Positions 1 to 64,000 of a stretch of 64,000 bases of DNA are shown here, piece by piece. Position numbers and translations under genes: made by a program. The DNA lies in assembly GCA_022703585.1 (NCBI GenBank), contig JAKLDJ010000001.1, positions 374,891 to 438,890 of the forward strand. The letters are read 5' to 3'. The notes beneath the pieces were generated by a model, which saw only the letters and a list, made by a program, of their open reading frames with translations, did no database searches and was not told where the DNA came from. How positions within the stretch are numbered: position 1 is the first letter of the stretch; every line of letters starts with the position of its first letter. This DNA comes from Candidatus Omnitrophota bacterium (GTDB lineage: Bacteria; Omnitrophota; Gorgyraeia; Zapsychrales; JAKLDJ01).

Positions 1-3000
1 AGAATAAATGTGGCTTGAAACAAAGTGGTGAGTGAGCAAAGCGAGTCGAACCACAGCGGCAGGATTGACGGCAAGCAGGCGCGCTTTGGATGTTTTAACC
101 GCGGCCACCGATTGCGCAACCGGAGCCGCCATAACACTGCCGGGCCTGGCGCCTTCGAAACCATTCTGCAATACTTGTTCATTTTTTCCGACCTCATCCG
201 CGTAAGCGGTACCGGCGCCAAACAGGTTATTCAGCGCACCCAGAATCATATGAACCGGCATCATCAGAGGCGCGATCGGATTGAAGCCCTTGAACTGGTT
301 CGGAACCTGCGGTGCGACCGGTAATTTCGGCGCGGGAATAGTCGTTGCCGGCGGCAGGCTATTAACTGGGACTGTCCCCGCCTCAGCCCTGTTGGACCTC
401 GTCGAGGCCGGGCCCGATTTAGCTTGGGACCTGTCCCGTACCGAGCTTCGTACCATTGAAATCATTTTAGCCAGAGCCAAAGAGGCGATGATTAAAGGAA
501 GAATGCCCGGCATGGAGGCTTGCAGATTGCTATGGTCAGCCACGGCGGCAACAGTCTTATATTCCTGCATGCGAATCTTAAGGCCGGGTAATTCCTGCGT
601 CAAGGCAATGACTTCATTGAGGACTAAGCGGGTCGCATCGACATTGCTGGCGTACCAATGAGCGTTGGTGTTTTGCCCGCGGGAAATACAGGCGAGCATT
701 TTTTCATAAGAAATCTTGTCAGCGCTGCCGTTAAGACATTCTCTGATGGCATCGTTGACATCTGTGTCTTGCCCGATATGGTAAATACCAAACGCCAACC
801 GCCAGATATCCGCGTCACTCATCCTTGAACCAATCATCTTGGATATTCTGTCGTGGATATCCTTAAGAAGCATGATCGCTACCGTTGTATTGTCTTCGGC
901 GTTAAACGGGTTACGGCTTCCCTCGAGAGATCCGAAGAATTTCTCAAAATTCCTTCCCTTAACCTGGCTTACTCCCATATCCCAGCCTGTCGATTTGCCC
1001 AAGCCTTTTCTTTCAAGAGTGAAATATCTGTTTGAATTAATGGTAATGCGGCTCTGGTCGGGTGTTTCCATCATCCAGATAGCGATGATGCCCTCGGACG
1101 GAATACCGTGGGCGCGGGCAAGGTCGGCAAACCGAACAAAGGAAAGCGTGCGGCGGGCCGCAGCCTTATCCTGGGCGGTCAAGACATAATAGAGAGTCGG
1201 ATTTTTGCGTTCCCTGTCCGTCATGCCGCGCTTAAGAGCAATCCTGGCTTGCCCAAGCGCCTGTGCCGTATTGGCATCGGAACGGCGCATCAGCTGTGCG
1301 TAGAAAACCTCCAGCCTGTCAATGGTGCCGGCATAAATCAACGTCTCTAAAAGATCGCTGATCCGTTCAGGATGATTGGCCAGATTAGCTGTAAACCTTT
1401 CTTGATCTTTCGCAACCTCGGGCCTAAGATTCCACCCGGCTACCAATTCCTCCTTCTTGCCCCGAGGCAGAAGTGTCGATAAAACCGCAATCATCGTCGA
1501 GAATGTCCGGGTGTTATTGAGTGACCCGCTGAATGAATCCAGGCGATACGCGGCCTCGGTAAGCCGGGCTTTGAAATCTGCCATGGCCTGCTCGGCCTTT
1601 TCGGCTTCTTTCCGAATCCTACTGGCTTCTTCGATTTCAACAACCTTCTTGGCAATGCCATAAACTCCGGAGCCGGCGACCGCTAATCCGGCAGCTCCTT
1701 TGACCATGAGGCTTAAGAATTCCCTGCGGGTTTGCTCTCTTTGTCCTCTGCGTACCGCCATAGCGCGAATTTGGCGTGGCGCGGATTTGCGGCGGCTGTC
1801 GACAATAATCTTGGTGATACCGGCAACGGCTGCGGCTGCGCCGATAATGCCGGTGACTAAAGCGGTCTTTTCCACCGCGATCGGATCCATATACATCGCC
1901 CCGGCAGCAGCAACGACCGGCACGGCAACCAAAGGCCACGTCTTCTTTAATGATGAAATCTGAACGGGCTTGCGGTCACGGATGTGTTTATTAAAGAAGC
2001 GAACGATGTCATAGCTCATGAATCCGAGTGCCATGACAGTAAAGGCTACCGGCGCCAAGAGGCTGAAACCGTACACGGCCTCGCCTTCGGCGAGTTTCAT
2101 CGGACGGAGGATTTGTGTAAGAGAGCGAGGCGTCGGTAATTCCACCAAATCTTCCCTGGTTCTGTTGGCAACAGCCATAAACGTCGGGTCTTTTTTCTCA
2201 AAAAGTTCAACCAGGGCAAGATAAATCGGGAGTTCGAAAACGCTGCTTTCCATAAGGCGGAGATATTGTCTCTGGATAACAAAGGTCCTGCAGGCTTCGG
2301 CTGATATGGAAGAACCGTTTCTTACCCGTTCCCTTAATTCTCTGTGATAAGGCCTCAAGGTATCAAGAATCCCGTCAAAGCCGTCCGCCAAGCGCATAAC
2401 CGACGAGACCAGCCTGAAGGATTCTGCCGGTTTAGGGGCGTGCATACTTAAGATTACCTCCTGGGCCCCTTCGGGTAAGGCAATGCCCGATACGCGCAAA
2501 AGATCAATGCTGATCTGGCCATGTTCACGGGCGCGCTCGGTGTCTACTTTCGATAAGACCTGATCATTGCCATGGACGGGATCCCCTTCCTTCCAATAGC
2601 GGCGCCTGTCACTGAATACAGTAATAAGCTCTTCATCCAACTTGCCCAGATCGTGGCTAAGGCCGACAAAGTCTGCCAAAGCAATCTGGGCTGCGCCGGC
2701 ACAAAGTTGTTTATTCTTAAGAATCTCCCTGGCGAGAAGAGTTACGGCCATCTCGTGCTCAATAACCTGCAAGGTATAGTCAACCGAATGTAAGCTTGAA
2801 TAAAAACCTGTTTTGGAAACAGGAGCCCAGAATAAAGGCGACATATTAATAACCCGGCCTAAAGAAGTTCTTAAGAGAGTTCTGTTGGCATTTTCCCTGC
2901 CTCCCCACAGCTCGTTAAAGGCCATGATAAAGAACCGCGTTCTTTCCCGGTTGGGATTTCTAAATAAATCGAGAATAAACTTGGTATTGGTTATGAGAGC

Positions 3001-6000
3001 AGTCCTGGTATTTCCCTGCCGTACAGGGTAGGTAGCACCGATATGCCTGACGGCCCACAATACCCTTTCACGGGCGGCATTGAATTCCGACAGACTAAGC
3101 TGTGCCCAATGCCCGGAAGACTCTCCTGCCTCTTCGACCCGGGCTTGTGCCGCCAGGGTAAACAGCCCCATCAAGGCCGCGAAGGGCAGAGCAACGAGAT
3201 TAAAGGCGTTAAGATTGTCCGCGGCTTGGTTAAATAATTTCCGGCTTTCATCGGCGGTCAGTTCGCCGGATTTGATTCTTTCCTGCAAGAAATTCAAGGC
3301 AATAGTGATAATGCCGGACTGAAGAACAGCTTCTTTAATTCGTTCATCCCTCCCGGATTCCTTAAGTAATTCCGCCATCCCTGCCGAGCCCGCCACCTTG
3401 TTCCCGTAAATATCACACCAGGCTTTAGGCTCGCCAAAAAGCATTACCGGATCTCTGCCTTCATACCTTCCTTTATCTTGAGACACTCCGTATTCTTTAA
3501 CAGCTTTCACATAAATTTCTACAGCTTCCGCCACAGTCATATTCCGCTGACGCTCAACCAAAGCTTGAGAAACAGGATTTAAACTAAACGGTTCTTCATT
3601 AAAATCACTCATCATTGCCCTGTAGCGCTCTTCGTAACGGGCAATATTTATTTCGACATCGCTCATTCTCCTTGCTATCGCTATCCCTGCCAGCGGCATC
3701 GACGGCCCGGCATCGACGAGATTTTTGATTACCTGAAATACGGTCGCGCGGTTATAGTAGGTCTTTCCGGTTTGCAAATTCTCGGCAATCTTTTCCACGC
3801 GCCAGCCGCCGATTTTATGCGCTAACAGCTCAAGGGCTTCTCTGGCATCGTCAATCTTCCATTCGTAGCGCGGCAGGCCGACGCTTAAGGCAATCGAACC
3901 CCGGTCGCTGATCAGCTCTAACGCATCGTACAAGATCTCCACGGCCAAGTCAGGGTAGACATCATCAATGACATTTAAAGCAACAATACCCTTGATGGTA
4001 CCCGCACCGGCCAAGAGCGCCTTGGTGGCACCGGAAAGTTCGCCGAGCCGTTCGCTGATAAATTCGATGCCTTCAACCAGGCTTATGTACTGGGCCGGTA
4101 CCAATTCGGCGCTGTGGCTGCGTGCCATTGCCGGGTTATCGCAGTTCTCATAAATCGGGTCAATGCTGATAACCCTTGCCCCAAAAGCAGCTGCCGCAAT
4201 CATCGGCTCCATAAAGTACCTGCCGCCGACAAACACCACGGTATCGCCCTCGGCAATATTCATCGTGGCCATAAGTTTTACGGCATCCTTGGCAACATTC
4301 CTCTCCCAGCCAAGCTGGGCAATGACGGAATCAGCATCCTGCGCCATGCCGAATGCGAAAACAAACGGTACGAAGCTATTGAGAGATGAAGTTTCCCCTA
4401 ACTTGATACCGCTTAACGCTGGGGTGGCCGGTAAGCTGGCGAACAGCTTTTGTGTCATCGGCATTGAGAGCTTCCCAGGAGTTTTCTTTCCCATTGCGGG
4501 AGTAAACTTGCCCGTTGTGATTGAAGATAAGGAAGAGCCGAGTTTTGCCAGTAGCCTCTTCGCGGCCGGCGCCAAAGACGCAATCGTCTCCGCTAAATTC
4601 AACAACGTGATCGAATGTAATGTGTTTGTAGTCTGTCCTGTGACTGGTGACTGGTGTCTGGTGACTGGTGTCTGGTGATCTAATGTCCATAATGCACCTC
4701 CGTGGTCCGTCCCGACGATACGTCGGGACGAGATCTCGGCGAATTTGCTTTGCAAATTCGCCGGACTTTGTTTAGGTTTTTGGTTATAGTCATTCTGTGT
4801 AGGAATATTGTGAATTCCGTTGAAGGAAGAAACAGCGTTTAAGCGAGGCTTTACGCCGGATATAAAGGAAATAAATCCAGGAATCGTTCTGGTAGGATTG
4901 CTAACAGCAGTTGCGCTCTCGTTATCCACTCCGACACCCTTGTGCGAGGAGGGGCCGGCTGATGTCGAATTGCCGTGAATACCGGTTGAATTGCCCGCGG
5001 TACGATAGATAACCCTAACCCCTGTCCTTGCTTCTCCGAGAGTGAAAATCGGCTGATACAATACCGGCATGTTGGTGGCGGGCGCAAAGTGCATCGGCAA
5101 ACCCTTACCGCCGTTAGGTGTAGGCGCCACCGGCGGCACACCGTTCGCCGGCACATTCACCGGTATGGACTTAGGTTCGGCAGGCGCTGGAGCAGGGGTT
5201 TGCTCGGCCACAACTCCCCTATCCTCTCGAATTTTCCTCAGATCCAACGACGGCAACCCGGAATGCAGACCCTCTCGATTGTGAGGCTTGACACCCATTA
5301 TTTGAGTTAAGTTCTGGAGGGCCAGAGAGACACCCATAATACCGACCATCAGATTCTGGGATGAGACCGCCGCCAGGACAAAGAGGCCGCCGCCGACCAA
5401 GCCGATGGTCTGCGTTGTCTCAAGGCTGTTTTCTTTAAAGGCGTTGACGACCGAGGCAATGAATTGAGGGAACGTATAAATAGCAACATTGATAACGAAC
5501 GCCGACCCGAAAACCGGAGGAATCATTCCGCCGGCGCCTAAGAAAATCGCGGAAGGAACCGCAAACATCGCACCTGCAAATCCGATTCTCCATAACTTGG
5601 AACCTAAGCCGGAATAATCGGTCGGCTCCAAGAATGCCTGCAGCATACGGCCGCCGTCCATCGGATGAATAGGCAAGCCGTTAAAGAACCCAAGCATGAC
5701 CGTTAAGGTACCCAATTGGGTAAAGAAGTTGAGATTTCCCAATAATTCCCTAATCCCGCTGATATCTTTCATCGCGTTATTGATTTGTCCCAGGCTGGAG
5801 GCATGCACCAGATTTTTAGAAATATAATCCCATAACTGAAAGACACTTCCGTCGTGGGCCGCGGCCGGTAAATGATTCCCAACGATAGACAGGTTGCCTG
5901 TCGCTAAAACAGCCGCGAGATAGACGGCAGGAACAAAATAGGACATGACACGTAACGCCGAAGACTTCGCCGTCAAGCGGTGAGTGGCATACATGAGAGA

Positions 6001-9000
6001 ATAGAAACCGGCCACGCCGGCCACAGCCGGGAGCAGGCCAAAACCGCTCTGCATTAAACCTATCGTAAACCAGGTCGGGCCCATCAAGAACGTATCGCCG
6101 ATGGGGCCGACGCCGGCAACCCAAAACGCCTTAGCCGGAGTCAACTCGCTTAAGCCCTTGATGGTTGCCAAACCGCCCATGGCGGTAAATTCCATTTTCG
6201 AGGTAACCTTGCCGAAGCGGGCTGCCTCGATACTATGCCGGGGTTCGTGATTGATGAAAATCGCTATGACCGGAAGCATGGCGGCAGCGATTATCCCGGG
6301 AAGAGTAGCGCCGGCGCTAAAGAAGTACGCTGAACCCGCCAGAGGAACAATCATGGTCAAGCTGCCTCTGATCTGTGTCCTGTTGGACGAAATCCGTTTC
6401 GGCAACCTGAACAGGTCATGGGTTTTAAAGGCGCTTTCTCCATATAGGGTAAATTTATCAATATTGGCAATCATGCTGTCGCTCGCATATTGTTTCAAGA
6501 GGTGGCTGGCGACAGAAAGCGCGATACCCAATGACGCCGTGATAGCCATAACCATAACCGTAACAGCAGAAATTTCGGCCCCGGCTATGACAACAGAACT
6601 TACGCCAATCGATTTCGCGATTGAACCTAAGGCGGCTACGCCCGTACCGGTCTTCGCAAATCCCCACAAGCCCATACCTAAGAGGGCATTGCCCATCTGG
6701 GTGGCGCCGTGTGTCTTCGAGGTTACTCCCATCTTCTGTCCGAAGTAACCTAAAACGCCGTAGGTTAAATGCGCCATAAAACTGCCCTTCATAAGAAGGA
6801 AGACAGCGACGGATAAATTCGGGACCGCGAGATTCCATTTGGTAACCCTGACCGGTTTACCCGGGTTGTGGGCTCTGGAAGCCTGCCAGTCGGATAAGTT
6901 AAACCAGCTCTTAAGCTGTTCATGGTTTAAATGCATGCCTTTAAAGAATTTAATGCCGCTGACTTCGCCCATGTCCGATTTGATGGTTCTCTTTTCAACG
7001 GTGCCGTCTGTCTTTTCTTTGTTAATATCCAGAGCGGCTTTTAAGTCTAACCGTTTCGCGTTCGATGAGACCGTTCCTTGCATTCTTTGCGCAACATTTC
7101 TGTCTCTGACGAGCAGGCTGCCGGCATAAGAACCGTTGACGCTAAAGATAACATTGCCGCCGTTTTTAAACGCCGCGAAGAATTCTTCTTTGTTCGGGAA
7201 CCCATAGAAGTCGACCGTCCCATCTTCTTTTTCTTTGCCGAGCAATTGGCCGTGTTCGCTTAAAACAACGGCTGCGAGATAACCGTCTTGTTCGTCCGGC
7301 GCCCTTAAATACACCAGGCTGGGGCCTTGAGAAATGTGAGCTTGCTTGATGGTAGCGCTGGTGTGGAGATCTTCGATATATTCACGGTCTTCAGCTGTTT
7401 CGTCCGCAGCAAATTTTTCGTAGGCCGCCTGGGTGGTTATATCCATCTTTCCTTTAACCTTGTAACTTTCGGGAAGATAGCCTTTTGCCTTTAAGGCATT
7501 CTGGAATTTCTGCACCCGCTCCTTCAGTGAAAGTGAGAGTACATCTAATTCGACGCGGGATACGGTATACCCGGCCATGGAAGAATCAAATTGAGCCAGG
7601 ACCTGATTGATGTCACTTTCGTTAAATTCGCTCCAAAGAATTCTTCCGGCCTCGCTCCTGCCGTCTCTGACATTGTCAAAGTGGCGCTCGATCATAGCCC
7701 TGGTGAGTTTAAGCGGCGGCATGGCCCGTTCACTGTTTCTGGAAATCCCGCTTAAATTGGCAACCAGCGTCAACAGAGAGTCGGACACCTTCTTCTCTGC
7801 CAAGGCTTCTTTGACGGCAAACAACTCTTCATTGCTTAATACCCTCACCTTATCCGCCATCCATCTTAAGCTGCTGTGCTCCAAAAAGGCCTGCTGGGAT
7901 TCTATTGACCGTTCTTTGGCTTGGCGAAATGCGATGAATTCTTCCAGGTCACGGACAATATGGTTTCTGACAAACGGCACTATAACAGCCGGATTCTTCA
8001 GCTGTTTGATCATCTTGTTAGCCAAACCGTCTTCGTCGTCTTTCTCCAGGATCTTGCCAAGGCCCTCAAAGAATTGCCTTTCACCCTGGCGGACCATCGC
8101 ATCCGTTACCTCAGAGCGTGCCTGGGACATGTCGGCGATGGCTGAAATTCTGTCCAGGCCAAAAATTTCGGCCGCGTCTTTTAAGGTGTTTAACGCACGA
8201 GCCAAACCTCTGATTTGTTCGGAATAACTCTTCTTTTGGCCCAAAGACGGGGTCATGTCGACAAAGCGTTTTGTCTGCTCAACGACATGTCTTGCCTGCC
8301 GGGTTTTAAGAATTTGCGCTTTCTCCTCGTCGGTTAAATCCGGGCCGGCATAATCCACAACCATAGAACCGTCCTGGCTGGTTATCCTCTTTAAGCCTTC
8401 GCCCGGCTCAGGAACAGCACCCAGGTGCATTGAGGACGATTTTGTTACTGCTTCGTATTGCTGCCATCCCTCAATGCTTCTGCCTTCTTTGTCCTGCATA
8501 AAGGGTAATACCTGCCTGGAGAATTCACGAACGAGACTGATACCTTTTTGGACAAAGGAAGCATCGACAGCATCCATCTTAGGCTTGACCGCCTTGAGCA
8601 TGTCACGCGCCACGGCTCTATAATGTTTGACCGTCTCTTCTAATCCTTGGGTCCTCTCACCGACCATCAAAGACAGGATTCTTGATTTGGCGCCATCATT
8701 TAAGGTGTCATTGACCCCGGGAAGCGCGAGCATGATGTTGGCTTCGTCAATATGTTGATTCTTTAAAACATCAGCTTCAAGGCCGGCGGCGTTACGGGCA
8801 TATTGCGCGTTATCTGCTGAACCCAACCTCTTTGTTTGATCGACCAAGCTTTTTGCCCTTTGATTGAGACGGGTGAGGGCAACCGGTTCCTGGCCTTGCG
8901 CGTCTTTTTCGGCAAAGATATAAATGCCTTGCTGGCCAAAGGCAGAAGTTTTTCCGCTAAAGCGCTTATCGCCTTTTTCGCAAGAAACAACGTAGACGCC

Positions 9001-12000
9001 TAAAGTCTGGCTCTTGGAAACTCCTTCTAAGAATAAGGCTATGTCGGGCCTGTTTAAAGCCATGGCCGCGCGCTGGGCGGACTCAATTAAGTCAGAGGAA
9101 GCTTCCTCTCTTTCCAGGGATCCCTTGTGGACGGCGCGAAGGATGGCTTTTTCTTCTTTGGTTGCCTTGAACCGGCCGGCAAGATCCGCGTCCGGTACTC
9201 CGATCCATATCTTGCGCAGTCTCTGCAAGAATTCATCTTGGCCGTACTGTGCCGGATCCTTGAGGGCATTCCAGAGCCGCTCCAAGCCGTCTTTCTTCTG
9301 AAGCATCTTTCCTAATCTTGTTCTTTCGGCGGGAGTAAATTCTTCTTCGATATCTTCCAGTTCCCTTGAGCTCGCCAAGTCGGTGATACTTTTCCACTTT
9401 CTCTCTTTACGTTTATTTTCTTTCTCGATATCAACCGGTATATTGCCGTCACGCAGGTTCTGGGCGGTGATAGGGCCTAAGTCGAATTTCTCATCCCTCT
9501 TGTCGGCGCGCTGCTGTAATTCCTTAAAGGCCTGGTTGGCTTTTTCATCATAGTCAAATCCGAAGAGATACGGTTTTAAGGCTTTCTCGGCTCTGGCGCG
9601 CGCCTGCCTCTCAACTTCCAATTGGTAACTTTCTTTTGACTGGCCTTTTTCCTGCACTAAGTCTTTCTTGACTTCTTTCTTAAATTTCTTAACAATCTTC
9701 CAGAGCGGGCTGTTTTTATCCGCGCTATAATTAAAGAGCGCTATCGTTATTCTTCCGTCGCTATTTCCTTTTTTGCGTAATCCCCTGGCCTGTTTCGCCA
9801 TCCAGTATTCCAAAGTCCCGCGGTAAATACCTAAGTCTGACCTGTCTTTAAGCCAGCCGCCCTTGACGTGATGAACAGCCGATAACGTCAACCGCCACAA
9901 GCCTCTGGCGGCCAAGATGCCTTCTTCCGGGCCTTTCTTGTTTTCGTAGTCGTTAGACATAAGCGTGAAGAATTTACGCAACGTCCAATTGCCTAACACC
10001 TTTTCTTGCTTAGCGGCAGGAACACTGTTTTCCAGCAAATCATACGCCTTGCCGGCTCTTTCAAAATCCTGATTAGACAACATCCCCGCTAAGGCCATAC
10101 CGTTTAAGGTGTTTTCTTTGCGGCCTTTATCGCCGAGAATAGCTTTGCCCATTTCGGCAAGTTGTTTGAAGGTGAGGTCAATCTTTTCCGCCCTTTGCGG
10201 CATTTGGTTCTTGGTTAAATTCCACAAGAGATATCCGTGGAAAGGATGGGTTTTCAATGAAGAGAACATCTTCTTGAGCGGATTCTTATGCGCGCGTAAC
10301 TCCGTAAGCCACGGTGACATGGTGTTGAAAGATTTGTTAAGCGGCGTGTAAATATAGGCCAGGGTTTTTATAACCTTGTTTCTGTTGTAGCGGGCATCGA
10401 TAACGCTGGATGAAATTGATTCCGAGTGCGCGATGGGCAAGAGGACCAAAGACGCCAGGAAACCGCCAAAATTAGGATGCTTTACGAGGAATTTAACCGC
10501 ATTACTGACAGCGGCTTTCCTAACCAGGGCAACAGTCCTATGCTCCGTATCTTCTCTTTTTTGTTTCTCGTCCTCAACATTCGTACGAAGCAATTTAGCG
10601 GCGTTAACCACGGCCGCGGAATGTTCATCGCCTTCAGGTTTTGCAACTTGATAGCGGGCGATATAACTATTCAAAGCCTCAAGGACAGCCTCTCTGTCTC
10701 TCCAGCTTCTGCCGTCGCTCTTTAAATAAATATTTAATAAATCCTCATTCCATTGGCTGTCTAAGGCGCTGCCTAAACCGGCCTCGTCGGCAACATTGCC
10801 GATAACTTCGGCCCTATGTTCACGGATGACGGTATCGATAGCGCTGTTTAAGGCAACCAGGTCCGACTGGCCTTGGGCGCTGGTTCTATTCTCGGCCTTA
10901 TAGGCCTTGAAGGTATCGCTTAATTTGCGGCCCTTCTCCGAAAGTTCAATCACGCGCCCGAAGGCATCGGTGCCGACAAATCCGTACTTGGCCGCCAGGA
11001 CAAAATTCTTAACGGTGTCGATAAATTCGCTTTGTTCGCGGGATGGTTTTTTGGAATTGTAATTTCTAAAGAGTCCGTTTTTATTTGCGTCAAACAGGGT
11101 ATTAACAAAAGCGGCGATATCGGAATCCTGCGGAAGGGTAGAAAGAACATCGCGAATAGCCTGCGGCGCTTCAATAAGGCTGGAGGCGACTTCGCTGACC
11201 TCGTCAATAGCGGCTGCCGGTGCGCCCCGGATTTGGCCCTGGCGAGCGACATCTTCGGCGGCCTGATTTTTGGTTTCGCTGGGTAAATTCGCGAGAGCGC
11301 CGAATCTTTGGTTGTAGGTATGATTTATCTGTTCCATCTCCATGTCGCTGGGGGTATGGGAAGCCCTGACGTCGGTAATCCGGCTGGTATCTTTTACGCC
11401 TGCCATTTGGCGGGCAGCCCTTAAGGAGGCTTCGAAATCTTCAATGATGCCGCGGTTTTTGGCGAACTGACGGAAGAGATCCTGCTCAACTTCGCTAAGT
11501 TTTTCAAGCTCGGATTTTAATTGAGAGCTGCCGGCAGGGAATTGTTTCTTAAGTTCTTCCCTTTGGATGTCCACCCGCACTAAAAGCCCTCTCTCCGCAG
11601 GCCCTATTCTGGCTTCATCGATATAGGCCATCATGTCTTCAGCCGGCGCACGGAAATCGTCGAATATCTTTTTGGTGCGGTCACCGGCGCGGCCGATCAA
11701 CTGAACATCGGCAACCGCCGTATGCTTGCTGCCGATCCTGACAATTCTTGCCGCATAGGCTTTTGCAGCATCTGTGGCAAGCGCCAGGAGGTTTGTACCG
11801 TCGTTTAACTTATTGACGACAACAATAAGATGCTTGCGAGAGTCTTTGCTGCTGTCTGCGTATTCGCTCCTAATAACTTTCCCGAGTTCATCCATTTTCT
11901 TGGTTTTGGCATCGCCGATAGAACCTTCGACGCCCTCGATACGGACATCGTCCCCGGCAAATGCCCCCTTTCTCTTTAATTCTGTCAATCGTGCGACTGC

Positions 12001-15000
12001 CTTATAAACATCGTCACCGCTTTGAGTCACTAAAACCGTGACCCGCACCGGCCATTCCTCAAAAACTTCATTAGGCTTATTGACTTTCACCGATTTGGAT
12101 TCTCTAAGCGCCTGCGTAATGCCCTGGATAGATGCTTCCAGGATATTGCCGGCGGAAACCCGTATATATTTAGCCATTCTTAATTTGCTATCCATATCGA
12201 CCCTGTCTAACTGCAGGTAATTTGCATTGGTAAAGCCTAAGACCTCCAACGGGCCGCGCACCGGAGTAGCCGTCATCAGCACTAACGGGGTCGGCGCATC
12301 TTTACCGACCAAGAATCTCTTGATGGAGAAGATATCGGTCATATCGCCTCTCAAGCTGAAATAATGTTTCATGGCTTCGATATTACCCGCTCCCGACTTT
12401 AAAGCCGTCAGGGCGGCTTTGACCGCGCTGCCGTGAATATGGGTGGGCCTCGAATCACCTTCCTGGGCAAGCCGATAATTGAATTTGACCAAATCTTTTT
12501 CGTTTAAGATAAATACCTTGTCGCTGCCGGTCGTGCCGCCTTCGAAACGGACAAGCACATCGCTGTCACTGTTGCTGGTGAAATACCGAATACCTTTTTC
12601 TGTTTCCATGCGATGGGAACTGCCGCTTAAAGCTTCCCTGTAACCGGTTTCGGCATCCATAATATAGGGAACCTTTTCATTCTTTTCTATAACATGGACA
12701 ATGATACCGGTAACCGTTTCACCGTTAGTGTCGGGGAATTCGAATGTCCGGTAGATGTCCCTGGTTTCTTTATCCAGCAGGCTCATGATGGCGACATCAA
12801 CCGCCTCTTCAAATTCTTCGCGGATCCATTTTTCTTCTTTCAAATTCAATCCCGGGACCAGTTTCTGCAGATGAGCCATGATTTCCTTTTTAACCTGTTC
12901 ATTAACAGCTTCTCTGGGGATCGTCGTGCCGTTGGGGTGAGTCGCCTGGCCCCAAACAATAGGTGACGGGCGGTGAGTTGAATCAAGATCAGAGCGTCTG
13001 AGCTCAACCTCTTTTATAACCTCGCGGAATAATCTCATCAAATTCCAGCCGCTCTTAAAGTTGGCATCGGTCAATTGCCGTTCAGGGTCAATGCGAATAG
13101 AATCAATAAGGCCGGGTTCGGTAACGGCAATGTGGGCATCGTCCCAGATAATCCTGTTCTTTCCGTCGTTAACCGAAGGCTTGAATGCGCTCAGATAATC
13201 CTTTGAACCTTTTATTTTTTCGGGGCTCTGGACTGCGGCAGCTGCTACGGCTTGTGTTTCGTTCGTATCGGCACTCACGGCCGCAGCTTCTTCGTTGTGG
13301 CCTTTGGCGATATTAAGGAAGGTCTGCTGAGGCATGACCACGATATCAAAGTCTTGGGTTAAATCAGCCATCTTAACTTCTCTGAGTAACGCCTTGTAGC
13401 TTCCGGCTTGCTTTGCCGTTTCCTCTGCTTCTTTCAAGGACATTTCGGCAACGCCGTCGGCGTAAGTCCAGACAGAGAAATCGTCGAGCACGATACCGAC
13501 CCTAACCGCCGGTTTTCCGTCCGCGAGTTTCACAGCGCTGACGGTTCTTAAGTAGGCGTCATAGACAGCGGCACGCGGCATGTTGGTGATGTCGGGAGCG
13601 AGGATAAGCGATTTGCTCTTGAAAGGCCGGTTTTCCAGGGCTTCCATTAACTGGAATGAAGCGCGGCCGGCTGTGGAAACAAAAGTTTTACCTCTACCGG
13701 TAGGCCACTCAATAACCACTCCGCCAAAGTTCGCGAAGACCATGCCGGTCGCTTCGATTTGTTTTGACTGAAGCTCCAGAGGCCTTTCGGAATCTTCCAT
13801 ATTGGCCCTGGCGTCACGCATGAATTTCACTAACGTTTCTTGCGTGTCATCGCTGACGATTTTTCCGATAATCGCTGATATGGATTTTTTCTCGGATTCG
13901 GGAATATTATTGTTTGTTAAGAATTGCGCCAAAGCCTGTTTCGGAGTTACGTCAGAAAATGCCGCGTAAGCAACCGCCTCACCCAAACATCTTAAAGCGT
14001 ACTGTTCTTTGTAGGTAACAAGCTGCTGCGCGGCCTCATGGATAACAGATTGGTAACCAAACGGCCGAACGGAATCTCTTTCTGCGTCCGTGCGAGTGGC
14101 TGTAAGCGCAACATCATTGCCGCGAGTATACTTCGAGGCCCGGACATCAACAGCCGGGGAGGGGATCCGACCGCGAGCCGAGCCTCTGTTACCAAATAAA
14201 CCTTTCCATAAATCTTTATCAAACAACATGCCCGGGAAAGAGTAGAGCGTGGTAGCGGAGACCTGGACACTGGCGTTGGAGGAGGGGTTTCCAACGTAGG
14301 CCAGGTCTCCATTGTTAAAAAGATTATCAGAGGCCCGGACATCAACAACCGGGGAGGCCCGTCTCGACTCGGCTGATTGTGTAAACGAGCCGAGGCGGAG
14401 GTTCCGATTGGACGCCCGGCCTTTAGAAATAATGACGGATAAATCTTGGGAATTGATGTTATTTTCAGGTAAATTGGAAGGCGTTACAGGAGTTACCAGA
14501 GACAAAGAAGCCCTGCGGGCGATTTCGGCAGAGTTTGTGTGTGCGGATTCAACCGCGAAACTATTTTCTTCTGCTTTGAAATTCCTGGTCTCTTCTACTG
14601 CATTACGAACATCTTCAGCTGACCGTGGCTTTGATGTTGCCGGCTCGGTAGCGGGCTCTTCGTTGACTTCCGTGGCTTTAGCGGTATCCCTTAATAAGAC
14701 ATCGCAGACTACTAAGGCATTACCAGCCTTTGGAAGGCCGGTGACAGGTAATGTCCTACTTAAGGAACCATTTGCCGCTAGAATGTCAAAAGAGCGAACT
14801 ACTAAGCTGTCTTCGCCATCGTTTCCGATGACCGGTCTGGCAGAACCGGAGATCTCTACTGCTTGTCCTTCTATTACCAGGCGCAGACCTCTCGCACCTT
14901 GAACTTTATCGGCTGACTGTCTACGGCTGTTTTTCTGTAAACCATTACCAGCTAAGACATTACCTATAAAGTCTGCTTCTGAGCTTTCGCTCCGTCTTGC

Positions 15001-18000
15001 TAATGCTTTGGCTATATTTGCTACCATAGCTGTGAAGGTGGAAGCACTACCAAACACCCGCACAACTAAGTCCATGGCTTTTTGTCTCGCGCTCTTATTC
15101 AACCCCGTCTGCGACACTGCGAGAGTGCCGGACGGCTTCGTGGAGTTGTCATGGATGCCGCTGGTTAATTTGCTACCGTCTTTTACTTTCAATAGAATTT
15201 CATTCTTAAATCCTTGTTGATTATTAAAGGCAATCTGCGGTGCTTTTACAATATCGGCTGAAGATGCCCCAATCCCCTGTTGATAAGCAACCACGCTCAC
15301 CGGAGCCTTGCTGCTGCCGGAACTTGAACCGTCATTCCCTGTGGGTTGCGGTGATACGGGCATGGAAACAGGCCCGGGAGCTGTCGGAGCAGGCGCTTCT
15401 TTTCTCTTCTGGCTAGGCGTATTATAAGGACTGTCGATAGGACTTTGAGGGAAATCAAACCTGGACTGACGCATTCCATTATCAGTATCGGCAAAAGCGA
15501 GCAGAGGAACATTATCAATGCCTAACCGAGGCTTCGGCATGGCTGTATTTACCCAGCGCGGTTTTGTCCCATTTAAGCTTGCTATCGGCGGCACGGCGAG
15601 AGCAGGCGGCATTGGCGCAGTCATTATTGAAGGCGGCAATATTTGAGTTTCCGGTAAAGCGTTCGGCGCCTGAGGCACAGCGACTGAACCGGATTTTAAT
15701 TCCGGCAGAGGAGGCATAGCCGATCCGGCCCTGATATCAGACAAGGGCTCCGGCTGCGATGGCTGGGCCACAGCAGAAAGATTGCTTACAGTCGGAGCCC
15801 CAATGGTCACTTGGGACGATTGGGTTAGCGGTATTTCTTCTTTAATACGATTGGCCTTTAAGGAAATGTCGCCTTGTCCATTGGCCGGCGTATCTGTACC
15901 GAAAGGAAGGTCCATCCCCAGTTTTGCCGACTCCCGTATTAATTCTGCTAAATACTTTTCTTGCGCTCGCGTAACTTCGACGTAGAACGGCGGGACGGCT
16001 CTTTGGCTGTTATTCAAGGCTGTTGAATCTTGAGATTTCCATGCAGCCTCAAATTCTTGAAGAGTCGTTGCCCAATATTTATGGATGGAATCCACATAAG
16101 GTTCATTCAGCTGGACCTGAAGTTCGGGTTGAATAAACTCCGGCCAGCTCCGGTCTGCTTGCATATCGACGATGCGCGACTGCCATCCCTTTCGCCATTC
16201 AGCGCTTAAATCAGCGGGTGCGGCCACTTTCTTTGACACAATGATCGGAACACGGTGAGGATAATTCTCAACGGCTTTCTTAAGATTATGAACGGCGTCT
16301 TCACCATAAGCCAAATAATCCATGTCAATAACCACGACGCGGGAATTCGGACCGATAGTCCGGCCGTAATTGCGAGCCACATTAACAACATCAAGATCAA
16401 TGACCCCGCGCCTGGCCATCTCAGCTCTCAAGGAAATAATATCATTCTGGAAGTCTTCAATCGCCTTATCATAATTGCGATTAACCGCCGCGCGTTCTTT
16501 TTCGGTCGTTGATTTAGCCAGAGCTGCTTCCCGCTCCTGGTTCATGCGATCTCTGAAATTCGCGAATGTCTCCACTTTTTGCTGAACAAAGACGAACGGA
16601 TATTGATGAATCTTTCTGGGCACATGGCCGCCGCGTATCATCAGTGAGACATCCTCAAGGACAATCGCTCCGGTTAGCTCAGGGCCTAGCCGGTTCTTGA
16701 TAATATCGTATCCTCTGGCAAGTTCGGGTGCTAAAATTTTCTTGCTGTAGAAGTTCAAATCCTCGTGGGGAATTTTGACAACAATATCATAATCGGGGTC
16801 AGCCAAATAGGAACTATTCCCGGGAACGGCACGGTCAATCGCGAATGCCGCAAGCGCCCCACCTTCATCCAAGTAGGTAAAGACGGGCCCCTGCTTGGTA
16901 ACCTGGTATCCTTCTTTCACTGTTTCAATCTTATACCGCACAACATCTACGGCAGCTTTCTCTAAGCCCTGGCTAATAACGGCATGGTCGAGTCCGACTT
17001 TATCTAACATCGGTTGAAAATCTTCCAGCTGGCCAAAGCGGTTTTGCCGTGCCACAATGAGACCAATCAAATCGCTGGGCCGAATATCAATACGCGTTCC
17101 GTTAATAGAAAGGTGCAGCCAAGAACTCTGCCCGTCGCCGGTTTCCTTGTTCGCCGGCAGGGCAACGTCGCCTCTGCTGTTATCAATCGTCGGGTTGGCT
17201 TCGAGAGCCTGGCGCTTGCTCGTCATAGCGATCCTGCTTGACAGGTTATCAGAGGCCTCGGTGAATGCCGGCACAGGCATTCTTTGCGCCAATATTCCCG
17301 ATAACATCCATCGCACCCTATCGACAAGAGAATCATTGTTGCCTGACGGAAGGGCCACGTACTTTTCTGCACGGGTATAATTTATTTCTGCCAGCGGCCT
17401 GCCGGTGTTTGTATTCACAGTCATCCTGCTGGAGGTGGGTTTGTTGGGAGCAGTCACCGGGCGCTGGAAGATTCTGGCTAAGGCATCGGCCATATTCTTT
17501 CCGCCATACCAGCGTTGCGCGCCCGTCGAGCAGCTATCCAGCATGACTTTCCCGTCCGCAGTAAGAACACGGCTTAACCCGGCGCGCTGTAATTTCTTAA
17601 GGACAACCGGCATCGTCAGCACGTCCGTCTCTTTGGGCCCGAACTGAATAGACCCCCTTGTCCCGTGGCCGGCGATAACAACCAGAGAGGCAGGCTGGTA
17701 TCTTGCCGGATCCTCTAAATTCGTGGCGTCTTTTAAGGCAGAAACCATCTCATCCGGAGTAGAAGCCTCATAATACAAAACACGGTAATGCTTTGTCAGC
17801 GCTGTGGCATTGGTGGGATTCAAAAGGGCATTGTTGTGATCTGATTTTGGATAGACCACAACCGCCAACGGACGCGTGTCATCCACCTTGCCGAGGCGAT
17901 GCAACAGCCTGTTTTTTACCAATTCTTGGCCGGCGTTGCCCCGAAGAGCCACTGTTCGAATAATGTTAAGATCCGGTACGCGATAGTAATTGGTCACCAT

Positions 18001-21000
18001 CTTGGGGAAGCTTTGTTCGCTGACGGGTTTTCCGGCAAGTTCGAAAATCGGAAGGGCTATTTTCTCGCGCAGATCCCTTACCATTTTCTTATCCGTCCGG
18101 CGTCCGTCTTCTTTGGCTAAATTCTCAAATTGAGCTATTAAATTTGAAATTTCTTTTTGTGCAGCCCTTATCCTGGCTGCCCGCGGCGAAGGTTCTGCCA
18201 TCGAGGGCGCTTTCAGAATAAACTGCCAGGCAGCCCTGGGAGAATAATGCCTGCCATGGCTTGCCAACTTTTCGATAACCGGCAGGGAAAGATTTTCCAT
18301 CCTAAAGGCCGGCATGTCAAAGGCGGCAAGAATTCCTGCGGCATCCATATTTCCCTTCAAGACTTCTTGCTCTAAAACAGATTTGGTTTCGGCGGCATAA
18401 TCAGGTACGGTAGCCGCTATCCAGGCAAGGGCTTTGGATACTCCCGGTTTATTGACATGATTCTTTAATACGGCAGTAGCTATCCGGGCAAGGGCCTGCG
18501 CCACTCCCGGCTTATCAAGCTCATTGGTTATTTGGACAAGGGCCCAGGGCGCTGCCGGTTGATCGATATGGCTCTTTAATACGGAATAAAGCTGTTTGGT
18601 AAACTGGGGTGTCATATCCCGGGCGGTCATAACAAAAGCCTGGGGCTTGCCCTTTTTCTTAGGTAACGCTCCGACGAGAGCTTCTGCGGCCTCCATGTTC
18701 CCTTTGACAGCTTCTTGTTTCAAAATAGATTTGGTTTCATCGGCATAATCAGGCACGACAGTGGCCATCCAGGCAAGAGCCTGAAGAACTCCCGGCCAGT
18801 CAATATTTTTCTTCAGCATAGAATAAACTTGTTTAGTAAAATACGGCGGCATATCCGTAATTGTCCTGGCAAGGGCACCGGCGGCATGCTTGTTAATAGC
18901 TATCTGACTCTCTAGCGCGGAAATAATCCGGTCGGTAATCTTCGGATTGCCACGAACCATAGCCACGAGGGCATCCGGTGTATAAATATTGTGCGGATTA
19001 TCTCTCGCGATCTCATCAAGCGTCGTAATGGCTTGCTCTGTGAACTCCGGATTCACTTTTGAGAAATCAACTAATGCCCGAGAAGTACGATACCCCGCGT
19101 TATTTTTGGCGCTCTCAATCAAGGCCGTTGCTACTTGAGGAGTTAAGCCGGGATTTGTCAACGATATCGTCCAAAGTTCCTGCATGGTCTGGGTAAAATC
19201 GGCATCGTAACTATTATCGTCACCGCTATCGGACAACATACCCTGAAGCTCTCGAATTCTATCATCGGTAACGGGCCTCGCCTGAGCCGGCTGACCGGGC
19301 ATTGGTAACGGTCGGATGCTCTTTATATTTTCAAGAGGGAAACCATAAGCTAAAGCATTATACCTGGTGTCCAGGCTAATTTTATCCCTGCCTACGACGG
19401 CCGTTTTACCATCAATAGATACTATCGTAGTTCCGGGTTCTAGCCGTGCGAGTTGTTCAGACGTAAGAAGAAGTACATCTCTACGGATGCGGGCTCCGCC
19501 GTTTAACAGAGATTCAATATTAACTGCCAAGTGCTGTTGGGGTTCTGCCTGGGCCAGCAGGCTGGTACCGGCGACTTTCGTTGTCGACGGTATCGGGCTG
19601 CGGTCGGCTTTCAGGGCAACGTCGCGATTATTATCAGCGGTCAGGTTGGTGTCGGAAACTTCCTGAAGCTTTAATTCTGCCATCGGCGCGGTGGCCATTG
19701 CCTGCACGCTGACAGGCTTTGCCATCTCGGACGTACGAACCATTTTAGAACCGGCTGCCGCTTCCATCACTTTGACGGCCGGTGCTGCGGCGGCCGACTC
19801 TATCGGGCCGGAACCAAGAAGCATTCCGCTTTGGGGTGTGTTTCTCCTGGAAAGTACTGCACGAGCTATGCGTGCGACGGCAGGCCTCGACATCACCGCA
19901 GAACTCGGGGCAAAACCAGCTCTTGTCCACCATGTCCAGTGATTCAAAAGTAAGTCGCCATTGTTCCGAATGGCCATGAACTGAGCGTTGGCTATGCGCC
20001 AAATCTCATCTTCGCTAAGTCCAGCCTTCTTAAGTTGAGGCTCTAAAGCATGTTTCACTCGGTCAGGATGAAGGGCTTTTAAATAATCCCGGACCCGTGT
20101 CTTTACTTGCGCTTGAGACAAGGCAATGGCCGGCCCTCGCGGGTCATAAATTCCGAAATAGTCGAGGATATACGGATGGAACTTCTTGTGGGTAAATGCA
20201 AACACGTTCGACAACCCATGGTCTTTGATGGCTGAAGACAATAAACCGGTACCCGTGCTCTTACGACGCAACTCCGATACTTTTATTTCCCCTTTCTTCA
20301 ATAAAAGAGCATACAGGACCCCGCTAACAAACTTTCGGTCACGCAGATATGTTTTAAGAATATCCGGCGGAACCTTTAATGCAGCCTCTAATTCTTTGAG
20401 CGTTGGGGTATCGGGATGGTCCACCAGATACGAGGTCAAGGCGCTATTAAGCGGTTGGCCTGTCCGTTTCTTGAAATCCGCCTCTGTACGAACTTGTTTG
20501 AGGAAAAGTCTGCGGTTAGCGTCCTCATTGAACACTTCGAAATACTTGCTGATTGTTGACTGACTAACGCCTTGGTTCTTCGCTATCTGCGTCTGGATGC
20601 CATCACCTTGCTTAATCCATTGCGCCATCTTATAATGGCCGGGATAATCAAACGACGGTTTATGCAACTGCCCACGGGCGCGGTCAAATTCTGCCTGACG
20701 CTGCCGCGGATCGCCGTCGATATACCGCTTTATATATCGTCTGGCTGCGGTTTCGCTAACGCCTCGGGCCTTGGCAATTTCTGCGGTACTCGCACGAGTT
20801 GAAGCAATCAGTCCGCTCATGATGCTATCGCCGGGATAACGGTCACCCTTCAAGCCAACTTCTTGTTGTCGCGCCTTTGATGCCGTAGCAACCAGAGCGG
20901 CGTATTTTCCGGTAGGATCACCGCCATTGTTGCGCAAATTTCTAACCCAGTCTACGGCCGTCGAGTAACTTACATCCGCCTCAGCGGCAAGAACGCGCAA

Positions 21001-24000
21001 ATCTCCATCGACCCTGTCTAAGGACGCACGCAGCCATTCATCGCCGCCATATTTCTTGTTTGCCGGTTCTCGCTGATTGGTGCGGTCAGCCTTTAAGGCA
21101 ATGTCGCCTGCTAACGCCGCGCTCGCCGCCAAATCACCGCCAGGCAACCGGCTTTCGCCCTTTAATAATCCACCACTTTCTAATAAACCGTCGCCGGCTA
21201 AGGATGGGACACTGTCAGCCAAAGGTGCTTCTTGTTCCAAGGCATAAAGATCGCGGCGGGTTTGGTCGGCCCTTAGAGCTTGTTCCTTCATCTGGCCCGG
21301 AACATCCTGGCCAAGGTTGCCTCTAGCCATCGGCGGCAATAACAATCCGGGAACAAAAGGAACGCTGCCGGGGAAGGATTGCTGCATCGGCGCCGGTAAG
21401 GCACCCCCGAGATTAGATGTTTCTGCCGGAATATTGGCCTGGCCTATTGCCGGAGCCGAGGGCAGGGCAAAAGTTTCTACATCAACTCTGGCTACTTCCG
21501 CGATACGCCGGGCATTTTCATCGGACGGCAATAAGTCACCTTTCCCGAAGAGAACAACGCCGCCGGAGAGAATAGTTTTAACGTCTTCACCTTTTAGTTC
21601 TTCCAGTTTGACATTACCGCTATCATCTAAAGAAACCCGCGAGAAGATATTGATCTCTCGTTGGATCGGACCTTGTTCTGTCTGGACATCGGTAAAACCT
21701 TTTTTTGCAATAAAGACATTGCGGTCATATCTTTTCTGGATACGTTCGCGGGCCGCCTGTCTTAAATCCGTATCGCGGTCGACGGGAACAAGTTGAACCG
21801 CCGGTAAGCTCGCGAGAATTGTCCGCATATCGCGCTCTATGCGAACATTTTCGGAATGGGTTCTTTTCGTATTCGCACGGCTGATGGCTTCGTGCAAGAT
21901 GGCACTGGCCATTCTTGCCTCGTACGATGCCTGGGCGAGGAGGGGTTGGCCTACCGCCTCAAAATGGGTTTTGGCATTGGCGGCTGTACGTGTGATATAG
22001 ATGTTGTCCAGATTCTTCCCTGCGCCGCCCGCATGGGCTCCCATGAGCGTATCTTCCGCTTCCATCTGATACATAAAGCGGGCCAATTCGACAGGAGTCA
22101 ACTTCTCCTGACGGTCTTGAGCTGAAAGGCTTTGCATGGCCTGCTCGCTGACAAGATTGCGGCGTAAAAGCGCCTCGGTTCTCTCAAGGATAGCGTCCTG
22201 GTCCAGCTCAGAGAGGAAGAAGATGTGCCCTCCCTTATTAGCCGGGTCAATCTGCATCTGGATGATCCTGGCTGCTTCAAGCGCTTCCTGCCTTAATTGT
22301 ACGGACTCCTGGTCATCAAGCCCTTCTAAGGCGTCAGCAACTCTGTAAGCCATTTCCAGGTCCGCTTTGGCAGCCTGCAATTCTTCAAAACCGGTTTGTC
22401 CTGCCTTAATATCCGTAGTCGCCTTTACTGAGCGGCCGGTGGTGTTGACCTCCTGGCGAATAATGCCGTTCTCGACAATCCTGCTGAAGATTTCGTCAAA
22501 TCTCCGGCTGGGGATTTCCATGGCTTTCGCAAAAGCTTCCCGGCCTACGGTAACGGAAACAATTTCTTGGCTGGCACTGCCGCCGGGCAAACCTAATCCC
22601 TTTAACAAATCGCCCCGGCCTTCGATAGTGTATTGAACAGGATCACCGACTTCTTTGGTGGCATCCGTAATCTGATAAGTTTGCTCAACGATTTTTATAT
22701 CGTCGCTAAATCCTGTAAGAAAAGGCGCGGTAAACTGATGCGTGGCCGAATCAACCGGCACCAGGGTTCCGGCATAATGAACAGCCTTGACTTTGGCCGG
22801 ATCGGCATTGCCAACATCAGCAATACTGACGACATAGCCATGCTCAGTTATTCTATCGCCTGTTTTTACGCCCAAGAGATCCTGCTCTTGTATGCCCTGA
22901 GGAAGTTCGCCGATTTCGCGGTGCAACAGACTGTGAGTTCCTGCTGTCGTATCGACGCTGTACACTTCCCGGACAGGAATCGATATTTGCGAATCATTTT
23001 CATGCGTAACGATTGCCACGCTGCCCTGCAATGAAAACCGGCTGTTGTCCTTTATGGCAGCCGTGACAAATCCGCCTTCTTGCAAAGGAACCGCGATAGC
23101 CACGGGGTTTTTATCGTTATCTTTATTATAAATAAATCCGAATTGGGGAATGAGCCCTAAGGGAACAGATCCGTTACTAGGAACGAACATCTGATTGGGT
23201 CCGAGTTGGATACCGGCACCGGGATTCTGAAGTTCGGAAGAAGGTAGCGTGCCCGGGATGACGACAAAAAACGGATTTTCACTTCTATAACTTTTTATTT
23301 CAGGGCCATTGGCGCCGTTGATTGCGGTTGTTACGATAACCTTCGGCGGCGCTCGGGAGGCTACGAGTCCCTGATCTGCGGCCACCACGGGTTTAACAAC
23401 CTCCGCAGTAACAACGCGCTCGACGAGCATCTGGCCTTCCCGGAAACCGGGAGAATACGTCGGCACCATATCTTTAGATAATCTGGCATTAACCGCCTGT
23501 TCAAATTCTTTCGGGGTTTGAGCTTCCTGGACAGATATTCCTTTAGATAAATCTCCGGACTCAGCAGTTAAGGTAATGCGGATATCCTGCTCGCCTCGCA
23601 TAATGCTTTCAACTTCTGCCCGAGTCCTGGGACTTAATTCCCTAAGTTGTTCCGGGTGCATGCGGAAATGTTCTCGGATAACTCTATTGGCCGAATTAAC
23701 GGTTTCCTCGATCGCTGATTCTATAGTTTTCTTGGCTTCTTTAGCCGGCTCAGCAAGACTGCTATGGCGAAGGGCGTGATTCGATTGCGCAATCTTATCT
23801 CTAATCTGTTGAAGTGCGCCCCGTTCCGCATCCGTTGCCGCATCGGCTTCCCATCTTTCTTGACGCATAATTCCTTGTCTTTGGCCGTACTCGAATGTGG
23901 CTTGAGCGGTTGCAGTCCGATCGAAGCTGCGCTGAACCGGGCCCTCCATGTGCTCAATATACTTTGCGGGATCCGAGAAATTAACAACATCCAACGCGAT

Positions 24001-27000
24001 AATTTTTCTGGGAATAAGTTCGGGGTGCGCATAATCAGCTTTGGCCCCTTGCTCCCGAATAGGCGCTCTACCTCTGATTAAAGCTTGGCTGGCAAGTTTT
24101 CCGCGTGTAAATTCATTGGTAATAACAATTAAGGTGTCTTTGGGATGCGTTTTAAGGCCCAACATGTCAACGGTATCGCCCATGGCGCGCGGTTGGCTTA
24201 AAAGAACGGTCCATTTTGTATCGGGGTTCTGCATTCCGAGATCAAACTCTTCCTGAGTCAGCGGCCTTTTATTGGATTCCGTAACAGGCTTCGAAGGGTC
24301 GCGCAATATAAATCTTTCGCTTCCGCTAGGCCCTTCTAAGGCACCCAAGACAACCATGTCCGTCCCCTTGGATACAGCGTATCGACGGGCGGCATCCTGC
24401 ACTTCAAGGGCAGTGTGCCCTTCTCGACCGGCGGCATCAACAAAAACCGCTCTTCCGCCAACAGCCATTTCGCTGGCGGTTTCCTGAAATCCCGAATTCA
24501 AAGAAATTGCCTTTCCGTCTCTTGACCTTAAGGCTGTATCGCGACCGACATCAAATCCGGGAACCTCTCGTATGCCGGCCATCCTGCTTTCCGGAACTAA
24601 GAGCTCACCGCCGCGTAATGCTAATTCTGCTTGCCCGCTAAGGTCGCTTAAATCATTACCGGTCGCGTCTATTCTTCTTGTGGTGAAACCGCGTTCGCTA
24701 AATTTCGACCAGAAATCTTCAACCCGGACTCGATCGACAGAAGTGCCGACAAAGATCGGCCCCTGCCTGCTAACGCGTATACCATTTTCTCTCGCAATGA
24801 TACGGGTTATGGCATCCTGGACCGCGGCTTTATACGGATCCGCCATAACCACGGCCGGAGAAGCCGCGCCGTCAAGGTCTGTGGTCAGAACTCTGTCACC
24901 CTGCAAATGACCGGTCGGCTTTGCCGCTTCTTCTACCGCGGATACAAAACGGGCGAATTCAGCCTGTTTCTCTCCGCGTGCCCTGGCTTCAGTTTCTACC
25001 CCCAACTTGCCCAGGACCTGATCCACTAATTGAGGGCTGGCCGATGCCGTTCCATCTTCTCCATAAATAATCTTGCCTTCTTTTCTAGCTGTCCAGGCAA
25101 GCTCTGCCGCTTCATAGACTCCTTTGGGACTGGCTATTTCCTGTTGATTCCCGCCCCGTTGCATAGGCACCTGATAGGGTTTAAACTCGGCATCATATTG
25201 CCAGGCAATTCCTTTGCTCTTGGCGTACAATGCGTCCCAAATTGCGTCTGATTCGCTTAAACGAAACGCTTCAGCTTGTTTCGCAGTCAACATCAAAACA
25301 TCGGTCCTGGCAATCAAGTCGAGCTTGTCTGCTTCCGTTAAATCACTGTTCCAACGCTCGACTACAGCTTCGCCTTCCAACATTTTCTTGATTTCGGGCA
25401 TGCTTCTGTCTATGGCCCCTGCGTTATCTATAACAAAGGCCATGCCGCCTTCGCTAACGGCCTGTTTTCCAACCAAGGCAACACCCAACGTACTCTTGGA
25501 ACCGCCTTTAGCAATGTTTGCTAAGACTCTCGTGGTACTACGAGCGCGTTCGATAGCTCTTGTTAATAACTGCAATCCTTCCTTTTGACCTATATCTTTT
25601 GCGTCGGGAGAGCCGTAACCTTTTTTCAAAAACTTGGGTATGTCAGGATGAAAACCTGCGCCCTGCACGCTGAGATCTTCCCCTCCGCTCGTCATCAATT
25701 CCGCTACCTTCGCTGCCGACGGGCCGTCGCTGCCGATGACAGGTCTCGCCTTGCTGTCGACACGGGCTAAACGGTCTTCACTGCGACGCTCGCGGATGCG
25801 CTCGGAAACTCTGTCCGAAGCCTTGCGGCCAAGCTCTCTCAAGCCTCTGGCTGCGCCGGCGACTGTTCGCCCTAATTCACCTAATGTCTCTGCGTCCAAA
25901 GGTACCCCGGAATAAAGAGTGACGTCGCCGGAATTACGCCGAACTTTGGGTTTAGCCATCGGCGATTCGGTTGTCGACCGTGTCGCAGGTTTGGCCAAAC
26001 GGCTATCGCCTTCGCCGGATAATCCGCGGTTTCTATTCTTTGCCCCTAAAAATATCCCGAGTCCCAACAGACCGGTTAAGACAGGCAGGCTTGCATCACT
26101 AAGAGGACTTCCGGGTAACGGGGCGGGCGCAGCCGGGGCCTTGGGAGTATCTTGTACCGTAGCAGGTAGCGGAGATGATGCTAAAGTCACAGCCTCTACT
26201 ACCGCGCTTGCTGGCTTTTGAGCGGGAGTTGCAGCGATAGCCTCCGTGGGTTGAGCTGTTTTCCTGGTAGCCGCATCCGCTTTGAAATTACTCGCGATGG
26301 TCCGCATGGCCTCCTGACGCGCTCCGGGAGAATTCCATTTTCGGGCGGTTTCAATCATATCTTCGGTGATGCCGGCCGGAATATTATTCTTAGCCCTGAA
26401 TGCATCAAAACTACCGCCCAAGAAACTATTAGCATGATCAAAGGCCATTCTTAGGCCAAGTGCTTTGCCATAATCAGAATCTTTGCCTTCCAGTTCGCCA
26501 ATCTTTTCTCCTAAGTGATAGAGTGTGGCCATGATTAATTCATTGCTCAGGTCTCCTCTATGATCAGCATTAATGGCAAAATATAAATCCTTTCCGTCCC
26601 GAGCAACCCTCACATGTTCATCCGGATTCGGGCTTTTAAACCACCCCGCAAACCAGGTAGAATCTTTATACTGATCCAATTCCTTATCCCAGCCTAATGC
26701 GGTTTTGACTTTATAGTCTAAGTATAATGTTCTATTGGAAAGTGTTGCATCGTAACTTGCCCCGCTACTGTCAGGCAGTAACAGTGACAACTGCTCTATG
26801 GCTGATCTTGAAATATTACGCTCAACGCGGTCAATCCACATATTGCGATTTAAATCGACCGATACCCCGCCATCAGCAGGTGAAATAACGTACCGGGCAT
26901 AATCACTCGGCATGTTGCGGTCTGCCCGTGCTCCTATTTGGGCCCAATTTTCATGCCGGGACATACCCACCACAGCTTGTTTGAAATATTCGGCATTAAG

Positions 27001-30000
27001 GTACGTATCACCAGGCCTGTTCACGCTGACGTATTGCACATCCGTGCCCCACTTTTCAAACATGTCAGAACGAAATGCATCCGTAAAACAAGCAAAGTTG
27101 AAACATACTTTTTCATTTGTCTCGCTTGGTGCTAAAGCAACGCTTGGATCCTGTAAGGCATCGGAGGCCGAGTGGCCGCTATAACCGATAATATTAATAC
27201 TATCTTCTCCGGCCGCCCGATAAATACCTCCCTCAGGTAAACCTTCTTTGCGTTCCAAAGTATGGAAGTAAAATCTAAACGGCTGGTCGTTAATCGCTCC
27301 CGCGATCACCTGAGTGCCGCCGTTGTTGCTTACGCGCTGCAGTCCGATCTCACGCAGTGCGTCTGCAAAAATTCTCGCTTTGAATCCTTCTTGGAAAGTA
27401 AGGCTGCCTCTGATAACACCTTGGGGATTTGTTGCCGGGTCAAGCCACGCGTCATAAGGCAGATTATCCGGATTAAGTTTCGATAATTCTTGCTGCTTTT
27501 GGCTTCGGGAATTCTCAAATTGATCCAGGGTACGAGCATAAAGTTCTGTTTGTTCCGGCGAGATCATCGGGGCGGCCGGCGTTTCGGACGCCAGTGCTTT
27601 TCCAGTATCCGGGCTTTGAACCACAAATTCTGTGGTCGGCCGCGAGGAAAGTTGTTCCGGGCCGCGGGAATTCGCGCGCAGATTCGTGTCGGACATGAGT
27701 AAAGCGCTCGACGTCAATCCGATCGTTAAAGCGATCGTAGCCGCTTTGCTCGCGGCCGAGCTTCTTAATTTATCCATCGCCCGGCTTACAAAATCTCTTG
27801 TTTGTGCCGGCGCTGGCTTAGGAGATTTCACTAATTGAAGCGGCGCGGGGGCCGGGGCTTCAGGTGCCGCGGCCGGTGTTACGGGTTCGGCTAATACGGG
27901 TGTTGCCGGAGCTTCAGAAACTCCAGACACCTCAGCTAATGCCGGCGTCACAGCTCTCGACGCTCGACGCTGGGATAAAATCTCCATACGCTGATCGCGG
28001 CTGCGATTTGCTAAAGAGCTATCTCCCATTTCTGTTGCCAGGCGCTGGGCTGTTCTAAATGACTGGCTGGCAGAAGATAACTCGCCTGCTGCTCTTTGCG
28101 ATTCCCCTAATCTAAAATGATCCTGGGCGGTTAAAGTTGGTTGCGCGAGTTCGGGTGCTACTGTTTCAGCAGAACCGGCTTTAGCCACAAGCGGTACTGC
28201 ATTTTGTAATGATATACTTTCTCCTCTTTGAAGAGCAGCAACGTATTGATGTAAGAATTGAGCATCAGGAAGAAGGAAATTATTGAGTATTTGATCGCCA
28301 AGCATTCCACTGACTATTCTGACAATTTCGCCTGGAGTTGCATTTGGTTTATTCTTTACCACTCCTTTTATAATAAAATCAATATGGCTTAAATCTTTTG
28401 CCGGAATATGTTCTTGAAATGCGGACCTCAATAATCCTAATTCCCTTGTGGTGGGCGTAGAAAATTCTACGGTTTCAGCCGGCCTGGAAAGTTCTGTCCC
28501 GATTGCCATGGTGTCAGCGGGTCTGGCTAAATCGGATGCGGCCGGAACTTCGGCTGCAGGCCGTGCCGCAGGCTTGGCTAATTCGGATACTGCCGGTGCT
28601 TCGACACCGGGCAAATTAAATAAGACATCACCCGTTTGGGAATCAACAATCTGCATCGCGGGGCGAGATACGGGTGAAGATTCAGATGCGCGAACTGTAG
28701 ACATGGCCGGGGCTTCAGTCGCCCCCTCTTTTTCCGCCCTTTGATAACTTTCCCGGGCCATTCGGGACATTTCTGCTAGTGCCGATTGAGTTAGCCCTTG
28801 AAGATTTTCTCTGGACCGAACTCCTTCTAATCCGTTGAGGCCTTCCTGGGCAGTCGCGATATCTCCAAGGAGCCTACCTTGATGAGATTCTAAAATAGGT
28901 TGTTCGCCGGTAACACGGGCTTGGGTTAAAGCCATGTCGGCATAGGCATCCTGGGCAGCTCGGTCAGATTTTGCGAGTGCATCGGCGGCACGGGTTTCGG
29001 CACGGACAGCCTGATGAGTACCTTGATTCCTGGTGGTGGCATCCGTTGCCCGGGCAGAGGCCCTGGCGGCAACAGCTTGTCTGCGGGAGAGTGTTTGGTC
29101 AGCGCTGGTGCTGGCTTTTTGAGTTCTGGCTAATTCAGCGGCATTGGTTGCTAAGGCAGATTCAACACTGCCTAAGGTATCCTGACCAGCTTGAAGATCC
29201 TGAGTTAAAGAAGCACGTTCGGCATCTAAAGATTCCTGAGGACGGGCCACTTGAGATAAATAATCCGCGGCCTCGGCTAATCGTCTTTGAGCATCTCTTG
29301 TTGACGGTAAATTTCCTGCTTCTGCTACTGTCGCTTTCGCTAATTCCAATGCCTGCGCGCGTGCCTGTTCGGCTAATCCTTGATAAGCCTCTCTTGATCT
29401 TACGCCATCTAATGCCCTTAAGCCTTGTTGGGCAGTTGCGATATCGCCTAAGAGCCTGGCCCTTTGGGCTTCCAGGACAGATTGTTCGCCGGTAACACGG
29501 GCTTGGGTTAAAGCCATATCTGCATAGGCATCCTGGGCGGCTCGGTCAGATTTTGCGAGTGCATCGGCGGCACGGGTTTCGGCACGGACAGCCTGATGAG
29601 TACCTTGATTCCTGGTTGCGGCATCGGTTGCCCGGACAGAAGCCCTGTCGGCAACAGCTTGTCTGCGGGATAATGTCTGGTCAGCGCTGGTGCTGATTCT
29701 TTGAGTTCTGGCTAATTCAGCGGCATTGGTTGCTAAGGCAGATTCAACACTGCCTAAGGTATCCTGACCAGCTTGAAGATCCTGAGTTAAAGAAGCACGT
29801 TCGGCATCTAAAGATTCCTGAGGACGGGCAGTCGGAGATAAAAGATCTGCTGACTCGGATAAATGTCTATAGGCCTCTAATGTTGACGGTAATCTTCCTG
29901 CCTCTGCGTCCCTTACTGTCGCCTCGGCTAATTGTAATGCCTGAGCGCGCGCATCGGCAGCTGCTTGCTGATAATGTTCTCTTGATCTTACGCCGTCTAG

Positions 30001-33000
30001 TGCTCTTAAGCCTTGCTGGGCAGTTGCGATATCGCCTAAGAGTCTGGCTTTCTGGGATTCCAGAACAGGTTGTTCGCCGGTAACACGGGCTTGGGTTAAA
30101 GCCATGTCGGCATAGGCATCCTGGGCGGCTTGGTCAGATTTTGCGAGTGCATCGGCGGCACGGGTTTCAGCACGAACAGCCTGATGAGTGCCTTGATTTC
30201 TGGTTGTAGCATCCGCTGCCCGGGCAGAGGCTCTGTCGGCAACGGCTTGTCTGCGGGATAATGTCTGGTCAGCGCTGGTGCTGGCTCTTTGAGTTCTGGC
30301 TAATTCAGCGGCATTGGTTGCTAAGGCAGTTTCAACACTGCCTAAGGTATGCTGGGCGGCTTCGAGATCCTGGGTTAAGGAAACACGCTCAGCGGCTAAA
30401 GATTCTTGGGGACGGGCAGTTTCGGATAAGGACGTATTAATTCTTTCAAGAATATTATTCGCTGTAATAAGTGTGCTGCGACGAGCAACTTCTGCGCTCG
30501 GCGATGCCGCTGGCTGGCTAAGTTCGCTAACTGTCGCCTCGGCTAATGCTAACGTCTGCGCACGCGCATCGGCAGCTGCTTGCTGATAATGTTCTCTTGA
30601 TCTTACGCCGTCTATTGCTCTTAAGCCTTGCTGGGCAGTTGCGATATCGCCTAAGAGCCTGGCCCTTTGGGCTTCCAGGACAGATTGTTCGCCGGTAACA
30701 CGGGCTCCAGTCAACGCCATGTCGGCATAGGCATCCTGGGCGGCTCGGTCAGATTTTGCGAGTGCATCGGCGGCACGGGTTTCAGCACGAACAGCCTGAT
30801 GAGTACCTTGATTCCTGGTGGTAGCATCCGCTGCCCGGGCAGAGGCCCTGTCGGCAACGGCTTGTCTGCGGGAGAGTGTTTGGTCGGCGCTGGTGCTGAT
30901 TTTTTGAGCTCTAGCTAATTCAGCGGCATTGGTTGCTAAGGCAGATTCAACACTGCCTAAGGTATGCTGGGCGGCTTCGAGATCCTGGGTTAAGGAAACA
31001 CGCTCAGCGGCTAAAGATTCTTGGGGACGGGCGGTTTCGGATAAGAGGGTGTTGACATTATCGATTAAATTGGTGGCTTGGAGTCGAACTTTACGAAGGG
31101 CGGAAATTCTTTCTGCTATTTCCGCTGAAGGCGGCGCCCTTGTTTCAGATGAGCCGAGAGATGATGCTTCCTGGGGTATCGCTCCTTCCGCAGGCGTTAC
31201 CCTTTCCGCGGAAGGTGATGGGGCCGGCGTTGGAATTGCTCTAAGAGCCTGCTCACCGGCCAGCGCTAATCCCGCGGCCCTTGCAAGATTATGCCCGGCA
31301 GCGGCTAAATCACCGGCTTGCGCTCTCTGTCCCGCGCGGGCAAGGGAAGTTTTGGTTAAAGCCTCGATCCTGTCTGCTCTGGCGGTCGGGTCACCACCGG
31401 TTGTCGGACTATCAATATCAGTCCGCAGACGGTCACCGCTATTGCCTGAATCCGGGCGAGAATCAATCCTCTTTTCCACCCCGCCCATACCCCCGGCATT
31501 TGGTAATAAAAGAACTGATCGCCAAAGGGCGCGATCCCCGGCTTTTGTTTTAAGTTGATTCGCCATTGCTTCCGGTATATCTTCTACCTCTATGCCTTGT
31601 TTGGCGGCATAACTCCTACTTAAAACCTTGTACTCCGCCGCAGTTAACAGATCATTTAAACCAAGGAACGCCGCCAAACTGTCGGCCTTGGCAATTTGTT
31701 TTCCGAACGTCCGATGTACAAATGATATGTACTCACCCGTTTTAGCTGTTTTTCCAATCAAATCAGCCGGAGAGAAAGAAAAGAAACCTTGGCCTTCCCT
31801 CTTTTTATCAATACCTTTCTTAACCCCTCTACCTAATAACGAAGCCCAACCAAGTATCCCTTTCTCTCCTGCCGCAAGCCTCCCGGCCGGTGCGATTGCC
31901 TGGGGCATGGTGACACCAAGCACAGGGCCCAAGAAAGGACCGCTTTCAAAACCTCCGGCAATAGAACCTAAAACTGTTTGGCCGACAAAAAATTCTGCTT
32001 TTCTTCGGAGCAAATCATCCCCTTCATATTGCGGCAAATTACCGGTCAATAAATTCTTGATACCGTTAAAACCAAGTTTTGAGCCTTCCCATATTAACCC
32101 AGCCTCGGCAAATCCGATAGCGCCGCTTGCCATAGACGAGGTTAGCGTAAACGGCTTCATCTCTCCCAAGTTTTTTACGCCGCCTGCCAGATATCCCTTA
32201 ACCGAGCCTTTTCCCAACAAGATCGCGCTAAGAGCAATACCACTTACAAGTAACAAACCGCCTTCGGCAGAAAAAGGTGATATTAATTTCTTTTCTTTAT
32301 AACTCCCATAAGCCCAGGCGGCCGCACCCCCAGCTGTCCACCGACCAGCTACGTTTCTTACGGTAGTAAAGGTTTTTTGATTTGCTACATTGTTTGTCAT
32401 TTGATCAAGATACTTGCCTACAAAATGCGGATTCTTGGGATTGGGATCAGTATTAAGCTTTGTTATCCCTCTAAATGCCAAAAGCCCTGCAGAAATCTCG
32501 GCCCCTGCTATCGCTCCGCCCTTACCGCGTGAAAGAGCGTGTCCCCAAGTTCTTTCATTCGTTGGGTCCCCAAGTTCGTTGGCTGCTTGAAAAACCCCTA
32601 GAGAAATTGCAGAAACACCCACGCTACCAAAAGCCTGTTTGACAGATAAGCTTGACGCAAATATAGGACGAAGGCCAAACATGAAACCCGTATAAACTGC
32701 CGCTGCTTTAATGGCGCCTTTTAAGAAAGCCGCGCTATAGTCGGGACGCAGATTAACTCCTCCTGGCCCTGCAGTCCGCGACTTAATCTTTTCGGCTATC
32801 CCACCACCAACAGAACCTACGACGATTGCTCCGCCTAAACCTATGAGATGCGGGCGTATACCTTTCATCGAACCCATAAATCCCTTAGCATATAGATTTG
32901 CGGTGTTCATCGGTAAGCTTGCCATTCTACCGAGAGTTAAGATCCCCAAGGACGATGTCACAGCGCGAATATTGTCTTCAAACGATAGGGGCTTACCGGT

Positions 33001-36000
33001 AACTCCCAACGAAATCGCGTTGCCCGCCGCAAGAGAGAACACCGATGTCTTAACAGCAGCCCTGGTAAAAGACGCCCCGGGAACTTCCGCTGCGTTTACC
33101 CTCGCGAGAGCTTTTGCAGCAGCCAAGGTAATCCGCTGGTTGGCGTTTAGTTGTTGGGCGGCGGTTGCAGCCAATTCTGCCTCTGCTGTTTTTGCAGCAG
33201 CTCTTGCAGCAACTTGCGCGGCTTCTCGGGCGGCTACTTCAGTCCCTTCCACCGCTGCTGTTTTCGCAACGGCTTCTGCAGCTTCTGTCCCCGCAGCCTT
33301 TGCGCCAGCTTTGACCGCTGCCGACACCCCTAATTTCACGCCCTCTTTCACCCCAAAACCTACGAGCTTAAACACAGGAATTAGCGAAATGGCATCTACT
33401 GTACCGCTAAAATTCTCCATCCTCCCGGAAAACTTGGCCATAATCGCTTCGTTCTTTATAAACGAGTCATATCTTAAAGGCCCGCCGAAGCCGACAACAT
33501 TTCCGTAAGAATCCGTTTCTTCTCTGGCTAAAAATCCCAACCCCTTATGAATAACATCCTGGTCAAGGACTATCCCCGTGTCTCTACCTCCATTGAACCC
33601 CAAGGCAAAATAGTCGCCCGAACGATAGCTTCCATCAATGCCGTCAAAGAGGCCGGAGCTGACCTTTTGGCCACTTTGATCTTCTATCGCAATATCGCCG
33701 CCGGAATACACATCCGCAGAAAACGCAAGGTCTCCTTGCGGGCCTAAACCGATTTTGGCAAGGCCGGGCGCTACGGCCTTACCAAGTTTAGTCAATATAT
33801 TCTTTTCTTCTCCGCCCAATCGTATGGTTCCGAGAAACTGCGATTTGTCAACCCGTCTCCACAAACCGTTGCTCTTGCCGTCCTCCCCTACTTCCTGGAG
33901 CATGACATCATTATCGCCCCTGCCGCCGTCCGGTTTTCCCATATTAAATTTTCCGGCGGCAAAAAGCGCCCGGTCAAAGTATCCCTGAGGCGCTTCTTGT
34001 TCTTCTGTCCTATCCGCCCAATGTTCTTTGGGCACATAGCCTTCAGCGCCATCGGCTGAACGAACCCTGACATATTCGGACATTTTGGCTTTAACGCCAT
34101 CAAGGAACTCTTTTGCTTCGGGAGTCGTGGGCATAACGGCAAATTGGCCGTTACTATCGGGACGGAAGAAAATTAATCCTCCTTCTTCTCTTATAGCCTG
34201 CCCGGCATCCTGGACACCCGTGCCGAAAACCGTGGTCTTCGCATCACCTAAGGTCGAAACAAACTGATGTTGTTTGGCGGCAGGATTAAAGCCGTACCAA
34301 GTCAGCGCCGTAGTCGAGCCGTTCCCCAAGGTAACCCTTATGCGTTTGGCAGAAACATCTCCCTTGTTAACCCTGGTCACTTGGGGCGTAAAGTCCGAGT
34401 CGCTATCCTCTTGACCGGCAGTATTATCGGCAGGACCTATCTCACTGCCTGTCGCTACATGTGTCTTGTGATAAACCGCGCCCAGCGTTCTGTAGGAAGA
34501 TGGCAAATTGACCGCCCCTTCACTAAATATAAACGCGAGCCGGCCGTCTTTGCTTGTCCAACCTTCGCCGTAACCGCCTTGAGTAGAAGCCGTATCGCGA
34601 TTATTCCGGTCACCGGTCAATATTGTTCCGCCGTGGACAAAAAACGGCTGTTCGCCGGGATTAAGCCTTGACGGGACAACGCCATTGAATTCAAAATCTT
34701 GCGTAAATTCGACGGTCCCGGAAAAACTAAGCGGGGTTCCGATTTCGCCGTGGGTCCAGGTGGCATGGTTGCGTGCGGCTTCGTAGGCGCCGGGACCTAT
34801 TTCCACATCAAAGTCAACAGGTTCAGACAGTGCGCTAGCGGTCGTGATGCCGGTCCTTAAGAGGGCAGGGTTTACCGAGAGACTGCTTGGCTGTGCGACT
34901 GCGAAAGGAATTTCAGGTCTTTCTGCAGTAACTATAACTTCGGGCTGCATTTGGGGTTGCAATAACCCGGCGTTATCGGCAATCCCAAATCCACCATCAA
35001 GGAAAGATCTGCCCGCGCCGGTTGCGTTGTTTCTCCAGGCCATACCGCGTATAACATCAAGGCCGAATAATTTCCGTCGGCCTTGATCGTCAACCCACAC
35101 ACCCGCTGAGGTCAGCTGGGCGGCGTCGCTGTCCGTGCGATAGAGCCCAATCCTGATTTGCCCAGAATTATCGCCATAGTCGGAATTAAGAGGAATTGTG
35201 TTTCCGCTGGCCGGGTCAAATCTTCCGTCAGCATTTTCGCCGCCATCGGCACCTCTTCCAAGTTCATAATAGCTGTCAGGGCCCCCGCCTGCAGCGTTAA
35301 AAGTACCGTTTAATACCATGACCGTACCGCCTTTTCCGTCGGAAACAGGAACACCCAGGGCGTAAACTCCTCTTGACTCCCGCTTACCATCTCTCAGCTC
35401 ACCTTTTATCCTATCAAGCGCATCTCTTTCGTTTTGGGGTGCATTGGGGCCAAGCTGGCGATCAAGTATCTCTCTTTTTGCACTCTCACCGAACGAAGCA
35501 ACCGCCCATTGATCCGGGTTTATGCCACTTCCTACCGGCGGAGGATTGACCACAGCGGTTTCACTGGGAGGTTCAACAGGCATTTTCTCGCCCCCGGAAT
35601 TTCCCGGGAGAACATTGACTAAGTCCCGGCTATCTGTACCATCGGGCTTGGTACCGGCAGCAATGTGGCTTTTAGCAAAACTGCCATCAGCAGCCGGAAT
35701 AAATTCTCCGGCATAAACATCAATAGCGCCGTTAGCGCCTGTTGCCGTCGCCCTCACTTCGGCCGTGGCGCCGTTGAGATTCAGGTCGGAATAATTGGAC
35801 GTCCGGTCTTGGAATAACCCTTTGGTGGCGACAATCGTTAATGTTTTTTCCTGGTTGATGACTTGGATGCTTTCTGTTCCGTCCGGAGCTACGACGATTT
35901 GCGTTTTGGACGTATCAACAAAATGAGGATTTGTATATTTATAAACATACTGTTGTTTGCCGTCTAAGAAATAACCGAAACGGTGAAAAGGAATGCTGTC

Positions 36001-39000
36001 TTTATTCAAGGTTAGCTGGGAATCCGTCCCGTCATGTACATACATGCCCTGGCCCCGGATATAATCCACGCCGCCGTTCGCAAAAATCCCCAATGAACGC
36101 GTTGGCGTGTTGACAAGAGTGAGTTGCGGGCTTTGTTTGTCCCCGGAATAATAATAGCGGGTGTTATCCGTGATCGGGTTCATGCTCGCAACCCCTGTGC
36201 CCACCGCCGACAACAGGTCTACCGAATAAGGTGCGTATTGTTCGCCGGCAGCCTCAACTTCCCCTGTGTCAATAAGATTCCCTTGTTGGTCAAATATTGG
36301 TTTCTCTTCGGATTTATCTTGGGTTCCATCAGCTTTCGCGAAAAACCAGGGTTGCGCCTGGCCCGTAGCCAAATTCATCCTGTATGTAGGCGCCCCGGAA
36401 ATAGTGACAACCCCTGAAACCTGCGGATTTTTATTTTCTCCTGCGGCTGACGCCGGGGCATTCTGATCCGCATCTTGAGTAATAACATCCAGAGGAAATC
36501 TGCTGATACCCGCAAGGCGCACCACAGGCCCGTTCTGGTCCCAGGCGAGTTTGTCCACTTTTTCTGTCGATAACATCCTCAAGGAACCGGGCACTTCCTG
36601 GCCATTCGCATCAACTGAATATTCTTTGGCTGAATTCGGAACATAGTGCAATTCGCCCCGGGAGTTTGCGGCCTTCGGATTTTCGATCTCGGTAGAAGAG
36701 TCGTATAAATCAATGGGCTTGCCGTCTCCCCGGACAATATCGGATTGAGTAAAACCGTCTAACCTGACTGAAGCTATGTAGGTCGACCCGCCGGACAATG
36801 AAGGAACTTCCGTAGGAGAATTTTCCCCTTCAAGAAATAGCGGACCTATGAATGACTCCCCGCCCGGCAACGGAGAAACTTCTCCGTAGGGTTGATGCTC
36901 ACTGGCAGGCCCTTCAGAGCCTGATTCTTTGGCCATGCTCTCATTAATGATTCTTGCCTGTTCTTTCGTAAGTTCCGCCGCTCTAACCATGGCCTCAAAA
37001 GCACGCCAGTTGACACTCATGGGTTTTGAACCATCTCCTTTTGGATAATAGCTGATACCCTGATCGTCAACGACAGCAATAGCGTCTTGAATTCCCCTAC
37101 CCGTATCGTTGGGAGCATAACCCAGACCGTTGTACCTGAACGTTCCCTTGTCTTCGAAAACTTTAAAATCACGGATAATTAAGCGGGGTGTTTTTCCCTG
37201 AATAGATTCTTCTGCAGTAAATATCTCGGCACCGCTGGGATTTGCAAGCGAGCCGAAAAGAAGTGTTCTATCAGCCACAGTCCCGTCACGGCCGATAACT
37301 TCTTTTGCTTTCTTTTCTCCGAATATTCTTATTGCGTTTTGAGTCTGCGTTTCTCTGGCCTGCAATTCTTCTTTTGTCTTTCCGGCTTGTTCACCACCGG
37401 CGCTATATCCCGCAACCGGAGCTATACCCGGAGTAGTGGATGAGATATTTGTATCGCCTGTCTCCGGGTTCGGGCTTTCGAGGGACGTTTCTGTCGTCAT
37501 GCCCGTCCCGACGTTCGCGTTCGATTGCGCTGCCGCATTCGTTATGGCATTGGCCGTTGTCTGAGAAGACGCGCCGGGTTCCGAAGCTGATGATGCCATG
37601 GTATTTGACGCAAGCGCCGTAGATGCATTGGTCGTTGCCGTTGAGGCATTGCCCCCCGCAGGCGGCATGCTGGGTGCGGATGAAATATTTCTGTTTACTG
37701 CTTCTCCCTTTTCATATTGAATAAACTGGCCTCTTCCGTAGAGAAGAAAAGTGTACTCATTCCCGCTATTCACATCGGTGGCTGTGTACCCTCCGTCAAC
37801 CACACCTTGGGCTGATTTTGTTTTGTCACCCTGGCGGAATTCCGAGTAGAGGCTGCCCCTTTTATTTCCCGCGCCTCCCAAGGCAGCCATGGCAAGATAG
37901 GATTTACTGGAATCGAGAGCGGCTTGAGTCGGCGCATACGCCGCAAGGGCTGCCATCAGGCCTGCTTTTGAGTAACCACCACTTGACTCATACGCCTCAT
38001 AAGCTTCCTGGAGTCCTTGCGCTTGCAATGCATCCATCTGCGCTTGCTGTTCCTGGTTAAGAGCCGTACTGCCCTTAACCAGAGTCCCCATCGCATCTAC
38101 CCCATCGGCAATGCGCCAAATACTGGCGCCGAATGCGGTCCTATCACCATTAACCATGACCGTCTGCCTGCTGTCGTTGGTGGGTGTTCCGAAATATTCA
38201 ACATCCCAGACGGTGGTGGCACCCCTTGATTTCCATCCCTGCCGGTAAAACAGCGTGGTCGGCGTCGCATCCTTGGCGAGGAGTTTGCCCTTGGCGTTGA
38301 CATCCATGGCCTGAGCAACAACCTGCCAACCAAGATTGACATTTTCCGAGCCCCCGGGGACATTCGCCAATCCGGAGATTAATTCATTGGTCAGATCAAC
38401 TGCCCTGTCGCTGCCCAGAGCATGCTTTGTAACTTCCGCTTCTTGCTCAGGGGTTAAACTGGCACCCACGGTTCTGCGGACCTTCGCGGGCAGGAAAACC
38501 AACCCGACCCCGCCGACATTAGCAAGATTCCACTCCACGGCCTCTTCAGTTTTTCCTGTTAAATTGGCCACGTCCTGATCCAGTGCTGCCTGGACATTAG
38601 CGACTGCCGACCCTTCTCCTTTGGCTACTTTTAAGAAGCGCATTAATTCGGCGTTGCCCTGATAAGAATCACTCTTGCCCTTTTCTGCCACTTTGGACAA
38701 ACTTAAATCGTTAAAAATCGCGATTTCTCCGTTAGATACGATCGTCTCACCGGTAACCCGATAGGTGCTGATAAATTTATCCGCAATGAATTCGTCGGTT
38801 GTTTCGTTTCTTCCGTGCTGGCCGGAAATATTCTGAGCTACTCCATTCTTGAATTTGACTTGTGAATTCCACTGCCAATGAGTAATATTGCCCTTGGAAT
38901 CTGTGAGGGGGTTGCGTGTTTTACTATCAGTCTCGGGAGATTTTTTGTAACTGAATCTCGCCATCAAAGGACTTTTCTCGTTTTCAAACCCGCCGGCAAC

Positions 39001-42000
39001 AGTCATGGTTCTGCCTTTACTCATGACATCATTGAATCTCTGGCTGAACAAACCGGTCAATTCTGTATTTTCTCCTGAAGGGCTGACAACGCCCGCATCC
39101 AGAGACAGCCTATCCGGCCCCACCAAAGGAACTGCCGAACCGTCCTGGTTTTTTAACATGAGCGTTTCCCTAAAGATTCCCAAGTGTGCCTGGTCAGCCT
39201 CGGAAAGATCTTCAGGAAGGTTAATGATAGTTTGGCCCGGGTCAATGAAGCTCTGCGCTCCCGCAATCTTATCGGTGGCGTTGCCGTCTTTGTCAATTAA
39301 TCCCTCTTTTTTCGCCTGGGCCATTGAAAGCATCTTTGTTTCGCCGTCAGCATAGGTTACCGTAACCTTATCCGTGTCATGCGGCATGCTCATCCTGATG
39401 GTATTAAGATTCCTTCCGTTTTTAAGAAATCTGGGATTGGCCAAATGCCAGGTCTTATTACCGTTGTGAAAATCCTGTTCGTAAGCAAAAACGATGTTCT
39501 TTGACGGGCCTATCCGCCCGGGTTTTGCTTTGCCGTCGGCATCGATCAGACCTTGTTCCCGGGCAAAGGCTTCAGCAACTCTAACGCTGGACCCGTCCTG
39601 ATAGGTGACGTTGACATTGCCAAGCATCGCGATGCTGCGCACGCCTTGAGCAGCGTAGATAATTTCTCCGGCATCATTGCTCTGGGCGGCGATTTTGCCG
39701 TTTGCGTCAATGTATCCTTTGTCTTTTGCCTCGTCCCATGACATCGTTTGTTTAGTGCCATCGTTGAGAACAACCTCAAAAACATTACGCGGGTCCACGG
39801 TAATGTCCCTGATGCCCTTGCTCTCTATCCTCGCCATACGCCGAGGGGTAAAGCCTGTCCATTCGGCAATTCCAAGAACAACCGCGGATTTCTTGTAGGC
39901 CAAACGCTCCTGAAATTCCCTTTTGCCTTCGGGACTATCAAGGGCGATTCCCTTATCTGTTATGGCTTTTTCTATGGCGGCTACGTTGCTGTCTTTATTC
40001 GCGACCAAAGAACCGATCCCGTACATGGCCGGCGTAAAGAAGGTAGCCTCGAGAAACGCGGTAGCGTTATTGATGGTCCCGGCGTTTAAACTGGAGAAGA
40101 AATACTGGAGCTGATTAGCGGCGGGATTAATACCTGAGAGTATCTGGCGATTGTAGCTTTCTTTAAGTTCTTCGTCGTTCAGCCGCTCATCGCTGGGCTT
40201 TTCGTTGTTGATCTCTTTCATGTCTTCCCATAGCGCTTTTGAGCGGATAACAAATTCCGGGGTAATCCCGCTCATCTCTGCCAAGTGAGCTGTATAGCTG
40301 TTAAAGTCATTGATTCCCGACCGGCCGCCGATTCCCGGAGTGCCGTATTGTCCGAATTTGTTAGGGGCTGTGCCGCCGACAGTATAATAATTGTAAGCCG
40401 CAAGCTGAATCCGGTTGGTCGAAACGCTGATGACAGTTCCCCAAAATCCCGTATCGCTTGCCAGAGTTGTATCAGCCTGCTTTTCTGTCTTTTCTTTATC
40501 GTCAGCAACACCGCTAAAATCCTGGCTGGGGAATATAAATTTGTCGACAAGTGCCGTTCCCAATCCTGTCGCAAGAGACGTAGTAAGAAGGGCAAGGGTG
40601 CGCATCTCCATCGGCGATAGGCCGGTTTTATTTCTCGTTCCGTTATTCCAGGCCCCTTTCATGTTATGCTGTTCTATGGAATCAAGGAGCGCGCCTACCC
40701 CGGCAGGAAGAGCGCTCATAAGTACGGCGGAAGTAATTCGCTTAAAATTCCCCCAGAACCCTGTTCGGGTATCCGCTTCGTCTAACTGCAAGTCTTTCGA
40801 ATCTCCCTTACCGATGGTGTACCGGGCCGCTAACGACCCCAAAGAGCTTCCGACCTGGCCTCCTATCTGACTTAATCCTAAAGAGAAATTGCTCTGCGGA
40901 TTAATATTGTATTTCTCATAAAGCCATTGACGCATATAGGCACTGGCGATACTGCCGGTCAAGTTTGGAATTGAAGTCACCAGCGTTTGTTTCATCGCGT
41001 CGCCAAGACCGTAAGGCGTAAATTCGTTAGTTAAGTCATCGCGCTCACCCATGTTAAACGTTTCCCGGTAATCCGTACCCAATTTACTATCGCTAAGAAC
41101 AACCAAGGGCGTCATGACGATATTCGTCCCAAAGGAAGACACGGCACCAACAACAGAATTCCGCACCATGGGATTCTTTATCTTCTTGAATATTCCCCAT
41201 TTCTCGACCCACTGGGCCATTTTAAGCTTGATATATCCCGTGGCAAGTCCGAGGCCAAGACCTGCACCAAGACCCTTAAAGAAAGTTGCTGTGGCGCTCT
41301 GATTGGCAAGTGCATTCTGTGCAGGGGTCAAAGATTCCCCGGCAGCCTGTGCGGATCTCGCCGCCGAACGCGCCTCCATTTTTCCCCCCACATACATAGT
41401 CGCCACGCTTAGAGCCGTGCTGACAATAAAAGCGGTGCTCGGGTCCCACCCCCATTTCATGACCCCCACCTGGGACAAGGTGCCGTAGAAATTTGAGGCG
41501 GCCGAATAGACATTCATCATGCCCATAGTCCCGCCCGTCGCCAGATTAAAGGCTGTCTGTACACCTGCGCCGATCAAAAGGTCTTGGGTAGATGTGATCC
41601 CCGGCAGCTGATCGGAGCGGCTGATCCATTGCGAACCCCAGACAAAGGCCATCATCGAATCCGTCACCGCCATGGTCCGGATGGCATCATCAATGCCGGG
41701 GGCCAGGACAAAGCCGCTTAATTCTTCGGCAAATTTTTCTTTTGGTGTTGACAGCGCCCGGCCGATATCGGTGTAGTAGACATTGTCATCGTCCATGCCG
41801 GTAACGGTGACAAAATGTTCGGATTTAAAATTGGCGATAAAAGGTGTTTTAAGTTTGAGGATTTCTTCCGGAGAAAGCTTGAGCGTGGTAAAGTCCAGCC
41901 CGTAACTTTTGACCACTTTGTTGATGGCATACAGCGATGTCTTTAACTTCGGTTCTCCGGGCTGGATAATATTGCTTAAAATGTCCACCAGCAAAGTCGC

Positions 42001-42558
42001 GACCGAAATCTCTTCTAAGGTCACATCAATGTCGCGGGCCATTAATAAATCTTTAAGCGCGTAGATACCGCAGTTTAACGGATGGATGTTGGGATCCCGC
42101 AACCAGGAATAAATTTTCCGGATGCGGCTTGAGGTAAAGAAAATGTCGGAATTGATCAGAATGCTTTTTTCGTCTAATTCGGTATCAAGCGGTGAAGAGG
42201 CGCGGTTGAGTTTGAGATTGATTTGCGGATTTTCTTTGTAGGCGATCTGCCTTAAGAAACTTTCAACATTTTCGGCTATTCTTGCCGAAGACATTTCGGA
42301 GGCAGTGGCACTGGGGCTGACATAATGCGCGCCTTGATCGCCCCAGAGAACCAAGGGATTATAATTAACCGCCCAGCTGACCTGGTCGGGAACAAAAACA
42401 AGGACTATAATCAGGGCCACGGTTCTGATCCAGCTTTTAAAGCTGCTCTTAAACTCGGGCTCAGAATTAATCTCGGGCTGGAGCTCGGGTTTTATATCAG
42501 ACCCTAATCCTTTTGGAGAATCTAAATTAATATTGTCTTTTTCTTTATTTATGTCCAT
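1..42558 (-). CDS. Giant multidomain protein, at least 14,186 aa within the window. The 5' end (ATG at 42558) is inside the window; the 3' end lies beyond the window start, so the CDS is partial.
   Basis: Start ATG at 42558..42556 (revcomp of cat) preceded by GGCGAGAGGCGAGGTAGA (GAGG-type RBS). Every 60-nt printed line is 20 in-frame codons. Hand translation of about 15 separate stretches (42558-40621, 39241-39720, 32281, 29401-29760, 17461-17880, 13081-13740, 12241, 5221-6960, 3541-4860, 2461-2820, 601-1200, line 1) shows no TAA/TAG/TGA and consistently protein-like sequence. No minus-strand frame-0 ORF is listed in the track anywhere in 1..42558, which is expected if the frame has no stop and runs off the window. 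The antisense strand carries dozens of 60-220 aa ORFs, typical of a stop-depleted antisense of a real gene. N-terminus verified as MDINKEKDNINLDSPKGLGSDIKPELQPEINSEPEFKSSFKSWIRTVALIIVLVFVPDQVSWAVNYNPLVLWGDQ... Confidence 0.85.
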   Translation of the reverse strand, partial: MDINKEKDNINLDSPKGLGSDIKPELQPEINSEPEFKSSFKSWIRTVALIIVLVFVPDQVSWAVNYNPLVLWGDQGAHYVSPSATASEMSSARIAENVESFLRQIAYKENPQINLKLNRASSPLDTELDEKSILINSDIFFTSSRIRKIYSWLRDPNIHPLNCGIYALKDLLMARDIDVTLEEISVATLLVDILSNIIQPGEPKLKTSLYAINKVVKSYGLDFTTLKLSPEEILKLKTPFIANFKSEHFVTVTGMDDDNVYYTDIGRALSTPKEKFAEELSGFVLAPGIDDAIRTMAVTDSMMAFVWGSQWISRSDQLPGITSTQDLLIGAGVQTAFNLATGGTMGMMNVYSAASNFYGTLSQVGVMKWGWDPSTAFIVSTALSVATMYVGGKMEARSAARSAQAAGESLTPAQNALANQSATATFFKGLGAGLGLGLATGYIKLKMAQWVEKWGIFKKIKNPMVRNSVVGAVSSFGTNIVMTPLVVLSDSKLGTDYRETFNMGERDDLTNEFTPYGLGDAMKQTLVTSIPNLTGSIASAYMRQWLYEKYNINPQSNFSLGLSQIGGQVGSSLGSLAARYTIGKGDSKDLQLDEADTRTGFWGNFKRITSAVLMSALPAGVGALLDSIEQHNMKGAWNNGTRNKTGLSPMEMRTLALLTTSLATGLGTALVDKFIFPSQDFSGVADDKEKTEKQADTTLASDTGFWGTVISVSTNRIQLAAYNYYTVGGTAPNKFGQYGTPGIGGRSGINDFNSYTAHLAEMSGITPEFVIRSKALWEDMKEINNEKPSDERLNDEELKESYNRQILSGINPAANQLQYFFSSLNAGTINNATAFLEATFFTPAMYGIGSLVANKDSNVAAIEKAITDKGIALDSPEGKREFQERLAYKKSAVVLGIAEWTGFTPRRMARIESKGIRDITVDPRNVFEVVLNDGTKQTMSWDEAKDKGYIDANGKIAAQSNDAGEIIYAAQGVRSIAMLGNVNVTYQDGSSVRVAEAFAREQGLIDADGKAKPGRIGPSKNIVFAYEQDFHNGNKTWHLANPRFLKNGRNLNTIRMSMPHDTDKVTVTYADGETKMLSMAQAKKEGLIDKDGNATDKIAGAQSFIDPGQTIINLPEDLSEADQAHLGIFRETLMLKNQDGSAVPLVGPDRLSLDAGVVSPSGENTELTGLFSQRFNDVMSKGRTMTVAGGFENEKSPLMARFSYKKSPETDSKTRNPLTDSKGNITHWQWNSQVKFKNGVAQNISGQHGRNETTDEFIADKFISTYRVTGETIVSNGEIAIFNDLSLSKVAEKGKSDSYQGNAELMRFLKVAKGEGSAVANVQAALDQDVANLTGKTEEAVEWNLANVGGVGLVFLPAKVRRTVGASLTPEQEAEVTKHALGSDRAVDLTNELISGLANVPGGSENVNLGWQVVAQAMDVNAKGKLLAKDATPTTLFYRQGWKSRGATTVWDVEYFGTPTNDSRQTVMVNGDRTAFGASIWRIADGVDAMGTLVKGSTALNQEQQAQMDALQAQGLQEAYEAYESSGGYSKAGLMAALAAYAPTQAALDSSKSYLAMAALGGAGNKRGSLYSEFRQGDKTKSAQGVVDGGYTATDVNSGNEYTFLLYGRGQFIQYEKGEAVNRNISSAPSMPPAGGNASTATTNASTALASNTMASSASEPGASSQTTANAITNAAAQSNANVGTGMTTETSLESPNPETGDTNISSTTPGIAPVAGYSAGGEQAGKTKEELQARETQTQNAIRIFGEKKAKEVIGRDGTVADRTLLFGSLANPSGAEIFTAEESIQGKTPRLIIRDFKVFEDKGTFRYNGLGYAPNDTGRGIQDAIAVVDDQGISYYPKGDGSKPMSVNWRAFEAMVRAAELTKEQARIINESMAKESGSEGPASEHQPYGEVSPLPGGESFIGPLFLEGENSPTEVPSLSGGSTYIASVRLDGFTQSDIVRGDGKPIDLYDSSTEIENPKAANSRGELHYVPNSAKEYSVDANGQEVPGSLRMLSTEKVDKLAWDQNGPVVRLAGISRFPLDVITQDADQNAPASAAGENKNPQVSGVVTISGAPTYRMNLATGQAQPWFFAKADGTQDKSEEKPIFDQQGNLIDTGEVEAAGEQYAPYSVDLLSAVGTGVASMNPITDNTRYYYSGDKQSPQLTLVNTPTRSLGIFANGGVDYIRGQGMYVHDGTDSQLTLNKDSIPFHRFGYFLDGKQQYVYKYTNPHFVDTSKTQIVVAPDGTESIQVINQEKTLTIVATKGLFQDRTSNYSDLNLNGATAEVRATATGANGAIDVYAGEFIPAADGSFAKSHIAAGTKPDGTDSRDLVNVLPGNSGGEKMPVEPPSETAVVNPPPVGSGINPDQWAVASFGESAKREILDRQLGPNAPQNERDALDRIKGELRDGKRESRGVYALGVPVSDGKGGTVMVLNGTFNAAGGGPDSYYELGRGADGGENADGRFDPASGNTIPLNSDYGDNSGQIRIGLYRTDSDAAQLTSAGVWVDDQGRRKLFGLDVIRGMAWRNNATGAGRSFLDGGFGIADNAGLLQPQMQPEVIVTAERPEIPFAVAQPSSLSVNPALLRTGITTASALSEPVDFDVEIGPGAYEAARNHATWTHGEIGTPLSFSGTVEFTQDFEFNGVVPSRLNPGEQPFFVHGGTILTGDRNNRDTASTQGGYGEGWTSKDGRLAFIFSEGAVNLPSSYRTLGAVYHKTHVATGSEIGPADNTAGQEDSDSDFTPQVTRVNKGDVSAKRIRVTLGNGSTTALTWYGFNPAAKQHQFVSTLGDAKTTVFGTGVQDAGQAIREEGGLIFFRPDSNGQFAVMPTTPEAKEFLDGVKAKMSEYVRVRSADGAEGYVPKEHWADRTEEQEAPQGYFDRALFAAGKFNMGKPDGGRGDNDVMLQEVGEDGKSNGLWRRVDKSQFLGTIRLGGEEKNILTKLGKAVAPGLAKIGLGPQGDLAFSADVYSGGDIAIEDQSGQKVSSGLFDGIDGSYRSGDYFALGFNGGRDTGIVLDQDVIHKGLGFLAREETDSYGNVVGFGGPLRYDSFIKNEAIMAKFSGRMENFSGTVDAISLIPVFKLVGFGVKEGVKLGVSAAVKAGAKAAGTEAAEAVAKTAAVEGTEVAAREAAQVAARAAAKTAEAELAATAAQQLNANQRITLAAAKALARVNAAEVPGASFTRAAVKTSVFSLAAGNAISLGVTGKPLSFEDNIRAVTSSLGILTLGRMASLPMNTANLYAKGFMGSMKGIRPHLIGLGGAIVVGSVGGGIAEKIKSRTAGPGGVNLRPDYSAAFLKGAIKAAAVYTGFMFGLRPIFASSLSVKQAFGSVGVSAISLGVFQAANELGDPTNERTWGHALSRGKGGAIAGAEISAGLLAFRGITKLNTDPNPKNPHFVGKYLDQMTNNVANQKTFTTVRNVAGRWTAGGAAAWAYGSYKEKKLISPFSAEGGLLLVSGIALSAILLGKGSVKGYLAGGVKNLGEMKPFTLTSSMASGAIGFAEAGLIWEGSKLGFNGIKNLLTGNLPQYEGDDLLRRKAEFFVGQTVLGSIAGGFESGPFLGPVLGVTMPQAIAPAGRLAAGEKGILGWASLLGRGVKKGIDKKREGQGFFSFSPADLIGKTAKTGEYISFVHRTFGKQIAKADSLAAFLGLNDLLTAAEYKVLSRSYAAKQGIEVEDIPEAMANQLKTKAGDRALWRSVLLLPNAGGMGGVEKRIDSRPDSGNSGDRLRTDIDSPTTGGDPTARADRIEALTKTSLARAGQRAQAGDLAAAGHNLARAAGLALAGEQALRAIPTPAPSPSAERVTPAEGAIPQEASSLGSSETRAPPSAEIAERISALRKVRLQATNLIDNVNTLLSETARPQESLAAERVSLTQDLEAAQHTLGSVESALATNAAELARAQKISTSADQTLSRRQAVADRASARAADATTRNQGTHQAVRAETRAADALAKSDRAAQDAYADMALTGARVTGEQSVLEAQRARLLGDIATAQQGLRAIDGVRSREHYQQAAADARAQTLALAEATVSELSQPAASPSAEVARRSTLITANNILERINTSLSETARPQESLAAERVSLTQDLEAAQHTLGSVETALATNAAELARTQRASTSADQTLSRRQAVADRASARAADATTRNQGTHQAVRAETRAADALAKSDQAAQDAYADMALTQARVTGEQPVLESQKARLLGDIATAQQGLRALDGVRSREHYQQAAADARAQALQLAEATVRDAEAGRLPSTLEAYRHLSESADLLSPTARPQESLDAERASLTQDLQAGQDTLGSVESALATNAAELARTQRISTSADQTLSRRQAVADRASVRATDAATRNQGTHQAVRAETRAADALAKSDRAAQDAYADMALTQARVTGEQSVLEAQRARLLGDIATAQQGLRALDGVRSREAYQGLAEQARAQALELAKATVAEAGNLPSTRDAQRRLAEAADYLSQVARPQESLDAERASLTQDLQAGQDTLGSVESALATNAAELARTQKASTSADQTLSRRQAVAARASARATDATTRNQGTHQAVRAETRAADALAKSDRAAQDAYADMALTQARVTGEQPILESHQGRLLGDIATAQEGLNGLEGVRSRENLQGLTQSALAEMSRMARESYQRAEKEGATEAPAMSTVRASESSPVSRPAMQIVDSQTGDVLFNLPGVEAPAVSELAKPAARPAAEVPAASDLARPADTMAIGTELSRPAETVEFSTPTTRELGLLRSAFQEHIPAKDLSHIDFIIKGVVKNKPNATPGEIVRIVSGMLGDQILNNFLLPDAQFLHQYVAALQRGESISLQNAVPLVAKAGSAETVAPELAQPTLTAQDHFRLGESQRAAGELSSASQSFRTAQRLATEMGDSSLANRSRDQRMEILSQRRASRAVTPALAEVSGVSEAPATPVLAEPVTPAAAPEAPAPAPLQLVKSPKPAPAQTRDFVSRAMDKLRSSAASKAATIALTIGLTSSALLMSDTNLRANSRGPEQLSSRPTTEFVVQSPDTGKALASETPAAPMISPEQTELYARTLDQFENSRSQKQQELSKLNPDNLPYDAWLDPATNPQGVIRGSLTFQEGFKARIFADALREIGLQRVSNNGGTQVIAGAINDQPFRFYFHTLERKEGLPEGGIYRAAGEDSINIIGYSGHSASDALQDPSVALAPSETNEKVCFNFACFTDAFRSDMFEKWGTDVQYVSVNRPGDTYLNAEYFKQAVVGMSRHENWAQIGARADRNMPSDYARYVISPADGGVSVDLNRNMWIDRVERNISRSAIEQLSLLLPDSSGASYDATLSNRTLYLDYKVKTALGWDKELDQYKDSTWFAGWFKSPNPDEHVRVARDGKDLYFAINADHRGDLSNELIMATLYHLGEKIGELEGKDSDYGKALGLRMAFDHANSFLGGSFDAFRAKNNIPAGITEDMIETARKWNSPGARQEAMRTIASNFKADAATRKTAQPTEAIAATPAQKPASAVVEAVTLASSPLPATVQDTPKAPAAPAPLPGSPLSDASLPVLTGLLGLGIFLGAKNRNRGLSGEGDSRLAKPATRSTTESPMAKPKVRRNSGDVTLYSGVPLDAETLGELGRTVAGAARGLRELGRKASDRVSERIRERRSEDRLARVDSKARPVIGSDGPSAAKVAELMTSGGEDLSVQGAGFHPDIPKFLKKGYGSPDAKDIGQKEGLQLLTRAIERARSTTRVLANIAKGGSKSTLGVALVGKQAVSEGGMAFVIDNAGAIDRSMPEIKKMLEGEAVVERWNSDLTEADKLDLIARTDVLMLTAKQAEAFRLSESDAIWDALYAKSKGIAWQYDAEFKPYQVPMQRGGNQQEIASPKGVYEAAELAWTARKEGKIIYGEDGTASASPQLVDQVLGKLGVETEARARGEKQAEFARFVSAVEEAAKPTGHLQGDRVLTTDLDGAASPAVVMADPYKAAVQDAITRIIARENGIRVSRQGPIFVGTSVDRVRVEDFWSKFSERGFTTRRIDATGNDLSDLSGQAELALRGGELLVPESRMAGIREVPGFDVGRDTALRSRDGKAISLNSGFQETASEMAVGGRAVFVDAAGREGHTALEVQDAARRYAVSKGTDMVVLGALEGPSGSERFILRDPSKPVTESNKRPLTQEEFDLGMQNPDTKWTVLLSQPRAMGDTVDMLGLKTHPKDTLIVITNEFTRGKLASQALIRGRAPIREQGAKADYAHPELIPRKIIALDVVNFSDPAKYIEHMEGPVQRSFDRTATAQATFEYGQRQGIMRQERWEADAATDAERGALQQIRDKIAQSNHALRHSSLAEPAKEAKKTIESAIEETVNSANRVIREHFRMHPEQLRELSPRTRAEVESIMRGEQDIRITLTAESGDLSKGISVQEAQTPKEFEQAVNARLSKDMVPTYSPGFREGQMLVERVVTAEVVKPVVAADQGLVASRAPPKVIVTTAINGANGPEIKSYRSENPFFVVIPGTLPSSELQNPGAGIQLGPNQMFVPSNGSVPLGLIPQFGFIYNKDNDKNPVAIAVPLQEGGFVTAAIKDNSRFSLQGSVAIVTHENDSQISIPVREVYSVDTTAGTHSLLHREIGELPQGIQEQDLLGVKTGDRITEHGYVVSIADVGNADPAKVKAVHYAGTLVPVDSATHQFTAPFLTGFSDDIKIVEQTYQITDATKEVGDPVQYTIEGRGDLLKGLGLPGGSASQEIVSVTVGREAFAKAMEIPSRRFDEIFSRIVENGIIRQEVNTTGRSVKATTDIKAGQTGFEELQAAKADLEMAYRVADALEGLDDQESVQLRQEALEAARIIQMQIDPANKGGHIFFLSELDQDAILERTEALLRRNLVSEQAMQSLSAQDRQEKLTPVELARFMYQMEAEDTLMGAHAGGAGKNLDNIYITRTAANAKTHFEAVGQPLLAQASYEARMASAILHEAISRANTKRTHSENVRIERDMRTILASLPAVQLVPVDRDTDLRQAARERIQKRYDRNVFIAKKGFTDVQTEQGPIQREINIFSRVSLDDSGNVKLEELKGEDVKTILSGGVVLFGKGDLLPSDENARRIAEVARVDVETFALPSAPAIGQANIPAETSNLGGALPAPMQQSFPGSVPFVPGLLLPPMARGNLGQDVPGQMKEQALRADQTRRDLYALEQEAPLADSVPSLAGDGLLESGGLLKGESRLPGGDLAASAALAGDIALKADRTNQREPANKKYGGDEWLRASLDRVDGDLRVLAAEADVSYSTAVDWVRNLRNNGGDPTGKYAALVATASKARQQEVGLKGDRYPGDSIMSGLIASTRASTAEIAKARGVSETAARRYIKRYIDGDPRQRQAEFDRARGQLHKPSFDYPGHYKMAQWIKQGDGIQTQIAKNQGVSQSTISKYFEVFNEDANRRLFLKQVRTEADFKKRTGQPLNSALTSYLVDHPDTPTLKELEAALKVPPDILKTYLRDRKFVSGVLYALLLKKGEIKVSELRRKSTGTGLLSSAIKDHGLSNVFAFTHKKFHPYILDYFGIYDPRGPAIALSQAQVKTRVRDYLKALHPDRVKHALEPQLKKAGLSEDEIWRIANAQFMAIRNNGDLLLNHWTWWTRAGFAPSSAVMSRPAVARIARAVLSRRNTPQSGMLLGSGPIESAAAAPAVKVMEAAAGSKMVRTSEMAKPVSVQAMATAPMAELKLQEVSDTNLTADNNRDVALKADRSPIPSTTKVAGTSLLAQAEPQQHLAVNIESLLNGGARIRRDVLLLTSEQLARLEPGTTIVSIDGKTAVVGRDKISLDTRYNALAYGFPLENIKSIRPLPMPGQPAQARPVTDDRIRELQGMLSDSGDDNSYDADFTQTMQELWTISLTNPGLTPQVATALIESAKNNAGYRTSRALVDFSKVNPEFTEQAITTLDEIARDNPHNIYTPDALVAMVRGNPKITDRIISALESQIAINKHAAGALARTITDMPPYFTKQVYSMLKKNIDWPGVLQALAWMATVVPDYADETKSILKQEAVKGNMEAAEALVGALPKKKGKPQAFVMTARDMTPQFTKQLYSVLKSHIDQPAAPWALVQITNELDKPGVAQALARIATAVLKNHVNKPGVSKALAWIAATVPDYAAETKSVLEQEVLKGNMDAAGILAAFDMPAFRMENLSLPVIEKLASHGRHYSPRAAWQFILKAPSMAEPSPRAARIRAAQKEISNLIAQFENLAKEDGRRTDKKMVRDLREKIALPIFELAGKPVSEQSFPKMVTNYYRVPDLNIIRTVALRGNAGQELVKNRLLHRLGKVDDTRPLAVVVYPKSDHNNALLNPTNATALTKHYRVLYYEASTPDEMVSALKDATNLEDPARYQPASLVVIAGHGTRGSIQFGPKETDVLTMPVVLKKLQRAGLSRVLTADGKVMLDSCSTGAQRWYGGKNMADALARIFQRPVTAPNKPTSSRMTVNTNTGRPLAEINYTRAEKYVALPSGNNDSLVDRVRWMLSGILAQRMPVPAFTEASDNLSSRIAMTSKRQALEANPTIDNSRGDVALPANKETGDGQSSWLHLSINGTRIDIRPSDLIGLIVARQNRFGQLEDFQPMLDKVGLDHAVISQGLEKAAVDVVRYKIETVKEGYQVTKQGPVFTYLDEGGALAAFAIDRAVPGNSSYLADPDYDIVVKIPHEDLNFYSKKILAPELARGYDIIKNRLGPELTGAIVLEDVSLMIRGGHVPRKIHQYPFVFVQQKVETFANFRDRMNQEREAALAKSTTEKERAAVNRNYDKAIEDFQNDIISLRAEMARRGVIDLDVVNVARNYGRTIGPNSRVVVIDMDYLAYGEDAVHNLKKAVENYPHRVPIIVSKKVAAPADLSAEWRKGWQSRIVDMQADRSWPEFIQPELQVQLNEPYVDSIHKYWATTLQEFEAAWKSQDSTALNNSQRAVPPFYVEVTRAQEKYLAELIRESAKLGMDLPFGTDTPANGQGDISLKANRIKEEIPLTQSSQVTIGAPTVSNLSAVAQPSQPEPLSDIRAGSAMPPLPELKSGSVAVPQAPNALPETQILPPSIMTAPMPPALAVPPIASLNGTKPRWVNTAMPKPRLGIDNVPLLAFADTDNGMRQSRFDFPQSPIDSPYNTPSQKRKEAPAPTAPGPVSMPVSPQPTGNDGSSSGSSKAPVSVVAYQQGIGASSADIVKAPQIAFNNQQGFKNEILLKVKDGSKLTSGIHDNSTKPSGTLAVSQTGLNKSARQKAMDLVVRVFGSASTFTAMVANIAKALARRSESSEADFIGNVLAGNGLQKNSRRQSADKVQGARGLRLVIEGQAVEISGSARPVIGNDGEDSLVVRSFDILAANGSLSRTLPVTGLPKAGNALVVCDVLLRDTAKATEVNEEPATEPATSKPRSAEDVRNAVEETRNFKAEENSFAVESAHTNSAEIARRASLSLVTPVTPSNLPENNINSQDLSVIISKGRASNRNLRLGSFTQSAESRRASPVVDVRASDNLFNNGDLAYVGNPSSNASVQVSATTLYSFPGMLFDKDLWKGLFGNRGSARGRIPSPAVDVRASKYTRGNDVALTATRTDAERDSVRPFGYQSVIHEAAQQLVTYKEQYALRCLGEAVAYAAFSDVTPKQALAQFLTNNNIPESEKKSISAIIGKIVSDDTQETLVKFMRDARANMEDSERPLELQSKQIEATGMVFANFGGVVIEWPTGRGKTFVSTAGRASFQLMEALENRPFKSKSLILAPDITNMPRAAVYDAYLRTVSAVKLADGKPAVRVGIVLDDFSVWTYADGVAEMSLKEAEETAKQAGSYKALLREVKMADLTQDFDIVVMPQQTFLNIAKGHNEEAAAVSADTNETQAVAAAAVQSPEKIKGSKDYLSAFKPSVNDGKNRIIWDDAHIAVTEPGLIDSIRIDPERQLTDANFKSGWNLMRLFREVIKEVELRRSDLDSTHRPSPIVWGQATHPNGTTIPREAVNEQVKKEIMAHLQKLVPGLNLKEEKWIREEFEEAVDVAIMSLLDKETRDIYRTFEFPDTNGETVTGIIVHVIEKNEKVPYIMDAETGYREALSGSSHRMETEKGIRYFTSNSDSDVLVRFEGGTTGSDKVFILNEKDLVKFNYRLAQEGDSRPTHIHGSAVKAALTALKSGAGNIEAMKHYFSLRGDMTDIFSIKRFLVGKDAPTPLVLMTATPVRGPLEVLGFTNANYLQLDRVDMDSKLRMAKYIRVSAGNILEASIQGITQALRESKSVKVNKPNEVFEEWPVRVTVLVTQSGDDVYKAVARLTELKRKGAFAGDDVRIEGVEGSIGDAKTKKMDELGKVIRSEYADSSKDSRKHLIVVVNKLNDGTNLLALATDAAKAYAARIVRIGSKHTAVADVQLIGRAGDRTKKIFDDFRAPAEDMMAYIDEARIGPAERGLLVRVDIQREELKKQFPAGSSQLKSELEKLSEVEQDLFRQFAKNRGIIEDFEASLRAARQMAGVKDTSRITDVRASHTPSDMEMEQINHTYNQRFGALANLPSETKNQAAEDVARQGQIRGAPAAAIDEVSEVASSLIEAPQAIRDVLSTLPQDSDIAAFVNTLFDANKNGLFRNYNSKKPSREQSEFIDTVKNFVLAAKYGFVGTDAFGRVIELSEKGRKLSDTFKAYKAENRTSAQGQSDLVALNSAIDTVIREHRAEVIGNVADEAGLGSALDSQWNEDLLNIYLKSDGRSWRDREAVLEALNSYIARYQVAKPEGDEHSAAVVNAAKLLRTNVEDEKQKREDTEHRTVALVRKAAVSNAVKFLVKHPNFGGFLASLVLLPIAHSESISSSVIDARYNRNKVIKTLAYIYTPLNKSFNTMSPWLTELRAHKNPLKKMFSSLKTHPFHGYLLWNLTKNQMPQRAEKIDLTFKQLAEMGKAILGDKGRKENTLNGMALAGMLSNQDFERAGKAYDLLENSVPAAKQEKVLGNWTLRKFFTLMSNDYENKKGPEEGILAARGLWRLTLSAVHHVKGGWLKDRSDLGIYRGTLEYWMAKQARGLRKKGNSDGRITIALFNYSADKNSPLWKIVKKFKKEVKKDLVQEKGQSKESYQLEVERQARARAEKALKPYLFGFDYDEKANQAFKELQQRADKRDEKFDLGPITAQNLRDGNIPVDIEKENKRKERKWKSITDLASSRELEDIEEEFTPAERTRLGKMLQKKDGLERLWNALKDPAQYGQDEFLQRLRKIWIGVPDADLAGRFKATKEEKAILRAVHKGSLEREEASSDLIESAQRAAMALNRPDIALFLEGVSKSQTLGVYVVSCEKGDKRFSGKTSAFGQQGIYIFAEKDAQGQEPVALTRLNQRAKSLVDQTKRLGSADNAQYARNAAGLEADVLKNQHIDEANIMLALPGVNDTLNDGAKSRILSLMVGERTQGLEETVKHYRAVARDMLKAVKPKMDAVDASFVQKGISLVREFSRQVLPFMQDKEGRSIEGWQQYEAVTKSSSMHLGAVPEPGEGLKRITSQDGSMVVDYAGPDLTDEEKAQILKTRQARHVVEQTKRFVDMTPSLGQKKSYSEQIRGLARALNTLKDAAEIFGLDRISAIADMSQARSEVTDAMVRQGERQFFEGLGKILEKDDEDGLANKMIKQLKNPAVIVPFVRNHIVRDLEEFIAFRQAKERSIESQQAFLEHSSLRWMADKVRVLSNEELFAVKEALAEKKVSDSLLTLVANLSGISRNSERAMPPLKLTRAMIERHFDNVRDGRSEAGRILWSEFNESDINQVLAQFDSSMAGYTVSRVELDVLSLSLKERVQKFQNALKAKGYLPESYKVKGKMDITTQAAYEKFAADETAEDREYIEDLHTSATIKQAHISQGPSLVYLRAPDEQDGYLAAVVLSEHGQLLGKEKEDGTVDFYGFPNKEEFFAAFKNGGNVIFSVNGSYAGSLLVRDRNVAQRMQGTVSSNAKRLDLKAALDINKEKTDGTVEKRTIKSDMGEVSGIKFFKGMHLNHEQLKSWFNLSDWQASRAHNPGKPVRVTKWNLAVPNLSVAVFLLMKGSFMAHLTYGVLGYFGQKMGVTSKTHGATQMGNALLGMGLWGFAKTGTGVAALGSIAKSIGVSSVVIAGAEISAVTVMVMAITASLGIALSVASHLLKQYASDSMIANIDKFTLYGESAFKTHDLFRLPKRISSNRTQIRGSLTMIVPLAGSAYFFSAGATLPGIIAAAMLPVIAIFINHEPRHSIEAARFGKVTSKMEFTAMGGLATIKGLSELTPAKAFWVAGVGPIGDTFLMGPTWFTIGLMQSGFGLLPAVAGVAGFYSLMYATHRLTAKSSALRVMSYFVPAVYLAAVLATGNLSIVGNHLPAAAHDGSVFQLWDYISKNLVHASSLGQINNAMKDISGIRELLGNLNFFTQLGTLTVMLGFFNGLPIHPMDGGRMLQAFLEPTDYSGLGSKLWRIGFAGAMFAVPSAIFLGAGGMIPPVFGSAFVINVAIYTFPQFIASVVNAFKENSLETTQTIGLVGGGLFVLAAVSSQNLMVGIMGVSLALQNLTQIMGVKPHNREGLHSGLPSLDLRKIREDRGVVAEQTPAPAPAEPKSIPVNVPANGVPPVAPTPNGGKGLPMHFAPATNMPVLYQPIFTLGEARTGVRVIYRTAGNSTGIHGNSTSAGPSSHKGVGVDNESATAVSNPTRTIPGFISFISGVKPRLNAVSSFNGIHNIPTQNDYNQKPKQSPANLQSKFAEISSRRIVGTDHGGALWTLDHQTPVTRHQSPVTGQTTNTLHSITLLNLAETIASLAPAAKRLLAKLGSSLSSITTGKFTPAMGKKTPGKLSMPMTQKLFASLPATPALSGIKLGETSSLNSFVPFVFAFGMAQDADSVIAQLGWERNVAKDAVKLMATMNIAEGDTVVFVGGRYFMEPMIAAAAFGARVISIDPIYENCDNPAMARSHSAELVPAQYISLVEGIEFISERLGELSGATKALLAGAGTIKGIVALNVIDDVYPDLAVEILYDALELISDRGSIALSVGLPRYEWKIDDAREALELLAHKIGGWRVEKIAENLQTGKTYYNRATVFQVIKNLVDAGPSMPLAGIAIARRMSDVEINIARYEERYRAMMSDFNEEPFSLNPVSQALVERQRNMTVAEAVEIYVKAVKEYGVSQDKGRYEGRDPVMLFGEPKAWCDIYGNKVAGSAGMAELLKESGRDERIKEAVLQSGIITIALNFLQERIKSGELTADESRKLFNQAADNLNAFNLVALPFAALMGLFTLAAQARVEEAGESSGHWAQLSLSEFNAARERVLWAVRHIGATYPVRQGNTRTALITNTKFILDLFRNPNRERTRFFIMAFNELWGGRENANRTLLRTSLGRVINMSPLFWAPVSKTGFYSSLHSVDYTLQVIEHEMAVTLLAREILKNKQLCAGAAQIALADFVGLSHDLGKLDEELITVFSDRRRYWKEGDPVHGNDQVLSKVDTERAREHGQISIDLLRVSGIALPEGAQEVILSMHAPKPAESFRLVSSVMRLADGFDGILDTLRPYHRELRERVRNGSSISAEACRTFVIQRQYLRLMESSVFELPIYLALVELFEKKDPTFMAVANRTREDLVELPTPRSLTQILRPMKLAEGEAVYGFSLLAPVAFTVMALGFMSYDIVRFFNKHIRDRKPVQISSLKKTWPLVAVPVVAAAGAMYMDPIAVEKTALVTGIIGAAAAVAGITKIIVDSRRKSAPRQIRAMAVRRGQREQTRREFLSLMVKGAAGLAVAGSGVYGIAKKVVEIEEASRIRKEAEKAEQAMADFKARLTEAAYRLDSFSGSLNNTRTFSTMIAVLSTLLPRGKKEELVAGWNLRPEVAKDQERFTANLANHPERISDLLETLIYAGTIDRLEVFYAQLMRRSDANTAQALGQARIALKRGMTDRERKNPTLYYVLTAQDKAAARRTLSFVRFADLARAHGIPSEGIIAIWMMETPDQSRITINSNRYFTLERKGLGKSTGWDMGVSQVKGRNFEKFFGSLEGSRNPFNAEDNTTVAIMLLKDIHDRISKMIGSRMSDADIWRLAFGIYHIGQDTDVNDAIRECLNGSADKISYEKMLACISRGQNTNAHWYASNVDATRLVLNEVIALTQELPGLKIRMQEYKTVAAVADHSNLQASMPGILPLIIASLALAKMISMVRSSVRDRSQAKSGPASTRSNRAEAGTVPVNSLPPATTIPAPKLPVAPQVPNQFKGFNPIAPLMMPVHMILGALNNLFGAGTAYADEVGKNEQVLQNGFEGARPGSVMAAPVAQSVAAVKTSKARLLAVNPAAVVRLALLTHHFVSSHIYS
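28750..31050 (-). repeat. Four tandem in-frame coding repeats, unit 582/588/615 nt (194-205 codons), about 90% nt identity, inside the giant CDS.
   Basis: Anchor string cgccggtaacacgggc recurs at 28905, 29487, 30075 and 30690. Flanking strings (ttgggttaaagccatgtcggcataggcatcctgggc..., ctaattcagcggcattggttgctaaggcagattcaacactgcctaaggtat) recur with the same spacing. Spacings are multiples of 3. One verified unit translates to ...TLGSVESALATNAAELARTQRISTSADQTLSRRQAVADRASVRATDAATRNQGTHQAVRAETRAADALAKSDRAAQDAYADMALTQARVTGEQSVLEAQRARLLGDIATAQQGLRALDGV... (Ala/Gln/Arg/Leu-rich, predicted helical or coiled-coil). Confidence 0.85.
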
Positions 42559-42720
42559 TCTACCTCGCCTCTCGCCTATTAATGTCCAGACTGGAAATTA
42601 AATTAATAGGTACGACGACTGCAGCAGAATTAAAGTAAATGTTTGTTTTTTGATTTAACCGACGGACGGAACGATAAAGGCCTTTGCAGGAAGGCCGGCT
42701 GAATTCGTGGGAATTTGAGG

Positions 42721-42750
42721 CATAAAAAATCCCCTGTAATTGCGCAGGGG
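42721..42750 (-). terminator. Second hairpin plus U-tract (minus strand) in the leader of the giant gene; possible attenuator.
   Basis: cccctg (42731-42736) and cagggg (42745-42750) form a 6-bp stem with an 8-nt loop. On the minus strand this is followed by AUUUUUUAUG (revcomp of cataaaaaat, 42721-42730). It lies 165-190 nt upstream of the giant-gene ATG. Confidence 0.3.
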
Positions 42751-42798
42751 ACAACCGAAAAAAGATAATAAAAAGCCTATTAATCAAAGACTCTATAA

Positions 42799-42960
42799 TC
42801 CGTGGCTTTTGAGTTCTTGTTTGCACTGTCCTTTTCTCCGTGGCTTTTGCTGCTTTTTGATACTCGAAAAAAAGATAGGCTGCCGAATCCTCGACGGTTT
42901 CGGCAGCCCGAACTACATCACTTAAAAAAACAAATGTTTTTTAAGTTTTCCGTGGCTTTG
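42799..42960. promoter_or_regulatory. Three direct copies of TCCGTGGCTTT(T)G in the intergenic leader upstream of the giant gene; candidate transcription-factor sites.
   Basis: tccgtggcttttg at 42799-42811 and 42837-42849, and tccgtggctttg at 42949-42960. A related copy ccccgtggctta lies at 54189-54200, upstream of the flp pilin array. Confidence 0.3.
42865..42908 (-). terminator. Intrinsic-terminator-like hairpin plus U-tract on the minus strand, between tadC and the giant gene.
   Basis: ggctgccgaa (42878-42887) pairs perfectly with ttcggcagcc (42899-42908) around an 11-nt loop. On the minus strand the stem is followed by UAUCUUUUUUUCG (revcomp of cgaaaaaaagata, 42865-42877). Confidence 0.5.
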
Positions 42961-43721
42961 CTCACTTCGTAATCTTTCTTTTGGAAGTTCGCCTTTATCG
43001 TTCCGTCTGCAATTTAAATATATCATATAGTATATGGTTGTCAAGCCGGCAGCACCGGCCTAAAACACCCAATCATCAAGCACATCAATGACTTACGTAA
43101 TTGGCGAAAGAATTTTAAATTTTTTTAGAAAATTTTTCCAAAGCCGCTTTCTTTGCGGAGATTTTTGCCTTTTTTATACGGCATGCCGATTGGATTTGAT
43201 CATGATTTCCGCATTCGTCACCATGGGAAATACGGCGTTTTTTAAGAAAGCGATCGCCTCAAAATGACCCGATAAGATATTTTTCCGTCGGAAGCAATGT
43301 TATTTCCGTCGGAGAATGTAAGAAATCTTCTTGGGCCAATCAAATGAGAGAAAGAAAAAAGACGGACAGAAGGCCGGCTCCGCAACTCTTGAATTTAAAA
43401 TGCACGGCTTGAACGCCCTCACGCGCGCATCAAAAAACATGCATCAAGAGAATAAAAACGGAAAAATATACACAGAGCCTGGAGGAAAATATGCCCGGCC
43501 CCGGAAGAGTTTATTTCTTGCGGATTTTCGGGTAGAGAGATATTTAAGAAGATGGGCTTTAGAAATCAGCTGAAACTATTGAAGATTATGCCTTGGTTTC
43601 TTTCTTTGGACATTTCTATACGAATTTTTTATAAATTGGACATTATAATTCGGGATTTCCTGTTGAATTTAGCACAGAAAATGTCCATACTAAAGCAGTT
43701 ACCGATTGGCGCCTAAATGTT

Positions 43722-44720
43722 TTATTTTACACCCAATTGTCTCATTGGATTATTGTTGGTAAAATCGAGGAAAATAGGGGCGCCGACAAGAATGGCGACA
43801 ACGGGGAAAATACAAAACAAGAGCGGGACCAGCATCTTCATGGGAGCCTTAAGGGCAATTTGTTCGCCTCTCCTAAAGCGGGCCACGCGCATATCTTCCG
43901 AAATGATAGTCAGGGCCTCCGCCACCGAAGTACCCATGCGGTCAGCCTGAATAAGAGTGCGGGTAAATGTGGTTAAGTCCGGCAATTCGTATTTTTTTCC
44001 TAAGTCGGCTAAAGCAACCCTTCTGGGTTTGCCGACATTAATCTCCTGCATGATTAAATTCATCTCGTCAATTAAGACCGAGGGCTTCGATTTGTCGACA
44101 ACCCACTTGAGAGCCAGCATAAAATCCAGCCCGGCATTAACGCACAAGCCCAAAAGGTCGATGGTGTCGGGAAGTTCTTTGACAATAGACTCTTTGATTT
44201 TCTTCGTCCTGGCCTTAAGCCAAAACTCCGGTACCAAATAACCGAAACAAAAACCAAAACCCGCCCAGGCAAATATCATATCCGGCTTTATAAGCCTGAA
44301 GGTAAGGGCCAGCACCGCGGCCATGCATAATTCTTTTATGAGAAAAAATCCTTCCGGGGTAAGGTCAAGCTTGGCAATATTAAGGTCCCTGGCCATTCTT
44401 TTTCCCAAAGGGCCGAGGGTAAAGGGCCGGTTAAACATCGAAAAATGCCGGAATGCCGTCGAGAGGGTGGATCTTTTTTTCTTGTCAATCTTGACCTCGG
44501 GCTCGACATTAAGCGGCTGCAAACGCAGGCGCGTCGTCGGCGTCTCAAAGGGCGCGAAAAAAAGAACCAGGCAGATAACAGAAAGAAAAACAAATCCTAA
44601 AATAATGGCGAGCATAGGCTCCTTATATAAGACCGAATTGACCCTGCTTCGCCAAATACTTAACATGTTTGGCTTCGCAGGGTTATACCCCCTACCTCTT
44701 TGTTTCGCTTCGCTACACAA
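43722..44720 (-). CDS. tadC: TadC-like Flp pilus assembly inner-membrane protein (T2SS F-domain family).
   Basis: 332-aa ORF with a polytopic membrane profile and a C-terminal GspF/TadC-type region (...LIQADRMGTSVAEALTIISEDMRVARFRRGEQIALKAPMKMLVPLLFCIFPVVAILVGAPIFLDF). Sits directly downstream of the tadB-like gene. Confidence 0.75.
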   Translation of the reverse strand: MCSEAKQRGRGYNPAKPNMLSIWRSRVNSVLYKEPMLAIILGFVFLSVICLVLFFAPFETPTTRLRLQPLNVEPEVKIDKKKRSTLSTAFRHFSMFNRPFTLGPLGKRMARDLNIAKLDLTPEGFFLIKELCMAAVLALTFRLIKPDMIFAWAGFGFCFGYLVPEFWLKARTKKIKESIVKELPDTIDLLGLCVNAGLDFMLALKWVVDKSKPSVLIDEMNLIMQEINVGKPRRVALADLGKKYELPDLTTFTRTLIQADRMGTSVAEALTIISEDMRVARFRRGEQIALKAPMKMLVPLLFCIFPVVAILVGAPIFLDFTNNNPMRQLGVK

Positions 44721-44739
44721 AGCGAAACAGTAGGGGTCA

Positions 44740-45597
44740 TTAAAACTCCTTAAACGTACTGATCCTCCATATCATAAAAACGCCCAAGACCTCCAGGAAA
44801 ACAGCCAGAATAAGAAGCATTCTCCCCACATCAGAATTAATCAGCTGGTCAAAGAAATTTTTGTTGGAAGAAGTGACCACGGCCGCAAAGGCAATGGGCA
44901 GGATCGACATGACCACTCCCTGGATTTTCCCCTGAAGGGTCAGATTATCGATATTTTGCTTAATCTTTTTGTTTTCCCGTATGGTGGTAACAATGCGGCT
45001 AAAAATAACAGGCAGGTTGCCGCCGGTTTCTCGGGCCAAAAGAATCGCGGTAATCATATGGTGCAGCGCCGTCGAGGGCATCCGGCTGTAGAGGCGCGCA
45101 AATGATTCTTCCAGGGAAATCCCCATTTTGTTTTCGCCTAAAAGGGTCCCGAATTCCTGGCTGACGGGAGCGGGCATTTCTTCTTTGACCACCTCCAGGG
45201 CCTGGATTAAGCTTAAGCCTCCTTTTAAAGAGCTGGATAAAATCATCAGGGTGTCTACCAGCTGGTCTTCGAATTTGGCGGTGCGCTTTTGGGTCAAGAA
45301 TTTAACATAGACGCTGGGCGCCAAAAATCCGACGACAGCGCCGGCGACAACCCCTAAAAGCTTGATCTCGGCAGGAAACGCCATAAATCCGGTAACAGCC
45401 AAAATAATGGGCCCGACCGTGTAAAAGAGTATGACACGCCTGACCCGGACCTTGATAAACATCTCATCCATGCGTTCGGCAAGTTCCCGGGAACGTCTTT
45501 TATTCATCTCTTCGATGTTTCCGTAGATGGGGGGAATGACCGAAAAAGAGAATACGGCCACGGAACCGAATATCAACAGCATGATAATAAGCCACAT
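44740..45597 (-). CDS. tadB: TadB-like Flp pilus assembly inner-membrane protein (T2SS F-domain family).
   Basis: 285-aa ORF with N-terminal TM helices and a T2SSF-like core (...LGENKMGISLEESFARLYSRMPSTALHHMITAILLARETGGNLPVIFSRIVTTIRENKKIKQNIDNLTLQGKIQGVVMSILPIAFAAVV...). Paired with the tadC-like gene, 19 nt apart. Confidence 0.75.
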   Translation of the reverse strand: MWLIIMLLIFGSVAVFSFSVIPPIYGNIEEMNKRRSRELAERMDEMFIKVRVRRVILFYTVGPIILAVTGFMAFPAEIKLLGVVAGAVVGFLAPSVYVKFLTQKRTAKFEDQLVDTLMILSSSLKGGLSLIQALEVVKEEMPAPVSQEFGTLLGENKMGISLEESFARLYSRMPSTALHHMITAILLARETGGNLPVIFSRIVTTIRENKKIKQNIDNLTLQGKIQGVVMSILPIAFAAVVTSSNKNFFDQLINSDVGRMLLILAVFLEVLGVFMIWRISTFKEF

Positions 45598-45642
45598 AGG
45601 ATTTATTCTCTAACCAAAATTACCTTTAACAAAAATACCCCA

Positions 45643-46047
45643 TTAGTTACATTGTGGATTTGCACAAGGGGTCACGCAATACTCGTTACAATGCTCCTCG
45701 CAGCAGTCGGCATTATGTCCGCACGCCGTGTTGGGGTTAGGGCTATGACTGCCGCAAGGATTCCAATTATTATGATCCATGCAATTATGTGCGCATTGAT
45801 CGGAATAGTTCGTATGGCATTGGGGGACATACCACCTTCCCAGGTCTTCGCTCCAGATGCATTCAACCGTTTTTTTAGGGTCGTATTGCATCCCGAAACC
45901 GAAGGAATCGGCTGACGCCTTCCAGCGCCCGGCAAAACCGCGCAGGACATACTGCCGTCCGGCGACAAAAGCCGCGATCAGAATAACGATAAGCATCGTG
46001 TATTCGATCATGGAAGCGGCTCTTTTATTACCTTTACGCATCGTCAT
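45643..46047 (-). CDS. Flp-like pilin paralog with a Cys/His-rich C-terminal extension (12 Cys in the last roughly 60 aa).
   Basis: N-terminus MTMRKGNKRAASMIEYTMLIVILIAAFVAGRQYVLRGFAGRWKASADSFG parallels the xxxxEY plus hydrophobic helix plus RGIQGRWK pattern of the flp array genes. C-terminus ...CHTNYSDQCAHNCMDHNNWNPCGSHSPNPNTACGHNADCCEEHCNEYCVTPCANPQCN. The start overlaps the stop of the upstream TadG-like gene (TAATG), indicating translational coupling. Confidence 0.55.
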   Translation of the reverse strand: MTMRKGNKRAASMIEYTMLIVILIAAFVAGRQYVLRGFAGRWKASADSFGFGMQYDPKKTVECIWSEDLGRWYVPQCHTNYSDQCAHNCMDHNNWNPCGSHSPNPNTACGHNADCCEEHCNEYCVTPCANPQCN

Positions 46048-49000
46048 TAAAATTCGTCACTGCACCTTGAAAATTTGACGTTAAACCCGTACGGGTCCTC
46101 CTGGTGAAAGAAGTACTCCGCGCAGGTTTTACTCATTACGCCCCGGTAGAGAAAGTGGCGTACAATATTATAACACGCCGTTATCTCCGGCGGATCGGCA
46201 ACATCATTAATCATAAAAGCACCCTGATTACCGGGATCACACGCGGCTTCCAGTTGCGTAATACGTTCCGGGGTAATGCTGTCCCGGTCCGCGTGGTGGG
46301 CAATAAAGCGCCAGATAGGAACCTTGTTGGCAAACGTCAAAAGGGCGTCTTTGTCCTCGTCATAGCGGATAACGCGGGATTTGACCGCGCCGCCCCTGAA
46401 ACAAACTCTGGCATTGCTGCCTTCATGATACTCCCCGGGTTCATCGCAAGCGCTATTGGGCGCTCCGTCGGAGTATTGGTCAAAACTATCTCCCAGGGTA
46501 TAGCATTTGCGCGTACCCCAGTTTTTAGTATAGGTCTTAATCCACGGCCAACTCGGCTCATGGGTATAGCCCTGAGATGCCCTCGCACATTTTCCGTTGC
46601 ATCGGGTGGGCAAGCGCGCCTCAACCTGCACAATATGCCAGTAGCCTTTCCCGGCAAACTGCCCGGGCCGCGGCGTCTCCGGAGGGTCACTGCGCCAGGC
46701 GTAAATCGCGTATGGGGCCAGGTCCGCGTCGTCCTCAGGATTCACATTGACTCTGTTATACTCAGTCGTAACACCCGTGACTGCGGGACTGTTAACAAAA
46801 GTATGAAATGCGTCTCTATAGCGGTTGAGGGTGGCGATAACGCTGGTGACATTATTAATTGTCCTGTCCAGAAAATCCGCACGAAAACGATGCATGGCGG
46901 CCTCATTCGCCTCGCCATGCCAGTACTCCTGTACACACGCCAACTCAGCAGCCTGACAGGAGCCGCTTAAGTTGCATGGGTTTCGGAGCGAATAGCAGGC
47001 CGGATAGCTGTAGTTGCAATGAGCATAACAGTCGGCGTATTGGTTCGCAGTAGTATCATGCGCCGGAGCCCTGGTATTGCGATGGCAATCGGCGATCTGA
47101 CTAATTGTGCGGGCGGGGTTGTAATTCGGGTTACATTCGTAACTACTATTTCCGTGATAACTACGATTAGCCCAATCCGAAAGAGTATTGCTCCATTCAT
47201 TAAAAACACTGCCCGAACTCCCGTAATCGTCCAATACCCCGCCAGGCCCTACCCAGGAAAGAAATTCCGGGTACCAGGATAGAAATGACCTCGCAAGTTC
47301 GTCGGATCCTTGCGCCAATATCCCTAAACTCCAAGAAGTAAAATCGGTGAGACTGCGGCGAAGCAAATCGGCCTCATCTTCGCTCCAAAGAACCTTGTAG
47401 TACCGCTCGGGCCACGTCCCCGGGATGCTCTCGCATTCGTTACTATAAATCGAACAGATCCCGGCCGACTCTGTACATGAGGTGCAGGTCCTATCGCACT
47501 CCTTTCCCGGACAGGGGGTGCTGTAGGGCCAGTTGTCGTCATCTTTGGTGCAGTATTGGACATCACCTCTTTTCCACCATCCCGGGGGATACGTTGATTC
47601 ACCGGGACATTTTAGGACTTCATTTCCGTCAGGGGGAACAACGGGTTTTCTTATTCCTGACGCGTTGGGAACATTATCAAAAGTGCTGGGTACAAAACAG
47701 GTAAGCGGCGACGCATTATCACATGCGTAGGGGAGCTCGAGATGGCCCACCGCGGCATAGGGAAAATCATTATTATTGCAGTAGGCATAGGTGTTATTCC
47801 AGACATATTGCGGTGTAGCCCAATAGCAAAAATCAACATAATGCTCAAATTCATCATAGATAGCGCTAAAATCAAGGCTTGCCCTGGCTGCCGCGTCCCA
47901 TAGCGTCGGGAAAAATGCCCCTTTCAGGTCATCGCGCCTGAAACGAAAAGGATGCGTGGTGCGGTCCAAAATCTGCGGCCCGTTAGGATTGAGCGGGTTT
48001 GTCCTGTAATACGGTGTTTCATCGTCGTGGCCAAGAAACTTTCTAAAAGACAAGAAACCGATATTCGGGTCTTCATGGAGGGCATTAAAGACGTACGGAT
48101 AACCGCCCGTAGAATACCCGCCAGCAATATTGGGATAGATACCGGAACAGTTTGCTGAGCTGCCGCAAGAGGGCGTAGCGGGATCGGGACAATCAGAACC
48201 GCCATCGCAACAGCACGGCCTCACGTTTGGCGGAACACAGCAGCGATTGCATTCAGCGGGAGGATTGGCTCCGCAACAAGCGCTTGCATGCTGCGGAGGA
48301 ACGGGCGCTGTGGTTTCGGAACAATAAATCAGGGTAGGATCCGCAACCGCAAAAAGGTCGGTGTGCACGACCCGTACCGGCTCAGGGGGCGGATTAGGAG
48401 GAACCGTGGGCGGCTGTTCATAGTATATGTACGGCTCTAAGAGAAACGCCCCCAGGGCCCTCTGGAAATCCTGCAATATGTCACGATTGAGGATGCGCCT
48501 GTTCGCAAATTTTGCGTTCATCCGCTGGGTGTAAAAATACCCGAAACGGTTGACCTCTTCGTTGAGTATACCGTCCATGTCGATGTCTTTGGTGTCGAGA
48601 AGCTCGCTGGTATCATCAACGCTATATTGAAGAGCCATCTGAATTCCGCGTTCGACAAATTGGTCTGCCGGCGTCTCAAGCTGTGCCATTTGTTTATTCC
48701 ATAAGGAATTCATACCGGGCTGAAGGACAAGCGCCTGGAGCAGAATGGAACCAACCGAGAGAATCAGAAAGATAATTCCTTTAGCGGTAGCAAATGCCGC
48801 AAAGGTAAGCGTCCCTCCGGAAGTAATGGAAATAACAGTGGCAATGACAAGAATGATGAGGGCTAGTACTGCCGCTGCGACTCCTGTCCATCCGCAGACG
48901 GTTAAATCATCTCCGGCGTTAGGGTCGGGATTTCCCTCGGGCCCGCCCAACTGGCCCTGATAAACACTTTCGGCATAGCTGGCCATACCCGAGGCCAAAA

Positions 49001-49298
49001 AAGCGGCGCTGATATTGGAGGCCATGGTCACCTGGGTTTTTGTCTGCGAGATTCTGCCCAGGTTGAGAACCACGGCATAAAAGATAAATAAAATCGCCAC
49101 CATCACAATCAGCAATAGGGCTACCTGACCCGCCTCGGCTCCCCCTCCATCGCTTCGCGACGAGATCTCGGCGAAGCCGGACCTCGTCGAGCTTGCCCTG
49201 AGTCCCTCGATTTTGCTCGGGATAAACTTCGTCGAGGCTGGGCCGGTTCGACTTGAGGATAAAATCTTCTTTGTTATTTTGTTTAAAAAGCTAAGCAA
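46047..49298 (-). CDS. Giant TadG-like pseudopilin or tip-adhesin candidate, 1083 aa, with a cysteine-rich ectodomain.
   Basis: The N-terminal segment ...GAEAGQVALLLIVMVAILFIFYAVVLNLGRISQTKTQVTMASNISAAFLASGMASYAESVYQGQL matches the TadE/TadG N-terminal helix pattern. The remainder is Cys-dense (for example CCGANPPAECNRCCVPPNVRPCCCDGGSDCPDPATPSCGSSANCSG) with many aromatic residues. Confidence 0.65.
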   Translation of the reverse strand: MLSFLNKITKKILSSSRTGPASTKFIPSKIEGLRASSTRSGFAEISSRSDGGGAEAGQVALLLIVMVAILFIFYAVVLNLGRISQTKTQVTMASNISAAFLASGMASYAESVYQGQLGGPEGNPDPNAGDDLTVCGWTGVAAAVLALIILVIATVISITSGGTLTFAAFATAKGIIFLILSVGSILLQALVLQPGMNSLWNKQMAQLETPADQFVERGIQMALQYSVDDTSELLDTKDIDMDGILNEEVNRFGYFYTQRMNAKFANRRILNRDILQDFQRALGAFLLEPYIYYEQPPTVPPNPPPEPVRVVHTDLFAVADPTLIYCSETTAPVPPQHASACCGANPPAECNRCCVPPNVRPCCCDGGSDCPDPATPSCGSSANCSGIYPNIAGGYSTGGYPYVFNALHEDPNIGFLSFRKFLGHDDETPYYRTNPLNPNGPQILDRTTHPFRFRRDDLKGAFFPTLWDAAARASLDFSAIYDEFEHYVDFCYWATPQYVWNNTYAYCNNNDFPYAAVGHLELPYACDNASPLTCFVPSTFDNVPNASGIRKPVVPPDGNEVLKCPGESTYPPGWWKRGDVQYCTKDDDNWPYSTPCPGKECDRTCTSCTESAGICSIYSNECESIPGTWPERYYKVLWSEDEADLLRRSLTDFTSWSLGILAQGSDELARSFLSWYPEFLSWVGPGGVLDDYGSSGSVFNEWSNTLSDWANRSYHGNSSYECNPNYNPARTISQIADCHRNTRAPAHDTTANQYADCYAHCNYSYPACYSLRNPCNLSGSCQAAELACVQEYWHGEANEAAMHRFRADFLDRTINNVTSVIATLNRYRDAFHTFVNSPAVTGVTTEYNRVNVNPEDDADLAPYAIYAWRSDPPETPRPGQFAGKGYWHIVQVEARLPTRCNGKCARASQGYTHEPSWPWIKTYTKNWGTRKCYTLGDSFDQYSDGAPNSACDEPGEYHEGSNARVCFRGGAVKSRVIRYDEDKDALLTFANKVPIWRFIAHHADRDSITPERITQLEAACDPGNQGAFMINDVADPPEITACYNIVRHFLYRGVMSKTCAEYFFHQEDPYGFNVKFSRCSDEF

Positions 49299-49361
49299 TC
49301 TTTCTCCTTGAATCTTGTTACGTCAAATTTGCCCTAACCCTTTATTTTAAAAACCTTAAAC

Positions 49362-49625
49362 CTACCATTTGTTGAAAACCAAGTTTAAAGGGGTCGGTTT
49401 GGAAAAATTCGTTCTCAGCTGTCTTAACGGGCCTTCGCCCTCATTCTCCCAATTCTCGTTGATACCCATATTCAGAGTAGTTTCGTGGGCGACCTGACGC
49501 TCGGATAGGCTTAACCCCACCCAGCGAAATGCCATGATGCACCCGTAAAAAATCAGAAGCAGGACAACAAAAGCAAACGTGAATTCGATGATAACCTGCG
49601 CGTCATGTTGTTTAGAGTTTTTCAT
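49362..49625 (-). CDS. tadE: TadE-like minor pseudopilin (87 aa).
   Basis: MKNSKQHDAQVIIEFTFAFVVLLLIFYGCIMAFRWVGLSLSERQVAHE... shows a TadE-like N-terminal hydrophobic helix after a charged leader. Confidence 0.6.
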   Translation of the reverse strand: MKNSKQHDAQVIIEFTFAFVVLLLIFYGCIMAFRWVGLSLSERQVAHETTLNMGINENWENEGEGPLRQLRTNFSKPTPLNLVFNKW

Positions 49626-49684
49626 TTTAGCTGTCAGCTTTCAGCTGTCAGCTTTCAGCTGCTGAGAGCTGATAGCTGGTGGCT

Positions 49685-51115
49685 TTACTTAAATGGATTC
49701 TTATCCGTACTGACATCCGTCACCCATTTTTTCTTAGCCCGGTCCTCAATTTTACTTCGTATGTGAAGAATTTTAGTGCTTCGGTCAAAACAAGTCTTAA
49801 AAACATTGTCATTGCTATAGCAACAACTCCCCGCATCGCAGCAGGCTTCAACCGGATTGCTGCCGTTACACATACGCCCTGTATCATTGCTGAGCTGTAT
49901 CTGCCGCTCGATAACCTCAATGCTATCCTGTTTCCGGGTCTGACGGACATACTGCCTGGTGTCGGGGGTAAAAAGCTTGCCTTCTTCTACCCGAAGATAT
50001 GTACCGGTATCCCCGGGGCCGGCCGGCTTGCCATAAACATACAAAAATGATTCCGGTTTCAAGCCCGGCTGAGGCTTACCGTTTTGCCTATCGCGCGTGT
50101 CATAGGTATTATCAATATCGCCTTCTTGCTGGTCAATAACTGTAACCTCCTTAAAAGCCGCATGGAACATGGCGCCAGACCGGACAAGGTTGTGGTATCC
50201 CTCCGCTCCTTCGTCACCTACAAACCAATCGATTGTCTCCGGGATGGGCTCTTTAAGAGTATATGTAAAGTTGTTTGTATCGACCATGCGGACAATGGAC
50301 TCTTCCTTAAGATCTCCGTCAACATCCAGGGATGTATTCTTGCCGTCATTAAAATCAATTTCCGAGTTGGTCATAGGGATGGCGTACCACTCCCAGGTAA
50401 ACTCGTCTGTTTGAGCCGGTTCGACATCCATCCCCGCAGTACATCCGACGGCAGCACATTGGGTCAGGGTGTTGCGGTCCAAATTAAACCTGTCTTCCAG
50501 GGTATTTCGAGTATCGCCGGTTGCCAGAGGTGAACATCCAAAGGGATTCAAGCTGCAAAAATTGTCGTCACCATAAACTATTCTCGTATATGCCTTTGCG
50601 CAATTTATTGCGCCCCCGCTAGGGCCATTTCCACAGCCGGCAGAGTCTGATATGATTATCGGAGTGGGCAGGCTACCGCAAAATCCAGTCACAAAATTAC
50701 AAGTTTTAAACTGGGCAGTCGTAAAGGTAAAATGCTGGCCGTTGATAAAAACATCCATGATGGAAAGGTTTTCGGGGTGGTCATGCTGGGTGGGCATAAA
50801 AAGATTATTGGTAAAAGCCCCCGCCCCGCTGGTCACAAAAGGCATACGCGACGAAGTTAAATACCGGCCGCTACTTGAGACATCGGCGTCTTTTCTGTCT
50901 TCGATATATAGGATGCTGGAAAACATCCGCGAGGCGTTTCCCCCGGTGCCGGACCGAAAAGACTGCTCAAAAGCCAGCCGCATGGCCCCCAGCGCCTGGT
51001 TTTGGGCATAATTAAAATTAAGCGCCATGCGAATAATCAGGCCCAAAACAAAAATCAGGATAGCCCCGAAAATCGCGAGTTCGGAAGCCGTCTGACCTTT
51101 GGGAATGCATTTCAT
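49685..51115 (-). CDS. TadE/TadG-like pseudopilin, 476 aa, with a Cys-rich extracellular domain.
   Basis: N-terminus MKCIPKGQTASELAIFGAILIFVLGLIIRMALNFNYAQNQALGAMRLAFEQSF is TadE-like. The body contains CNFVTGFCGSLP, AGCGNGPSGGAINCAKAY, FCSLNPFGCSP and CAAVGC motifs, and the tail has EACCDAGSCCY. Confidence 0.6.
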   Translation of the reverse strand: MKCIPKGQTASELAIFGAILIFVLGLIIRMALNFNYAQNQALGAMRLAFEQSFRSGTGGNASRMFSSILYIEDRKDADVSSSGRYLTSSRMPFVTSGAGAFTNNLFMPTQHDHPENLSIMDVFINGQHFTFTTAQFKTCNFVTGFCGSLPTPIIISDSAGCGNGPSGGAINCAKAYTRIVYGDDNFCSLNPFGCSPLATGDTRNTLEDRFNLDRNTLTQCAAVGCTAGMDVEPAQTDEFTWEWYAIPMTNSEIDFNDGKNTSLDVDGDLKEESIVRMVDTNNFTYTLKEPIPETIDWFVGDEGAEGYHNLVRSGAMFHAAFKEVTVIDQQEGDIDNTYDTRDRQNGKPQPGLKPESFLYVYGKPAGPGDTGTYLRVEEGKLFTPDTRQYVRQTRKQDSIEVIERQIQLSNDTGRMCNGSNPVEACCDAGSCCYSNDNVFKTCFDRSTKILHIRSKIEDRAKKKWVTDVSTDKNPFK

Positions 51116-51179
51116 TTTTCAATTCACCATAGATTATCTTTATCGCCCCGAAAAACGAACCCGTCATTACAAAAGAAAA

Positions 51180-51494
51180 TTAGTACCCAAACACCTTCAT
51201 GGAGCCGTCTTGCCGCTCGACGGAGCTGGAATCATCATACCGGTTCGTCCAAAATTGGCCTGCCCCTTGCTGGACCGTGATCCTGGTCTGAGAATTTTGC
51301 TCCATGGTATACAAAATATTCGTTGTCGTATTGGTACTGTCGTACTGATCGCCTAAGTCCTCAACCGAGGCCTTCCACCGCCCCTGGATAGCCCGCTTAA
51401 GATACACCCCTCCGACGATGAGGGCCCCCATGACCACGATTAATAAAATAGCATATTCGGTTAGAGACTGGCCGTTTTTTCTTATCCGCAGCAT
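51180..51494 (-). CDS. flp: Flp-family pilin paralog (104 aa).
   Basis: MLRIRKNGQSLTEYAILLIVVMGALIVGGVYLKRAIQGRWKASVEDLG carries the class-III prepilin motif G/QSLTEY followed by a hydrophobic helix. Confidence 0.65.
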   Translation of the reverse strand: MLRIRKNGQSLTEYAILLIVVMGALIVGGVYLKRAIQGRWKASVEDLGDQYDSTNTTTNILYTMEQNSQTRITVQQGAGQFWTNRYDDSSSVERQDGSMKVFGY

Positions 51495-51515
51495 TCCTAT
51501 CCCTCTTAAGTTTCT

Positions 51516-51860
51516 TTATTCCTGGTTAACAACACCGCCCTTGGTAACCGCGTTAGCGCGCGTCCGGGCCACGTCCCGGTAGAGGTATTCCAGGGAAGTG
51601 ACACCTTTTGTTTCCCGGACCTCTTTGGTCGAGCGCCCCCGCCTGTCACTAAATGTCCCCAACAGATAGCTTTTTTCCTCGTCCACTTCCTGATCGGCGT
51701 TGCTTTGCTGGCCCAGCTGGTCGGCGGTTACCTTGACGATAGATTGTATCCCGCGTTTGACCAAAGGCTGCATGGCCGCCAGCGCCACGGCAACGATGCC
51801 GATCAAGATGATGTATTCCGATATCGTTTGGGCCTCTTTTTGTTCTTTTAAAATAAACAC
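51516..51860 (-). CDS. Flp-like pilin paralog (114 aa; A instead of G at the cleavage position).
   Basis: MFILKEQKEAQTISEYIILIGIVAVALAAMQPLVKRGIQSIVKVTADQLG has the same architecture with AQTISEY. Confidence 0.5.
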   Translation of the reverse strand: MFILKEQKEAQTISEYIILIGIVAVALAAMQPLVKRGIQSIVKVTADQLGQQSNADQEVDEEKSYLLGTFSDRRGRSTKEVRETKGVTSLEYLYRDVARTRANAVTKGGVVNQE

Positions 51861-51880
51861 ATGTACCCCGTCAAAATTCC

Positions 51881-52270
51881 TTAACGCGCATCCTTGGGCG
51901 GCAACTGGATACTGTTGGTAACAACCGCTGTCCTGTCTTTATAGACCTGCTCATAAGTAAATCCTTCCCACGGATGCTTATACACATTAAGCTGCCGGGT
52001 AGAATCCCGGGTTACGTCAGAGGCAGATTGGGTATAATAAGGCTCATATTCTTTAGGGATTCTTGCGGGCGTTTGGGCCGTAGCATTCCGCGTCTGAACG
52101 TAGGCATCGTTGGCTTTGGTGATCATATAGTCTTTTGTGTCTTTGATGCGGGCCTGGATGGACCTCTTAACAATTGCTGTTACGGCCATAATGACGGTCA
52201 CCGCTAACGCAACGGTGACGGTGTATTCGTTAATGATCTGGGCTTTGCGGTTTTTTATCGGTCTGGGCAT
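51881..52270 (-). CDS. Flp-like pilin paralog (129 aa).
   Basis: MPRPIKNRKAQIINEYTVTVALAVTVIMAVTAIVKRSIQARIKDTKD shows the AQIINEY motif plus a hydrophobic helix. Confidence 0.5.
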   Translation of the reverse strand: MPRPIKNRKAQIINEYTVTVALAVTVIMAVTAIVKRSIQARIKDTKDYMITKANDAYVQTRNATAQTPARIPKEYEPYYTQSASDVTRDSTRQLNVYKHPWEGFTYEQVYKDRTAVVTNSIQLPPKDAR

Positions 52271-52389
52271 ATTCTCTACTGAATATTATATTATTTTTAA
52301 AGAAATCCGGAGTAAAAAAATAAAAGCTTTTAGAAATGCCGGCCGGTCTCATTCGTTGTTGCCCGCAAATAGTATTTGGCGTTTGCTGC

Positions 52390-52424
52390 TTTGGGTGGGC
52401 GGCCCTAAGGGCCGCCCACCCAAA
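52390..52424. promoter_or_regulatory. Perfect 16-bp-stem, 3-nt-loop palindrome between two pilin genes; an attenuator or RNA-stability stem-loop (no U-tract follows).
   Basis: tttgggtgggcggccc taa gggccgcccacccaaa lies 87 nt downstream of the stop of the 52511..52837 pilin gene and upstream of the next pilin gene. Confidence 0.5.
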
Positions 52425-52510
52425 CCGATTTATCCTTATCTCCTTTTTAAAAAAAACTGGCTTACCCAAAAAGCGAGGCTTCCCGGGTAAGCCAGTCTTT
52501 GGGGATCTTT

Positions 52511-52837
52511 TTACCTACCCCAGTATTCGCCTCCAGCTGCGTTCATAATAAACTGATTCCTGAAGATGTTGGTAGTTTCGTTCCCGACAATCGTTGAGCT
52601 TTGCACACCTCTGTTAAAGGTCTCTCTCGTCGAGGAAGACGTTCTGGTAACCTTATTCATGAACGTTTCCATGGTAGAGTACTGCTCGCCGATGTTATCG
52701 GCTGAATCCTTGAAACGGCCCTGAATACCTCTTTTGATGTAGATTTGTATGGATATCAAAGCACCGATAATGATAATAATCAAAATCGCGTATTCTACCG
52801 TGCTTTGTCCTCTGCTTTTCTTTAAGAATTTAAACAT
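52511..52837 (-). CDS. flp: Flp-family pilin paralog (108 aa); candidate major pilin because a strong stem-loop follows it.
   Basis: MFKFLKKSRGQSTVEYAILIIIIIGALISIQIYIKRGIQGRFKDSADNIG has the G/QSTVEY motif. An SD-like GGGAGGTGAA sits just upstream. Confidence 0.65.
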   Translation of the reverse strand: MFKFLKKSRGQSTVEYAILIIIIIGALISIQIYIKRGIQGRFKDSADNIGEQYSTMETFMNKVTRTSSSTRETFNRGVQSSTIVGNETTNIFRNQFIMNAAGGEYWGR

Positions 52838-52903
52838 CTTTTGTTCACCTCCCTTTTAGTAACGGGTATTCCCCGTTGTTCACCTAAGCCTATAGAGAAC
52901 ACC

Positions 52904-53257
52904 CTATTCCAGGACCCCGTTATAGGCGAAGTTCTGGTAACCAGAACGTTTAATGTTCATGTCGCTAACGTACTGAAGACCCGTCGCCGCCCTAGCGTTT
53001 TGGAATTCTGTATCCACCGCCTCGCGTCCAACGTTAAAATCGGTCGTCAGGTACCCGGGTTCAAACTGGCTGGTATTACCTATGCCTTCACCGCTACCTT
53101 GGTTAACCAGGTATTTTGAGGCATCGTAAATCCTGGCCTGCAACGTCCTTTTGGCATACTGCTGCATGGCAATAACCGCAGCCACGACCAGAGCGATAAG
53201 AATCGCGTATTCGGCCGTGCTTTGTCCTCTTTTTCTATTTCTTAGCTTTCTAAGCAT
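52904..53257 (-). CDS. flp: Flp-family pilin paralog (117 aa).
   Basis: MLRKLRNRKRGQSTAEYAILIALVVAAVIAMQQYAKRTLQARIYD has the G/QSTAEY motif. AGGAGGTGAAAA lies upstream (revcomp of 53262-53273). Confidence 0.65.
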   Translation of the reverse strand: MLRKLRNRKRGQSTAEYAILIALVVAAVIAMQQYAKRTLQARIYDASKYLVNQGSGEGIGNTSQFEPGYLTTDFNVGREAVDTEFQNARAATGLQYVSDMNIKRSGYQNFAYNGVLE

Positions 53258-53299
53258 CGATTTTCACCTCCTAATAAATGACACGTTAAATACTTCCTT

Positions 53300-53494
53300 T
53301 TAATGGGAACCTTTGAGACGATTAGCCATATTCTCCATCCCCTGGCTGGCATCCTGATACGTCGAGTTGAGCGCGGTTCTAAACACCCCGCTGGGCTTTA
53401 GAAACACGATCAGAATCGCGATAACACCGGCCACTAGGATGAGATACTCCATCGTGCTTTGACCTCTTTTTCTACTTCTTAGCTTTCTAAGCAT
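53300..53494 (-). CDS. flp: Flp-family pilin (64 aa, canonical size).
   Basis: MLRKLRSRKRGQSTMEYLILVAGVIAILIVFLKPSGVFRTALNSTYQDASQGMENMANRLKGSH has the G/QSTMEY motif. AGGAGGTGAAAATCA SD lies upstream. Confidence 0.7.
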   Translation of the reverse strand: MLRKLRSRKRGQSTMEYLILVAGVIAILIVFLKPSGVFRTALNSTYQDASQGMENMANRLKGSH

Positions 53495-53552
53495 TGATTT
53501 TCACCTCCTAAACAAGAGTTTATGCTACCCCTCACTTGAGCAGGAATACTGC

Positions 53553-53711
53553 TTAATTCCTGTCAAACTCCTCCTCAATCGTTTTCTGGGTCGCTTGAAC
53601 CGAACGATACACGTAGGTGCTCATCGCGATTAACGCGGCTGAAACCAGGGCAATAATAACGGCATATTCGATTAGGTTTTGTCCTCGTTTATTTTTTATC
53701 GAATGCCGCAT
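53553..53711 (-). CDS. flp: Flp-family pilin (52 aa), absent from the supplied ORF track because it is under 60 aa.
   Basis: Hand translation gives ATG at 53711..53709 and stop TAA at 53555..53553, producing MRHSIKNKRGQNLIEYAVIIALVSAALIAMSTYVYRSVQATQKTIEEEFDRN. The G/QNLIEY motif is present. It is the first gene of the tandem pilin array. Confidence 0.6.
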   Translation of the reverse strand: MRHSIKNKRGQNLIEYAVIIALVSAALIAMSTYVYRSVQATQKTIEEEFDRN

Positions 53712-54065
53712 GCCGCCCTTTTTTCGCACCTCGCCTGACAGAAAACGAGTTTCGCCCCTTCCTTCGAAGCCCGGTAATCTTTGGCCTTCACAAATTCGGG
53801 AGCTTTATTTGTCCCGCCTGAAACCGCGGAACCCATGCGTCTTTCTTTGTTTATACGGCCGATAACGGCGGTAAAGAAAAACGCGCGGATTAAACACCCG
53901 ACCTAATCCCTTGTTTGTCGTTTATGGATTTTAGCTCAAAAAATAAAAACGGCCGACGAAACAACGGTTAAGGACATGGTGTTGAAATCTTTGCAAAAAT
54001 TGTCAAGACTTCGATTTCTCGACGATGAATCTCGACGCCGCGCCCGACCGGCGCCCAACAGTACT

Positions 54066-54103
54066 GAAAAATAAAAAATCCTTAGGGAGACAAAGCCCTA
54101 AGG
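54066..54103 (-). terminator. Intrinsic-terminator-like hairpin plus U-tract downstream of the 978-aa gene (minus strand).
   Basis: ccttaggg (54080-54087) pairs with ccctaagg (54096-54103). On the minus strand the stem is followed by AUUUUUUAUUUUUC (revcomp of gaaaaataaaaaat, 54066-54079). Confidence 0.4.
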
Positions 54104-54437
54104 AGCTAGAGAATCCTTTTTAAAGGAAACCTCGTTTCAACAAGGATGTGCGCTTTTAAGATATTGATTTTTAATAACCTCATTATTTCCCCGTGGCTTA
54201 AGAAATAATGGCCTATTTCTCAGCAAAAAAGTTAAGTGTTTGCGATAAACGCGCGGAAGCCTAAGAAAAGCTCTTAGCCGCATTACAAATATAACATATA
54301 TAAAACAAGGGGTCAAGAATATCTGAGGAAGATTTTGAGGTAGGGGTTTCCAGACGCATTTTACAAACAGGGATTTCCTGGCGCCCGGCAAGGGCTAACA
54401 CAATACCCGGCAAGAGCTTCTGTCATTCTCTTGTCTC

Positions 54438-57374
54438 TTACCCGCCGATACTGACAATCAGCCGGGTATTCGAATAATCGCGGATATTGCTTTCATTGAG
54501 CCGCCTGAGCGCATATTCCAGGTCCTTGCGGTAAGCGTAGCCCTCGGGAATGACCAGTTGAACCATACAATAGCCCTGTTTCTTAAAAATACGCCCCGGA
54601 AGATCATAAAACCTTTGTTTTACCGTCGGAAAATTCAATTGTTCATAGTGGGGCGGGAAAAAGTGCCTCTGGCAGTAATTGTTAATTGCCGAAAGAAGGA
54701 AATCGATTGCACGCCAAATATCACCGGAGCCATCCAGCAGATTATAGCAGCCATCCCCTTCCAGCAAGGGGACCTTGTCCGGGGATGGAATCATGCTCAC
54801 CGCCCCGTAGGAGGCCTTTTCTGCTTTGGCGCTAAAATCATTATAGCCTTCCTGAAAATTCGGCCAGTGCGTCAGGTACCGGGTAATGATCTCTTCGGTG
54901 TCCATGTCCTGGGCCGGAATATTGGTCACCACCGCCATCACCGGCCAGTCCAAGCCCGTTTCGCGTAAAAGGGCCACCCGTACGCTAACGGACTGGCCCG
55001 CGACCGGCTGGCCCAGGGAAGTCTTCAGTTCGCTGTAATAGATTTCTTTGTTCAGCCCATCATGGAAGAAGTGTTTAATAAGGCGTATGTCCTCGTCGAT
55101 GAACTTCTTGCATTCCTCCTGCCACGGCCATGCCCCGACGGCAAAATACCGCTTTTTCTTGGGGATCGTGCTGAAATGGGCGATTTCGTTCTTTTGGGTG
55201 TCAAAGATAGCCATCCTAGCGATGCTCTTTCCCGGCATGTCTTCAAAGGCCCACATCATTTCGTAAAACTGTTTTGCGAAACTCTTGTATCCGGGGATAT
55301 GGCTTAAGAAAACCGGCTGGGTATTGCCGATAAAGTTTTCGGAAAGATACACCAGGGATTTATTTAAAGGCACGGTAAAAATGGAATGAACGGCGTTTTC
55401 CGGCCAGAGTGTTTTGAGTTGTCCGTCGACAAAAATAGACACGCTATCGGCCAAGCTCATCTTAAGATAGCTGGTTTCGGAGAAAATCTGAGTGTATTCT
55501 TGGGTTGTGGTCAAGGCCAGGCTTTTGGAGACTTGCAGACCGTCCTTTAATTTTGCCAGCATCTCATAGGTTAATTTCTTTTGCAGATTATTCACCATCC
55601 AGAGGCCCGGCTGGTCATAATTCTTCATATCTTCGAGATTGTTGATACCGAAAGCTTTTAGATGCTGCAATACCTCGCCGGCTACGCTGATATCAAAAGG
55701 GAGGTATCCGCTGGTATATTTTCCTAAAATACCGCCCAGGATAGGCGAGTTGGAGAGCTCCCATTCGGCCGCCTTCAGGAAAAAGGATCCCATGTGATCA
55801 TATAGAATATTTTCCTCGTCGGAGAGGGCCGCCGAGGGCACCTTTTTCTTAAGAAAAATGGTGGAATCCGGTGTCCAGATTTTATCTTCGACATAGGCCC
55901 GGTTGGGGTCAAAAGACTGGGACGGCTCGGGGGCTTTCTCTTTCTTGGCCATCTCCGGCGATTTTATCTCCGGCGCCTGCGGTGGCGGCATAGAGGTGGG
56001 AATCTCGACGGACGGGGCTGTCTCTTTGGCTGCCGTATCACGGGAGAGTTCAAAATCCGGTTTTTGTTTTTCCTTTTTTTCAGCCGGAATTTCGGGGATA
56101 ACCTCGGGAGGAATCTCCCCGGCGACCGGTTTTTCTTTTGTCATATCCAGCAATTCGGCATCCAGGATTGACGGCTGTTCCGATAACGGCTCCGGGGTAA
56201 CGGCTGCCGGCGGTGGCTCCGGCGGCGGAATAATCTCTTCCCCAGACTTTTCTACCGCGGGAGGTTCGGGAGCAATCTCCTTTTTCGGTTCTTCTACTGC
56301 GGGAGGTTGTGTCATCGATGCCGTGTCGGCAGGCAAAGGTGCTTGCTCTTTCTCTTTTTGCCCTTCCTCAGGTCCTTCTTCTTTAACCGGCTCCGGCACT
56401 AAAGTGGGCGCGGGTTCTTCGGGAGCCGATTCTACCTGAGCCAGCGGATCGGGCATTAAACGCAGCGACGGCTCAGCTTCCCGGCTTGATTCTTCCTCTA
56501 TTTTTTCCTTGTCCTCGTCGGAAGAAAGTGTTACTGCGGGCGATTTTTCGGGCAGCGTGGGCAGCTCTTGTTTCTCATCGACCAAAGGAACAGGCGGTGT
56601 TGTTTGTTGTTCCGGAATTTCTTCTTGCGATGGCACCGGTAAAGACGCCGGCTCTTCGGTTTTCCCGGAAGGCGTTTCTGCCGGTTTCTTCTCGATTTCT
56701 GCCGACGCTTCTTCGCGGGATTCAATTGCGCTTTCTTCCGGTACAACCGAAGGCTCTTTTTCCTTAAGGAGAGCTGTTTCTTCTATTATAGGGGGCAAAG
56801 GCAATTCCTGCTTATCCCCCGGCGAAACTTCCGGCAGGACACTATCGGCAATCTTAGCATCACCCGCCACAGATTGTTTTTCTCCTGATAAAGAAACAGG
56901 CTCCTCTACTTTCTCCTGTTGAGGCTCAACTTTTTCGTTTACCCCTGATTCTTCTTTGGACAATTGTTCCGGTTCTTTAGGCGGAGCAGACAGCACGATG
57001 ATTTCTTCCTTTTTGGGCGGTTGCTGCCCAGGCGTAATGACCAGAGGCAAATCTTTCTTTGTTTCCGGAAGCTTTAAGGCTTCCTCTTTATAGGCAGGCA
57101 GAAGATTTTCCTGAAGGCTGGTTAGTATCTGGGCTTTTCGCTCTTCGGGAATCTTGAATTTTTGGGATTTCTTTGAGGATTCTGATTTTCTGCCGACGGG
57201 ACTGCTTAAATTGGCCTGCTTGATAACGGTATTAACGGCGGATTTTGAAACATCGACCTGGAATTTATCCTTGACGATCTCGGCTATCTTGCGGCAGCTA
57301 AGCCCCTCATCCAGGCGCTTTTGGCTGATGATAAAATCAATAACTTCTTGCTTAAGCTTATAAACAACACCCAT
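54438..57374 (-). CDS. Hypothetical 978-aa protein: N-terminal HTH-like domain, roughly 430-aa Pro/Glu/Lys-rich low-complexity linker, and an uncharacterised roughly 480-aa C-terminal globular domain.
   Basis: N-terminus MGVVYKLKQEVIDFIISQKRLDEGLSCRKIAEIVKDKFQVDVSKSAVNTVIKQ is helix-turn-helix-like. The middle is PEKS-rich (...EPPPAAVTPEPLSEQP...). The C-terminal region has no motif I can name. Embedded in the Tad cluster. Confidence 0.7.
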   Translation of the reverse strand: MGVVYKLKQEVIDFIISQKRLDEGLSCRKIAEIVKDKFQVDVSKSAVNTVIKQANLSSPVGRKSESSKKSQKFKIPEERKAQILTSLQENLLPAYKEEALKLPETKKDLPLVITPGQQPPKKEEIIVLSAPPKEPEQLSKEESGVNEKVEPQQEKVEEPVSLSGEKQSVAGDAKIADSVLPEVSPGDKQELPLPPIIEETALLKEKEPSVVPEESAIESREEASAEIEKKPAETPSGKTEEPASLPVPSQEEIPEQQTTPPVPLVDEKQELPTLPEKSPAVTLSSDEDKEKIEEESSREAEPSLRLMPDPLAQVESAPEEPAPTLVPEPVKEEGPEEGQKEKEQAPLPADTASMTQPPAVEEPKKEIAPEPPAVEKSGEEIIPPPEPPPAAVTPEPLSEQPSILDAELLDMTKEKPVAGEIPPEVIPEIPAEKKEKQKPDFELSRDTAAKETAPSVEIPTSMPPPQAPEIKSPEMAKKEKAPEPSQSFDPNRAYVEDKIWTPDSTIFLKKKVPSAALSDEENILYDHMGSFFLKAAEWELSNSPILGGILGKYTSGYLPFDISVAGEVLQHLKAFGINNLEDMKNYDQPGLWMVNNLQKKLTYEMLAKLKDGLQVSKSLALTTTQEYTQIFSETSYLKMSLADSVSIFVDGQLKTLWPENAVHSIFTVPLNKSLVYLSENFIGNTQPVFLSHIPGYKSFAKQFYEMMWAFEDMPGKSIARMAIFDTQKNEIAHFSTIPKKKRYFAVGAWPWQEECKKFIDEDIRLIKHFFHDGLNKEIYYSELKTSLGQPVAGQSVSVRVALLRETGLDWPVMAVVTNIPAQDMDTEEIITRYLTHWPNFQEGYNDFSAKAEKASYGAVSMIPSPDKVPLLEGDGCYNLLDGSGDIWRAIDFLLSAINNYCQRHFFPPHYEQLNFPTVKQRFYDLPGRIFKKQGYCMVQLVIPEGYAYRKDLEYALRRLNESNIRDYSNTRLIVSIGG

Positions 57375-57515
57375 AATTCAGATTGGACATTTCTTGTAAA
57401 TTCTTGAAACTATTTTATTAAGGAATCTACCGGAACTTTTATTCCATAATATAACACTCTTCCCCCCAACGTCAAGCGTTTTGTACCGGGATATTCTTAT
57501 TTCCTCAAATTTCTC

Positions 57516-57544
57516 TTGCAAAAATCCACTGCGCATAGTTAAAT
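57516..57544 (+). promoter_or_regulatory. Sigma-70-like promoter candidate for the zinc-ribbon gene.
   Basis: TTGCAA (57516-57521), 17-nt spacer, TTAAAT (57539-57544), about 36 nt before the ATG at 57581. Confidence 0.3.
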
Positions 57545-57580
57545 ACAATAGAAAGGTTTGCGGGCAAAACAATACCCCTT

Positions 57581-57805
57581 ATGAAGAAATGTCCTTACTG
57601 TTTTGAAGAAGTCCGGGAGCCTGTCGCCAAATGCCCCCACTGCGCCCAGTTTGTTATCGATGACTTCATCGAATCCGACTATCGCAGCATTGACAAAAAA
57701 AGATGCATTTTCTGCGGCAAGAATATTCTCGCCGAAGCCAAGGTATGCAAACACTGCCGCAAATGGATCAATACAGTTGATGACGCGATTAAAGATATGG
57801 AGTAG
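57581..57805 (+). CDS. Small double zinc-ribbon protein (74 aa).
   Basis: MKKCPYCFEEVREPVAKCPHCAQF...RCIFCGKNILAEAKVCKHCRKW contains two CxxC-x(n)-CxxC pairs. It is the only plus-strand gene in the cluster and is divergent from the 978-aa gene. Confidence 0.5.
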   Translation: MKKCPYCFEEVREPVAKCPHCAQFVIDDFIESDYRSIDKKRCIFCGKNILAEAKVCKHCRKWINTVDDAIKDME

Positions 57806-57837
57806 GCGCGCAGGGTCCTGCTTAAAGGAGACAAGGC

Positions 57838-58182
57838 TTATTCCCCGAGCTTGATTAAATCTCCGATGGCAGTGCAGGAACGTTTGATAGTCCCGGCGGG
57901 AACTTCAATCACAAAATTTGCTTTTAAAAAAACAGGGCTGAGCCTAAACGGCCTTAAGTTCTCGGTTAATCCCACCACATAATTTCTCTCGTCGACAAAT
58001 AGCGCATCGATTGCAAATCGCATAAAAAACATGTGAATGGAACAGCATCTCGGGATCACCAGGCCCTCGCCTTCTTTAAGACAGGCGCGGCCCAAAAGAC
58101 CCTTGGCCCTCGCCCAAAAACCTTCTGCCAACTCGCCTTCTCGGGCAATAAAAGTATTTTTGCTTACGTTACGAATCTGCAT
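57838..58182 (-). CDS. DUF192-family protein (114 aa).
   Basis: ...ARAKGLLGRACLKEGEGLVIPRCCSIHMFFMRFAIDALFVDERNYVVGLTENLRPFRLSPVFLKANFVIEVPAGT matches the DUF192/COG1430 pattern (GLM-R, sIHM, LD-lF-D). Confidence 0.6.
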   Translation of the reverse strand: MQIRNVSKNTFIAREGELAEGFWARAKGLLGRACLKEGEGLVIPRCCSIHMFFMRFAIDALFVDERNYVVGLTENLRPFRLSPVFLKANFVIEVPAGTIKRSCTAIGDLIKLGE

Positions 58183-58191
58183 AAATAATTT

Positions 58192-64000: not shown

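Follow-up and report, generated by a model that had tools for sequence, protein, structure and literature searches.

In-frame helical tandem repeats are common in giant surface proteins. One such array lies in a window of 64,000 nt of contig JAKLDJ010000001.1 of a Candidatus Omnitrophota bacterium, inside a gene far longer than the window itself. It raises the question of what its near-identical units build, how they have been kept alike and whether their assembled number can be trusted. The initial annotation had proposed a stalk or reach element of possibly underestimated copy number.

The minus-strand frame that carries the array is free of stop codons over positions 1..42597 (14,199 codons), and the ATG listed in Table 1 is also the start chosen by gene callers (locus position 13040). 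The initial annotation was silent on the strand. In two assemblies of the same strain (ERZ761563 NODE_2 and GCA_035453785.1) the full product has 85,803 aa, which lies above the >30,000-codon criterion of Omnitrophota giant proteins. By length and habitat, the gene is the 85,804-codon ORF published from a wastewater Omnitrophota (257,412 bp/85,804 aa; West-Roberts et al. 2023, 10.1101/2023.11.21.568195), and no longer prokaryotic ORF has been recorded. Behind its predicted N-terminal anchor, further hydrophobic segments at 482, 3250, 3448 and 5499 are weak, and membrane topology is ambiguous over aa 80-11,900. The peptidase C39-like domain PF03412 is present in all 19 homologues of the giant protein's N-terminus, which share 36-54% identity with it; nine of them have a named source, namely Candidatus Omnitrophota/Omnitrophica (eight) and Elusimicrobia (one). 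At NCBI, proteins identical to those of the neighbouring genes carry the name Candidatus Omnitrophota bacterium. The first ~14,000 residues are otherwise almost without assignable domain; no HEAT, TPR or glycosyltransferase domains were found within the 14,199 aa encoded here, a further ~71,600 aa of the product lying beyond the window. The upstream Tad cluster encodes SurA/PPIase-like and RcpC/CpaB proteins, a secretin fused to TonB_C, a ParA-like/TadA ATPase fusion, the Flp pilin (Flp_Fap), TadB and TadC, in addition to several proteins without assigned function. With the Omnitrophota giants that have C39 at the N-terminus (West-Roberts et al. 2023, 10.1101/2023.11.21.568195; PF03412 architecture cluster in bioRxiv 10.64898/2026.06.07.730766), the gene shares the N-terminal anchor followed by C39, a co-directional upstream type II secretion/Tad-like cluster, the Omnitrophota origin and long stretches without Pfam domains.

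In the array, four units follow one another head to tail and in frame at ~28,663-31,134; they are 615, 588, 582 and 582 bp long (205, 196, 194 and 194 codons). A direct-repeat search found four copies at 28739-30863 with start-to-start spacings of 582, 588 and 615 nt, and no further direct repeat of at least 60 nt besides the array copies anywhere in the 42.6-kb ORF. A unit HMM run against the 14,199 aa recovered the four units at full length (i-Evalues 1e-107 to 1e-111) and no other copy. These results bear out the initial description of four tandem repeats of 194-205 codons that keep the frame: the expected self-alignment periodicity is present and all four lengths are multiples of three, the measured range of 582-615 bp being slightly wider than the ~585-615 bp first given. 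The output of TRF was empty for this region, because its longest period was 500. The units can be delimited in two phases (Table 1), either anchored on the motif RPQESL (U1 to U4) or beginning at the Pro-rich linker (hairpin units 1 to 4). In the latter phase the array spans aa 3822-4621 of the window frame, or ~3809-4608 counted from the ATG, and hairpin unit 1 runs through linker, helix D, helix A, NQG turn and helices B and C. A 35-aa unit tail is also found ahead of U1. The array is rich in Ala (22.6%), Arg (10.5%), Leu (10.1%) and Gln (9.1%), compared with 11.3%, 5.9%, 8.5% and 4.1%, respectively, in the remaining protein.

Table 1. Coordinates of the giant gene, the repeat units in both phases and associated features in the window.
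Feature	Position	Strand	Basis
Giant gene, 5' part, 14,186 codons from ATG 42558	1..42558	-	Stop-free frame
Predicted N-terminal transmembrane anchor, aa 57-77	42367..42429	-	Kyte-Doolittle 19-residue window score 1.96
Peptidase C39-like domain PF03412, aa 217-298	41704..41949	-	E=1e-7, 32.3 bits vs cut-off 22
Co-directional Tad/Flp pilus (type II secretion-like) cluster, upstream of giant gene	43722..63842	-	Pfam and called genes
U1 (RPQESL phase), 205 codons	30415-31029	-	
U2 (RPQESL phase), 196 codons	29827-30414	-	
U3 (RPQESL phase), 194 codons	29245-29826	-	
U4 (RPQESL phase), 194 codons	28663-29244	-	
Complete array (Pro-rich-linker phase)	28735..31134	-	Repeat search, alignment, unit HMM
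Hairpin unit 1, 205 codons	30520..31134	-	Alignment and predicted secondary structure
Hairpin unit 2, 205 codons, unit given to AlphaFold2	29905..30519	-	AlphaFold2 model
Hairpin unit 3, 196 codons	29317..29904	-	Alignment
Hairpin unit 4, 194 codons	28735..29316	-	Alignment
Asn-Gln-Gly turn of unit 1, within TRNQGTHQAVRAETRAADALAKSD	30805..30813	-	Alignment and models
Longest exact inter-unit repeat, 130 nt, partner 29118-29247	29700..29829		Exact-repeat comparison
Exact inter-unit repeat, 87 nt, partner 30331-30417	30946..31032		Exact-repeat comparison

The ~90% nucleotide identity originally estimated for the units holds for a core (86-94%), namely the 146 codons with which every RPQESL-anchored unit begins, but not for the full-length units, which share 72-85% nucleotide and 67-84% amino acid identity because their tails of ~50 codons have drifted apart and contain indels. 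Hairpin unit 4 is the most divergent, chiefly beyond core codon ~117. Core dN/dS is 0.13-0.27 at a core dS of 0.15-0.43, far below the tail dS, which ranges from 0.5 to saturated. Judged by these substitution ratios, the core is under purifying selection. Along the core, the grouping of the units changes from block to block. In codons 2-22 all 15 informative sites split U1U2|U3U4; in codons 43-52 four sites split U1U4|U2U3 and two, both in codon 44, split U1U3|U2U4; and in codons 116-122 six sites split U1U3|U2U4. Together with inter-unit tracts of 100% identity that reach 130 nt, these mutually incompatible blocks point to gene conversion. The conflicting genealogies, the exact tracts and the much lower dS of the core than of the tail support concerted evolution of the units. 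Of the two histories first suggested, recent duplication or ongoing concerted evolution, the second is supported; a core dS of 0.15-0.43 does not indicate a very recent event. The array probably originated by tandem duplication of a ~590-bp segment; its distal 146-codon part has been held by purifying selection and partly homogenised through gene conversion, and drift has been free to act on the linker and the ~50 codons at the base. Tandem nucleotide repeats have been detected by fuzzy TRF in 86% of long Omnitrophota genes, and the repeats reported there are HEAT, TPR, TSP3, dockerin, WD, NHL and CBM35-like (10.1101/2023.11.21.568195; 10.64898/2026.06.07.730766). Most of this repeat architecture is considered old and dissolved at the nucleotide level (10.64898/2026.06.07.730766), a generalisation from which the array departs, with its core still so similar between units and conversion tracts still recognisable. 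The array is a clean and datable example of giant-gene growth, by tandem duplication combined with gene conversion, and otherwise an ordinary feature, for which we infer a structural or interaction function.

From modelling, each unit is predicted to form an antiparallel two-helix coiled-coil hairpin, in which two arms of ~95-100 residues meet at an NQG turn. AlphaFold2 folded a single unit (hairpin unit 2) into helices 7-34, 38-107 and 111-204, with a pLDDT of 86.5 (95-97 along both arms) and a pTM of 0.61, although the input alignment comprised the four paralogous units only and a monomer prediction is biased by construction toward intramolecular pairing. A multi-unit model of 618 aa is almost entirely helical by DSSP, but confidence in the four-unit context is low (pLDDT 57). 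In one heptad register, 14 of 20 and 13 of 19 a/d positions are occupied by hydrophobic residues or Ala, and the 3.5-residue periodicity is moderate (z 1.7-2.6); a/d positions are not significantly more conserved, being variable at 5/39 versus 21/98 elsewhere (p=0.34). The Asn-Gln-Gly turn does not vary among the four units and is flanked on either side by arms of equal length, and Pro-rich breaks stand between units. Composition, models and heptad analysis hence agree with the initial impression of Ala/Gln/Arg-rich, helical, coiled-coil-like units. The outgoing arm would consist of helices D and A (~98 residues), the invariant turn would send the chain back, and helices B and C (~94 residues) would form the return arm of a hairpin ~14 nm long. 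Since such a hairpin brings both ends together, the four units would be hairpins, each tethered at its base to the next through a short Pro/Ser-rich linker, and not one continuous stalk. The module is among the few parts of the protein's first 14,000 residues with a confident structural model, and it is described in neither 10.1101/2023.11.21.568195 nor 10.64898/2026.06.07.730766.

No homologue of the unit was detected by exhaustive HMMER searches of 1.84 billion representatives or in Pfam, NCBIfam and PDB sequences, nor was a binding motif found in it. The sole library match was compositional, to an unrelated repeat protein. Foldseek returned no match to the unit model at E<=0.001. The top neighbours, none of them significant, are all long antiparallel coiled-coil hairpins, with a TM of 0.5-0.63 for the best: the N-terminal domain of RipA (6ewy; TM 0.63, rmsd 4.5 over 201 columns), Smc arm fragments, Tsr/MCP, the R-domain of colicins E3/E9, and AhlB/SmhB. 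Two antiparallel helices of ~95-100 residues and a tight turn, as predicted here, are likewise found in the N-terminal domain of RipA (6ewy), SMC arm fragments (5xg2/5nnv), the cytoplasmic domain of a chemoreceptor (1qu7) and the receptor-binding domain of colicins E3/E9; unlike in those proteins, the hairpin occurs here in four tandem copies within one chain, and there is no sequence relationship. An SMC/Rad50 arm was rejected (TIGR02168 gave a compositional 13.8 bits against a cut-off of 567, and no head or hinge domains are nearby), as was the PF00015 MCP signalling domain, with no Pfam/NCBIfam match at E<=1 and a weak structural resemblance only. Spectrin-type repeats are similar in being tandem helical units whose last helix can continue into the first helix of the next, but each of them is a bundle of three helices and ~106 residues that extends a rod one way, whereas the units here have ~200 residues and two equal arms, and the chain returns to the end at which it started. 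A spectrin repeat is ruled out by the two-arm unit of 194-205 residues and the lack of a Pfam match.

Taken as a whole, the array is probably a lineage-specific module of four hairpins with a structural or interaction role, as the models suggest. Most probably it would act as a rigid element, either as four ~14-nm fingers or as a side-by-side helical bundle, flanked by flexible linkers inside a membrane-anchored giant protein thought to serve cell-cell contact. The stalk proposed at the outset would instead require helices that do not fold back and that pair in parallel with other protein copies or neighbouring units into a continuous coiled-coil rod, each unit adding ~25-30 nm of reach and copy number setting the length. 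The nearly complete helicity with its heptad seam, the 101-residue helix into which helix D of one unit and helix A of the next merge in the 618-aa model, and in-frame unit lengths that would allow tuning by copy number are consistent with this. However, a helix-breaking NQG stands exactly in the middle of every unit between equal arms, the confident single-unit model is a hairpin, the structural neighbours are antiparallel hairpins and Pro-rich breaks separate the units; we therefore regard a stalk as unlikely, as the lengths of fold-back hairpins do not sum to one. That the array is unfolded, low-complexity Ala/Gln/Arg-rich filler, neutrally expanded in a gene tolerant of insertions, would fit the biased composition, the lack of homologues, the compositional nature of the only library match and the low confidence of the multi-unit model. 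It is very improbable in view of the low core dN/dS at dS values up to 0.43, the confident single-unit fold, the consistent heptad register and the invariance of the turn and of many polar positions.

A hairpin fold leaves room for a more specific function, in which the conserved polar tip and distal arms would be the working surface and four copies would provide multivalent binding to prey or host. Conservation is indeed centred on the tip, with 95-100% nucleotide identity at core codons 76-105 that falls toward the base, and the tract TRNQGTHQAVRAETRAADALAKSD is invariant in protein across the four units, with a few synonymous third-position differences. The R-domain of colicins E3/E9 is itself a receptor-binding coiled-coil hairpin, and prey adhesion has been proposed for this gene class (West-Roberts 2023, 10.1101/2023.11.21.568195). 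Yet conservation centred on the tip may reflect no more than the site of gene conversion, similarity to the colicins is weak (TM 0.30-0.33, E about 0.02-0.06), homologues and binding motifs were not found and the membrane topology is ambiguous, so binding by the tips is doubtful. By analogy with the working principle of the colicin R-domain, one could go further and see in the hairpins a new lineage-specific multivalent contact device, with conserved polar tips on the giant Tad-associated surface protein serving a predatory or episymbiotic Omnitrophota cell as receptor-binding fingers to seize its host. Recombination that adds or removes units in frame would then adjust valency from strain to strain. 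We consider this quite unlikely.

The four-hairpin module depends on a copy number that could be wrong if the assembly had collapsed further copies or created a spurious duplication. The suspicion that the array is an assembly hot spot proved correct: two of the five retrievable contigs break within it, and repeat-rich regions are reported to fragment giant genes in short-read assemblies (West-Roberts et al., 10.1101/2023.11.21.568195). JGI contig Ga0116155_10000306 stops at ~29707, 122 nt into the 130-nt exact repeat, as computed from its length of 46,354 and its partial product of 4,284 aa; Logan contig SRR5007146_6983 stops at ~31003, 29 nt into the 87-nt repeat, with a partial product of 3,852 aa. 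These positions are those expected of smaller-k de Bruijn graphs at true repeats. A copy number above four, as initially feared, is not borne out, and an artefact is highly improbable: cores differ by 6-14% between units and tails are unique with indels, the frame is intact and the core under purifying selection, and the longest exact repeat, at 130 nt, is shorter than k=141. Three assemblies span the array, one of them in a k141_ contig and two in Mb-scale contigs that agree on the 85,803-aa product. The array is a real assembly break point, and its four-copy structure is sound. All five loci that could be retrieved match the window at 100% identity (0 mismatches in 20,858 nt, a stretch short of the array) and represent the same strain; in the public collections scanned, the array itself was not found. 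The array accounts for the truncation of this giant gene at ~aa 3,850 and ~aa 4,285 in short-read assemblies, and crossing it takes k above 130 or long reads.

From the repeat search, phasing and structural modelling of the giant gene, we conclude that its tandem array is a real feature, correctly spotted in the initial annotation, and that its four units are predicted to be four helical hairpins of about 14 nm joined at their bases by Pro/Ser-rich linkers, not one four-fold longer stalk. The gene lies on the minus strand and is stop-free over 1..42597 (14,199 codons), continuing past the window start; its likely start is the ATG at 42558, which was also chosen by gene callers on other assemblies. 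A repeat search of the window detected four direct-repeat copies at 28739-30863, with start-to-start spacings of 582, 588 and 615 nt, and no direct repeats of at least 60 nt elsewhere in the 42.6-kb ORF. TRF did not report the array in the window because its longest period is 500, and the array was delimited by the direct-repeat search and by BLAST and HMM self-comparison in its place. Units were anchored on the peptide RPQESL (aa 3857, 4062, 4258 and 4452 in window-frame numbering); a second phasing from the Pro-rich linker, used for the modelling alignment, places them at 30520-31134, 29905-30519, 29317-29904 and 28735-29316. A profile HMM of the unit recovered exactly four copies, with i-Evalues of 1e-107 to 1e-111, and no further match in the 14,199 residues. 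Position, copy number and unit sizes were thus right as first described, and the codon counts confirm that every unit length is divisible by three and keeps the frame. Ahead of U1, 35 residues repeat the tail of the unit, and both flanks of the array are Pro/Ser/Gly-rich. The plus-strand ORFs within the array were rejected as short antisense ORFs without support.

Coordinates of the repeat units (U1-U4, RPQESL phasing) and of the upstream pilus genes
Feature	Positions	Strand	Remarks
U1	30415-31029	minus	205 codons
U2	29827-30414	minus	196 codons
U3	29245-29826	minus	194 codons
U4	28663-29244	minus	194 codons
Tad/Flp pilus cluster	43722-63842	minus	complete-looking; directly upstream of the giant gene
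Secretin with C-terminal TonB_C domain	60353-62014	minus	unusual fusion in the Tad cluster
ParA/TadZ-like domain fused to TadA ATPase	58192-60351	minus	unusual fusion in the Tad cluster
Two small pilin-like genes	53300-53729	minus	called on other assemblies

The nucleotide identity of about 90% first given for the repeats applies to the core, the first 146 codons of each unit (86-94%), whereas whole units share 72-85% of nucleotides and 67-84% of amino acids. In the tail, the last ~50 codons, identity drops to 22-77%, and indels here account for the differing unit lengths. Core comparisons between units gave dN/dS values of 0.13-0.27 at dS 0.15-0.43 (Nei-Gojobori), so purifying selection acts on the encoded core, and the copies have existed for some time; in the tail, dS ranges from 0.5 to saturation and dN/dS from 0.4 to 0.9. 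The unit genealogies conflict block by block. All 15 parsimony-informative sites in codons 2-22 group U1 and U2 against U3 and U4, four sites in codons 43-52 group U1 and U4 against U2 and U3, and U1 and U3 are set against U2 and U4 by two further sites there, both in codon 44, and by six sites in codons 116-122. The longest exact tract shared between units measures 130 nt (29118-29247 = 29700-29829), and a further one 87 nt (30331-30417 = 30946-31032). Such a mosaic of conflicting blocks is the hallmark of units that undergo gene conversion or exchange sequence unequally. Of the two origins initially proposed, recent duplication or ongoing concerted evolution, the latter is therefore supported, within the core alone, while the core dS values speak against brand-new copies.

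Just past the array, at aa ~4660-4710 (window ~28470-28620), the motif [ST][ED]L[AS][KR]PA occurs three times at a spacing of ~14-15 residues in a Pro/Ala-rich linker. Protein self-comparison revealed only one other, weak repeat in the 14,199 aa, namely two adjoining segments of ~100 aa at aa 7881-8090 (window 18328-18957; 37-41% identity, E about 1e-17 to 1e-18), which looks like an old, diverged duplication.

The array is rich in Ala (22.6%), Arg (10.5%), Leu (10.1%) and Gln (9.1%), nearly devoid of Lys and without Phe, Trp or Cys, unlike the remainder of the giant protein. A single-sequence AlphaFold2 model of aa 3834-4451 (618 aa) was almost all helix according to DSSP, at low confidence (pLDDT 57), and a Foldseek search with it returned generic long-helix proteins only. 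One linker-phased unit modelled with an alignment of the four paralogous units reached a mean pLDDT of 86.5 and a pTM of 0.61, with helices at residues 7-34, 38-107 and 111-204 and pLDDT values of 95-97 along both long helices. In this model an Asn-Gln-Gly turn, the same in every unit, folds the chain back on itself and leaves nearly equal arms of 28+70 and 94 residues. An alpha helix rises by ~0.15 nm per residue, which gives each predicted hairpin its length of ~14 nm. Foldseek of the single-unit model against the PDB gave no significant match (best E=0.002), and every one of the top, non-significant matches was a long antiparallel coiled-coil hairpin. These included the RipA N-terminal domain (6ewy; TM 0.63, rmsd 4.5 Å over 201 columns), Smc arm fragments, Tsr/MCP cytoplasmic domains, the receptor-binding domains of colicins E3/E9, and AhlB/SmhB.

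The units had originally been read as helical or coiled-coil spacers that would serve as stalk or reach elements. Their helical or coiled-coil nature is supported by the DSSP assignment, the single-unit model and the heptad signal. Coiled-coil analysis of the translated units found one heptad register with hydrophobic residues or Ala at 14 of the 20 a/d positions in helix A and 13 of the 19 in helix B, and a 3.5-residue periodicity (z 1.7-2.6 versus shuffles), which we regard as moderate evidence for a coiled coil; the a/d positions showed no significant excess of conservation over other positions (p=0.34). The stalk reading is disfavoured because each predicted unit ends where it starts, so that units folding back in this way would not add length. 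Since the array is selected and helical, has Pro/Ser/Gly-rich flanks and is placed in a membrane-anchored giant protein, the predicted hairpins would form a rigid structural or interaction element, arranged as four fingers or as a bundle. Conservation peaks around the hairpin tip and the distal arms, which is compatible with a binding surface and equally with conversion tracts centred there.

By sequence the units constitute a new orphan family, and the fold predicted for them is very common. Word-indexed protein searches with one unit and with aa 3300-5300 each gave no match among the best 8,000 candidates, which were possibly saturated by Ala-rich words. An exhaustive HMMER search of 1.84 billion representatives with the unit profile returned one match, P0001, which we rejected as compositional: in this protein of 4,583 aa an unrelated Ala/Glu-rich repeat occurs 31 times and aligns to unit positions 4-44 only. 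Pfam, NCBIfam, PDB-sequence and Rfam searches with the array yielded nothing or sub-threshold noise (SOXp, HTH_3, SMC). At the DNA level, degenerate patterns built on ETRAADALAKSD and NQGTHQAVRAET, the peptides with the highest conservation, had zero hits in JGI metagenomes and 185,579 species genomes, and a related-locus search with aa 4700-5333 was empty. The window's own giant protein was absent from the HMMER results, and the DNA scans missed a JGI contig that necessarily carries units 1-2. Both the protein representatives and the contig collections searched evidently lack this locus or mask it, and these negatives thus weigh more heavily against distant relatives than against close relatives.

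The array is also a demonstrated assembly break point, as was first suspected, and it explains where and why assemblies of the giant gene break. Contig end points were computed from the partial product and contig extents. JGI contig Ga0116155_10000306 stops at window ~29707, 122 nt inside the 130-nt exact repeat, and Logan contig SRR5007146_6983 at window ~31003, 29 nt inside the 87-nt exact repeat. Both stops fall where de Bruijn graphs would branch, at k around 123 and at k=31; we derive these k values from the offsets and from the way such pipelines generally work. The accompanying suggestion that copies may have collapsed and the true number may exceed four found no backing: collapse is unlikely because the units are distinct enough, a contig named k141 (ERZ27257456) spans the array and runs on for 233 kb, and two Mb-scale contigs span it and agree on the giant-product total. 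All these assemblies represent one strain.

Some 3,800 residues of the giant protein precede the module; the protein is membrane-anchored, and its gene adjoins a Tad pilus system. The N-terminus of this protein contains a hydrophobic anchor (aa 57-77) and a peptidase C39 domain (PF03412). Its first 887 residues have 19 homologues at 36-54% identity, all 19 with PF03412; among the nine with a source name, eight belong to Candidatus Omnitrophota/Omnitrophica MAGs and one to Elusimicrobia. Neighbour proteins identical to those of the window carry the NCBI name Candidatus Omnitrophota bacterium, and a TadB look-up identified five loci in separate assemblies, all of which match the window at 100% identity across 20,858 nt. 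The giant product measures 85,803 aa in ENA ERZ761563 NODE_2 (1.17 Mb) and NCBI GCA_035453785.1 (1.61 Mb). West-Roberts et al. 2023 (10.1101/2023.11.21.568195) reported, as the longest ORF found, one of 257,412 bp (85,804 aa) in a wastewater Omnitrophota genome, and described such giant genes as having N-terminal C39 domains and adjoining type II secretion-like loci. Based on the same length and matching architecture, we infer that the window holds the 5' end of that ORF. The host gene is thus already published, and internal repeats are the norm in its class: in 176 complete Omnitrophota genomes, tandem nucleotide repeats occur in 86% of long genes under a fuzzy criterion, and internal repetition was called 'the rule' (10.64898/2026.06.07.730766). 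The helical hairpin module is undescribed in both reports; our analysis adds evidence for gene conversion and, for one stretch of this 'dark' giant protein, a confidently predicted fold.

Hydropathy analysis of the giant protein indicated weak candidate TM segments at aa 482, 3250, 3448 and 5499, a pattern compatible with the module on either side of the membrane. TM segments cluster clearly at aa ~11,990-12,420, where an M50-like domain is also located. This peptidase M50 (site-2 protease)-like membrane domain, at aa ~12107-12325 (window ~5620-6280) within the strongly hydrophobic cluster aa 11987-12423, scored 25.3 bits, just under the Pfam cut-off of 27.2. Pfam matches to HTH_23/28/29 and DUF4347 at aa 7264-7297 (window ~20710-20810) and aa 8299-8389 (~17430-17700) fell below gathering score and are probably noise.

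The co-directional Tad/Flp genes upstream encode RcpC, a secretin-TonB_C fusion, a ParA-like/TadA fusion, Flp pilin, TadB and TadC. Three large proteins of the cluster (978, 476 and 1083 aa) had no Pfam or NCBIfam match. Of the two small pilin-like genes, one has a product of 52-58 aa assigned to Flp_Fap (PF04964), the other a product of 64 aa that weakly matches Class_III signal. Between TadC and the giant-gene ATG lies a 1.2-kb AT-rich gap (42559-43721; GC 0.42 versus ~0.51 elsewhere), which may serve the giant gene as a promoter or regulatory region. Two small ORFs on the opposite strand (80 and 59 aa) are annotated in this gap by some gene callers.

Follow-up and report, generated by a model that had tools for sequence, protein, structure and literature searches.

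The window, a stretch of 64,000 nucleotides, contains a giant open reading frame (ORF) that leaves it on the left, so that the encoded protein is at least 14,186 residues long. The minus-strand frame without stops spans 1..42597. It has an ATG at 42558, which is preceded by GAGGCGAGG and coincides with the starts of homologues (MDxRL/MDIKL...). The main features of the locus are as follows.

1..42558, minus strand, giant ORF of at least 14,186 residues, continuing beyond the left window edge
5626..6279, minus strand, Peptidase_M50 domain (site-2-protease type), residues ~12094-12311, inside the giant protein
42559..43044, minus strand, promoter-like site and structured 5' leader (~460 nt) of the giant gene
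43722..62896, minus strand, Tad/Flp-pilus gene cluster, directly upstream of the giant gene on the same strand (from Pfam and ORF translations)

The Tad cluster encodes RcpC, a secretin with TonB_C, a ParA-like-CpaF fusion, a DUF192 protein, a 978-residue protein, five pilin-like proteins (Pfam scores all below the cut-offs), a TadE-like protein of 476 residues, an 87-residue protein, a Cys-rich protein of 1083 residues, a 134-residue protein, TadB and TadC. The giant gene closes this cluster in collinear order, and the same arrangement is found in 60 of 62 related loci. No A24 prepilin peptidase was found in the cluster over the 21 kb that lie within the window; the cluster may extend beyond the right window edge, and such a gene may therefore lie out of view. 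An Rfam scan of the window returned no matches.

When the whole giant protein was compared with Pfam in 16 overlapping chunks, the only confident match was a C39 peptidase domain close to the N-terminus; the M50 match was borderline in these chunks. HTH, DUF4347, HD, ResIII and SLT_2 all remained under their cut-offs in the same scan. There is no ABC_membrane or ABC_tran match at E < 0.01 in the 14,186 residues, nor any SecA_DEAD or dockerin match at this threshold in the visible part of a protein that extends beyond the window. A phmmer search of the whole protein against PDB sequences gave no matches, almost no homologues were found for the interior, and a reduced-alphabet k-mer search revealed no recurrent short motif exceeding the shuffle level. 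Hydropathy marks membrane-spanning candidates at residues 44-64, ~320-720, 3050-3450, 5490, 11910-12410, 13118-13632 and 14018.

Relatives of the C39 head have been found in the genomes of at least 96 species, almost all from Omnitrophota, and the 80 related loci, like the homologues, are nearly all labelled Omnitrophota or Omnitrophica. Conservation across species is restricted to residues 36-322 (64 aligned relatives) and collapses after residue ~325. This head module of ~290 residues is the sole cross-species conserved part of the giant protein. The relatives are large proteins as well: 77 of the 83 related ORFs overrun the fetched locus, and the median length downstream of the module is 3,503 residues. 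The C39 module begins within the first ~150 residues in ~140 of the best 150 representative matches.

The C39 peptidase domain

The head of the giant protein is composed of the following elements.

42454..42558, minus strand, variable charged N-terminal tail, residues 1-35, predicted to be cytoplasmic
42370..42453, minus strand, predicted export signal, residues 36-63 (hydropathy and conserved consensus)
42142..42369, minus strand, post-signal motif (V/F)NYNPxxLW, then a helix and two strands leading into the peptidase, residues 64-139 (alignments)
41674..42141, minus strand, Peptidase C39 domain, residues ~140-295 (Pfam PF03412, AF2, Foldseek)
42070..42072, minus strand, codon of catalytic Cys163 (motif NCG), present in 83/83 loci
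41815..41817, minus strand, codon of catalytic His248 (motif EHFV), present in 82/82 readable loci
41767..41769, minus strand, codon of Asp264, third triad member (His+16), present in 82/82 readable loci
41599..41649, minus strand, junction motif A-F-V-W-G-[NSD]-x-W...P-G, residues 304-320, directly C-terminal to the peptidase
40399..41595, minus strand, Gly/Ala/Ser-rich hydrophobic region, residues ~322-720, putative membrane tether of the peptidase head

A preliminary description of this DNA had proposed a C39-like cysteine peptidase at the N-terminus of the giant protein. The peptide on which it was based is indeed the minus-strand translation of 41745-42110 and corresponds to residues 150-272 of the giant ORF. 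The domain itself is larger than these coordinates, covering residues ~140-295 (41674-42141) of the at least 14,186. It scores 40-42 bits against Pfam PF03412, for which the gathering score is 22, with E-values of 1e-10 to 4e-10, and we therefore do not regard the match as due to chance; it spans profile positions 41-126 of 133. Of the two families that had been suggested for comparison, Peptidase_C39 is thus well above its threshold, while C39_2 gives a weaker match under the cut-off.

The AF2 model has a papain-like fold with pLDDT > 90 across the C39 domain. The closest structure in the PDB according to Foldseek is LahT150 (6mpz; E 3e-6, TM 0.70), which is also returned by a PDB profile search (E 5e-5). 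It is followed by PCAT1, ComA peptidase domains and the C39-like domain of HlyB (3zua, 7sgr). The LahT150, PCAT1 and ComA matches have a target TM of ~0.7 and a probability of 1.0; sequence identity of the C39 domain to solved structures is only 15-24%. Nearly all of the top 25 PDB matches are C39 peptidase or C39-like domains. The predicted fold thus agrees with the structural comparison to C39 peptidases that had been proposed. Together with the PF03412 score and the conserved Cys, His and Asp, it bears out the assignment as a C39-like cysteine peptidase.

In the AF2 model Cys163 starts a helix (residues 163-174), His248 opens a strand and Asp264 is located on the next strand. His248 aligns with the region around the catalytic His in LahT and ComA, and Asp264 with an Asp of both enzymes (yinDp in LahT, iaDp in ComA). 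The catalytic Cys/His pair named in the preliminary description holds throughout the family: across 83 related loci with 36-57% identity, Cys163 is invariant, as are His248 and Asp264 in the 82 loci where these positions can be read. Invariance of the triad at this level of divergence argues for selection on catalysis.

ComA and CvaB have an oxyanion-hole Gln six residues ahead of the catalytic Cys. This canonical Gln is absent from the giant protein, and in the related loci the position varies among N, D, E, G, K and S. The relatives instead share an invariant Pro at -7 and an invariant Asn at -1 from the Cys, with His or Asn at -4. Another residue may take the place of the Gln. We consider it very probable that the domain is an active C39-type peptidase.

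Export signal, junction and membrane segments

The N-terminal tail (residues 1-35) is unconserved among 64 aligned relatives and has pLDDT < 50 in the AF2 model. It is followed by a basic n-region (F-K-S-x-F-K-x-W-I-R), ~11-12 hydrophobic residues and the sequence P-D-Q-V-S-W-A. The hydrophobic helix SWIRTVALIIVLVFVPDQVSW covers residues 42-62, with a Kyte-Doolittle peak of 1.96. The consensus F.SRF..W...F.P.Q.SWAF.YNP is at least 80% conserved in the 64 relatives, P-[DE]-Q-x-S-W-A after the short hydrophobic stretch is invariant, and the 64 sequences show a charge pattern that is positive ahead of the helix and acidic behind it. The helix had initially been described as a signal anchor. A hydrophobic helix is present, but the anchor label is less secure: the ~11-12 hydrophobic residues and the invariant P-[DE]-Q-x-S-W-A make a cleavable Sec signal peptide at least as plausible. 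Judged from sequence, the export signal may be of two kinds, a signal anchor or a Sec signal peptide for which cleavage is predicted after SWA. The predicted location of the C39 domain, which follows this export signal, is outside the cytoplasm, and we think that it probably acts there. In the segment between the signal and the C39 domain, pLDDT values are 86-92 for residues 81-110, ~81 for residues 111-120 and 58 for residues 121-130.

The junction motif that follows the peptidase is at least 80% conserved among relatives, with pLDDT values of 87-90 up to residue 310. It fits a relaxed double-glycine-like pattern, with Val at -12, Met at -7, Val at -4, Gly at -2 and Ser at -1. Most relatives have Asn or Asp at the junction where C39 substrates carry Gly, Ala or Ser. 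We speculate that residues 304-320 are a docking or self-cleavage segment. A segment with a Kyte-Doolittle value of at least 1.6 follows within 120 residues of the PG motif in 45 of 51 relatives.

The M50 domain near the left end of the window scores 30.8 bits against PF02163 when a 371-residue segment is searched (cut-off, 27.2) and 26.9 bits in a 1000-residue chunk. Its motifs are HExxH at residues 12104-12108 and DG at residue 12301. A second protease domain within the same protein fits a polyprotein-like design. The motif (G/N)D(V/I)(A/S)L(K/P/T)A(D/N/T)(R/K) recurs five times between residues 7152 and 9482 of the giant protein; no copy of DVALKA(D/N)R or DVRAS is present in the fetched relatives, which reach at most 7,820 residues.

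Possible substrate and role of the peptidase head

C39 peptidases cleave after GG, GA or GS, with hydrophobic residues at -4, -7 and -12 (PMC10885120). The strict double-glycine leader pattern occurs four times in the 14,186 residues of the giant protein, compared with 1.3±1.1 times in shuffled sequences, which we do not count as enrichment; the relaxed pattern occurs ten times, compared with 12.7±3.5, and is not enriched either. No other ORF in the window starts with a double-glycine leader. The predicted extracytoplasmic location and the missing Gln suggest that the C39 branch of the giants may depart from the double-glycine rule.

The best overall explanation, to which we assign a probability of roughly 0.55, is that the locus encodes the C39-type peptidase head of an Omnitrophota giant membrane protein, located outside the cytoplasm and involved in maturing the giant protein. 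The export signal would direct the C39 domain across the cytoplasmic membrane, and the helices that follow would tether it to the outer face. As an endopeptidase, the head could then mature the giant protein by limited proteolysis, acting on its own chain or on another copy, so that working pieces are produced or surface-exposed parts set free. The AFVWG(N/S/D) junction after the C39 domain is one candidate cut site. That the giant protein itself is the main substrate is the likeliest role for the head, although we advance it tentatively. A more elaborate version appears improbable: the protein might contain a built-in release or maturation switch, with a self-cut at AFVWG|(N/S/D) after export and a polyprotein diced at linkers, possibly with the help of the M50 domain, and deployment might be coupled to a prey-contact machine of the Tad type. 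The motif that recurs five times would be one candidate linker in such a scheme. If this were true, bacteria would have a cellular polyprotein that brings along the proteases for its processing, and the C39 domain of the giant would have a specificity other than double-glycine.

The head could instead process other proteins, such as components or cargo of the Tad-type machine (the pilin-like, TadE-like or Cys-rich products, whose genes are always upstream), or exported peptides with double-glycine-type leaders encoded elsewhere. Characterised C39 domains do cut separate substrate peptides (PMC10885120). The collinearity with Tad genes in 60 of 62 loci points in the same direction, as does the lack of an A24 prepilin peptidase in the 21 kb within the window, although that enzyme may be encoded beyond the right window edge. 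We nevertheless consider processing of other proteins unlikely: the pilin-like proteins carry a G/A|QxxxEY site of class-III type, not GG/GA/GS, and no ORF in the window bears a double-glycine leader. Aspartic peptidases cleave such class-III-type sites on the cytoplasmic side of the membrane. A narrower idea, that the C39 domain stands in for the missing prepilin peptidase, was rejected as the main reading, as the pilin sites are not of the GG type and the predicted membrane side is wrong.

Tad-like machines serve contact killing in Myxococcus, and the Foldseek matches include a papain-like cysteine protease toxin/immunity pair (9l5u) and CdiA-CT (8ssk). The domain might therefore be an effector that is delivered into prey cells and cleaves proteins there, much like the papain-like toxins known from contact-dependent or type VI systems; the literature ties Omnitrophota giants to predation. 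We regard a toxin as quite improbable: the domain is N-terminal, between an export signal and membrane segments, rather than at a deliverable C-terminal tip, it is not followed by an immunity-like gene, and no other part of the giant protein is as well conserved, in contrast to toxin domains, which usually vary the most. Less probable still is a non-catalytic C39-like domain that binds or tethers unfolded polypeptide during export, as in HlyB. The structural matches do include the HlyB domain (3zua, 7sgr), and the canonical oxyanion Gln is absent, but the C39-like class is characterised by loss of the catalytic Cys, and the 82-83 loci compared here all retain Cys, His and Asp. Chance similarity or an unreal ORF can practically be discounted, given 42.6 kb without stops, a Pfam E-value of 1e-10, a fold match that is independent of the sequence match and relatives in at least 96 species genomes.

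Relation to known systems

Omnitrophota giants with an N-terminal C39 domain beside a predicted signal peptide and with many membrane helices have been described, and cleavage has been proposed for this architecture (West-Roberts et al. 2023, 10.1101/2023.11.21.568195). A SecA_DEAD-like domain is common in these giants but not universal (same reference). A PF03412 architecture cluster of 24 giant proteins has been reported in a 2026 preprint (bioRxiv 10.64898/2026.06.07.730766), and pilus or type II/IV secretion genes flank such giants (10.1101/2023.11.21.568195; 10.64898/2026.06.07.730766). Our protein shares with them an ORF of more than 10,000 residues, an N-terminal C39 domain with a signal, membrane helices, few other recognisable domains and pilus neighbours. 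Nothing essential differs; no SecA_DEAD or dockerin domain was detected in the visible 14,186 residues. Since the preprints already describe C39 heads on these giants, the present one is a further confirmed example and not a discovery. What we add is the invariance of the triad, the absent Gln, the signal-peptide-like helix, the limit of conservation at residues 36-322 and the Tad collinearity in 60 of 62 loci. Whether bacterial giants of 10,000 to over 100,000 residues work as single chains or as many cut products is most practically approached by experiments on the C39 head: no other part of this protein is both recognisable and conserved across species, and the head is small enough to be expressed and mutated and has an intact triad.

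The peptidase domains of the PCAT/AMS transporters (LahT, PCAT1, ComA, CvaB) share the Pfam family, the fold, the Cys/His/Asp triad and the N-terminal position before membrane helices. In the giant protein, however, no ABC membrane or ATPase domains follow the C39 domain, which is preceded by an export signal and predicted to be extracytoplasmic, whereas the PCAT C39 domain is cytoplasmic. The giant's C39 domain also has no Gln at Cys-6 and no double-glycine substrate gene nearby. HlyB-type RTX transporters share the C39-like fold (3zua, 7sgr) and the link to a very large exported protein, but the HlyB domain is cytoplasmic and without the catalytic Cys that is invariant in the giants. LapG is a periplasmic cysteine protease that frees the giant adhesin LapA by cutting its N-terminal retention module. 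It is a transglutaminase-like C93 enzyme, a separate protein and specific for a di-alanine site, and we claim no homology; the analogy is purely functional and lies in a periplasmic-side cysteine protease that could govern how a very large surface protein is released or matured.

The giant open reading frame and its C39 domain

The minus strand runs as a single frame without stop codons from window position 42597 to position 1. Its first ATG, at 42558, is preceded by GAGGCGAGG, and aligned homologues start at the equivalent residue (MDxRL...). Because the frame is open from this ATG to position 1, the length of the giant protein is a lower bound: it comprises at least 14,186 residues and extends beyond the left window end. 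The C39-like peptidase placed at 41745-42110 in the preliminary description corresponds to residues 150-272, and the peptide quoted there is correct. The hydrophobic stretch SWIRTVALIIVLVFVPDQVSW spans residues 42-62.

The identification as a C39 domain is supported by both profile and predicted fold. Pfam Peptidase_C39 (PF03412) matches with 40-42 bits, above its gathering score of 22 (E 1e-10 to 4e-10), but C39_2, the other family suggested earlier, scores 17-20 bits and stays under its cut-off of 24. Matches in NCBIfam were weak and local, limited to the peptidase portions of ABC transporters for bacteriocins. An AlphaFold model of residues 1-330, built on an alignment of 25 homologues, has a mean pLDDT of 80, rising above 90 across residues 140-310. 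Structural comparison, which the preliminary description had proposed with ComA-type peptidases, was run with Foldseek against the PDB; almost all of the top 25 matches are C39 peptidase or C39-like domains, among them the LahT150 double-glycine protease (6mpz; E 3e-6, target TM 0.70), PCAT1, the peptidase domain of ComA and C39-like domains from HlyB and from Vibrio. The papain-like toxin 9l5u is also among the hits.

In the model, Cys163 begins a helix (residues 163-174), His248 begins a strand and Asp264 closes the next strand, a predicted arrangement that is papain-like in layout. When aligned by HMMER, the catalytic His and Asp residues of LahT and ComA coincide with His248 and Asp264. 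The cysteine and histidine originally singled out as the catalytic pair hold across relatives: Cys163 is present in 83/83 loci, and His248, like Asp264, in all 82 readable ones. ComA and CvaB carry an oxyanion-hole Gln at position Cys-6, whereas in the giant proteins this position is variable and the canonical Gln is absent. Around Cys163, Pro at -7 and Asn at -1 do not vary, and position -4 is either His or Asn.

Conservation and predicted export of the head

A word-indexed search returned 25 homologues with 38-59% identity, all of them fragments, all with PF03412 and, where named, from 'Candidatus Omnitrophica'. Searching 1.84 billion cluster representatives with a profile yielded 201 proteins at E ≤ 1e-30. 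Of the best 150 matches, about 140 have a module that begins inside the first ~150 residues, and proteins among these 150 reach a contig-limited length of 7,820 aa. Scanning one genome per species revealed a relative in 96 genomes (top identity 57%), from which 80 loci were kept; their label is nearly always Omnitrophota, the remainder being third-party MAGs labelled 'uncultured Planctomycetales' and one 'Elusimicrobia'. In 77/83 loci no stop codon interrupts the reading frame before the retrieved DNA ends, and the median length downstream is 3,503 aa. When 64 N-terminal segments of 900 residues were aligned, only residues 36-322 proved conserved, with a collapse past ~325, and an interior 900-residue query found just two homologues, both weak. 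The protein thus diverges fast except for the peptidase head, its conserved core.

Three database relatives (P0072, P0154, P0161) have three or four internal C39 modules, for example at residues 1646-1795 of 3,237, and not a single N-terminal copy. In two loci (L002 and L003, ENA ERZ1286166) gene calling has split the homologous giant gene into dozens of short pieces, for which frameshift errors are the most likely cause. Database 'proteins' of 300-600 aa that carry a C39 domain can for this reason be pieces of a giant.

Preceding the C39 domain is a helix in three parts: the basic n-region F-[KR]-S-R-F-x-x-W-[IV]-[RK], a hydrophobic run of only ~11-12 residues, and a near-invariant P-[DE]-Q-x-S-W-A followed by (F/V)NYNP. 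With small residues in positions -3 and -1, the arrangement follows that of Sec signal peptides. The preliminary description was right about a hydrophobic helix in this place, but what it termed a signal anchor looks rather more like a cleavable signal peptide (P-[DE]-Q-x-S-W-A), an anchor being the less likely alternative; under either reading, the sequence pattern predicts a domain outside the cytoplasm. The C39 domain is followed by a conserved junction motif, AFVWG(N/S/D)xW...PG, and hydrophobic segments come after it in 45/51 relatives. No ABC domain was found downstream anywhere in the 14,186 residues. The predicted extracytoplasmic location of the giant-protein domain differs from that of the C39 domains of ABC transporters, which are cytoplasmic.

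Upstream Tad-type cluster and leader

A Tad-type pilus cluster adjoins the giant gene upstream on the same strand:

42559-43044, minus strand: promoter-like site and 5' leader of the giant gene
43722-62896, minus strand: Tad-type cluster encoding RcpC; a secretin with a TonB_C end; a ParA-like-CpaF fusion; DUF192; five small pilin-like proteins (G/A|QxxxEY starts, below Pfam cut-offs); a TadE-like 476-aa protein; a Cys-rich 1083-aa protein; a 134-aa protein; TadB and TadC

Of the 62 related loci for which 5 kb or more lies upstream, 60 share the order pilin-like, TadE-like, Cys-rich, small protein, TadB, TadC and C39-headed giant, the giant gene being the last of the collinear cluster. Two proteins without a Pfam match recur in these loci, the Cys-rich protein of ~1,100 aa (59/62) and the pilin-like Cys-rich protein of ~134 aa (57/62). 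No A24 prepilin peptidase was seen within the window. Two unusual fusions lie at 58192-62014 (minus strand): a single ORF of 719 aa that joins a ParA/TadZ-like ATPase to a CpaF-type secretion ATPase, and a secretin whose C-terminal end is a TonB_C domain.

About 460 nt ahead of the ATG is a strong sigma-70-like promoter, TTGACA-16-TG-TATATT (11/12 matches). The 452-nt leader is structured (z = -4.8 against shuffles) and contains three terminator-like hairpins and three exact copies of AAAGCCACGGA. Allowing one mismatch, this 11-mer occurs 90-350 nt upstream of the gene in 11/71 related loci, with another at -745; its density is 0.30 per kb upstream versus 0.015 per kb in the background. The leader can be aligned to those of two related loci, L004 (E 2e-19) and L014, and has no match in Rfam. 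Candidate roles for it are those of an attenuator, an antitermination element or a site for a regulator.

Possible roles of the peptidase

Giant ORFs and Tad genes have been described for the Omnitrophota phylum (Seymour et al. 2023, PMC10066038), and West-Roberts et al. (10.1101/2023.11.21.568195) reported N-terminal C39 domains in Omnitrophota giants, suggesting that such domains may cleave the giants or other substrates. A 2026 preprint (10.64898/2026.06.07.730766) grouped 24 giants of at least 10,000 aa in a PF03412 architecture cluster and found that 13 of the 14 largest giants have neighbouring genes for secretion or pili, Tad cassettes included. The preliminary observation and its interpretation therefore agree with prior reports, and the protein in the window is another member of the giants already reported. 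Our additions are incremental: triad invariance across species, the missing canonical Gln, the signal-peptide-like helix, conservation limited to residues 36-322, the counted Tad collinearity, a negative search for double-glycine sites, and an M50 domain in the same protein:

5626-6279, minus strand: Peptidase_M50, site-2-protease-type, aa ~12094-12311, with HExxH at aa 12104-12108 and a DG motif at aa 12301

The M50 domain scores 30.8 bits as a short segment, against a cut-off of 27.2, and 26.9 bits inside a 1000-aa chunk.

The preliminary observation is confirmed, and its interpretation is supported as to the identity of the domain; the functional roles given here are putative. Since the triad is invariant across relatives, a working peptidase is favoured over a non-catalytic tether of the HlyB type, which we rank last and consider very unlikely. 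Putative self-maturation of the giant protein ranks first, with a probability of roughly 0.35-0.4; two proteases, C39 and M50, in one giant membrane protein would fit a polyprotein-like design. Using the double-glycine substrate rule of PMC10885120, the giant protein showed no enrichment of leaders by either the strict pattern (4 versus 1.3±1.1 in shuffles) or the relaxed one (10 versus 12.7±3.5). The conserved junction directly after the C39 domain, VTDSMMAFVWGS, fits the relaxed pattern and is modelled with a pLDDT of 87-90, which makes it a speculative self-release site, even though its last position is N or D in most relatives. Processing of Tad-associated or other substrates by the C39 head ranks second and is doubtful; no double-glycine leader was found at the start of nearby ORFs. 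A prey-directed effector, ranked third, is improbable.

Further motifs occur within the giant protein. [GRN]D[VI][AS]L[KPT]A[DNT][RK] recurs in polar linker regions at aa 7152, 7646, 8464, 8897 and 9482, and DVRAS at aa 9406, 9471 and 10396, together spanning 11356-21105 on the minus strand (aa 7152-10401). By a hand estimate ~0.15 copies of the core are expected by chance, for a pattern defined after the copies were seen; the motif may be a processing or recognition site. A segment at aa ~8286-8376 (17431-17703, minus strand) matches DUF4347 with 24.5 bits, just under the cut-off of 24.6, and its ...VVIAGHGT...LDSCSTG... is reminiscent of a caspase-like His/Cys pair. Near aa 5125-5165 lies a comparable pattern, GYSGHS...FACF, and judged by these motifs both are possible further protease-like modules. 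The sole large internal repeat is an array at aa ~3715-4707 (28438-31416, minus strand) of four tandem ~200-aa Ala/Arg/Gln-rich units with 73-86% mutual identity.

Follow-up and report, generated by a model that had tools for sequence, protein, structure and literature searches.

A pilin of 134 amino acids with a cysteine-rich C-terminal module is encoded in a window of Omnitrophota DNA, the window being the whole stretch of 64,000 nucleotides that was analyzed (Table 1). With a probability of about 0.6, the protein is a minor pilin of the Flp (Tad, type IVc) kind which, alongside Cys-rich neighbors, presents a variable knob stapled by disulfides at the tip of a Tad-like pilus or pseudopilus. 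The location at the tip and the role as an adhesin are suggested by analogy with the Kil pilus of Myxococcus, and the knob may make contact with a host, with prey, or with a secreted giant protein.

Omnitrophota are widespread, uncultured and ultra-small, and are inferred to be predators or parasites; Tad complexes and giant open reading frames (ORFs) occur across the phylum (Seymour et al. 2023, PMC10066038). West-Roberts et al. (2023, bioRxiv 10.1101/2023.11.21.568195) described this very locus, conserved and “type II secretion-like”, in front of the giant genes of Omnitrophota, and of the 14 giants in a 2026 preprint, 13 have secretion or pilus flanks. Published descriptions of the locus end at “many small genes with class III signal peptides” (bioRxiv 10.1101/2023.11.21.568195). 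Cysteine is unmentioned in these accounts, and a full-text search on cysteine-rich Tad pilins returned nothing. The locus is therefore already known, and the family of Cys-knob pilins within it is undescribed.

The 134-aa reading frame, which ends in a stop codon at 45643-45645, is a real coding gene, given that an identical protein (HOW35283.1) is annotated in a Candidatus Omnitrophota MAG, that homologs of 42–56% identity exist, and that synteny is kept among them. Further identical annotations are present in Omnitrophota MAGs. An alternative gene call of 122 aa (P0001) begins at M13 and loses the leader; since the homologs carry the longer form, the 134-aa start is the correct one. A search of the whole window with Rfam found no RNA family.

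The gene was originally predicted to be translationally coupled to its 1083-aa neighbor through a TAATG overlap, and to act together with it. The overlap is present in the sequence, with one base common to the target ATG and the TAA stop of the upstream 1083-aa ORF. Nothing like a Shine-Dalgarno sequence stands at the customary spacing from the target ATG, the nearest being AAGGTG about 17 nt upstream, and this lack together with the overlap is consistent with translational coupling. The stop/start overlap is also found in the closest homologous locus (L003), and other loci have gaps of 13–38 nt. Joint action of the two genes is favored by a tight and consistent linkage in 12 or more loci, described below.

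Table 1. Coordinates of the target gene, its parts and its neighbors within the window.
Feature	Coordinates	Strand	Basis or remark
Target gene, putative Flp-type minor pilin with Cys-rich C-terminal module, 134 aa	45643-46047	-	ORF list and translation, homologs
Leader peptide, residues 1–10 (MTMRKGNKRA)	46018-46047	-	Sequence; predicted prepilin-peptidase cleavage between A10 and A11
Flp-like pilin body, residues 11–62	45862-46017	-	Hydropathy, AF2 helices, BLASTP to locus pilins, column identity
Cys-rich module, residues 63–134, 12 Cys and 6 His	45646-45861	-	Sequence, AF2, family alignment
SurA-like PPIase (Rotamase_2), first gene of the conserved locus	62901-63842	-	Pfam; described in bioRxiv 10.1101/2023.11.21.568195
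RcpC/CpaB	62048-62896	-	Pfam RcpC 8.5e-22
RcpA/CpaC-type secretin with C-terminal TonB_C	60353-62014	-	Pfam Secretin 2.7e-40, TonB_C 5.8e-17
TadZ-like (ParA/MinD) and TadA/CpaF (T2SSE) ATPase fusion	58192-60351	-	Pfam
DUF192 protein	57838-58182	-	
978-aa unknown protein	54438-57374	-	
Seven Cys-free Flp/class III-signal pilins (104, 114, 129, 108, 117, 64 and 58 aa)	51180-53729	-	Pfam
476-aa Cys-rich protein (15 Cys), pilin-like N-terminus KGQTASELAIF...	49685-51115	-	Candidate large minor pilin
87-aa protein, TadE-like N-terminus, candidate minor pilin	49362-49625	-	Pfam TadE E=0.013, sub-threshold
1083-aa Cys-rich membrane-anchored protein, positional TadG/KilN analog	46047-49298	-	42 Cys (3.9%)
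TadB-like platform protein (T2SSF)	44740-45597	-	Pfam T2SSF 6.4e-18
TadC-like platform protein (T2SSF)	43722-44720	-	Pfam T2SSF 1.3e-13
Giant ORF directly downstream of TadC, at least 14,199 codons, runs off the window	1-42597	-	

The N-terminal part of the protein has the features of a Flp pilin, as had been predicted. A short basic leader is followed by the residues A10, A11-S-M-I-E15-Y16, which would be cut by prepilin peptidase between A10 and A11, placing E15 at +5 and Y16 at +6 as in the Flp/class III pattern. A hydrophobic α1 helix comes after this motif (Kyte–Doolittle values of 1.6–1.9 across residues 13–37), followed by the conserved segment RGFAGRWKxSADSFGxGxQYDPKKT. AF2 models two helices in the body, 9–29 (pLDDT 91–96) and 31–54, with pLDDT up to 96. 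In BLASTP comparisons the target matches three pilins of its own locus: the 104-aa pilin at 8e-13, with a common GRWKAS..D..G..QYD segment; the 58-aa Flp at 5e-8, aligned over residues 7–49; and the 108-aa pilin at 1e-5. On these alignments, residues ~1–60 are paralogous to the Flp-type pilins of the locus, and the N-terminal pilin pattern is preserved.

Profile databases recognize the pilin body weakly. The target scores 12.9 bits (E=0.097) against Pfam Flp_Fap (PF04964), below the gathering cut-off of 32.2 bits; even the 58-aa Flp falls slightly short of that cut-off (1.7e-7, 31.4 bits), and just 3 of 71 family members have a Flp-type Pfam match at E<=0.01. No match of the target to TadE (PF07811) was found in Pfam at E<=1. 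Flp/Fap major pilins, such as Flp1 of Aggregatibacter and PilA of Caulobacter (PF04964), share with the target a leader, the xxxxEY motif, a hydrophobic α1, a short second helix, and the setting in a tad locus. They differ in being ~50–60 aa long, without a globular domain and usually without cysteines, whereas the target adds a disulfide-rich module and lies below the Pfam threshold. The window and the 10 kb upstream were searched for a prepilin peptidase gene (Peptidase_A24), and none turned up.

A search for homologs shows that the protein belongs to a large family. A word-indexed search found just 4 relatives, and a HMMER profile search recovered 956 representatives at E<=1e-3, 232 of them at E<=1e-10; neither Pfam nor NCBIfam has a model for them. 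The members listed have in common a leader with the motif, the segment RG(F/I)AGRWKxxGDSFGxGRQYDPxxTxEC, a WY..C(F) hairpin, and a variable Cys-rich tail. In 140 of 165 members scanned, a leader that ends at −1 in A, G or S precedes xxxxE(Y/F/V) and a hydrophobic stretch. Among these 140 with an intact N-terminus, position −1 is occupied by A in 81, by G in 55 and by S in 3, with E at +5.

The two halves of the protein evolve very differently. Column identity in the family alignment is 0.52–0.64 for the pilin body vs 0.19 for the tail. Relative to the three closest homologs, the body is 57–79% identical, whereas the non-Cys positions of the tail are 13–21% identical. The tail is fast-evolving and hypervariable, and the body is conserved. 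In a few members the same pilin body carries a much larger tail, of 492 aa with 48 Cys (P0122), 346 aa with 46 Cys (P0150), or 1410 aa with 141 Cys and a Sushi repeat of 35 bits (P0111). In another member (P0149) the tail consists of DUF4215 Cys-rich repeats.

The whole locus is encoded on the minus strand, and its genes include a full Tad-like set of RcpC, secretin, TadZ-TadA, Flp, TadB and TadC. The cluster of seven pilins is without cysteine, and within it there are Pfam matches to Flp_Fap (1.7e-7) and Class_IIIsignal (5.6e-6); its 58-aa Flp (53553-53729) is likely the major pilin. Between this cluster and the platform genes lie the 476-, 87- and 1083-aa genes and the target. Cysteine accounts for 9.0% of the target, for 0–1.8% of the ATPase, platform, secretin and Flp proteins, and for 0.09% of the adjoining giant ORF; Cys-richness within the locus is limited to three or four putative tip proteins.

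This arrangement is strictly conserved. A block consisting of a Cys-rich gene of ~420–640 aa, a gene of ~90 aa, a gene of ~1050–1300 aa with 38–72 Cys, the Cys-knob pilin, TadB and TadC was present in every homologous locus examined, which amounts to 12 or more loci (L001, L003-L008, L010-L015), mostly in Omnitrophota MAGs. Counterparts of the 476-aa protein, 420–640 aa long, stand at the same position in 10 loci, and a gene of 85–93 aa takes the place of the 87-aa gene in L001, L005 and L007. A profile scan of genome contigs with a tight subfamily identified seven loci in GTDB, five in Omnitrophota MAGs and two in MAGs labeled Planctomycetales; the same kind of scan with a 4-sequence alignment confirmed no locus.

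The 1083-aa neighbor was described in the original prediction as Cys-rich and TadG-like. Its 42 cysteines agree with the first term. Its N-terminus is conserved (GQVAVxLIxVxAxALIFYAVxLNLGRxSQxK) and resembles the TadG/“Tad” N-domain, and its match to Pfam Tad is sub-threshold (E=0.013). Because none of its 8 positional homologs matches Pfam Tad/TadG, “TadG-like” is used here as a positional label, and homology to TadG is not supported. A homolog search with the 1083-aa protein returned 2 proteins, and no match to it was found in the PDB.

The closest parallel to this set of genes is the Kil system. In Myxococcus, Kil pili have interchangeable tips made of the TadE/F/G-like minor pilins KilL, KilM and KilN together with a Flp adapter pilin; a bundle of helices seats the tip on the shaft, and variable domains are exposed (Herrou et al. 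2025, PMC12075869). The adapters are the small Flp-type pilins KilK and KilO, whose genes accompany those of the tip; they are proposed to link it to the shaft, and priming of polymerization depends on them (PMC12075869). Like the target, KilK and KilO of Myxococcus xanthus are small Flp-like pilins with a leader and cleavage motif, and their genes lie amid or adjoining those of TadE/F/G-like minor pilins, not beside the major pilin. Compared by description, KilK and KilO are ~59 aa and wholly α-helical, whereas the target has 134 aa and an extra Cys-rich module of 72 aa.

TadE, TadF and TadG (KilL, KilM and KilN) are likewise products of tad-locus genes, with pilin-type N-termini and variable C-terminal domains at the fiber end, and the target’s neighbors of 476, 87 and 1083 aa occupy equivalent positions. 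The target itself differs from them, since KilL/M/N have a β-stranded pilin fold as described, whereas its body is Flp-like and has no Pfam TadE/Tad match. The sets also differ in number, with four candidate members in Omnitrophota, conspicuously rich in cysteine, and three in TadE/F/G. By this analogy, the four pilin-like Omnitrophota genes, three of them uniquely Cys-rich, map onto the Kil tip scheme, and the target is most simply read as the adapter or as a fourth tip subunit.

A comparable tip is known from another machine. In the T2SS, the low-copy pilin-like proteins GspH-I-J-K, one of which is enlarged, cap a short fiber and are encoded near GspF-type platform genes. The Omnitrophota locus resembles this system in its gene set; homology to GspH/I/J/K was not found, and the components are Tad-type. 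It is nevertheless possible, at a clearly lower likelihood than that of the Tad-like tip, that the target keeps the same molecular role in a T2SS-like exporter, whose short, Cys-capped pseudopilus would hand the giant protein through the secretin. The knob would then touch cargo or secretin. Such an exporter is suggested by the giant ORF of at least 14,199 aa directly downstream of the locus, by large ORFs after TadC in six other loci (L003, L004, L006, L012, L013 and L014), and by both the “type II secretion-like” description of West-Roberts et al. and the flanks of giants counted in the 2026 preprint. It is opposed by the ATPase, platform, RcpC and Flp proteins, which are all Tad-type, and by the hypervariable tail, which suits an external target more than a conserved cargo. 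The giant protein, moreover, has an N-terminal TM segment and a Peptidase_C39 domain of its own, after a first ATG at about 42558.

The knob that would be displayed at a Tad-like tip is formed by the last 72 residues of the target, which hold all 12 of its cysteines (residues 63, 77, 85, 89, 98, 109, 115, 116, 120, 124, 128 and 133). The tail had been predicted to contain 12 Cys and 7 His; the cysteine count is right, and 6 histidines are counted. The string of tail residues that was quoted at the time includes 11 of the 12 cysteines, the remaining one being C63.

Structural modeling of the tail gives a plan of helices and a hairpin at moderate confidence. In the AF2 model of the target (24-sequence alignment, pLDDT 72.9), a β-hairpin at 64–73 is followed by a helix at 75–90, a low-confidence loop at 91–112 (pLDDT about 51–57 over residues 91–110), and a second helix at 113–128. 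A second model, of a typical family member of 111 aa, has a pLDDT of 77.3 and the same plan, including the long, split N-terminal helix, which scores pLDDT 91–96 in both models. The helix at 75–90 carries C77, C85 and C89, with C85 and C89 forming a CX3C motif. The helix at 113–128 carries CCX3CX3CX3C, namely C115, C116, C120, C124 and C128. Cysteines thus stand at i and i+4 along both tail helices, and the models therefore suggest a disulfide-stapled helical hairpin.

No similarity to a known fold was detected for the tail. Neither the target nor 71 family members have a tail domain in Pfam or NCBIfam, and no significant match came from PDB sequence searches, whether the query was the single protein or the family profile; the top one was a pilin N-terminus at E=0.74. 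The tail matches no known intracellular zinc-finger family in Pfam, NCBIfam or PDB sequences, a finding that would have spoken against an exported tip. Foldseek searches of the PDB with the two AF2 models gave best E values of 4.7–5.9 and no fold match. An intracellular zinc finger or a RiPP precursor was rejected, as the conserved part is the pilin body, with no accompanying maturase genes and no known motifs. Heme binding was rejected as well, with CXXCH in 0 of 166 family members checked.

Disulfide-bonded tails and hairpins are known from other proteins. Type IVa pilins have a C-terminal disulfide “D-region”, and twin-CX3C helical hairpins are found in α-hairpinins and small Tim proteins. 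The target family resembles them in having, in most members, a cysteine 1–3 residues from the C-terminus, and in CX3C on two predicted helices. It differs in having far more cysteines, and no sequence or Foldseek similarity to them was found.

Whether the tail is disulfide-knotted or metal-binding had been left as alternatives, and the family argues for disulfides. The number of cysteines is even in 127 of the 140 members with an intact N-terminus (binomial p~1e-24), 8 being the most frequent number, then 6, 10, 12 and 14; the counts follow even numbers rather than multiples of four, as disulfides predict. The last cysteine is usually 1–3 residues from the C-terminus, and CX3C is the most frequent spacing. 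Six Cys columns are near-universal in the family alignment. Because the aligner forces Cys into register, correlation between Cys columns was uninformative about disulfide partners. Given the even parity, disulfide bonds are far more probable for the module than free thiols, and the knob of the target probably has six intramolecular disulfides. Cys parity, the Cys-lined helices, extracellular modules such as Sushi and DUF4215 in relatives, and a tail conserved only in its cysteines together indicate that the module is exported, oxidized and exposed. Oxidized cysteines are the usual state in exported pilin domains. Many Omnitrophota are anaerobes, which counts against a disulfide knob.

A metal site (Zn, Cu, Fe or Ni) serving structure, metal capture or pilus redox is unlikely. 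The target has 12 Cys and 6 His within 72 residues, most of the histidines lie at most 3 residues from a cysteine, and its His content (4.8% of the mature protein) is the highest seen in the family. Histidine is not conserved, however: the family median is 0.9% (140 members), and two close homologs (P0002 and P0004) have none, which leaves metal binding unsupported as a family trait. Nor was any match to a zinc-finger, metallothionein or heme motif found.

The assembly of a tip minor pilin with a disulfide knob can be pictured as follows. The basic leader would be removed by prepilin peptidase, and the mature hydrophobic helix, with the RGFAGRWK...QYDP segment, would dock in the core of a Tad-like fiber as Flp subunits do. 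Residues 63–134 would form a compact, exported knob of a β-hairpin and two Cys-lined helices held by the six disulfides. Through the stop/start overlap, the target would be made in step with the ~1100-aa Cys-rich protein, and it would most likely join the 1083-, 476- and 87-aa proteins in a complex that primes and caps the fiber. It would do so as a fourth tip subunit or as a Flp-type adapter between tip and shaft, and the knob would expose a rapidly diversifying surface.

As an alternative shaft subunit rather than a tip component, the target could be scattered along the fiber or polymerized into it, decorating it with knobs; a whole Flp-like body is contained in its first 55 residues and aligns with the 58-aa Flp, and the locus has many pilin paralogs. 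This is at least as unlikely as a metal site, since the position of the target is fixed beside the large Cys-rich genes, away from the Flp cluster, and since it is single-copy and coupled to a low-copy 1083-aa protein. Very improbable is a role as a secreted effector rich in disulfides, a helical hairpin resembling toxins or antimicrobials that uses a pilin-type signal for export, as could be imagined from twin CX3C helices that recall disulfide-stapled helical-hairpin peptides and from a lineage inferred to be predatory or parasitic: a pilin body of ~50 residues would stay attached past the cleavage site, no other part of the family is as well conserved as that body, which argues for fiber incorporation, and Pfam, NCBIfam and Foldseek found no similarity to a toxin family.

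The putative tip minor pilin bears on how Omnitrophota may attack or attach, for which the Tad/T2SS-like locus beside giant genes is the main genomic clue. Out of its many small genes, one is now set apart: its family is large, its place in the locus is fixed, its Flp body is conserved and its putative disulfide scaffold evolves fast. Were it located at the tip, as Myxococcus suggests, the Cys-knob pilin would be a candidate for target recognition; as a small protein it also lends itself to expression, structure determination and screens for binding. If true, the “adaptable tip” concept of Tad pili would be extended to a fourth, Flp-derived, Cys-knob component. A more doubtful proposal is that Cys-knob pilins are the specificity determinant of the giant-gene-linked Tad machine, their hypervariable module, at times enlarged into Sushi-bearing or 1400-aa tails, recognizing particular host or prey surfaces, or that they couple the fiber to the giant “Archaeovorin”-type protein during its deployment. 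Should the specificity reading be true, host range in a phylum of uncultured predators or parasites could be read from this small gene.

The start of the gene for the Flp-type minor pilin with the Cys-rich C-terminal module differs between gene callers, giving a protein of either 122 or 134 amino acids. The shorter version (P0001), found in Logan and ENA, starts at M13 and therefore lacks both leader and cleavage motif. In NCBI, the protein is recorded in its 134-aa form.

Large tails are carried by several other members of the pilin family, all of them attached to the pilin body common to the family. One of these, P0111, has 1410 aa with 141 Cys and contains a Sushi repeat. Giant Cys-rich tails are also borne by P0122 (492 aa with 48 Cys) and P0150 (346 aa with 46 Cys), and the body of P0149 is joined to DUF4215 repeats.

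Cysteines also occur in neighbors on the 5′ side of the pilin gene (see the table). In the 476-aa protein, C3 falls in the putative leader preceding KGQ|TASEL, and 14 Cys are therefore expected in the mature protein. Neither the locus (43722-63842) nor the 10 kb upstream of it (L016 1-10000) yielded a Peptidase_A24 (TadV/CpaA) gene. That upstream stretch carries genes for an uncharacterized protein of 250 aa and for two-component/PAS sensors. The peptidase for the predicted processing of the locus pilins must be encoded elsewhere.

Features of the Tad-like locus and its flank (window coordinates)
Feature	Positions	Strand	Remarks
Giant ORF	1-42597	(-)	single frame, free of stops for 14,199 codons or more; extends past the left end of the window
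TadC/giant-ORF gap	42598-43721		1.1 kb; lowest-GC stretch of the window
Flp-type minor pilin	45643-46047	(-)	Cys-rich C-terminal module
87-aa TadE-like protein	49362-49625	(-)	one Cys, within its hydrophobic helix
476-aa protein	49685-51115	(-)	15 Cys
978-aa protein	54438-57374	(-)	inside the Tad-like locus
TadZ-like ParA/MinD ATPase + TadA/CpaF (T2SSE)	58192-60351	(-)	single 719-aa fusion protein
RcpA/CpaC-type secretin + C-terminal TonB_C	60353-62014	(-)	TonB_C 5.8e-17

Two of the machinery genes are fusions. A TonB_C domain at the C-terminus of a secretin is unusual, and the JGI version of this locus shows the same architecture. The 978-aa protein has a weak HTH-like match at its N-terminus, followed by a long low-complexity stretch rich in Pro, Glu, and Lys; a family match was sought for its C-terminal region and none was found.

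The giant ORF lies immediately 3′ of TadC. Its first ATG is at ~42558, and the sequence after it encodes a TM segment at the N-terminus as well as a Peptidase_C39 domain (residues ~217-298, 1e-7); only 13 Cys are present in 14,199 residues. The ORF agrees with the published “Archaeovorin”-type giant genes of Omnitrophota. The gap separating it from TadC has a GC content of 0.42, whereas the rest of the window is at about 0.50, and is possibly the promoter or leader region of the giant gene.

Among the seven GTDB loci that carry the pilin family, two (L011 and L015) come from MAGs labelled Planctomycetales, not Omnitrophota. These labels reflect either mislabelled bins or a true occurrence of the family in a sister PVC lineage.

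Follow-up and report, generated by a model that had tools for sequence, protein, structure and literature searches.

F1083 and F476, proteins of 1083 and 476 amino acids encoded within a Tad/Kil-like operon of a Candidatus Omnitrophota bacterium, appear to belong to the minor pilins of a Tad/Kil-type (type IVc) pilus conserved across Omnitrophota, where they would initiate the filament and cap it as a priming/tip complex resembling Myxococcus KilLMN; we favour this reading with modest confidence. Both genes lie in the window (the whole 64,000-nucleotide stretch of DNA that was analysed), among the pilin genes of a Tad-type operon as originally predicted, and Pfam recognises RcpC, the RcpA secretin, a TadZ-TadA fusion, TadB and TadC in the same operon:

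43722..45597, minus strand: TadB-like (285 aa) and TadC-like (332 aa) platform proteins (Pfam T2SSF)
45643..46047, minus strand: p134, small Cys-rich pilin, 12 Cys (9%) (sequence; hhalign)
46047..49298, minus strand: F1083, most likely a TadG/GspK-class pilin-like protein, 1083 aa, 42 Cys (ORF, TTG start)
49362..49625, minus strand: p87, small TadE-like minor pilin, A|QVIIEFTF (sequence; Pfam TadE E=0.013)
49685..51115, minus strand: F476, most likely a large minor pilin, 476 aa, 15 Cys (ORF, ATG start)
51180..53257, minus strand: five paralogous Cys-free pilins, 104-129 aa, N-termini [KR][GA]|QSTxEY (sequence)
53300..53729, minus strand: two Flp-type pilins (64 and 58 aa), candidate major pilins (Pfam Flp_Fap, Class_IIIsignal)
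58192..63842, minus strand: TadZ-TadA fusion ATPase, RcpA secretin with a TonB_C domain, RcpC and a SurA-like PPIase (Pfam)

The genes run in the order RcpA, TadZA, p978, Flp, five ~110-aa pilins, F476, the ~87-aa p87, F1083, the ~134-aa p134, TadB and TadC, an order common to ~70 Omnitrophota species and strict in nearly all of 73 GTDB-representative loci (ORF and HMM scan). Eleven of the genes are pilin-like. p87 sits between F476 and F1083, a position that it also holds in ~56 related loci, and the start of p134 overlaps the stop codon of F1083; p134, whose family has a median of 8 Cys, aligns with the five mid-size pilins in hhalign at a probability of 96-99.5%. A search of the window and of 78 related loci turned up no prepilin peptidase gene, a weak negative because it used one distant query. 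The two ORFs are intact at the lengths first reported, with no frameshift, and four independent public assemblies are 100% identical over the 21.4 kb around them. This absence of strain-level variation at the locus counts against the tip/priming reading.

Judging from its sequence and its structural model, F476 is most likely a true large minor pilin. It has at least 151 Omnitrophota relatives, all named 'hypothetical', and the family motif is (A/G)|QTAxEL, with Ala or Gly at -1 in 46 of 48 members, Gln at +1 in 46 of 48 and Glu at +5 in 47 of 48, while 56 of 59 members have a single transmembrane segment. The TadE/TadG-type N-terminus ascribed to this protein is thus upheld as regards the prepilin-type site and Glu5, but not by profile searches: F476 has no TadE or Tad HMM match, and one of 48 relatives reaches E=0.087. 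AlphaFold yields a pilin-like architecture, a 53-residue N-terminal helix (residues 5-57) followed by a beta-rich head (pLDDT 78.5, pTM 0.76). Two features within the gene are relevant here:

51026..51097, minus strand: predicted prepilin peptidase site and alpha1N, G|QTASELAIFGAILIFVLGLI, F476 residues 7-30 (family alignment)
50300..50326, minus strand: DVDGDLKEE acidic loop, putative Ca2+ site, F476 residues 264-272 (conservation)

F1083 is most likely a TadG/KilN/GspK-class subunit, an assignment drawn from sequence and analogy. It consists of a 57-aa leader, a G|Q site, a long N-terminal helix, a hydrophobic hairpin, an acidic loop, Cys-rich regions and a C-terminal alpha/beta domain:

49053..49130, minus strand: G(-1)/Q(+1) site and first hydrophobic helix, F1083 residues 57-82 (family alignment)
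48708..48896, minus strand: conserved Cys and ~55-residue uncharged hydrophobic helical hairpin, F1083 residues 135-197 (alignment)
48558..48614, minus strand: acidic loop D-x5-D-x2-D-x-D-x-D-G (DxDxDG-like), putative Ca2+ site, F1083 residues 229-247 (conservation)
48147..48323, minus strand: cysteine knot region, 13 Cys, with CCxxxPPxxCxxCC and CCCDG, F1083 residues 326-384 (sequence)
46050..46712, minus strand: conserved C-terminal alpha/beta domain, F1083 residues 863-1083 (high pLDDT)

Its TTG follows an AGGAGA Shine-Dalgarno sequence, and no other in-frame start precedes the conserved G57-Q58 motif. NCBI calls the identical 1083-aa product ('hypothetical protein'); the shorter versions from alternative gene callers, 1018 or 992 aa, would truncate the conserved N-terminal helix. 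Exhaustive phmmer searches return 456 relatives, the family ranging from 913 to 1724 aa. At the family's site, Gly occupies -1 in 38 of 40 members and Gln +1 in 39 of 40, and the +5 residue is Leu instead of Glu (I/V/L/M in 40/40 relatives), a hydrophobic +5 found in F1083 alone among the 11 pilin-like proteins of the locus. F1083 is also by far the largest of these, and among the pilin genes its own is located close to the 3′ end. Given that most T2SS/T4P systems have one minor pilin that lacks Glu5, is the largest, is encoded by the 3′-end gene and is proposed to be the first subunit (PMC5207764), F1083 may be read as the first, tip-most subunit.

The TadG-type N-terminus predicted for F1083 likewise stands in part. 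Pfam Tad (PF13400) aligns in register with its G|Q site and hydrophobic helix, as does a Rhizobium 'Tad domain-containing protein', a name that NCBI also gives to one F1083 homologue; Tad is the top family across F1083 members (4/40, best E=1.4e-5). However, the hit on F1083 itself (residues 57-91, E=0.013) scores 16.2 bits, below the cut-off of 22.3. More broadly, the profile searches proposed beforehand gave no TadE, Tad or vWA match to F476 or F1083 at curated cut-offs, and the claimed N-termini fail the HMM test set for them at the outset. Pfam detects no vWA or any adhesin domain in 40 F1083 members, and no adhesin, lectin or vWA domain was detected in the F476 or F1083 families. The AlphaFold model of F1083 (pLDDT 74) finds nothing in the PDB below E=0.3 with Foldseek, and that of F476 has no structural match there; hence no likeness of the two proteins to GspK or known pilins is seen at the fold level.

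The extreme Cys richness attributed to F1083 is borne out, with 42 Cys (3.9%); F476 has 15 (3.2%), one in the leader peptide and 14 in the mature part, and the remaining proteins of the locus have 0.1-1.2%. Against a 1% background, the Poisson probability of such an excess is 5e-13 for F1083 and 1e-4 for F476. Both expected motifs are present in F1083, in CCGANPPAECNRCC (residues 341-354) and in CCCDG (residues 362-366). C350 and C384 are invariant, C326, C353, C354 and C364 are conserved at 90% or above, and 26 of the 42 Cys recur in 80% or more of relatives; the C-terminal domain, which together with the N-terminal helix is among the most conserved regions, has invariant Cys at 900, 904, 1042 and 1059. 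The cysteine count proposed as a check gave even numbers in most orthologues: 54/59 for F476 (P=1e-11), 35/43 for F1083 (P=2e-5) and 37/46 for p134 (P=2e-5). Other compositional claims fared less well: F1083 is no more than moderately rich in Trp (2.0%) and Tyr (5.2%), and F476 contains no literal CxxxC pair, its clusters being Cx6C, Cx4C and CCx4CC. The Cys enrichment, the even counts and the acidic, Asp-rich loops resembling Ca-binding sites are family-wide. In the F1083 loop, D229, D235 and D238 are present in 40/40 relatives, D240 in 37/40 and D242 in 38/40; in that of F476, whose region shows weak similarity to the YesW/YesX repeat region, the counts are 48/48 for D264, 47/48 for D266, 45/48 for D268 and 45/48 for E272.

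The closest counterpart is found in the Kil Tip complexes of Myxococcus xanthus, which KilL, KilM and KilN, homologues of TadE, TadF and TadG, form with many predicted disulfides (Herrou et al. 2025, PMC12075869), the likeness being one of features and not of compared sequences. Each system is of Tad type and occurs in a presumed predator, and each combines a small TadE-like pilin with a pilin whose head is extended and with a single, very large pilin (KilN in Myxococcus, PMC12075869) that includes a domain lacking a PDB homologue; both have many predicted disulfides and minor pilins that diverge between species. In contrast to Kil, F1083 is larger and has a conserved hydrophobic hairpin, the 11 pilin-like genes include five additional pilins of middle size and a small one rich in Cys, and a single gene set was seen within the Omnitrophota loci examined, as opposed to four paralogous Tip sets in Myxococcus. 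As with TadG/PF13400 proteins of canonical tad loci, the hydrophobic helix of F1083 is followed, in register, by an N/D-x-G motif and an Ala/Ser-rich helix, and F1083 is the largest pilin-like protein of a tad locus, beside a TadE-like gene. Unlike them, it falls below the Pfam cut-off, lacks a vWA domain, has ~4% Cys and an extra membrane hairpin, is two to three times the usual length, and is encoded before tadB/tadC, not after. It resembles the GspK-family tip pseudopilins of type II secretion and type IVa pili as the sole Glu5-less minor pilin, much larger than the others and at the 3′ end of the pilin genes, although it is ~three times larger than GspK and Cys-rich, with no match in sequence or fold. 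GspK binds Ca, and F1083 carries an Asp-rich, putative Ca-binding loop. This loop may be similar in kind to the DxDxDG-type loop of PilY1, the tip adhesin of type IVa pili, which is likewise a large, non-canonical and tip-associated protein (a location inferred for F1083). PilY1 itself is not known to be a pilin; its Sec signal peptide, vWA domain and C-terminal beta-propeller have no counterpart found in F1083.

Could the Cys clusters bind metal or perform redox chemistry (metallothionein-like, Fe-S or Zn) in place of forming structural disulfides? Many Omnitrophota are reported as anaerobes, and vicinal CC and CCC are dense in F1083, with 13 Cys within 60 residues. Nevertheless, we regard this as very improbable: in 81-92% of orthologues the number of Cys is even, which points to pairing; neither CxxCH nor any other recognised metal-site motif occurs, and Pfam yields no match; an extracytoplasmic location is predicted for the region; and the Kil tip proteins are likewise predicted to be disulfide-rich (PMC12075869). 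A different arrangement, possible but in our view doubtful, would make F1083 a stationary inner-membrane protein with three membrane segments, outside the filament, whose ~890-residue disulfide-rich periplasmic domain serves as a trans-envelope part, e.g. for alignment or gating, replacing absent TadD/RcpB-type parts; the minor pilins would then be F476, p87 and p134. The hairpin, which comprises the second and third hydrophobic segments, invites this view. Hydrophobic segments number three in 28/43 members and two in 10/43, and the second has a mean Kyte-Doolittle value of 3-3.9; the region has low pLDDT in the AlphaFold model. Since simple pilins have no such hairpin, F1083 is not the simple pseudopilin that was originally proposed, and its extraction from the membrane into a filament is hard to picture. 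Glu5 is missing, and the conservation of F1083 at both its N-terminal region and its C-terminal domain suggests fixed partners; the latter also counts against a tip position, where one would expect a distal receptor-binding domain to be variable. On the other hand, the G|Q site is kept as in the true pilins of the locus, the lack of Glu5 together with the largest size and 3′-end position is the signature of a tip subunit (PMC5207764), and TadG/KilN is modelled as the backbone of tip complexes (PMC12075869). Moreover, no structural protein of the locus evolves faster than F1083 (0.25 bits per residue, followed by F476 at 0.43; TadB, TadC and TadZA, 1.0-1.4), which is unusual for a core scaffold.

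The neighbourhood of the operon raises the question of whether it encodes an adhesive pilus at all. It immediately precedes a giant gene, called as 85,803 aa, on the same contig, a long open frame begins soon after TadC in 26/40 related loci, and West-Roberts et al. describe the locus ahead of Omnitrophota giant genes as conserved and type II secretion-like. A T2SS-like machine could thus be envisaged, in which a short periplasmic pseudopilus capped by F1083/F476, the cap being too large for the secretin, acts as a piston or dock to export or deploy the giant protein or associated hydrolases. GspK, bulky and without Glu5, has been proposed to stall at the secretin (PMC5207764), and the ~100-kDa head of F1083 is predicted to be heavily cross-linked; that so rigid a head may not pass the secretin also speaks against the tip reading. 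We nonetheless hold such a machine to be unlikely, given that the core components belong to the Tad type (Flp pilins, RcpC, RcpA, TadZ-TadA, and separate TadB and TadC proteins), that West-Roberts et al. report predicted membrane segments and SecA-like domains within the giant protein itself, and that a 1.1-kb low-GC spacer parts its gene from TadC. Furthermore, related Tad systems of the predators Myxococcus and Bdellovibrio make real pili that are used on prey; in Bdellovibrio, which also has a TadZA fusion, TadG is needed for efficient prey invasion.

In the priming/tip reading that we favour, a prepilin peptidase would cleave F476 after the Ala/Gly that precedes Gln1, its Glu5-bearing alpha1 helix would enter the filament core, and its beta-rich head, braced by ~seven disulfides and by acidic, Ca-site-like loops, would be exposed. 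Together with F1083, the TadE-like p87 and the Cys-rich p134, F476 would form a complex that primes Flp polymerisation on TadB/TadC and finishes at the distal tip of the pilus. The adhesin and specificity roles originally proposed for F1083 and F476 are plausible by analogy, and the fast evolution of both proteins is what exposed specificity determinants would be expected to show. Placed at the tip, the ~100-kDa disulfide-cross-linked ectodomain would meet the surface of a prey or host cell, or the neighbouring giant protein.

F1083 and F476, the Cys-rich proteins of 1083 and 476 aa after which we name their families, are probably new, oversized, Cys-rich variants of TadE/TadG-type minor pilins. 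They are encoded in an operon in which TadA, TadB, TadC, RcpA and RcpC were all found as neighbours of F1083 by Pfam matches.

Features of the operon and its downstream flank, listed from upstream to downstream (window coordinates)
minus strand, SurA-like PPIase
minus strand, RcpC
60353-62014, minus strand, RcpA-type secretin with a C-terminal TonB_C domain, an unusual combination
58192-60351, minus strand, TadZ-TadA fusion (TadZA), 719 aa, TadZ (ParA/MinD-like) plus TadA (T2SSE ATPase)
57838-58182, minus strand, DUF192 protein, 114 aa, lying in the window locus between TadZA and p978
54438-57374, minus strand, unannotated 978-aa protein (p978)
51180-53729, minus strand, seven consecutive pilin genes, of which two Flp-type (58 and 64 aa) and five Cys-free mid-size paralogues (104-129 aa)
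49685..51115, minus strand, F476, intact ORF, 476 aa, ATG start
minus strand, p87, TadE-like protein of 87 aa
46047..49298, minus strand, F1083, intact ORF, 1083 aa, TTG start
45643-46047, minus strand, p134, pilin of 134 aa with 12 Cys (9%) and a Cys-rich C-terminal half
minus strand, TadB
minus strand, TadC
42598-43721, spacer of 1.1 kb and low GC between TadC and the giant gene

Recomputation reproduced both ORFs exactly and free of frameshifts, as the original prediction had them. The TTG start of F1083 is supported by the AGGAGA Shine-Dalgarno sequence immediately upstream, by its being the only in-frame start 5' of the family-conserved G57-Q58, and by the NCBI annotation of the same sequence (PL155_02560), whose product is 1083 aa; the starts of other gene callers, giving 1018 or 992 aa, would cut the conserved first helix. 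F476 is identical in sequence to PL155_02570, a 'hypothetical protein' of Candidatus Omnitrophota bacterium. Four independent assemblies (JGI 3300009771, SRR5007146, ERZ761563 and ERZ27257456) agree at every base over the 21.4 kb surrounding the genes, which rules out frameshifts and assembly artefacts; the ORFs are also kept across species. One clone recurs in public data (window 43700-64000; the four assemblies differ in sample and pipeline). Among these assemblies, which are 100% identical, no strain-level variation was found in the putative specificity genes.

Scanning one genome for each GTDB species gave 73 loci, of which 71 are labelled Omnitrophota/Omnitrophica or 'uncultured Planctomycetales/Planctomycetia', one 'bacterium' and one Candidatus Saccharibacteria. 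By ORF and HMM, the order RcpA, TadZA, p978, (Flp), f117, f108, f129, f114, f104 (the five mid-size pilins), F476, p87, F1083, p134, TadB, TadC is near-universal; among the loci of sufficient length for order to be judged, about 70 agree. The mid-size pilins are separate orthologues whose order is kept across about 70 species, with a small Flp-like ORF 5' of them in many loci. Almost every locus that reaches far enough upstream has a relative of p978 in the position after TadZA and before the pilins. The window's p978, which had no match in a Pfam search, begins with what by eye resembles a helix-turn-helix and continues with a long Pro/Glu-rich linker and a C-terminal part of ~450 aa. With a single distant Rhizobium query, an A24/TadV-type prepilin peptidase was detected neither in the window nor in loci L001-L078, which is mirrored in Bdellovibrio, where TadV is also reported absent from tad loci; a 2026 preprint describes the same unusual TadZ-TadA fusion there.

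An exhaustive phmmer search of 1.84 billion representatives returned 456 relatives of F1083, 155 of them at E<=1e-30; most are 1000-1700 aa long. The exhaustive search was needed, as a word-indexed one returned only F1083 itself and one relative, even with a 40-sequence profile. F476 has at least 151 relatives, every one of them unnamed or 'hypothetical', and none with a Pfam domain. Within the loci, members range from 381 to 709 aa (F476) and from 913 to 1724 aa (F1083). To judge from these sequences, both families are large, unannotated and Omnitrophota-restricted. They diverge far faster than the core components: bits per residue are 0.25 for F1083 and 0.43 for F476, against 1.39 for TadZA, ~1.0 for TadB/TadC and 0.76 for RcpA. 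The most conserved part of F1083 is its N-terminal helix (51-53% identity), then its acidic loop and C-terminal domain, while its length varies mainly at an insertion hot spot after residue ~771 (up to 242 aa).

Neither F476 nor F1083 of the window gave anything at threshold in Pfam and NCBIfam, and the TadE/TadG-type N-termini originally predicted are only faintly visible to HMMs. Pfam Tad (PF13400) aligns with F1083 residues 57-91 at 16.2 bits (E=0.013), under the gathering cut-off of 22.3; it matches 4 of 40 relatives (best E=1.4e-5), and one relative carries the NCBI name 'Tad domain-containing protein'. By hhalign, the F1083 N-terminus also aligns in register, weakly (E=0.015), with a Rhizobium protein of that name. 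For F476, no TadE (PF07811) match was obtained, the best relative (1 of 48) reaching E=0.087, and hhalign found no similarity to a Rhizobium TadE/TadG-family protein; p87 scores E=0.013 against PF07811, below cut-off. In TadG the N-terminal helix is commonly, though not universally, followed by an extracellular adhesion domain such as vWA; in F1083, all 40 members lack a vWA or other extracellular domain at E<0.1. For GspK homology of F1083, Pfam and NCBIfam gave no match, profile searches against PDB sequences (F476 and F1083) gave noise only, and Foldseek found no PDB match to the F1083 model below E=0.3.

The N-terminal profiles of F476 and F1083 share only a segment of ~25 residues with the mid-size pilins, in short, weak hhalign matches. 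The five mid-size pilins carry [KR][GA]↓QSTxEY, p87 the TadE pattern G/A↓QVxxEFTF, and p134 xSxxEY; profile comparison clearly identifies p134, whose ATG overlaps the stop codon of F1083, as a paralogue of the Cys-free mid-size pilins (probability 96-99.5%). F476 members have the prepilin peptidase motif G/A↓xxxxE, with Ala/Gly at -1 and Gln at +1 in 46/48 each and Glu at +5 in 47/48, followed by Leu-Ala at +6/+7 and a hydrophobic stretch, which is the single hydrophobic segment in 56 of 59 members. An AlphaFold2 model of F476 from a 48-sequence alignment (mean pLDDT 78.5, pTM 0.76) has one helix (5-57) and then a mostly beta head, a predicted architecture that would fit a type IV pilin.

In F1083, the corresponding site has Gly at -1 (38/40), Gln at +1 (39/40) and Ile, Val, Leu or Met at +5 (40/40); at the +5 equivalent, Glu is found in every other pilin-like family of the locus, and F1083 alone is hydrophobic there. 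Tad domain proteins have a single N-terminal membrane helix, whereas a Kyte-Doolittle scan, an untrained predictor, gives three hydrophobic segments in 28 of 43 F1083 members and two in 10 of 43. Common to the relatives is an uncharged, hydrophobic hairpin of ~55 residues, placed after the conserved 'DLTxCGWTG' and before 'QPGxTxxWNK', which to our knowledge is absent from simple pilins and canonical TadG. The AlphaFold2 model of F1083 (pLDDT 74.1, pTM 0.66) has the following regions.

Regions of the predicted F1083 structure (residues)
helix 56-116; low-confidence hydrophobic region 138-192; helices and short strands
Cys-rich coil region; helical region 640-850; confident alpha/beta domain 863-1083

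Both families also have acidic loops. In F1083 the loop is DxDxDG-like: D229, D235 and D238 are invariant, D240 and D242 almost invariant. F476 has two, an invariant DVDGDxxEE loop and a D-x-Q-x-G-D-x-D loop. Acidic loops of this kind bind Ca2+ in PilY1, GspK and GspG.

The window F1083 has 42 Cys (3.9%) and F476 has 15 (3.2%), one of them within the leader peptide, while Cys makes up 0.1-1.2% of the remaining locus proteins. F1083 carries the motifs CCGANPPAECNRCC and CCCDG, which bears out the CCxxxPPxxCxxCC and CCCDG clusters first noted; its content of Trp (2.0%) and Tyr (5.2%), said to be extreme, is not, and in place of the CxxxC pairs described for F476 we find Cx4C, Cx6C and CCx4CC. 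Median Cys per family is 48 (4.0%) for F1083, 12 (2.6%) for F476 and 8 (6.2%) for p134. Given that 26 of the 42 Cys of the window F1083 are kept in at least 80% of relatives, the conserved pattern argues for a fixed disulfide framework. Cys counts are even in 81% of F1083, 92% of F476 and 80% of p134 orthologues (binomial P of 2e-5, 1e-11 and 2e-5, respectively, with significance inflated by the kinship of the sequences). Binding of metal by the Cys clusters is unlikely because the counts are even; reading the sequence by eye, we saw no heme or metal motifs.

The locus holding F476 and F1083 is already described in outline and adjoins what appears to be the largest known gene. On the minus strand, a frame free of stop codons extends from 42597 past the left window end (at least 14,199 aa), and in the 1.17-Mb ENA contig ERZ761563 NODE_2 the gene is called as 85,803 aa; this is apparently the record giant gene that West-Roberts et al. 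2023 describe for Omnitrophota. GC over the 2 kb at 42001-44000 is 42% vs about 50% elsewhere, and the spacer may hold the giant gene's own promoter. A long open frame starts 0.3-1.5 kb after TadC in 26 of the 40 loci with adequate downstream sequence. West-Roberts et al. 2023 list gspD/E/F, rcpC, a Rotamase_2 PPIase and 'many small genes with class III signal peptides', and term the remaining locus proteins less well conserved; Seymour et al. 2023 describe an Omnitrophota Tad complex with affinity to those of predators.

Type II secretion systems and type IVa pili typically have a single minor pilin without Glu5; this pilin, the largest and with its gene at the 3' end of the cluster, has been proposed as the first subunit, at the very tip (Ng et al. 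2016, PMC5207764). Among the 11 pilin-like genes of the locus, F1083 resembles such a GspK-type tip subunit in lacking Glu5, in its largest size and in its 3' end position. In Myxococcus, the Kil Tad pilus carries a 'spearhead' tip made of the TadE/F/G-like KilL/M/N; KilN is a large pilin with an additional domain for which the PDB holds no homologue, Kil tips are predicted to be disulfide-rich, and models for other bacteria give comparable tips a backbone of TadG (Herrou et al. 2025, PMC12075869). In Bdellovibrio, which has the TadZA fusion and tad loci without TadV, depletion of TadG impairs prey invasion. From the GspK-type marks of F1083, the Kil tips and Bdellovibrio TadG, the best-supported reading by analogy is that F476, p87, F1083 and p134 would be the Omnitrophota version of a Tad priming/tip complex, with F1083 at its apex. 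We infer that F476 and F1083 may be processed by a prepilin peptidase, form a complex, lie at the tip and perhaps act as adhesins. Of the original prediction, the observation stands, and its interpretation as TadE/TadG-type tip proteins is partly supported.

The same features can be read otherwise. F1083 may be a fixed part of the machine, held in the inner membrane by its hydrophobic hairpin, although the marks shared with GspK-type subunits point to the pilus tip. A secretion-type piston or dock serving the giant protein fits the bulky cap and the tight linkage of the locus to giant genes. Much more speculatively, and in our estimate very improbably, the hairpin of a tip-located F1083 might be, rather than an anchor in the inner membrane, a shielded membrane-insertion element with which the Omnitrophota Tad tip breaches or docks into the prey envelope and hands over to the giant protein; colicin pore domains and type III translocators have hydrophobic hairpins that it would then resemble.

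Omnitrophota are ultra-small, widespread and uncultured bacteria with a presumed life as predators or parasites. Their giant genes include that for the largest predicted protein known, and this pilus/secretion locus nearly always precedes them. The published descriptions of the locus that we consulted cover genes for ATPase, secretin and platform and the 'small class III signal' ones, leaving the two largest pilin-like proteins unnamed. Added here are the assignment of F476 and F1083 as a probable priming/tip pair, kept in order in about 70 species and the fastest-evolving parts, and the unusual membrane hairpin in the TadG-like F1083. These provide targets for testing how Omnitrophota cells contact their hosts, and if the giant protein cooperates with the pilus.

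Follow-up and report, generated by a model that had tools for sequence, protein, structure and literature searches.

A tandem array of Flp-like pilins, most of them long-tailed, in a Tad-type locus upstream of a giant Omnitrophota gene

Seven tandem genes from a Candidatus Omnitrophota bacterium form the pilin set of a Tad (type IVc) locus, and five of them appear to encode a complete Flp-like pilin extended by a conserved, unannotated C-terminal tail. As a whole, the array is best explained as the subunit repertoire of an Omnitrophota Tad-type filament machine, a reading that we hold to be likely. Immediately downstream of the locus lies the longest known bacterial gene. In passages of the 2023 preprint that first described it (10.1101/2023.11.21.568195), the locus is reported as conserved upstream of Omnitrophota giant genes, and small class III signal genes are already noted there; those passages offer no analysis of the small genes. 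New here are the tail, which defines a large long-tailed Flp family, and the assignment of the locus to Tad rather than type II secretion (T2SS), as well as the paralog and ortholog structure, the leader statistics and the expression unit.

The array and its Tad locus

A sequence-only reading of the window (the whole stretch of 64,000 nucleotides analyzed) had described seven tandem pilin ORFs of 52, 64, 117, 108, 129, 114 and 104 aa at 51180-53711, and all seven were recovered there on the minus strand at these sizes. Beyond that reading lie the Tad machine, an eighth and a ninth paralog, and the adjoining giant gene. The features of the locus are as follows.

62901..63842, minus strand: SurA-like peptidyl-prolyl isomerase (Pfam Rotamase_2 and SurA_N), first gene of the conserved locus
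62048..62896, minus strand: RcpC/CpaB (Pfam RcpC)
60353..62014, minus strand: RcpA/CpaC-type secretin with C-terminal TonB_C (Pfam T2SS-T3SS_pil_N, Secretin, TonB_C)
58192..60351, minus strand: fusion of TadZ (ParA-like) and the CpaF/TadA ATPase (Pfam AAA_31/ParA and T2SSE)
54288..54316, minus strand: candidate promoter 5′ of P1 (TTGACC, 17 nt, TG-TATATT; consensus scan 10/12 plus extended -10 TG)
53553-53711, minus strand: P1, 52 aa, canonical short Flp-like prepilin; leader MRHSIKNKRG, mature 42 aa
53300-53494, minus strand: P2, 64 aa, short prepilin; AGGAGGTG upstream
52904-53257, minus strand: P3, 117 aa, long-tailed; QYEPYY subgroup (SQFEPGY in P3); AGGAGGTG upstream
52511-52837, minus strand: P4, 108 aa, long-tailed; GEQY(S/D)P subgroup; GGGAGGTG upstream; last gene before the terminator
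52455..52497, minus strand: intrinsic terminator 3′ of P4 (terminator scan; 20-bp stem followed by U8)
52391..52425, minus strand: second GC-rich hairpin of 16 bp, downstream of the terminator (fold; unique in the window)
51881-52270, minus strand: P5, 129 aa, long-tailed; Ala(-1), AQIINEY; EYEPYY motif; weak Shine-Dalgarno site
51516-51860, minus strand: P6, 114 aa, long-tailed; GTG start; Ala(-1), AQTISEY
51180-51494, minus strand: P7, 104 aa, long-tailed; GDQYDS
49685..51115, minus strand: 476-aa pseudopilin-like protein, GQTASELAIFG... (N-terminal [G]x4E-L and hydrophobic helix)
49362..49625, minus strand: 87-aa TadE-like protein, AQVIIEF... (weak Pfam TadE match, 16 versus 22.9 bits)
46047..49298, minus strand: 1083-aa Cys-rich protein with a single N-terminal hydrophobic helix
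45643-46047, minus strand: P8, eighth paralog, 134 aa; Ala(-1), AASMIEY; Cys-rich tail
44740..45597, minus strand: TadB-like platform protein (one Pfam T2SSF domain)
43722..44720, minus strand: TadC-like platform protein (one Pfam T2SSF domain; gene-caller starts at 44615 or 44666)
1..42558, minus strand: 5′ part of the giant gene, open over 14,199 codons without a stop and extending beyond the window

A GTG at 53729 is an alternative start for P1 and would give 58 aa.

The order of the locus (rotamase, RcpC, secretin, TadZ-CpaF, pilins, TadE-like genes, TadB and TadC), which the giant gene follows here, recurs in four other loci (L009, L089, L090 and L091). Three of these bear the label Omnitrophota, and two of them close with a large or giant gene. 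The SurA-like gene is kept in L007, L090 and L091. The 476-aa protein, for which there is no Pfam match, is probably a TadE/TadF-type minor pilin with a large head; L089 and L090 have conserved counterparts of 343 and 254 aa 3′ of their arrays, and the 87-aa TadE-like ORF has an 85-aa counterpart in L089. The 1083-aa protein, likewise without a Pfam match, is possibly TadG-like; at a comparable position L090 encodes a 456-aa protein with a Pfam Tad domain (PF13400). In full contigs (gene call, ERZ761563 NODE_2 and GCA_035453785.1), the giant gene encodes 85,803 aa.

The position of the locus directly upstream of giant genes, and the label of type II secretion system-like that a passage by its first describers gives it, would suit a different device, in which the pilin-like proteins are pseudopilins: a short periplasmic pseudopilus, assembled by the Tad-type motor, would force the giant protein or other effectors out by way of the secretin in the manner of a T2SS. 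The presence of a secretin and of 8-11 distinct pilin-like genes, recalling the GspG-K sets, points the same way, and type IV filament machines have repeatedly given rise to secretion systems (PMC6668835). Yet the core is of Tad type, with a TadZ-CpaF fusion, split single-domain TadB and TadC, and RcpC; the locus proteins scanned contain no Pfam T2SS pseudopilin or T2SS-specific component and no NCBIfam pseudopilin match beyond noise; the G-F-T-L-x-E N-methyl motif is absent from the pilins; and a piston mechanism is hard to square with a substrate of 85,803 aa. A pseudopilus, which would also be compatible with a pilus role, therefore seems to us unlikely.

The prepilin N-terminus and its cleavage site

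Alignment of the seven N-termini, a check that the sequence-only reading had proposed for eight, reveals the shared pattern that it had described, with one element less general than claimed. The basic leader, the [G/A]-Q-x3-E-Y motif with its invariant E and Y, and a hydrophobic helix of ~20 aa are present in 7/7, but K-R-x-[IL]-Q occurs in only 5/7, its counterpart being Y-R-S-V-Q in P1 and absent from P2. In a regular-expression scan of the six frames of the 64 kb, the [G/A]-Q-x3-E-Y motif was found nine times, namely in P1-P7, P8 and the 87-aa TadE-like ORF, all on a single strand and within 8.4 kb, whereas 100 shuffles gave 0.02 on average and never more than one. The motif is specific and clustered in the window, above chance. 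No match to the TadE domain (Pfam PF07811) was found in P1-P7.

The leaders have a character of their own. Across the family to which the array belongs, they are basic at -2 in 249/267 and at -3 in 222/267, whereas the Flps surveyed from other phyla are often acidic there (48/65 at -3 and 23/65 at -2). Gln(+1) is present in 7/7 array pilins and in all 263 family members with a cleavage motif found; this invariance, and a near parity of Gly and Ala at -1 (134 and 128 of 266 members), further set the family apart from canonical Flps.

Residue -1 in the array itself is Gly in five pilins and Ala in two, P5 and P6. The sequence-only reading had counted three Ala copies; the third, AASMIEY, belongs to P8, outside the range that it gave for the array. 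It had also suggested that such copies are uncleaved or differently processed, in which case P5, P6 and P8 would stay membrane-anchored, or be handled by an enzyme other than that for the Gly(-1) copies. Characterized prepilin peptidases do strongly prefer Gly at -1 (PMC2913515), and every Ala copy lies downstream of the terminator, in the presumed lower-expression part of the array. Against this, Ala is a documented acceptable substitute (PMC2913515), it occupies -1 in about half of the family, and it switches with Gly in 38 of 469 close ortholog pairs, the most conserved subgroup included; moreover, the Ala copies keep the basic residues at -2/-3, Q+1, E+5 and Y+6. A separate fate for the Ala copies is thus very unlikely, and Ala at this position is ordinary for the family. 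Cleavage of the leader is nonetheless assumed, because no prepilin peptidase (Pfam PF01478) was found in the window, nor in the 10-kb flanks on both sides of the anchor gene of five related loci.

A long-tailed family of Flp homologs

Canonical Flps (Aggregatibacter Flp1, Caulobacter PilA; PF04964), described in passages of two papers as fully helical proteins of 50-80 aa without a globular beta domain (PMC12075869; PMC11067988), have the same prepilin leader, x4-E-Y and hydrophobic alpha-1 helix as the array pilins and are likewise encoded with CpaF, TadB, TadC, RcpA and RcpC. Their size is matched only by P1 and P2. That most of the array is longer, as had been claimed, is borne out by P3-P7 (104-129 aa): motif-bearing ORFs in 78 Tad loci of other phyla are mostly 50-70 aa and present in 1-3 copies, and the longer ones inspected resemble TadE/TadF-type pseudopilins.

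Database models capture little of the array. The Flp_Fap model (Pfam PF04964) gives P2-P7 no match at E<=1 and P1 alone a score near threshold (31.8 bits, cut-off 32.2); Class_IIIsignal (Pfam PF04021, cut-off 23.7) is passed by P2 only (26.6 bits), with P3 (18.6) and P1 (11.7) below it and P4-P7 without a match. Apart from this sub-threshold score of P3, no Pfam or NCBIfam match was found for P3-P7. Alignment by hhalign of the long family (A3) with 37 canonical Flps of 50-75 aa from other-phyla Tad loci (A5) spans 52 columns (97.8%, E 7.5e-13). By this profile comparison, the first ~52 residues of the long pilins are homologous to the whole of a canonical Flp, and the 50-75 aa tail carried by P3-P7 is an addition to it, entered through a K-R-G-x-Q-G ... 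Q-Y-E-P junction and hydrophilic and strand-prone in character. The Flp-like prepilin identity proposed for the array from its letters alone is accordingly sustained by profile homology, by the Pfam scores of P1 and P2 and by the Tad-locus setting.

The tails have no Pfam, PDB-sequence or fold match. They had been described as completely divergent, which holds for pairwise BLAST, where no significant similarity among them was detected, but not at the profile level: profiles made from the tails alone match between two subgroups (94.8%, E 5e-8), and orthologs keep each tail type. On profile evidence, the tails share an ancestral module. The family so defined is large, with 1,093 matches in one search and, among 1.84 billion representatives, 5,305 at E<=1e-3 and at least 2,456 clusters at E<=1e-10, the top 150 spanning the full profile. 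Its members are consistently about 100-160 aa long, and Q+1, E5, Y6, M-Q-x-Y-V-K-R-G-x-Q-G and Q-Y-x-P-x-Y are near-invariant. AlphaFold2 predicts a confident alpha-1 helix, ending at about residue 50 in P3 and P4, and then a strand-prone tail of low confidence (pLDDT 45-60 overall): in P3, the helix spans 12-53 (pLDDT 80-97) and the tail has pLDDT 45-54; in P4, a helix at 12-49 is followed by four low-confidence strands at 58-97.

Individual paralogs can be followed into distant Omnitrophota. Reciprocal-best orthologs were found for P1 in L009, L089 and L091, for P3 and for P7 in L009 and L091, and for P4 in all four compared loci; P4 also has full-length orthologs at 50-70% identity. P6 pairs with a 375-aa pilin of L009, with KRGIQ-IVK-SAD common to both, and P8 with proteins of L089 and L090 encoded directly upstream of TadB. 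P3 has further full-length homologs (e.g., P0026, 48% over 111 aa). In the compared loci, no clear ortholog of P2 and no reciprocal-best ortholog of P5 was found, the homologs of the latter reaching ~36% over ~91 aa. P2 and P3 have in common a 59-nt stretch of 95% identity that spans the Shine-Dalgarno site and leader. Because P1, P3, P4, P6, P7 and P8 each have a separate reciprocal-best ortholog, the sequences argue for specialized roles of several paralogs in one filament, and the suggestion of heteropolymeric pili or alternative subunits is in keeping with this.

Several features of the family also recall archaeal pilins. The Epd pilins of Methanococcus maripaludis (EppA substrates, DUF361, PF04021) have a short basic leader, Gln+1 and Glu+5, and comprise several small and larger paralogs, one major and several essential minor pilins (PMC3875500), and multiple paralogs are found here too. 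With P2 above the Class_IIIsignal threshold and P3 just under it, with an invariant Gln+1 and basic -2/-3 residues as in EppA and FlaK substrates, and with one homolog bearing the JGI name UPF0333, the array might be thought to consist of archaeal-type pilins with class III signal peptides, gained from archaea in the recent past and outside the Flp lineage. The array pilins, however, have an invariant Tyr+6 and a Flp motif, both missing from the Methanococcus pilins (PMC3875500), and strong profile homology to bacterial Flps; the locus includes a secretin and RcpC, which the archaeal hosts of Epd lack; and the named homologs are Omnitrophota, save one MAG labelled Phycisphaerae. A recent archaeal acquisition is highly improbable, and the likeness can be attributed to the deep archaeal ancestry of Tad systems in general, which descend from an Epd-like system (PMC6668835). 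Finally, the notion that the long ORFs are spurious or decaying and P1 the sole functional pilin, which their lack of database matches and low-confidence tails might suggest, is effectively refuted by conservation, namely thousands of full-length homologs with conserved tails and syntenic orthologs in distant genomes, besides the strong Shine-Dalgarno sites at P2-P4 and an array sequence identical across independent samples.

Expression signals and the proposed filament

Strong Shine-Dalgarno sites had been reported before several copies, and the strongest are indeed AGGAGGTG at P2 and P3 and GGGAGGTG at P4; those of P1, P5, P6 and P7 are weaker. The terminator and the second hairpin, folded together, give z = -8.9. 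Among contigs shorter than 2 kb, which may not be transcripts (samples 3300019247 and 3300019210 are possible metatranscriptomes), six carry P4 and none carries P5 or the SurA-like gene. Two that were read, L005 (54267->52435) and L006 (54152->52433), end just past the terminator, and L005 begins ~10-15 nt downstream of the start expected for the candidate promoter. The terminator is weak after the P4 ortholog of L089, and none was found there in L091. From these signals, P1-P4 seem to form a distinct unit with strong expression.

In the Tad-type machine that we favor, a basic leader of 8-11 residues would be cut after Gly/Ala by a prepilin peptidase whose gene lies outside the locus, leaving a mature N-terminus of Gln+1 ... 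Glu+5-Tyr+6, and the ~40 residues after the cleavage site would form an alpha-1 helix packing into the filament core. P1 and P2 have little beyond this core helix; in P3-P7 it is followed by the junction (Y-V-K-R-G-x-Q-G ... Q-Y-[ED]-P), which is conserved, and by a Ser/Thr/Asn/Gln-rich tail of 50-75 residues, presumably displayed on the filament surface. P1-P4, translated strongly between promoter and terminator, would probably account for most of the filament. Read-through would yield lower levels of P5-P7, the TadE-like proteins of 476 and 87 aa, the 1083-aa protein and P8, all serving as minor, adapter or tip subunits.

A parallel for such a division of labor is the Kil Tad pilus of Myxococcus xanthus, with its major Flp KilP (97 aa), Flp adapters KilK/KilO and TadE/F/G-like tips KilL/M/N (PMC12075869). 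In both cases a predatory host has a Tad machine with numerous pilins (15 genes in Myxococcus), the filament here being a predicted one, and the sets are comparable in having longer-than-usual Flps, small Flp-like proteins and large TadE/F/G-like minor pilins. Some Kil pilins are also processed by a peptidase encoded outside the locus, as supposed here. In contrast, the KilP extension is an alpha-2 helix rather than a strand-prone tail rich in Ser/Thr; the pilin genes of Kil are spread over four tip clusters rather than gathered in one array; beyond the Flp core, the two sets show no detectable relationship in sequence; and instead of a T3SS-like partner, of which none was seen here, a giant gene stands 3′ of the locus.

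The filament probably serves in prey contact, a speculation that draws on the predatory lineage and on the conserved position of the locus, with giant genes directly downstream. Expression of a Tad complex is documented for the predatory V. archaeovorus (PMC10066038). Also speculatively, it may help to export or present the giant protein. A bolder proposal, which we rate as quite improbable, is that the Tad machine has become a composite predation organelle, a heteropolymer of ~8 specialized Flp-derived pilins in which the conserved, Ser/Thr-rich tails make up a new kind of outer sheath, and whose dedicated task is the export, anchoring or deployment of the giant protein (up to 85,803 aa) encoded by the gene immediately downstream. 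If true, it would represent the independent evolution of a protein delivery system from the Tad lineage.

The pilin array and its leader peptides

The seven tandem genes between 51180 and 53711 (P1–P7) encode Flp-derived prepilin-type proteins of a Tad locus. All seven ORFs are present on the minus strand exactly as the sequence-only reading had them, and its core interpretation, Flp-like pilins of unusual length, is right. Together with two further paralogs, they are:

53553-53711, minus strand: P1, 52 aa
53300-53494, minus strand: P2, 64 aa
52904-53257, minus strand: P3, 117 aa
52511-52837, minus strand: P4, 108 aa
51881-52270, minus strand: P5, 129 aa
51516-51860, minus strand: P6, 114 aa, GTG start
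51180-51494, minus strand: P7, 104 aa
45643-46047, minus strand: P8, the eighth paralog, 134 aa
8714-9721 of L088 (upstream DNA), just past the window end and upstream of the rotamase gene: ninth paralog, 335 aa, AQSMIEY, Cys-rich tail

Alignment of the N-termini reveals a common basic leader, the motif [G/A]-Q-x3-E-Y with invariant Glu and Tyr, and a hydrophobic helix. The K-R-x-[IL]-Q element ascribed to all seven is found in five and missing from the remaining two. Similarly, only P5 and P6, rather than three copies of the array, carry Ala as the last leader residue (position −1); the third motif cited, AASMIEY, belongs to P8. The strong Shine-Dalgarno sequences reported before several copies are borne out, with AGGAGGTG at P2 and P3 and GGGAGGTG at P4; these are the best in the locus, and the remaining copies have weaker sites. 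A 59-nt segment common to P2 and P3 (53216-53274 and 53453-53511, 95% identical) spans the Shine-Dalgarno site and leader peptide, a pattern suggesting that one of these adjacent pilin genes was partly duplicated not long ago, or that gene conversion took place between them.

A six-frame pattern scan of the 64-kb window for the [G/A]-Q-x3-E-Y type of signature returned nine matches—P1–P7, P8, and an 87-aa TadE-like ORF—on a single strand at 45.6–53.7 kb, compared to a mean of 0.02 in the shuffled window (n = 100). Conservation and these motif statistics rule out chance ORFs. P4 only seems to be missing from contig L095, where the DNA is identical and just the gene calling differs.

It had been proposed that Ala at −1 may mark copies that escape cleavage or are processed differently. 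Among 266 members of the long-tailed family described below, Gly (134) and Ala (128) are nearly equally frequent at this position, the two differ in 38 of 469 close ortholog pairs (full-length, at least 60% identity), and Ala is a documented acceptable replacement for Gly (PMC2913515). Thus, Ala is an ordinary state in this family and no sign of an uncleaved copy. The first mature residue (+1) is Gln in all 263 members whose cleavage motif could be located. Position −2 is basic in 249 of 267 long-family members, whereas in 65 canonical Flps of other phyla it is acidic in 23 and basic in 14; position −3 is basic in 222 of the 267 and acidic in none, as opposed to acidic in 48 of the 65. The basic −2 and −3 residues and Gln+1 resemble the substrates of archaeal FlaK and EppA (PMC3875500, PMC2913515). 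Gln+1 is found in Gram-positive Flps too, and Methanococcus pilins differ in being devoid of Tyr+6, an Flp feature present here (PMC3875500). Such a likeness to "class III" peptides agrees with Tad systems in general having arisen from archaea long ago (PMC6668835). Neither the window nor the 10 kb upstream of it (L087, L088) nor five related Tad loci (L007, L009, L089, L090, L091) yielded a prepilin peptidase gene; the enzyme would be encoded outside these scanned sequences, much as proposed for KilP, the major Flp of the Myxococcus Kil pilus (PMC12075869).

Long-tailed Flps and their orthologs

The long forms make up a large family in which the added tail is conserved, and its paralogs are individually conserved. 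Pfam and NCBIfam scans with all paralogs produced meaningful matches for P1 and P2 only: P1, at 31.8 bits, falls just short of the Pfam Flp_Fap cut-off of 32.2, P2 exceeds the Class_IIIsignal cut-off, P3 matches only Class_IIIsignal and falls below it, and P4–P7 match nothing in either collection. A profile of the long forms nonetheless aligns with 37 canonical Flps from Tad loci of other phyla (97.8% probability, E 7.5e-13) over 52 columns, the entire Flp length, indicating that the long proteins consist of an Flp plus a C-terminal addition.

A word-indexed search identified 1,093 relatives of the long forms, the best 120 of which are all 94–133 aa, almost all Omnitrophota where named, and free of Pfam domains but for one stray DUF3290 entry. 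When HMMER was run exhaustively against 1.84 billion cluster representatives, 5,305 matched at E<=1e-3 and 2,456 of them at E<=1e-10, with the top 150 being 100–164 aa and covering the full profile; at 50% identity the family thus numbers 2,456 clusters or more. Its consensus reads N-K-K-A-Q-x-T-A-E-Y-A-I-L-I-A-L-V-V-A-A-x-V-A-M-Q-x-Y-V-K-R-G-L-Q-G-R-x-K-D ... Q-Y-E-P-Y-Y and continues into a Ser/Thr/Asn/Gln-rich stretch with conserved Glu, Gly-Gly, and Arg. Full-length orthologs were recovered for P4 at 50–70% identity and for P3 at about 48%.

The tails had been described as completely divergent, which is true of the window tails by pairwise BLAST (nothing significant) and untrue by profile methods, which find them related. 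The profile of the P4 group can be aligned with that of the P3/QYEPYY group across 100 columns (99.9%), and their tail-only profiles also align (94.8%, E 5e-8), so the tails stem from one ancestral module. AlphaFold2, run on P4 and P3 with alignments of 100–124 sequences, predicts a confident alpha-1 helix (P4 residues 12–49, pLDDT 71–91; P3 residues 12–53, pLDDT 80–97) and low-confidence strands in both tails (pLDDT 45–60). A Foldseek search of the PDB with the P4 model, itself weak, found no match at E<=0.001, and the family profile had no significant match among PDB sequences, its single hit being a geopilin N-terminus (E 1.8).

For comparison, 78 Tad loci from other phyla were retrieved with the CpaF fusion. 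Most of their motif-bearing ORFs are 50–70 aa in 1–3 copies; the maximum is six, all 52–66 aa, and the longer motif-bearing ORFs inspected resemble TadE/TadF-type pseudopilins. The layout of the window recurs in four loci, namely, L009, L089, L090 (labelled Omnitrophota), and L091 (labelled Phycisphaerae), in the order 2–3 short pilins, 2–5 long ones, a TadE-like protein of 250–340 aa, another of ~85 aa, a P8-like protein, TadB, TadC, and then a large or giant gene where the contig extends. With the first 20 mature residues left out, P4 has reciprocal-best orthologs in all four loci, P1 in three, P3, P7, and P8 in two each, and P6 in one, as a 375-aa version; P2 and P5 have none among the four. 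Such separate orthologs indicate that the paralogs are old and individually maintained. Judged from sequence, this pattern fits subunits that would each have a position of their own within one assembly, and is at odds with copies that are interchangeable or vary antigenically.

The Tad locus, its giant neighbor, and expression signals

Pfam matches of the neighboring genes place the array within a Tad (type IVc pilus) locus, listed here in gene order:

62901-63842, minus strand: SurA-like rotamase, first in gene order
62048-62896, minus strand: RcpC
60353-62014, minus strand: secretin with a C-terminal TonB_C domain
58192-60351, minus strand: TadZ-CpaF fusion, one 719-aa protein, TadZ being ParA-like
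57838-58182, minus strand: DUF192 gene, between TadZ-CpaF and the 978-aa ORF
54438-57374, minus strand: 978-aa ORF, between the ATPase and the pilins
after P7, minus strand: 476-aa protein with a pseudopilin-type N-terminus, GQTASELAIFG
after the 476-aa protein, minus strand: 87-aa TadE-like protein
46047-49298, minus strand: 1083-aa Cys-rich protein, between the 87-aa TadE-like protein and P8
after P8, minus strand: TadB and TadC, the last Tad genes
1-42558, minus strand: 5′ part of the giant gene, a 14,199-codon stop-free frame running off the window

We know of no TonB_C fusion in characterized RcpA/CpaC secretins; here it is kept in L007, L009, L090, and L091. Both halves of the TadZ-CpaF fusion are matched in most of the best 80 of at least 600 genome loci, this larger set being spread over numerous phyla (Firmicutes, Actinobacteria, Chloroflexi, Acidobacteria, Bdellovibrio). 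The DUF192 gene, which adjoins CpaF in the window and L007 and is found just before the pilin array in L009 and L089, is a conserved accessory gene. The 978-aa ORF has no Pfam match and combines an HTH-like N-terminus, ~450 Pro/Glu/Lys-rich low-complexity residues, and a ~480-aa C-terminal region. Strikingly Cys-rich regions mark several of the secreted components: P8 (12 Cys in a 79-aa tail), the 1083-aa protein, and the 335-aa ninth paralog, as well as the C-terminus of the 476-aa pseudopilin (49685-49800); a Cys-rich surface apparatus is odd in an anaerobic-digester organism. A 74-aa double zinc-ribbon protein (57581-57805) is encoded on the plus strand, opposite to the otherwise unidirectional locus. 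Directly upstream of the locus, L087/L088 1949-8642 encodes a 1,710-aa multi-PAS response-regulator/kinase and two more two-component genes, all candidate regulators of the apparatus.

The giant gene lies directly downstream of the Tad locus and encodes 85,803 aa on full-length public contigs, whose records are labelled Candidatus Omnitrophota. It appears to be the same as the longest Omnitrophota ORF on record, an 85,804-aa ORF from wastewater described by West-Roberts et al. Between TadC and its start is a low-GC gap of 1.1 kb (42600-43720, GC ~0.42) without long ORFs, presumably its regulatory region. Tad complexes have been assigned to predatory Velamenicoccia, with expression cited in V. 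archaeovorus (Seymour et al., PMC10066038).

Candidate expression signals flank P1–P4:

54316-54288, minus strand: promoter-like site, TTGACC, 17 nt, TG-TATATT
52497-52455, minus strand: terminator directly after P4, a 20-bp hairpin then U8
52391-52425, minus strand: second hairpin just past the P4 terminator, a perfect 16-bp GC-rich stem, unique in the window

Folded together, the two hairpins reach z = −8.9. P4 occurs on six public (JGI) contigs shorter than 2 kb, none with P5 or the rotamase gene; two of these short contigs, L005 (54267 to 52435) and L006 (54152 to 52433), are identical to the window and end 12–14 nt past the U-tract. On this circumstantial evidence, the short contigs look like assembled transcripts of a putative P1–P4 mRNA. 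The P4 ortholog is followed by a weak terminator-like hairpin in L089, and by no visible terminator in L091. Between the promoter-like site and P1, a structured leader of ~570 nt (53712-54285, minus strand, z = −4.4) contains a hairpin and U-run resembling a terminator (54104-54079) and may represent an attenuator or other regulatory RNA; an Rfam scan of the leader and terminator region returned only noise.

A putative filament and its significance

The pilins would be cleaved after Gly or Ala by a peptidase encoded elsewhere. TadZ-CpaF, TadB, and TadC would then polymerize them, with the RcpA secretin as the passage. Their alpha-1 helices would form the filament core and the hydrophilic tails would cover its surface. 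P1–P4 would be the abundant subunits, with P5–P7, P8, and the TadE/G-like proteins serving as low-abundance adapters or tip parts, on the pattern of the Myxococcus Kil pilus, which combines a major Flp with Flp adapters and TadEFG-like tips (PMC12075869). Speculatively, this filament may mediate prey contact and work together with the giant protein. The chief alternative, a role in pseudopilus-driven secretion, is compatible with a pilus and seems to us rather unlikely.

Earlier work already mentions the locus and the small class III-signal genes it contains (10.1101/2023.11.21.568195), and multi-pilin Tad pili are already known in predators (PMC12075869). In the literature consulted, the locus is known and we found no analysis of its pilin genes. 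Nor did we find described elsewhere the long-tailed Flp family (its size, conserved junction and tail, and lack of Pfam or PDB relatives), the conserved paralogs in their fixed order, the statistics on leader residues, or the P1–P4 unit.

Tad pilins are regarded as minimal type IV pilins, with one helix and no head domain. The long-tailed family breaks this rule, retaining the Flp core and adding a conserved tail for which there is no Pfam model; a model of the family would give thousands of "hypothetical proteins" a new name. With about eight syntenic paralogs per locus, several having their own orthologs, such diversification points to a Tad filament more elaborate than any yet described. 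The array is part of a machine that, in predatory, ultra-small Omnitrophota, is conserved next to the giant genes. Its pilins are small and probably both abundant and surface-exposed, which makes them good targets for locating the organelle by proteomics, antibodies, or cryo-ET, and offers a way to test prey attachment by Omnitrophota cells and their handling of megadalton proteins.
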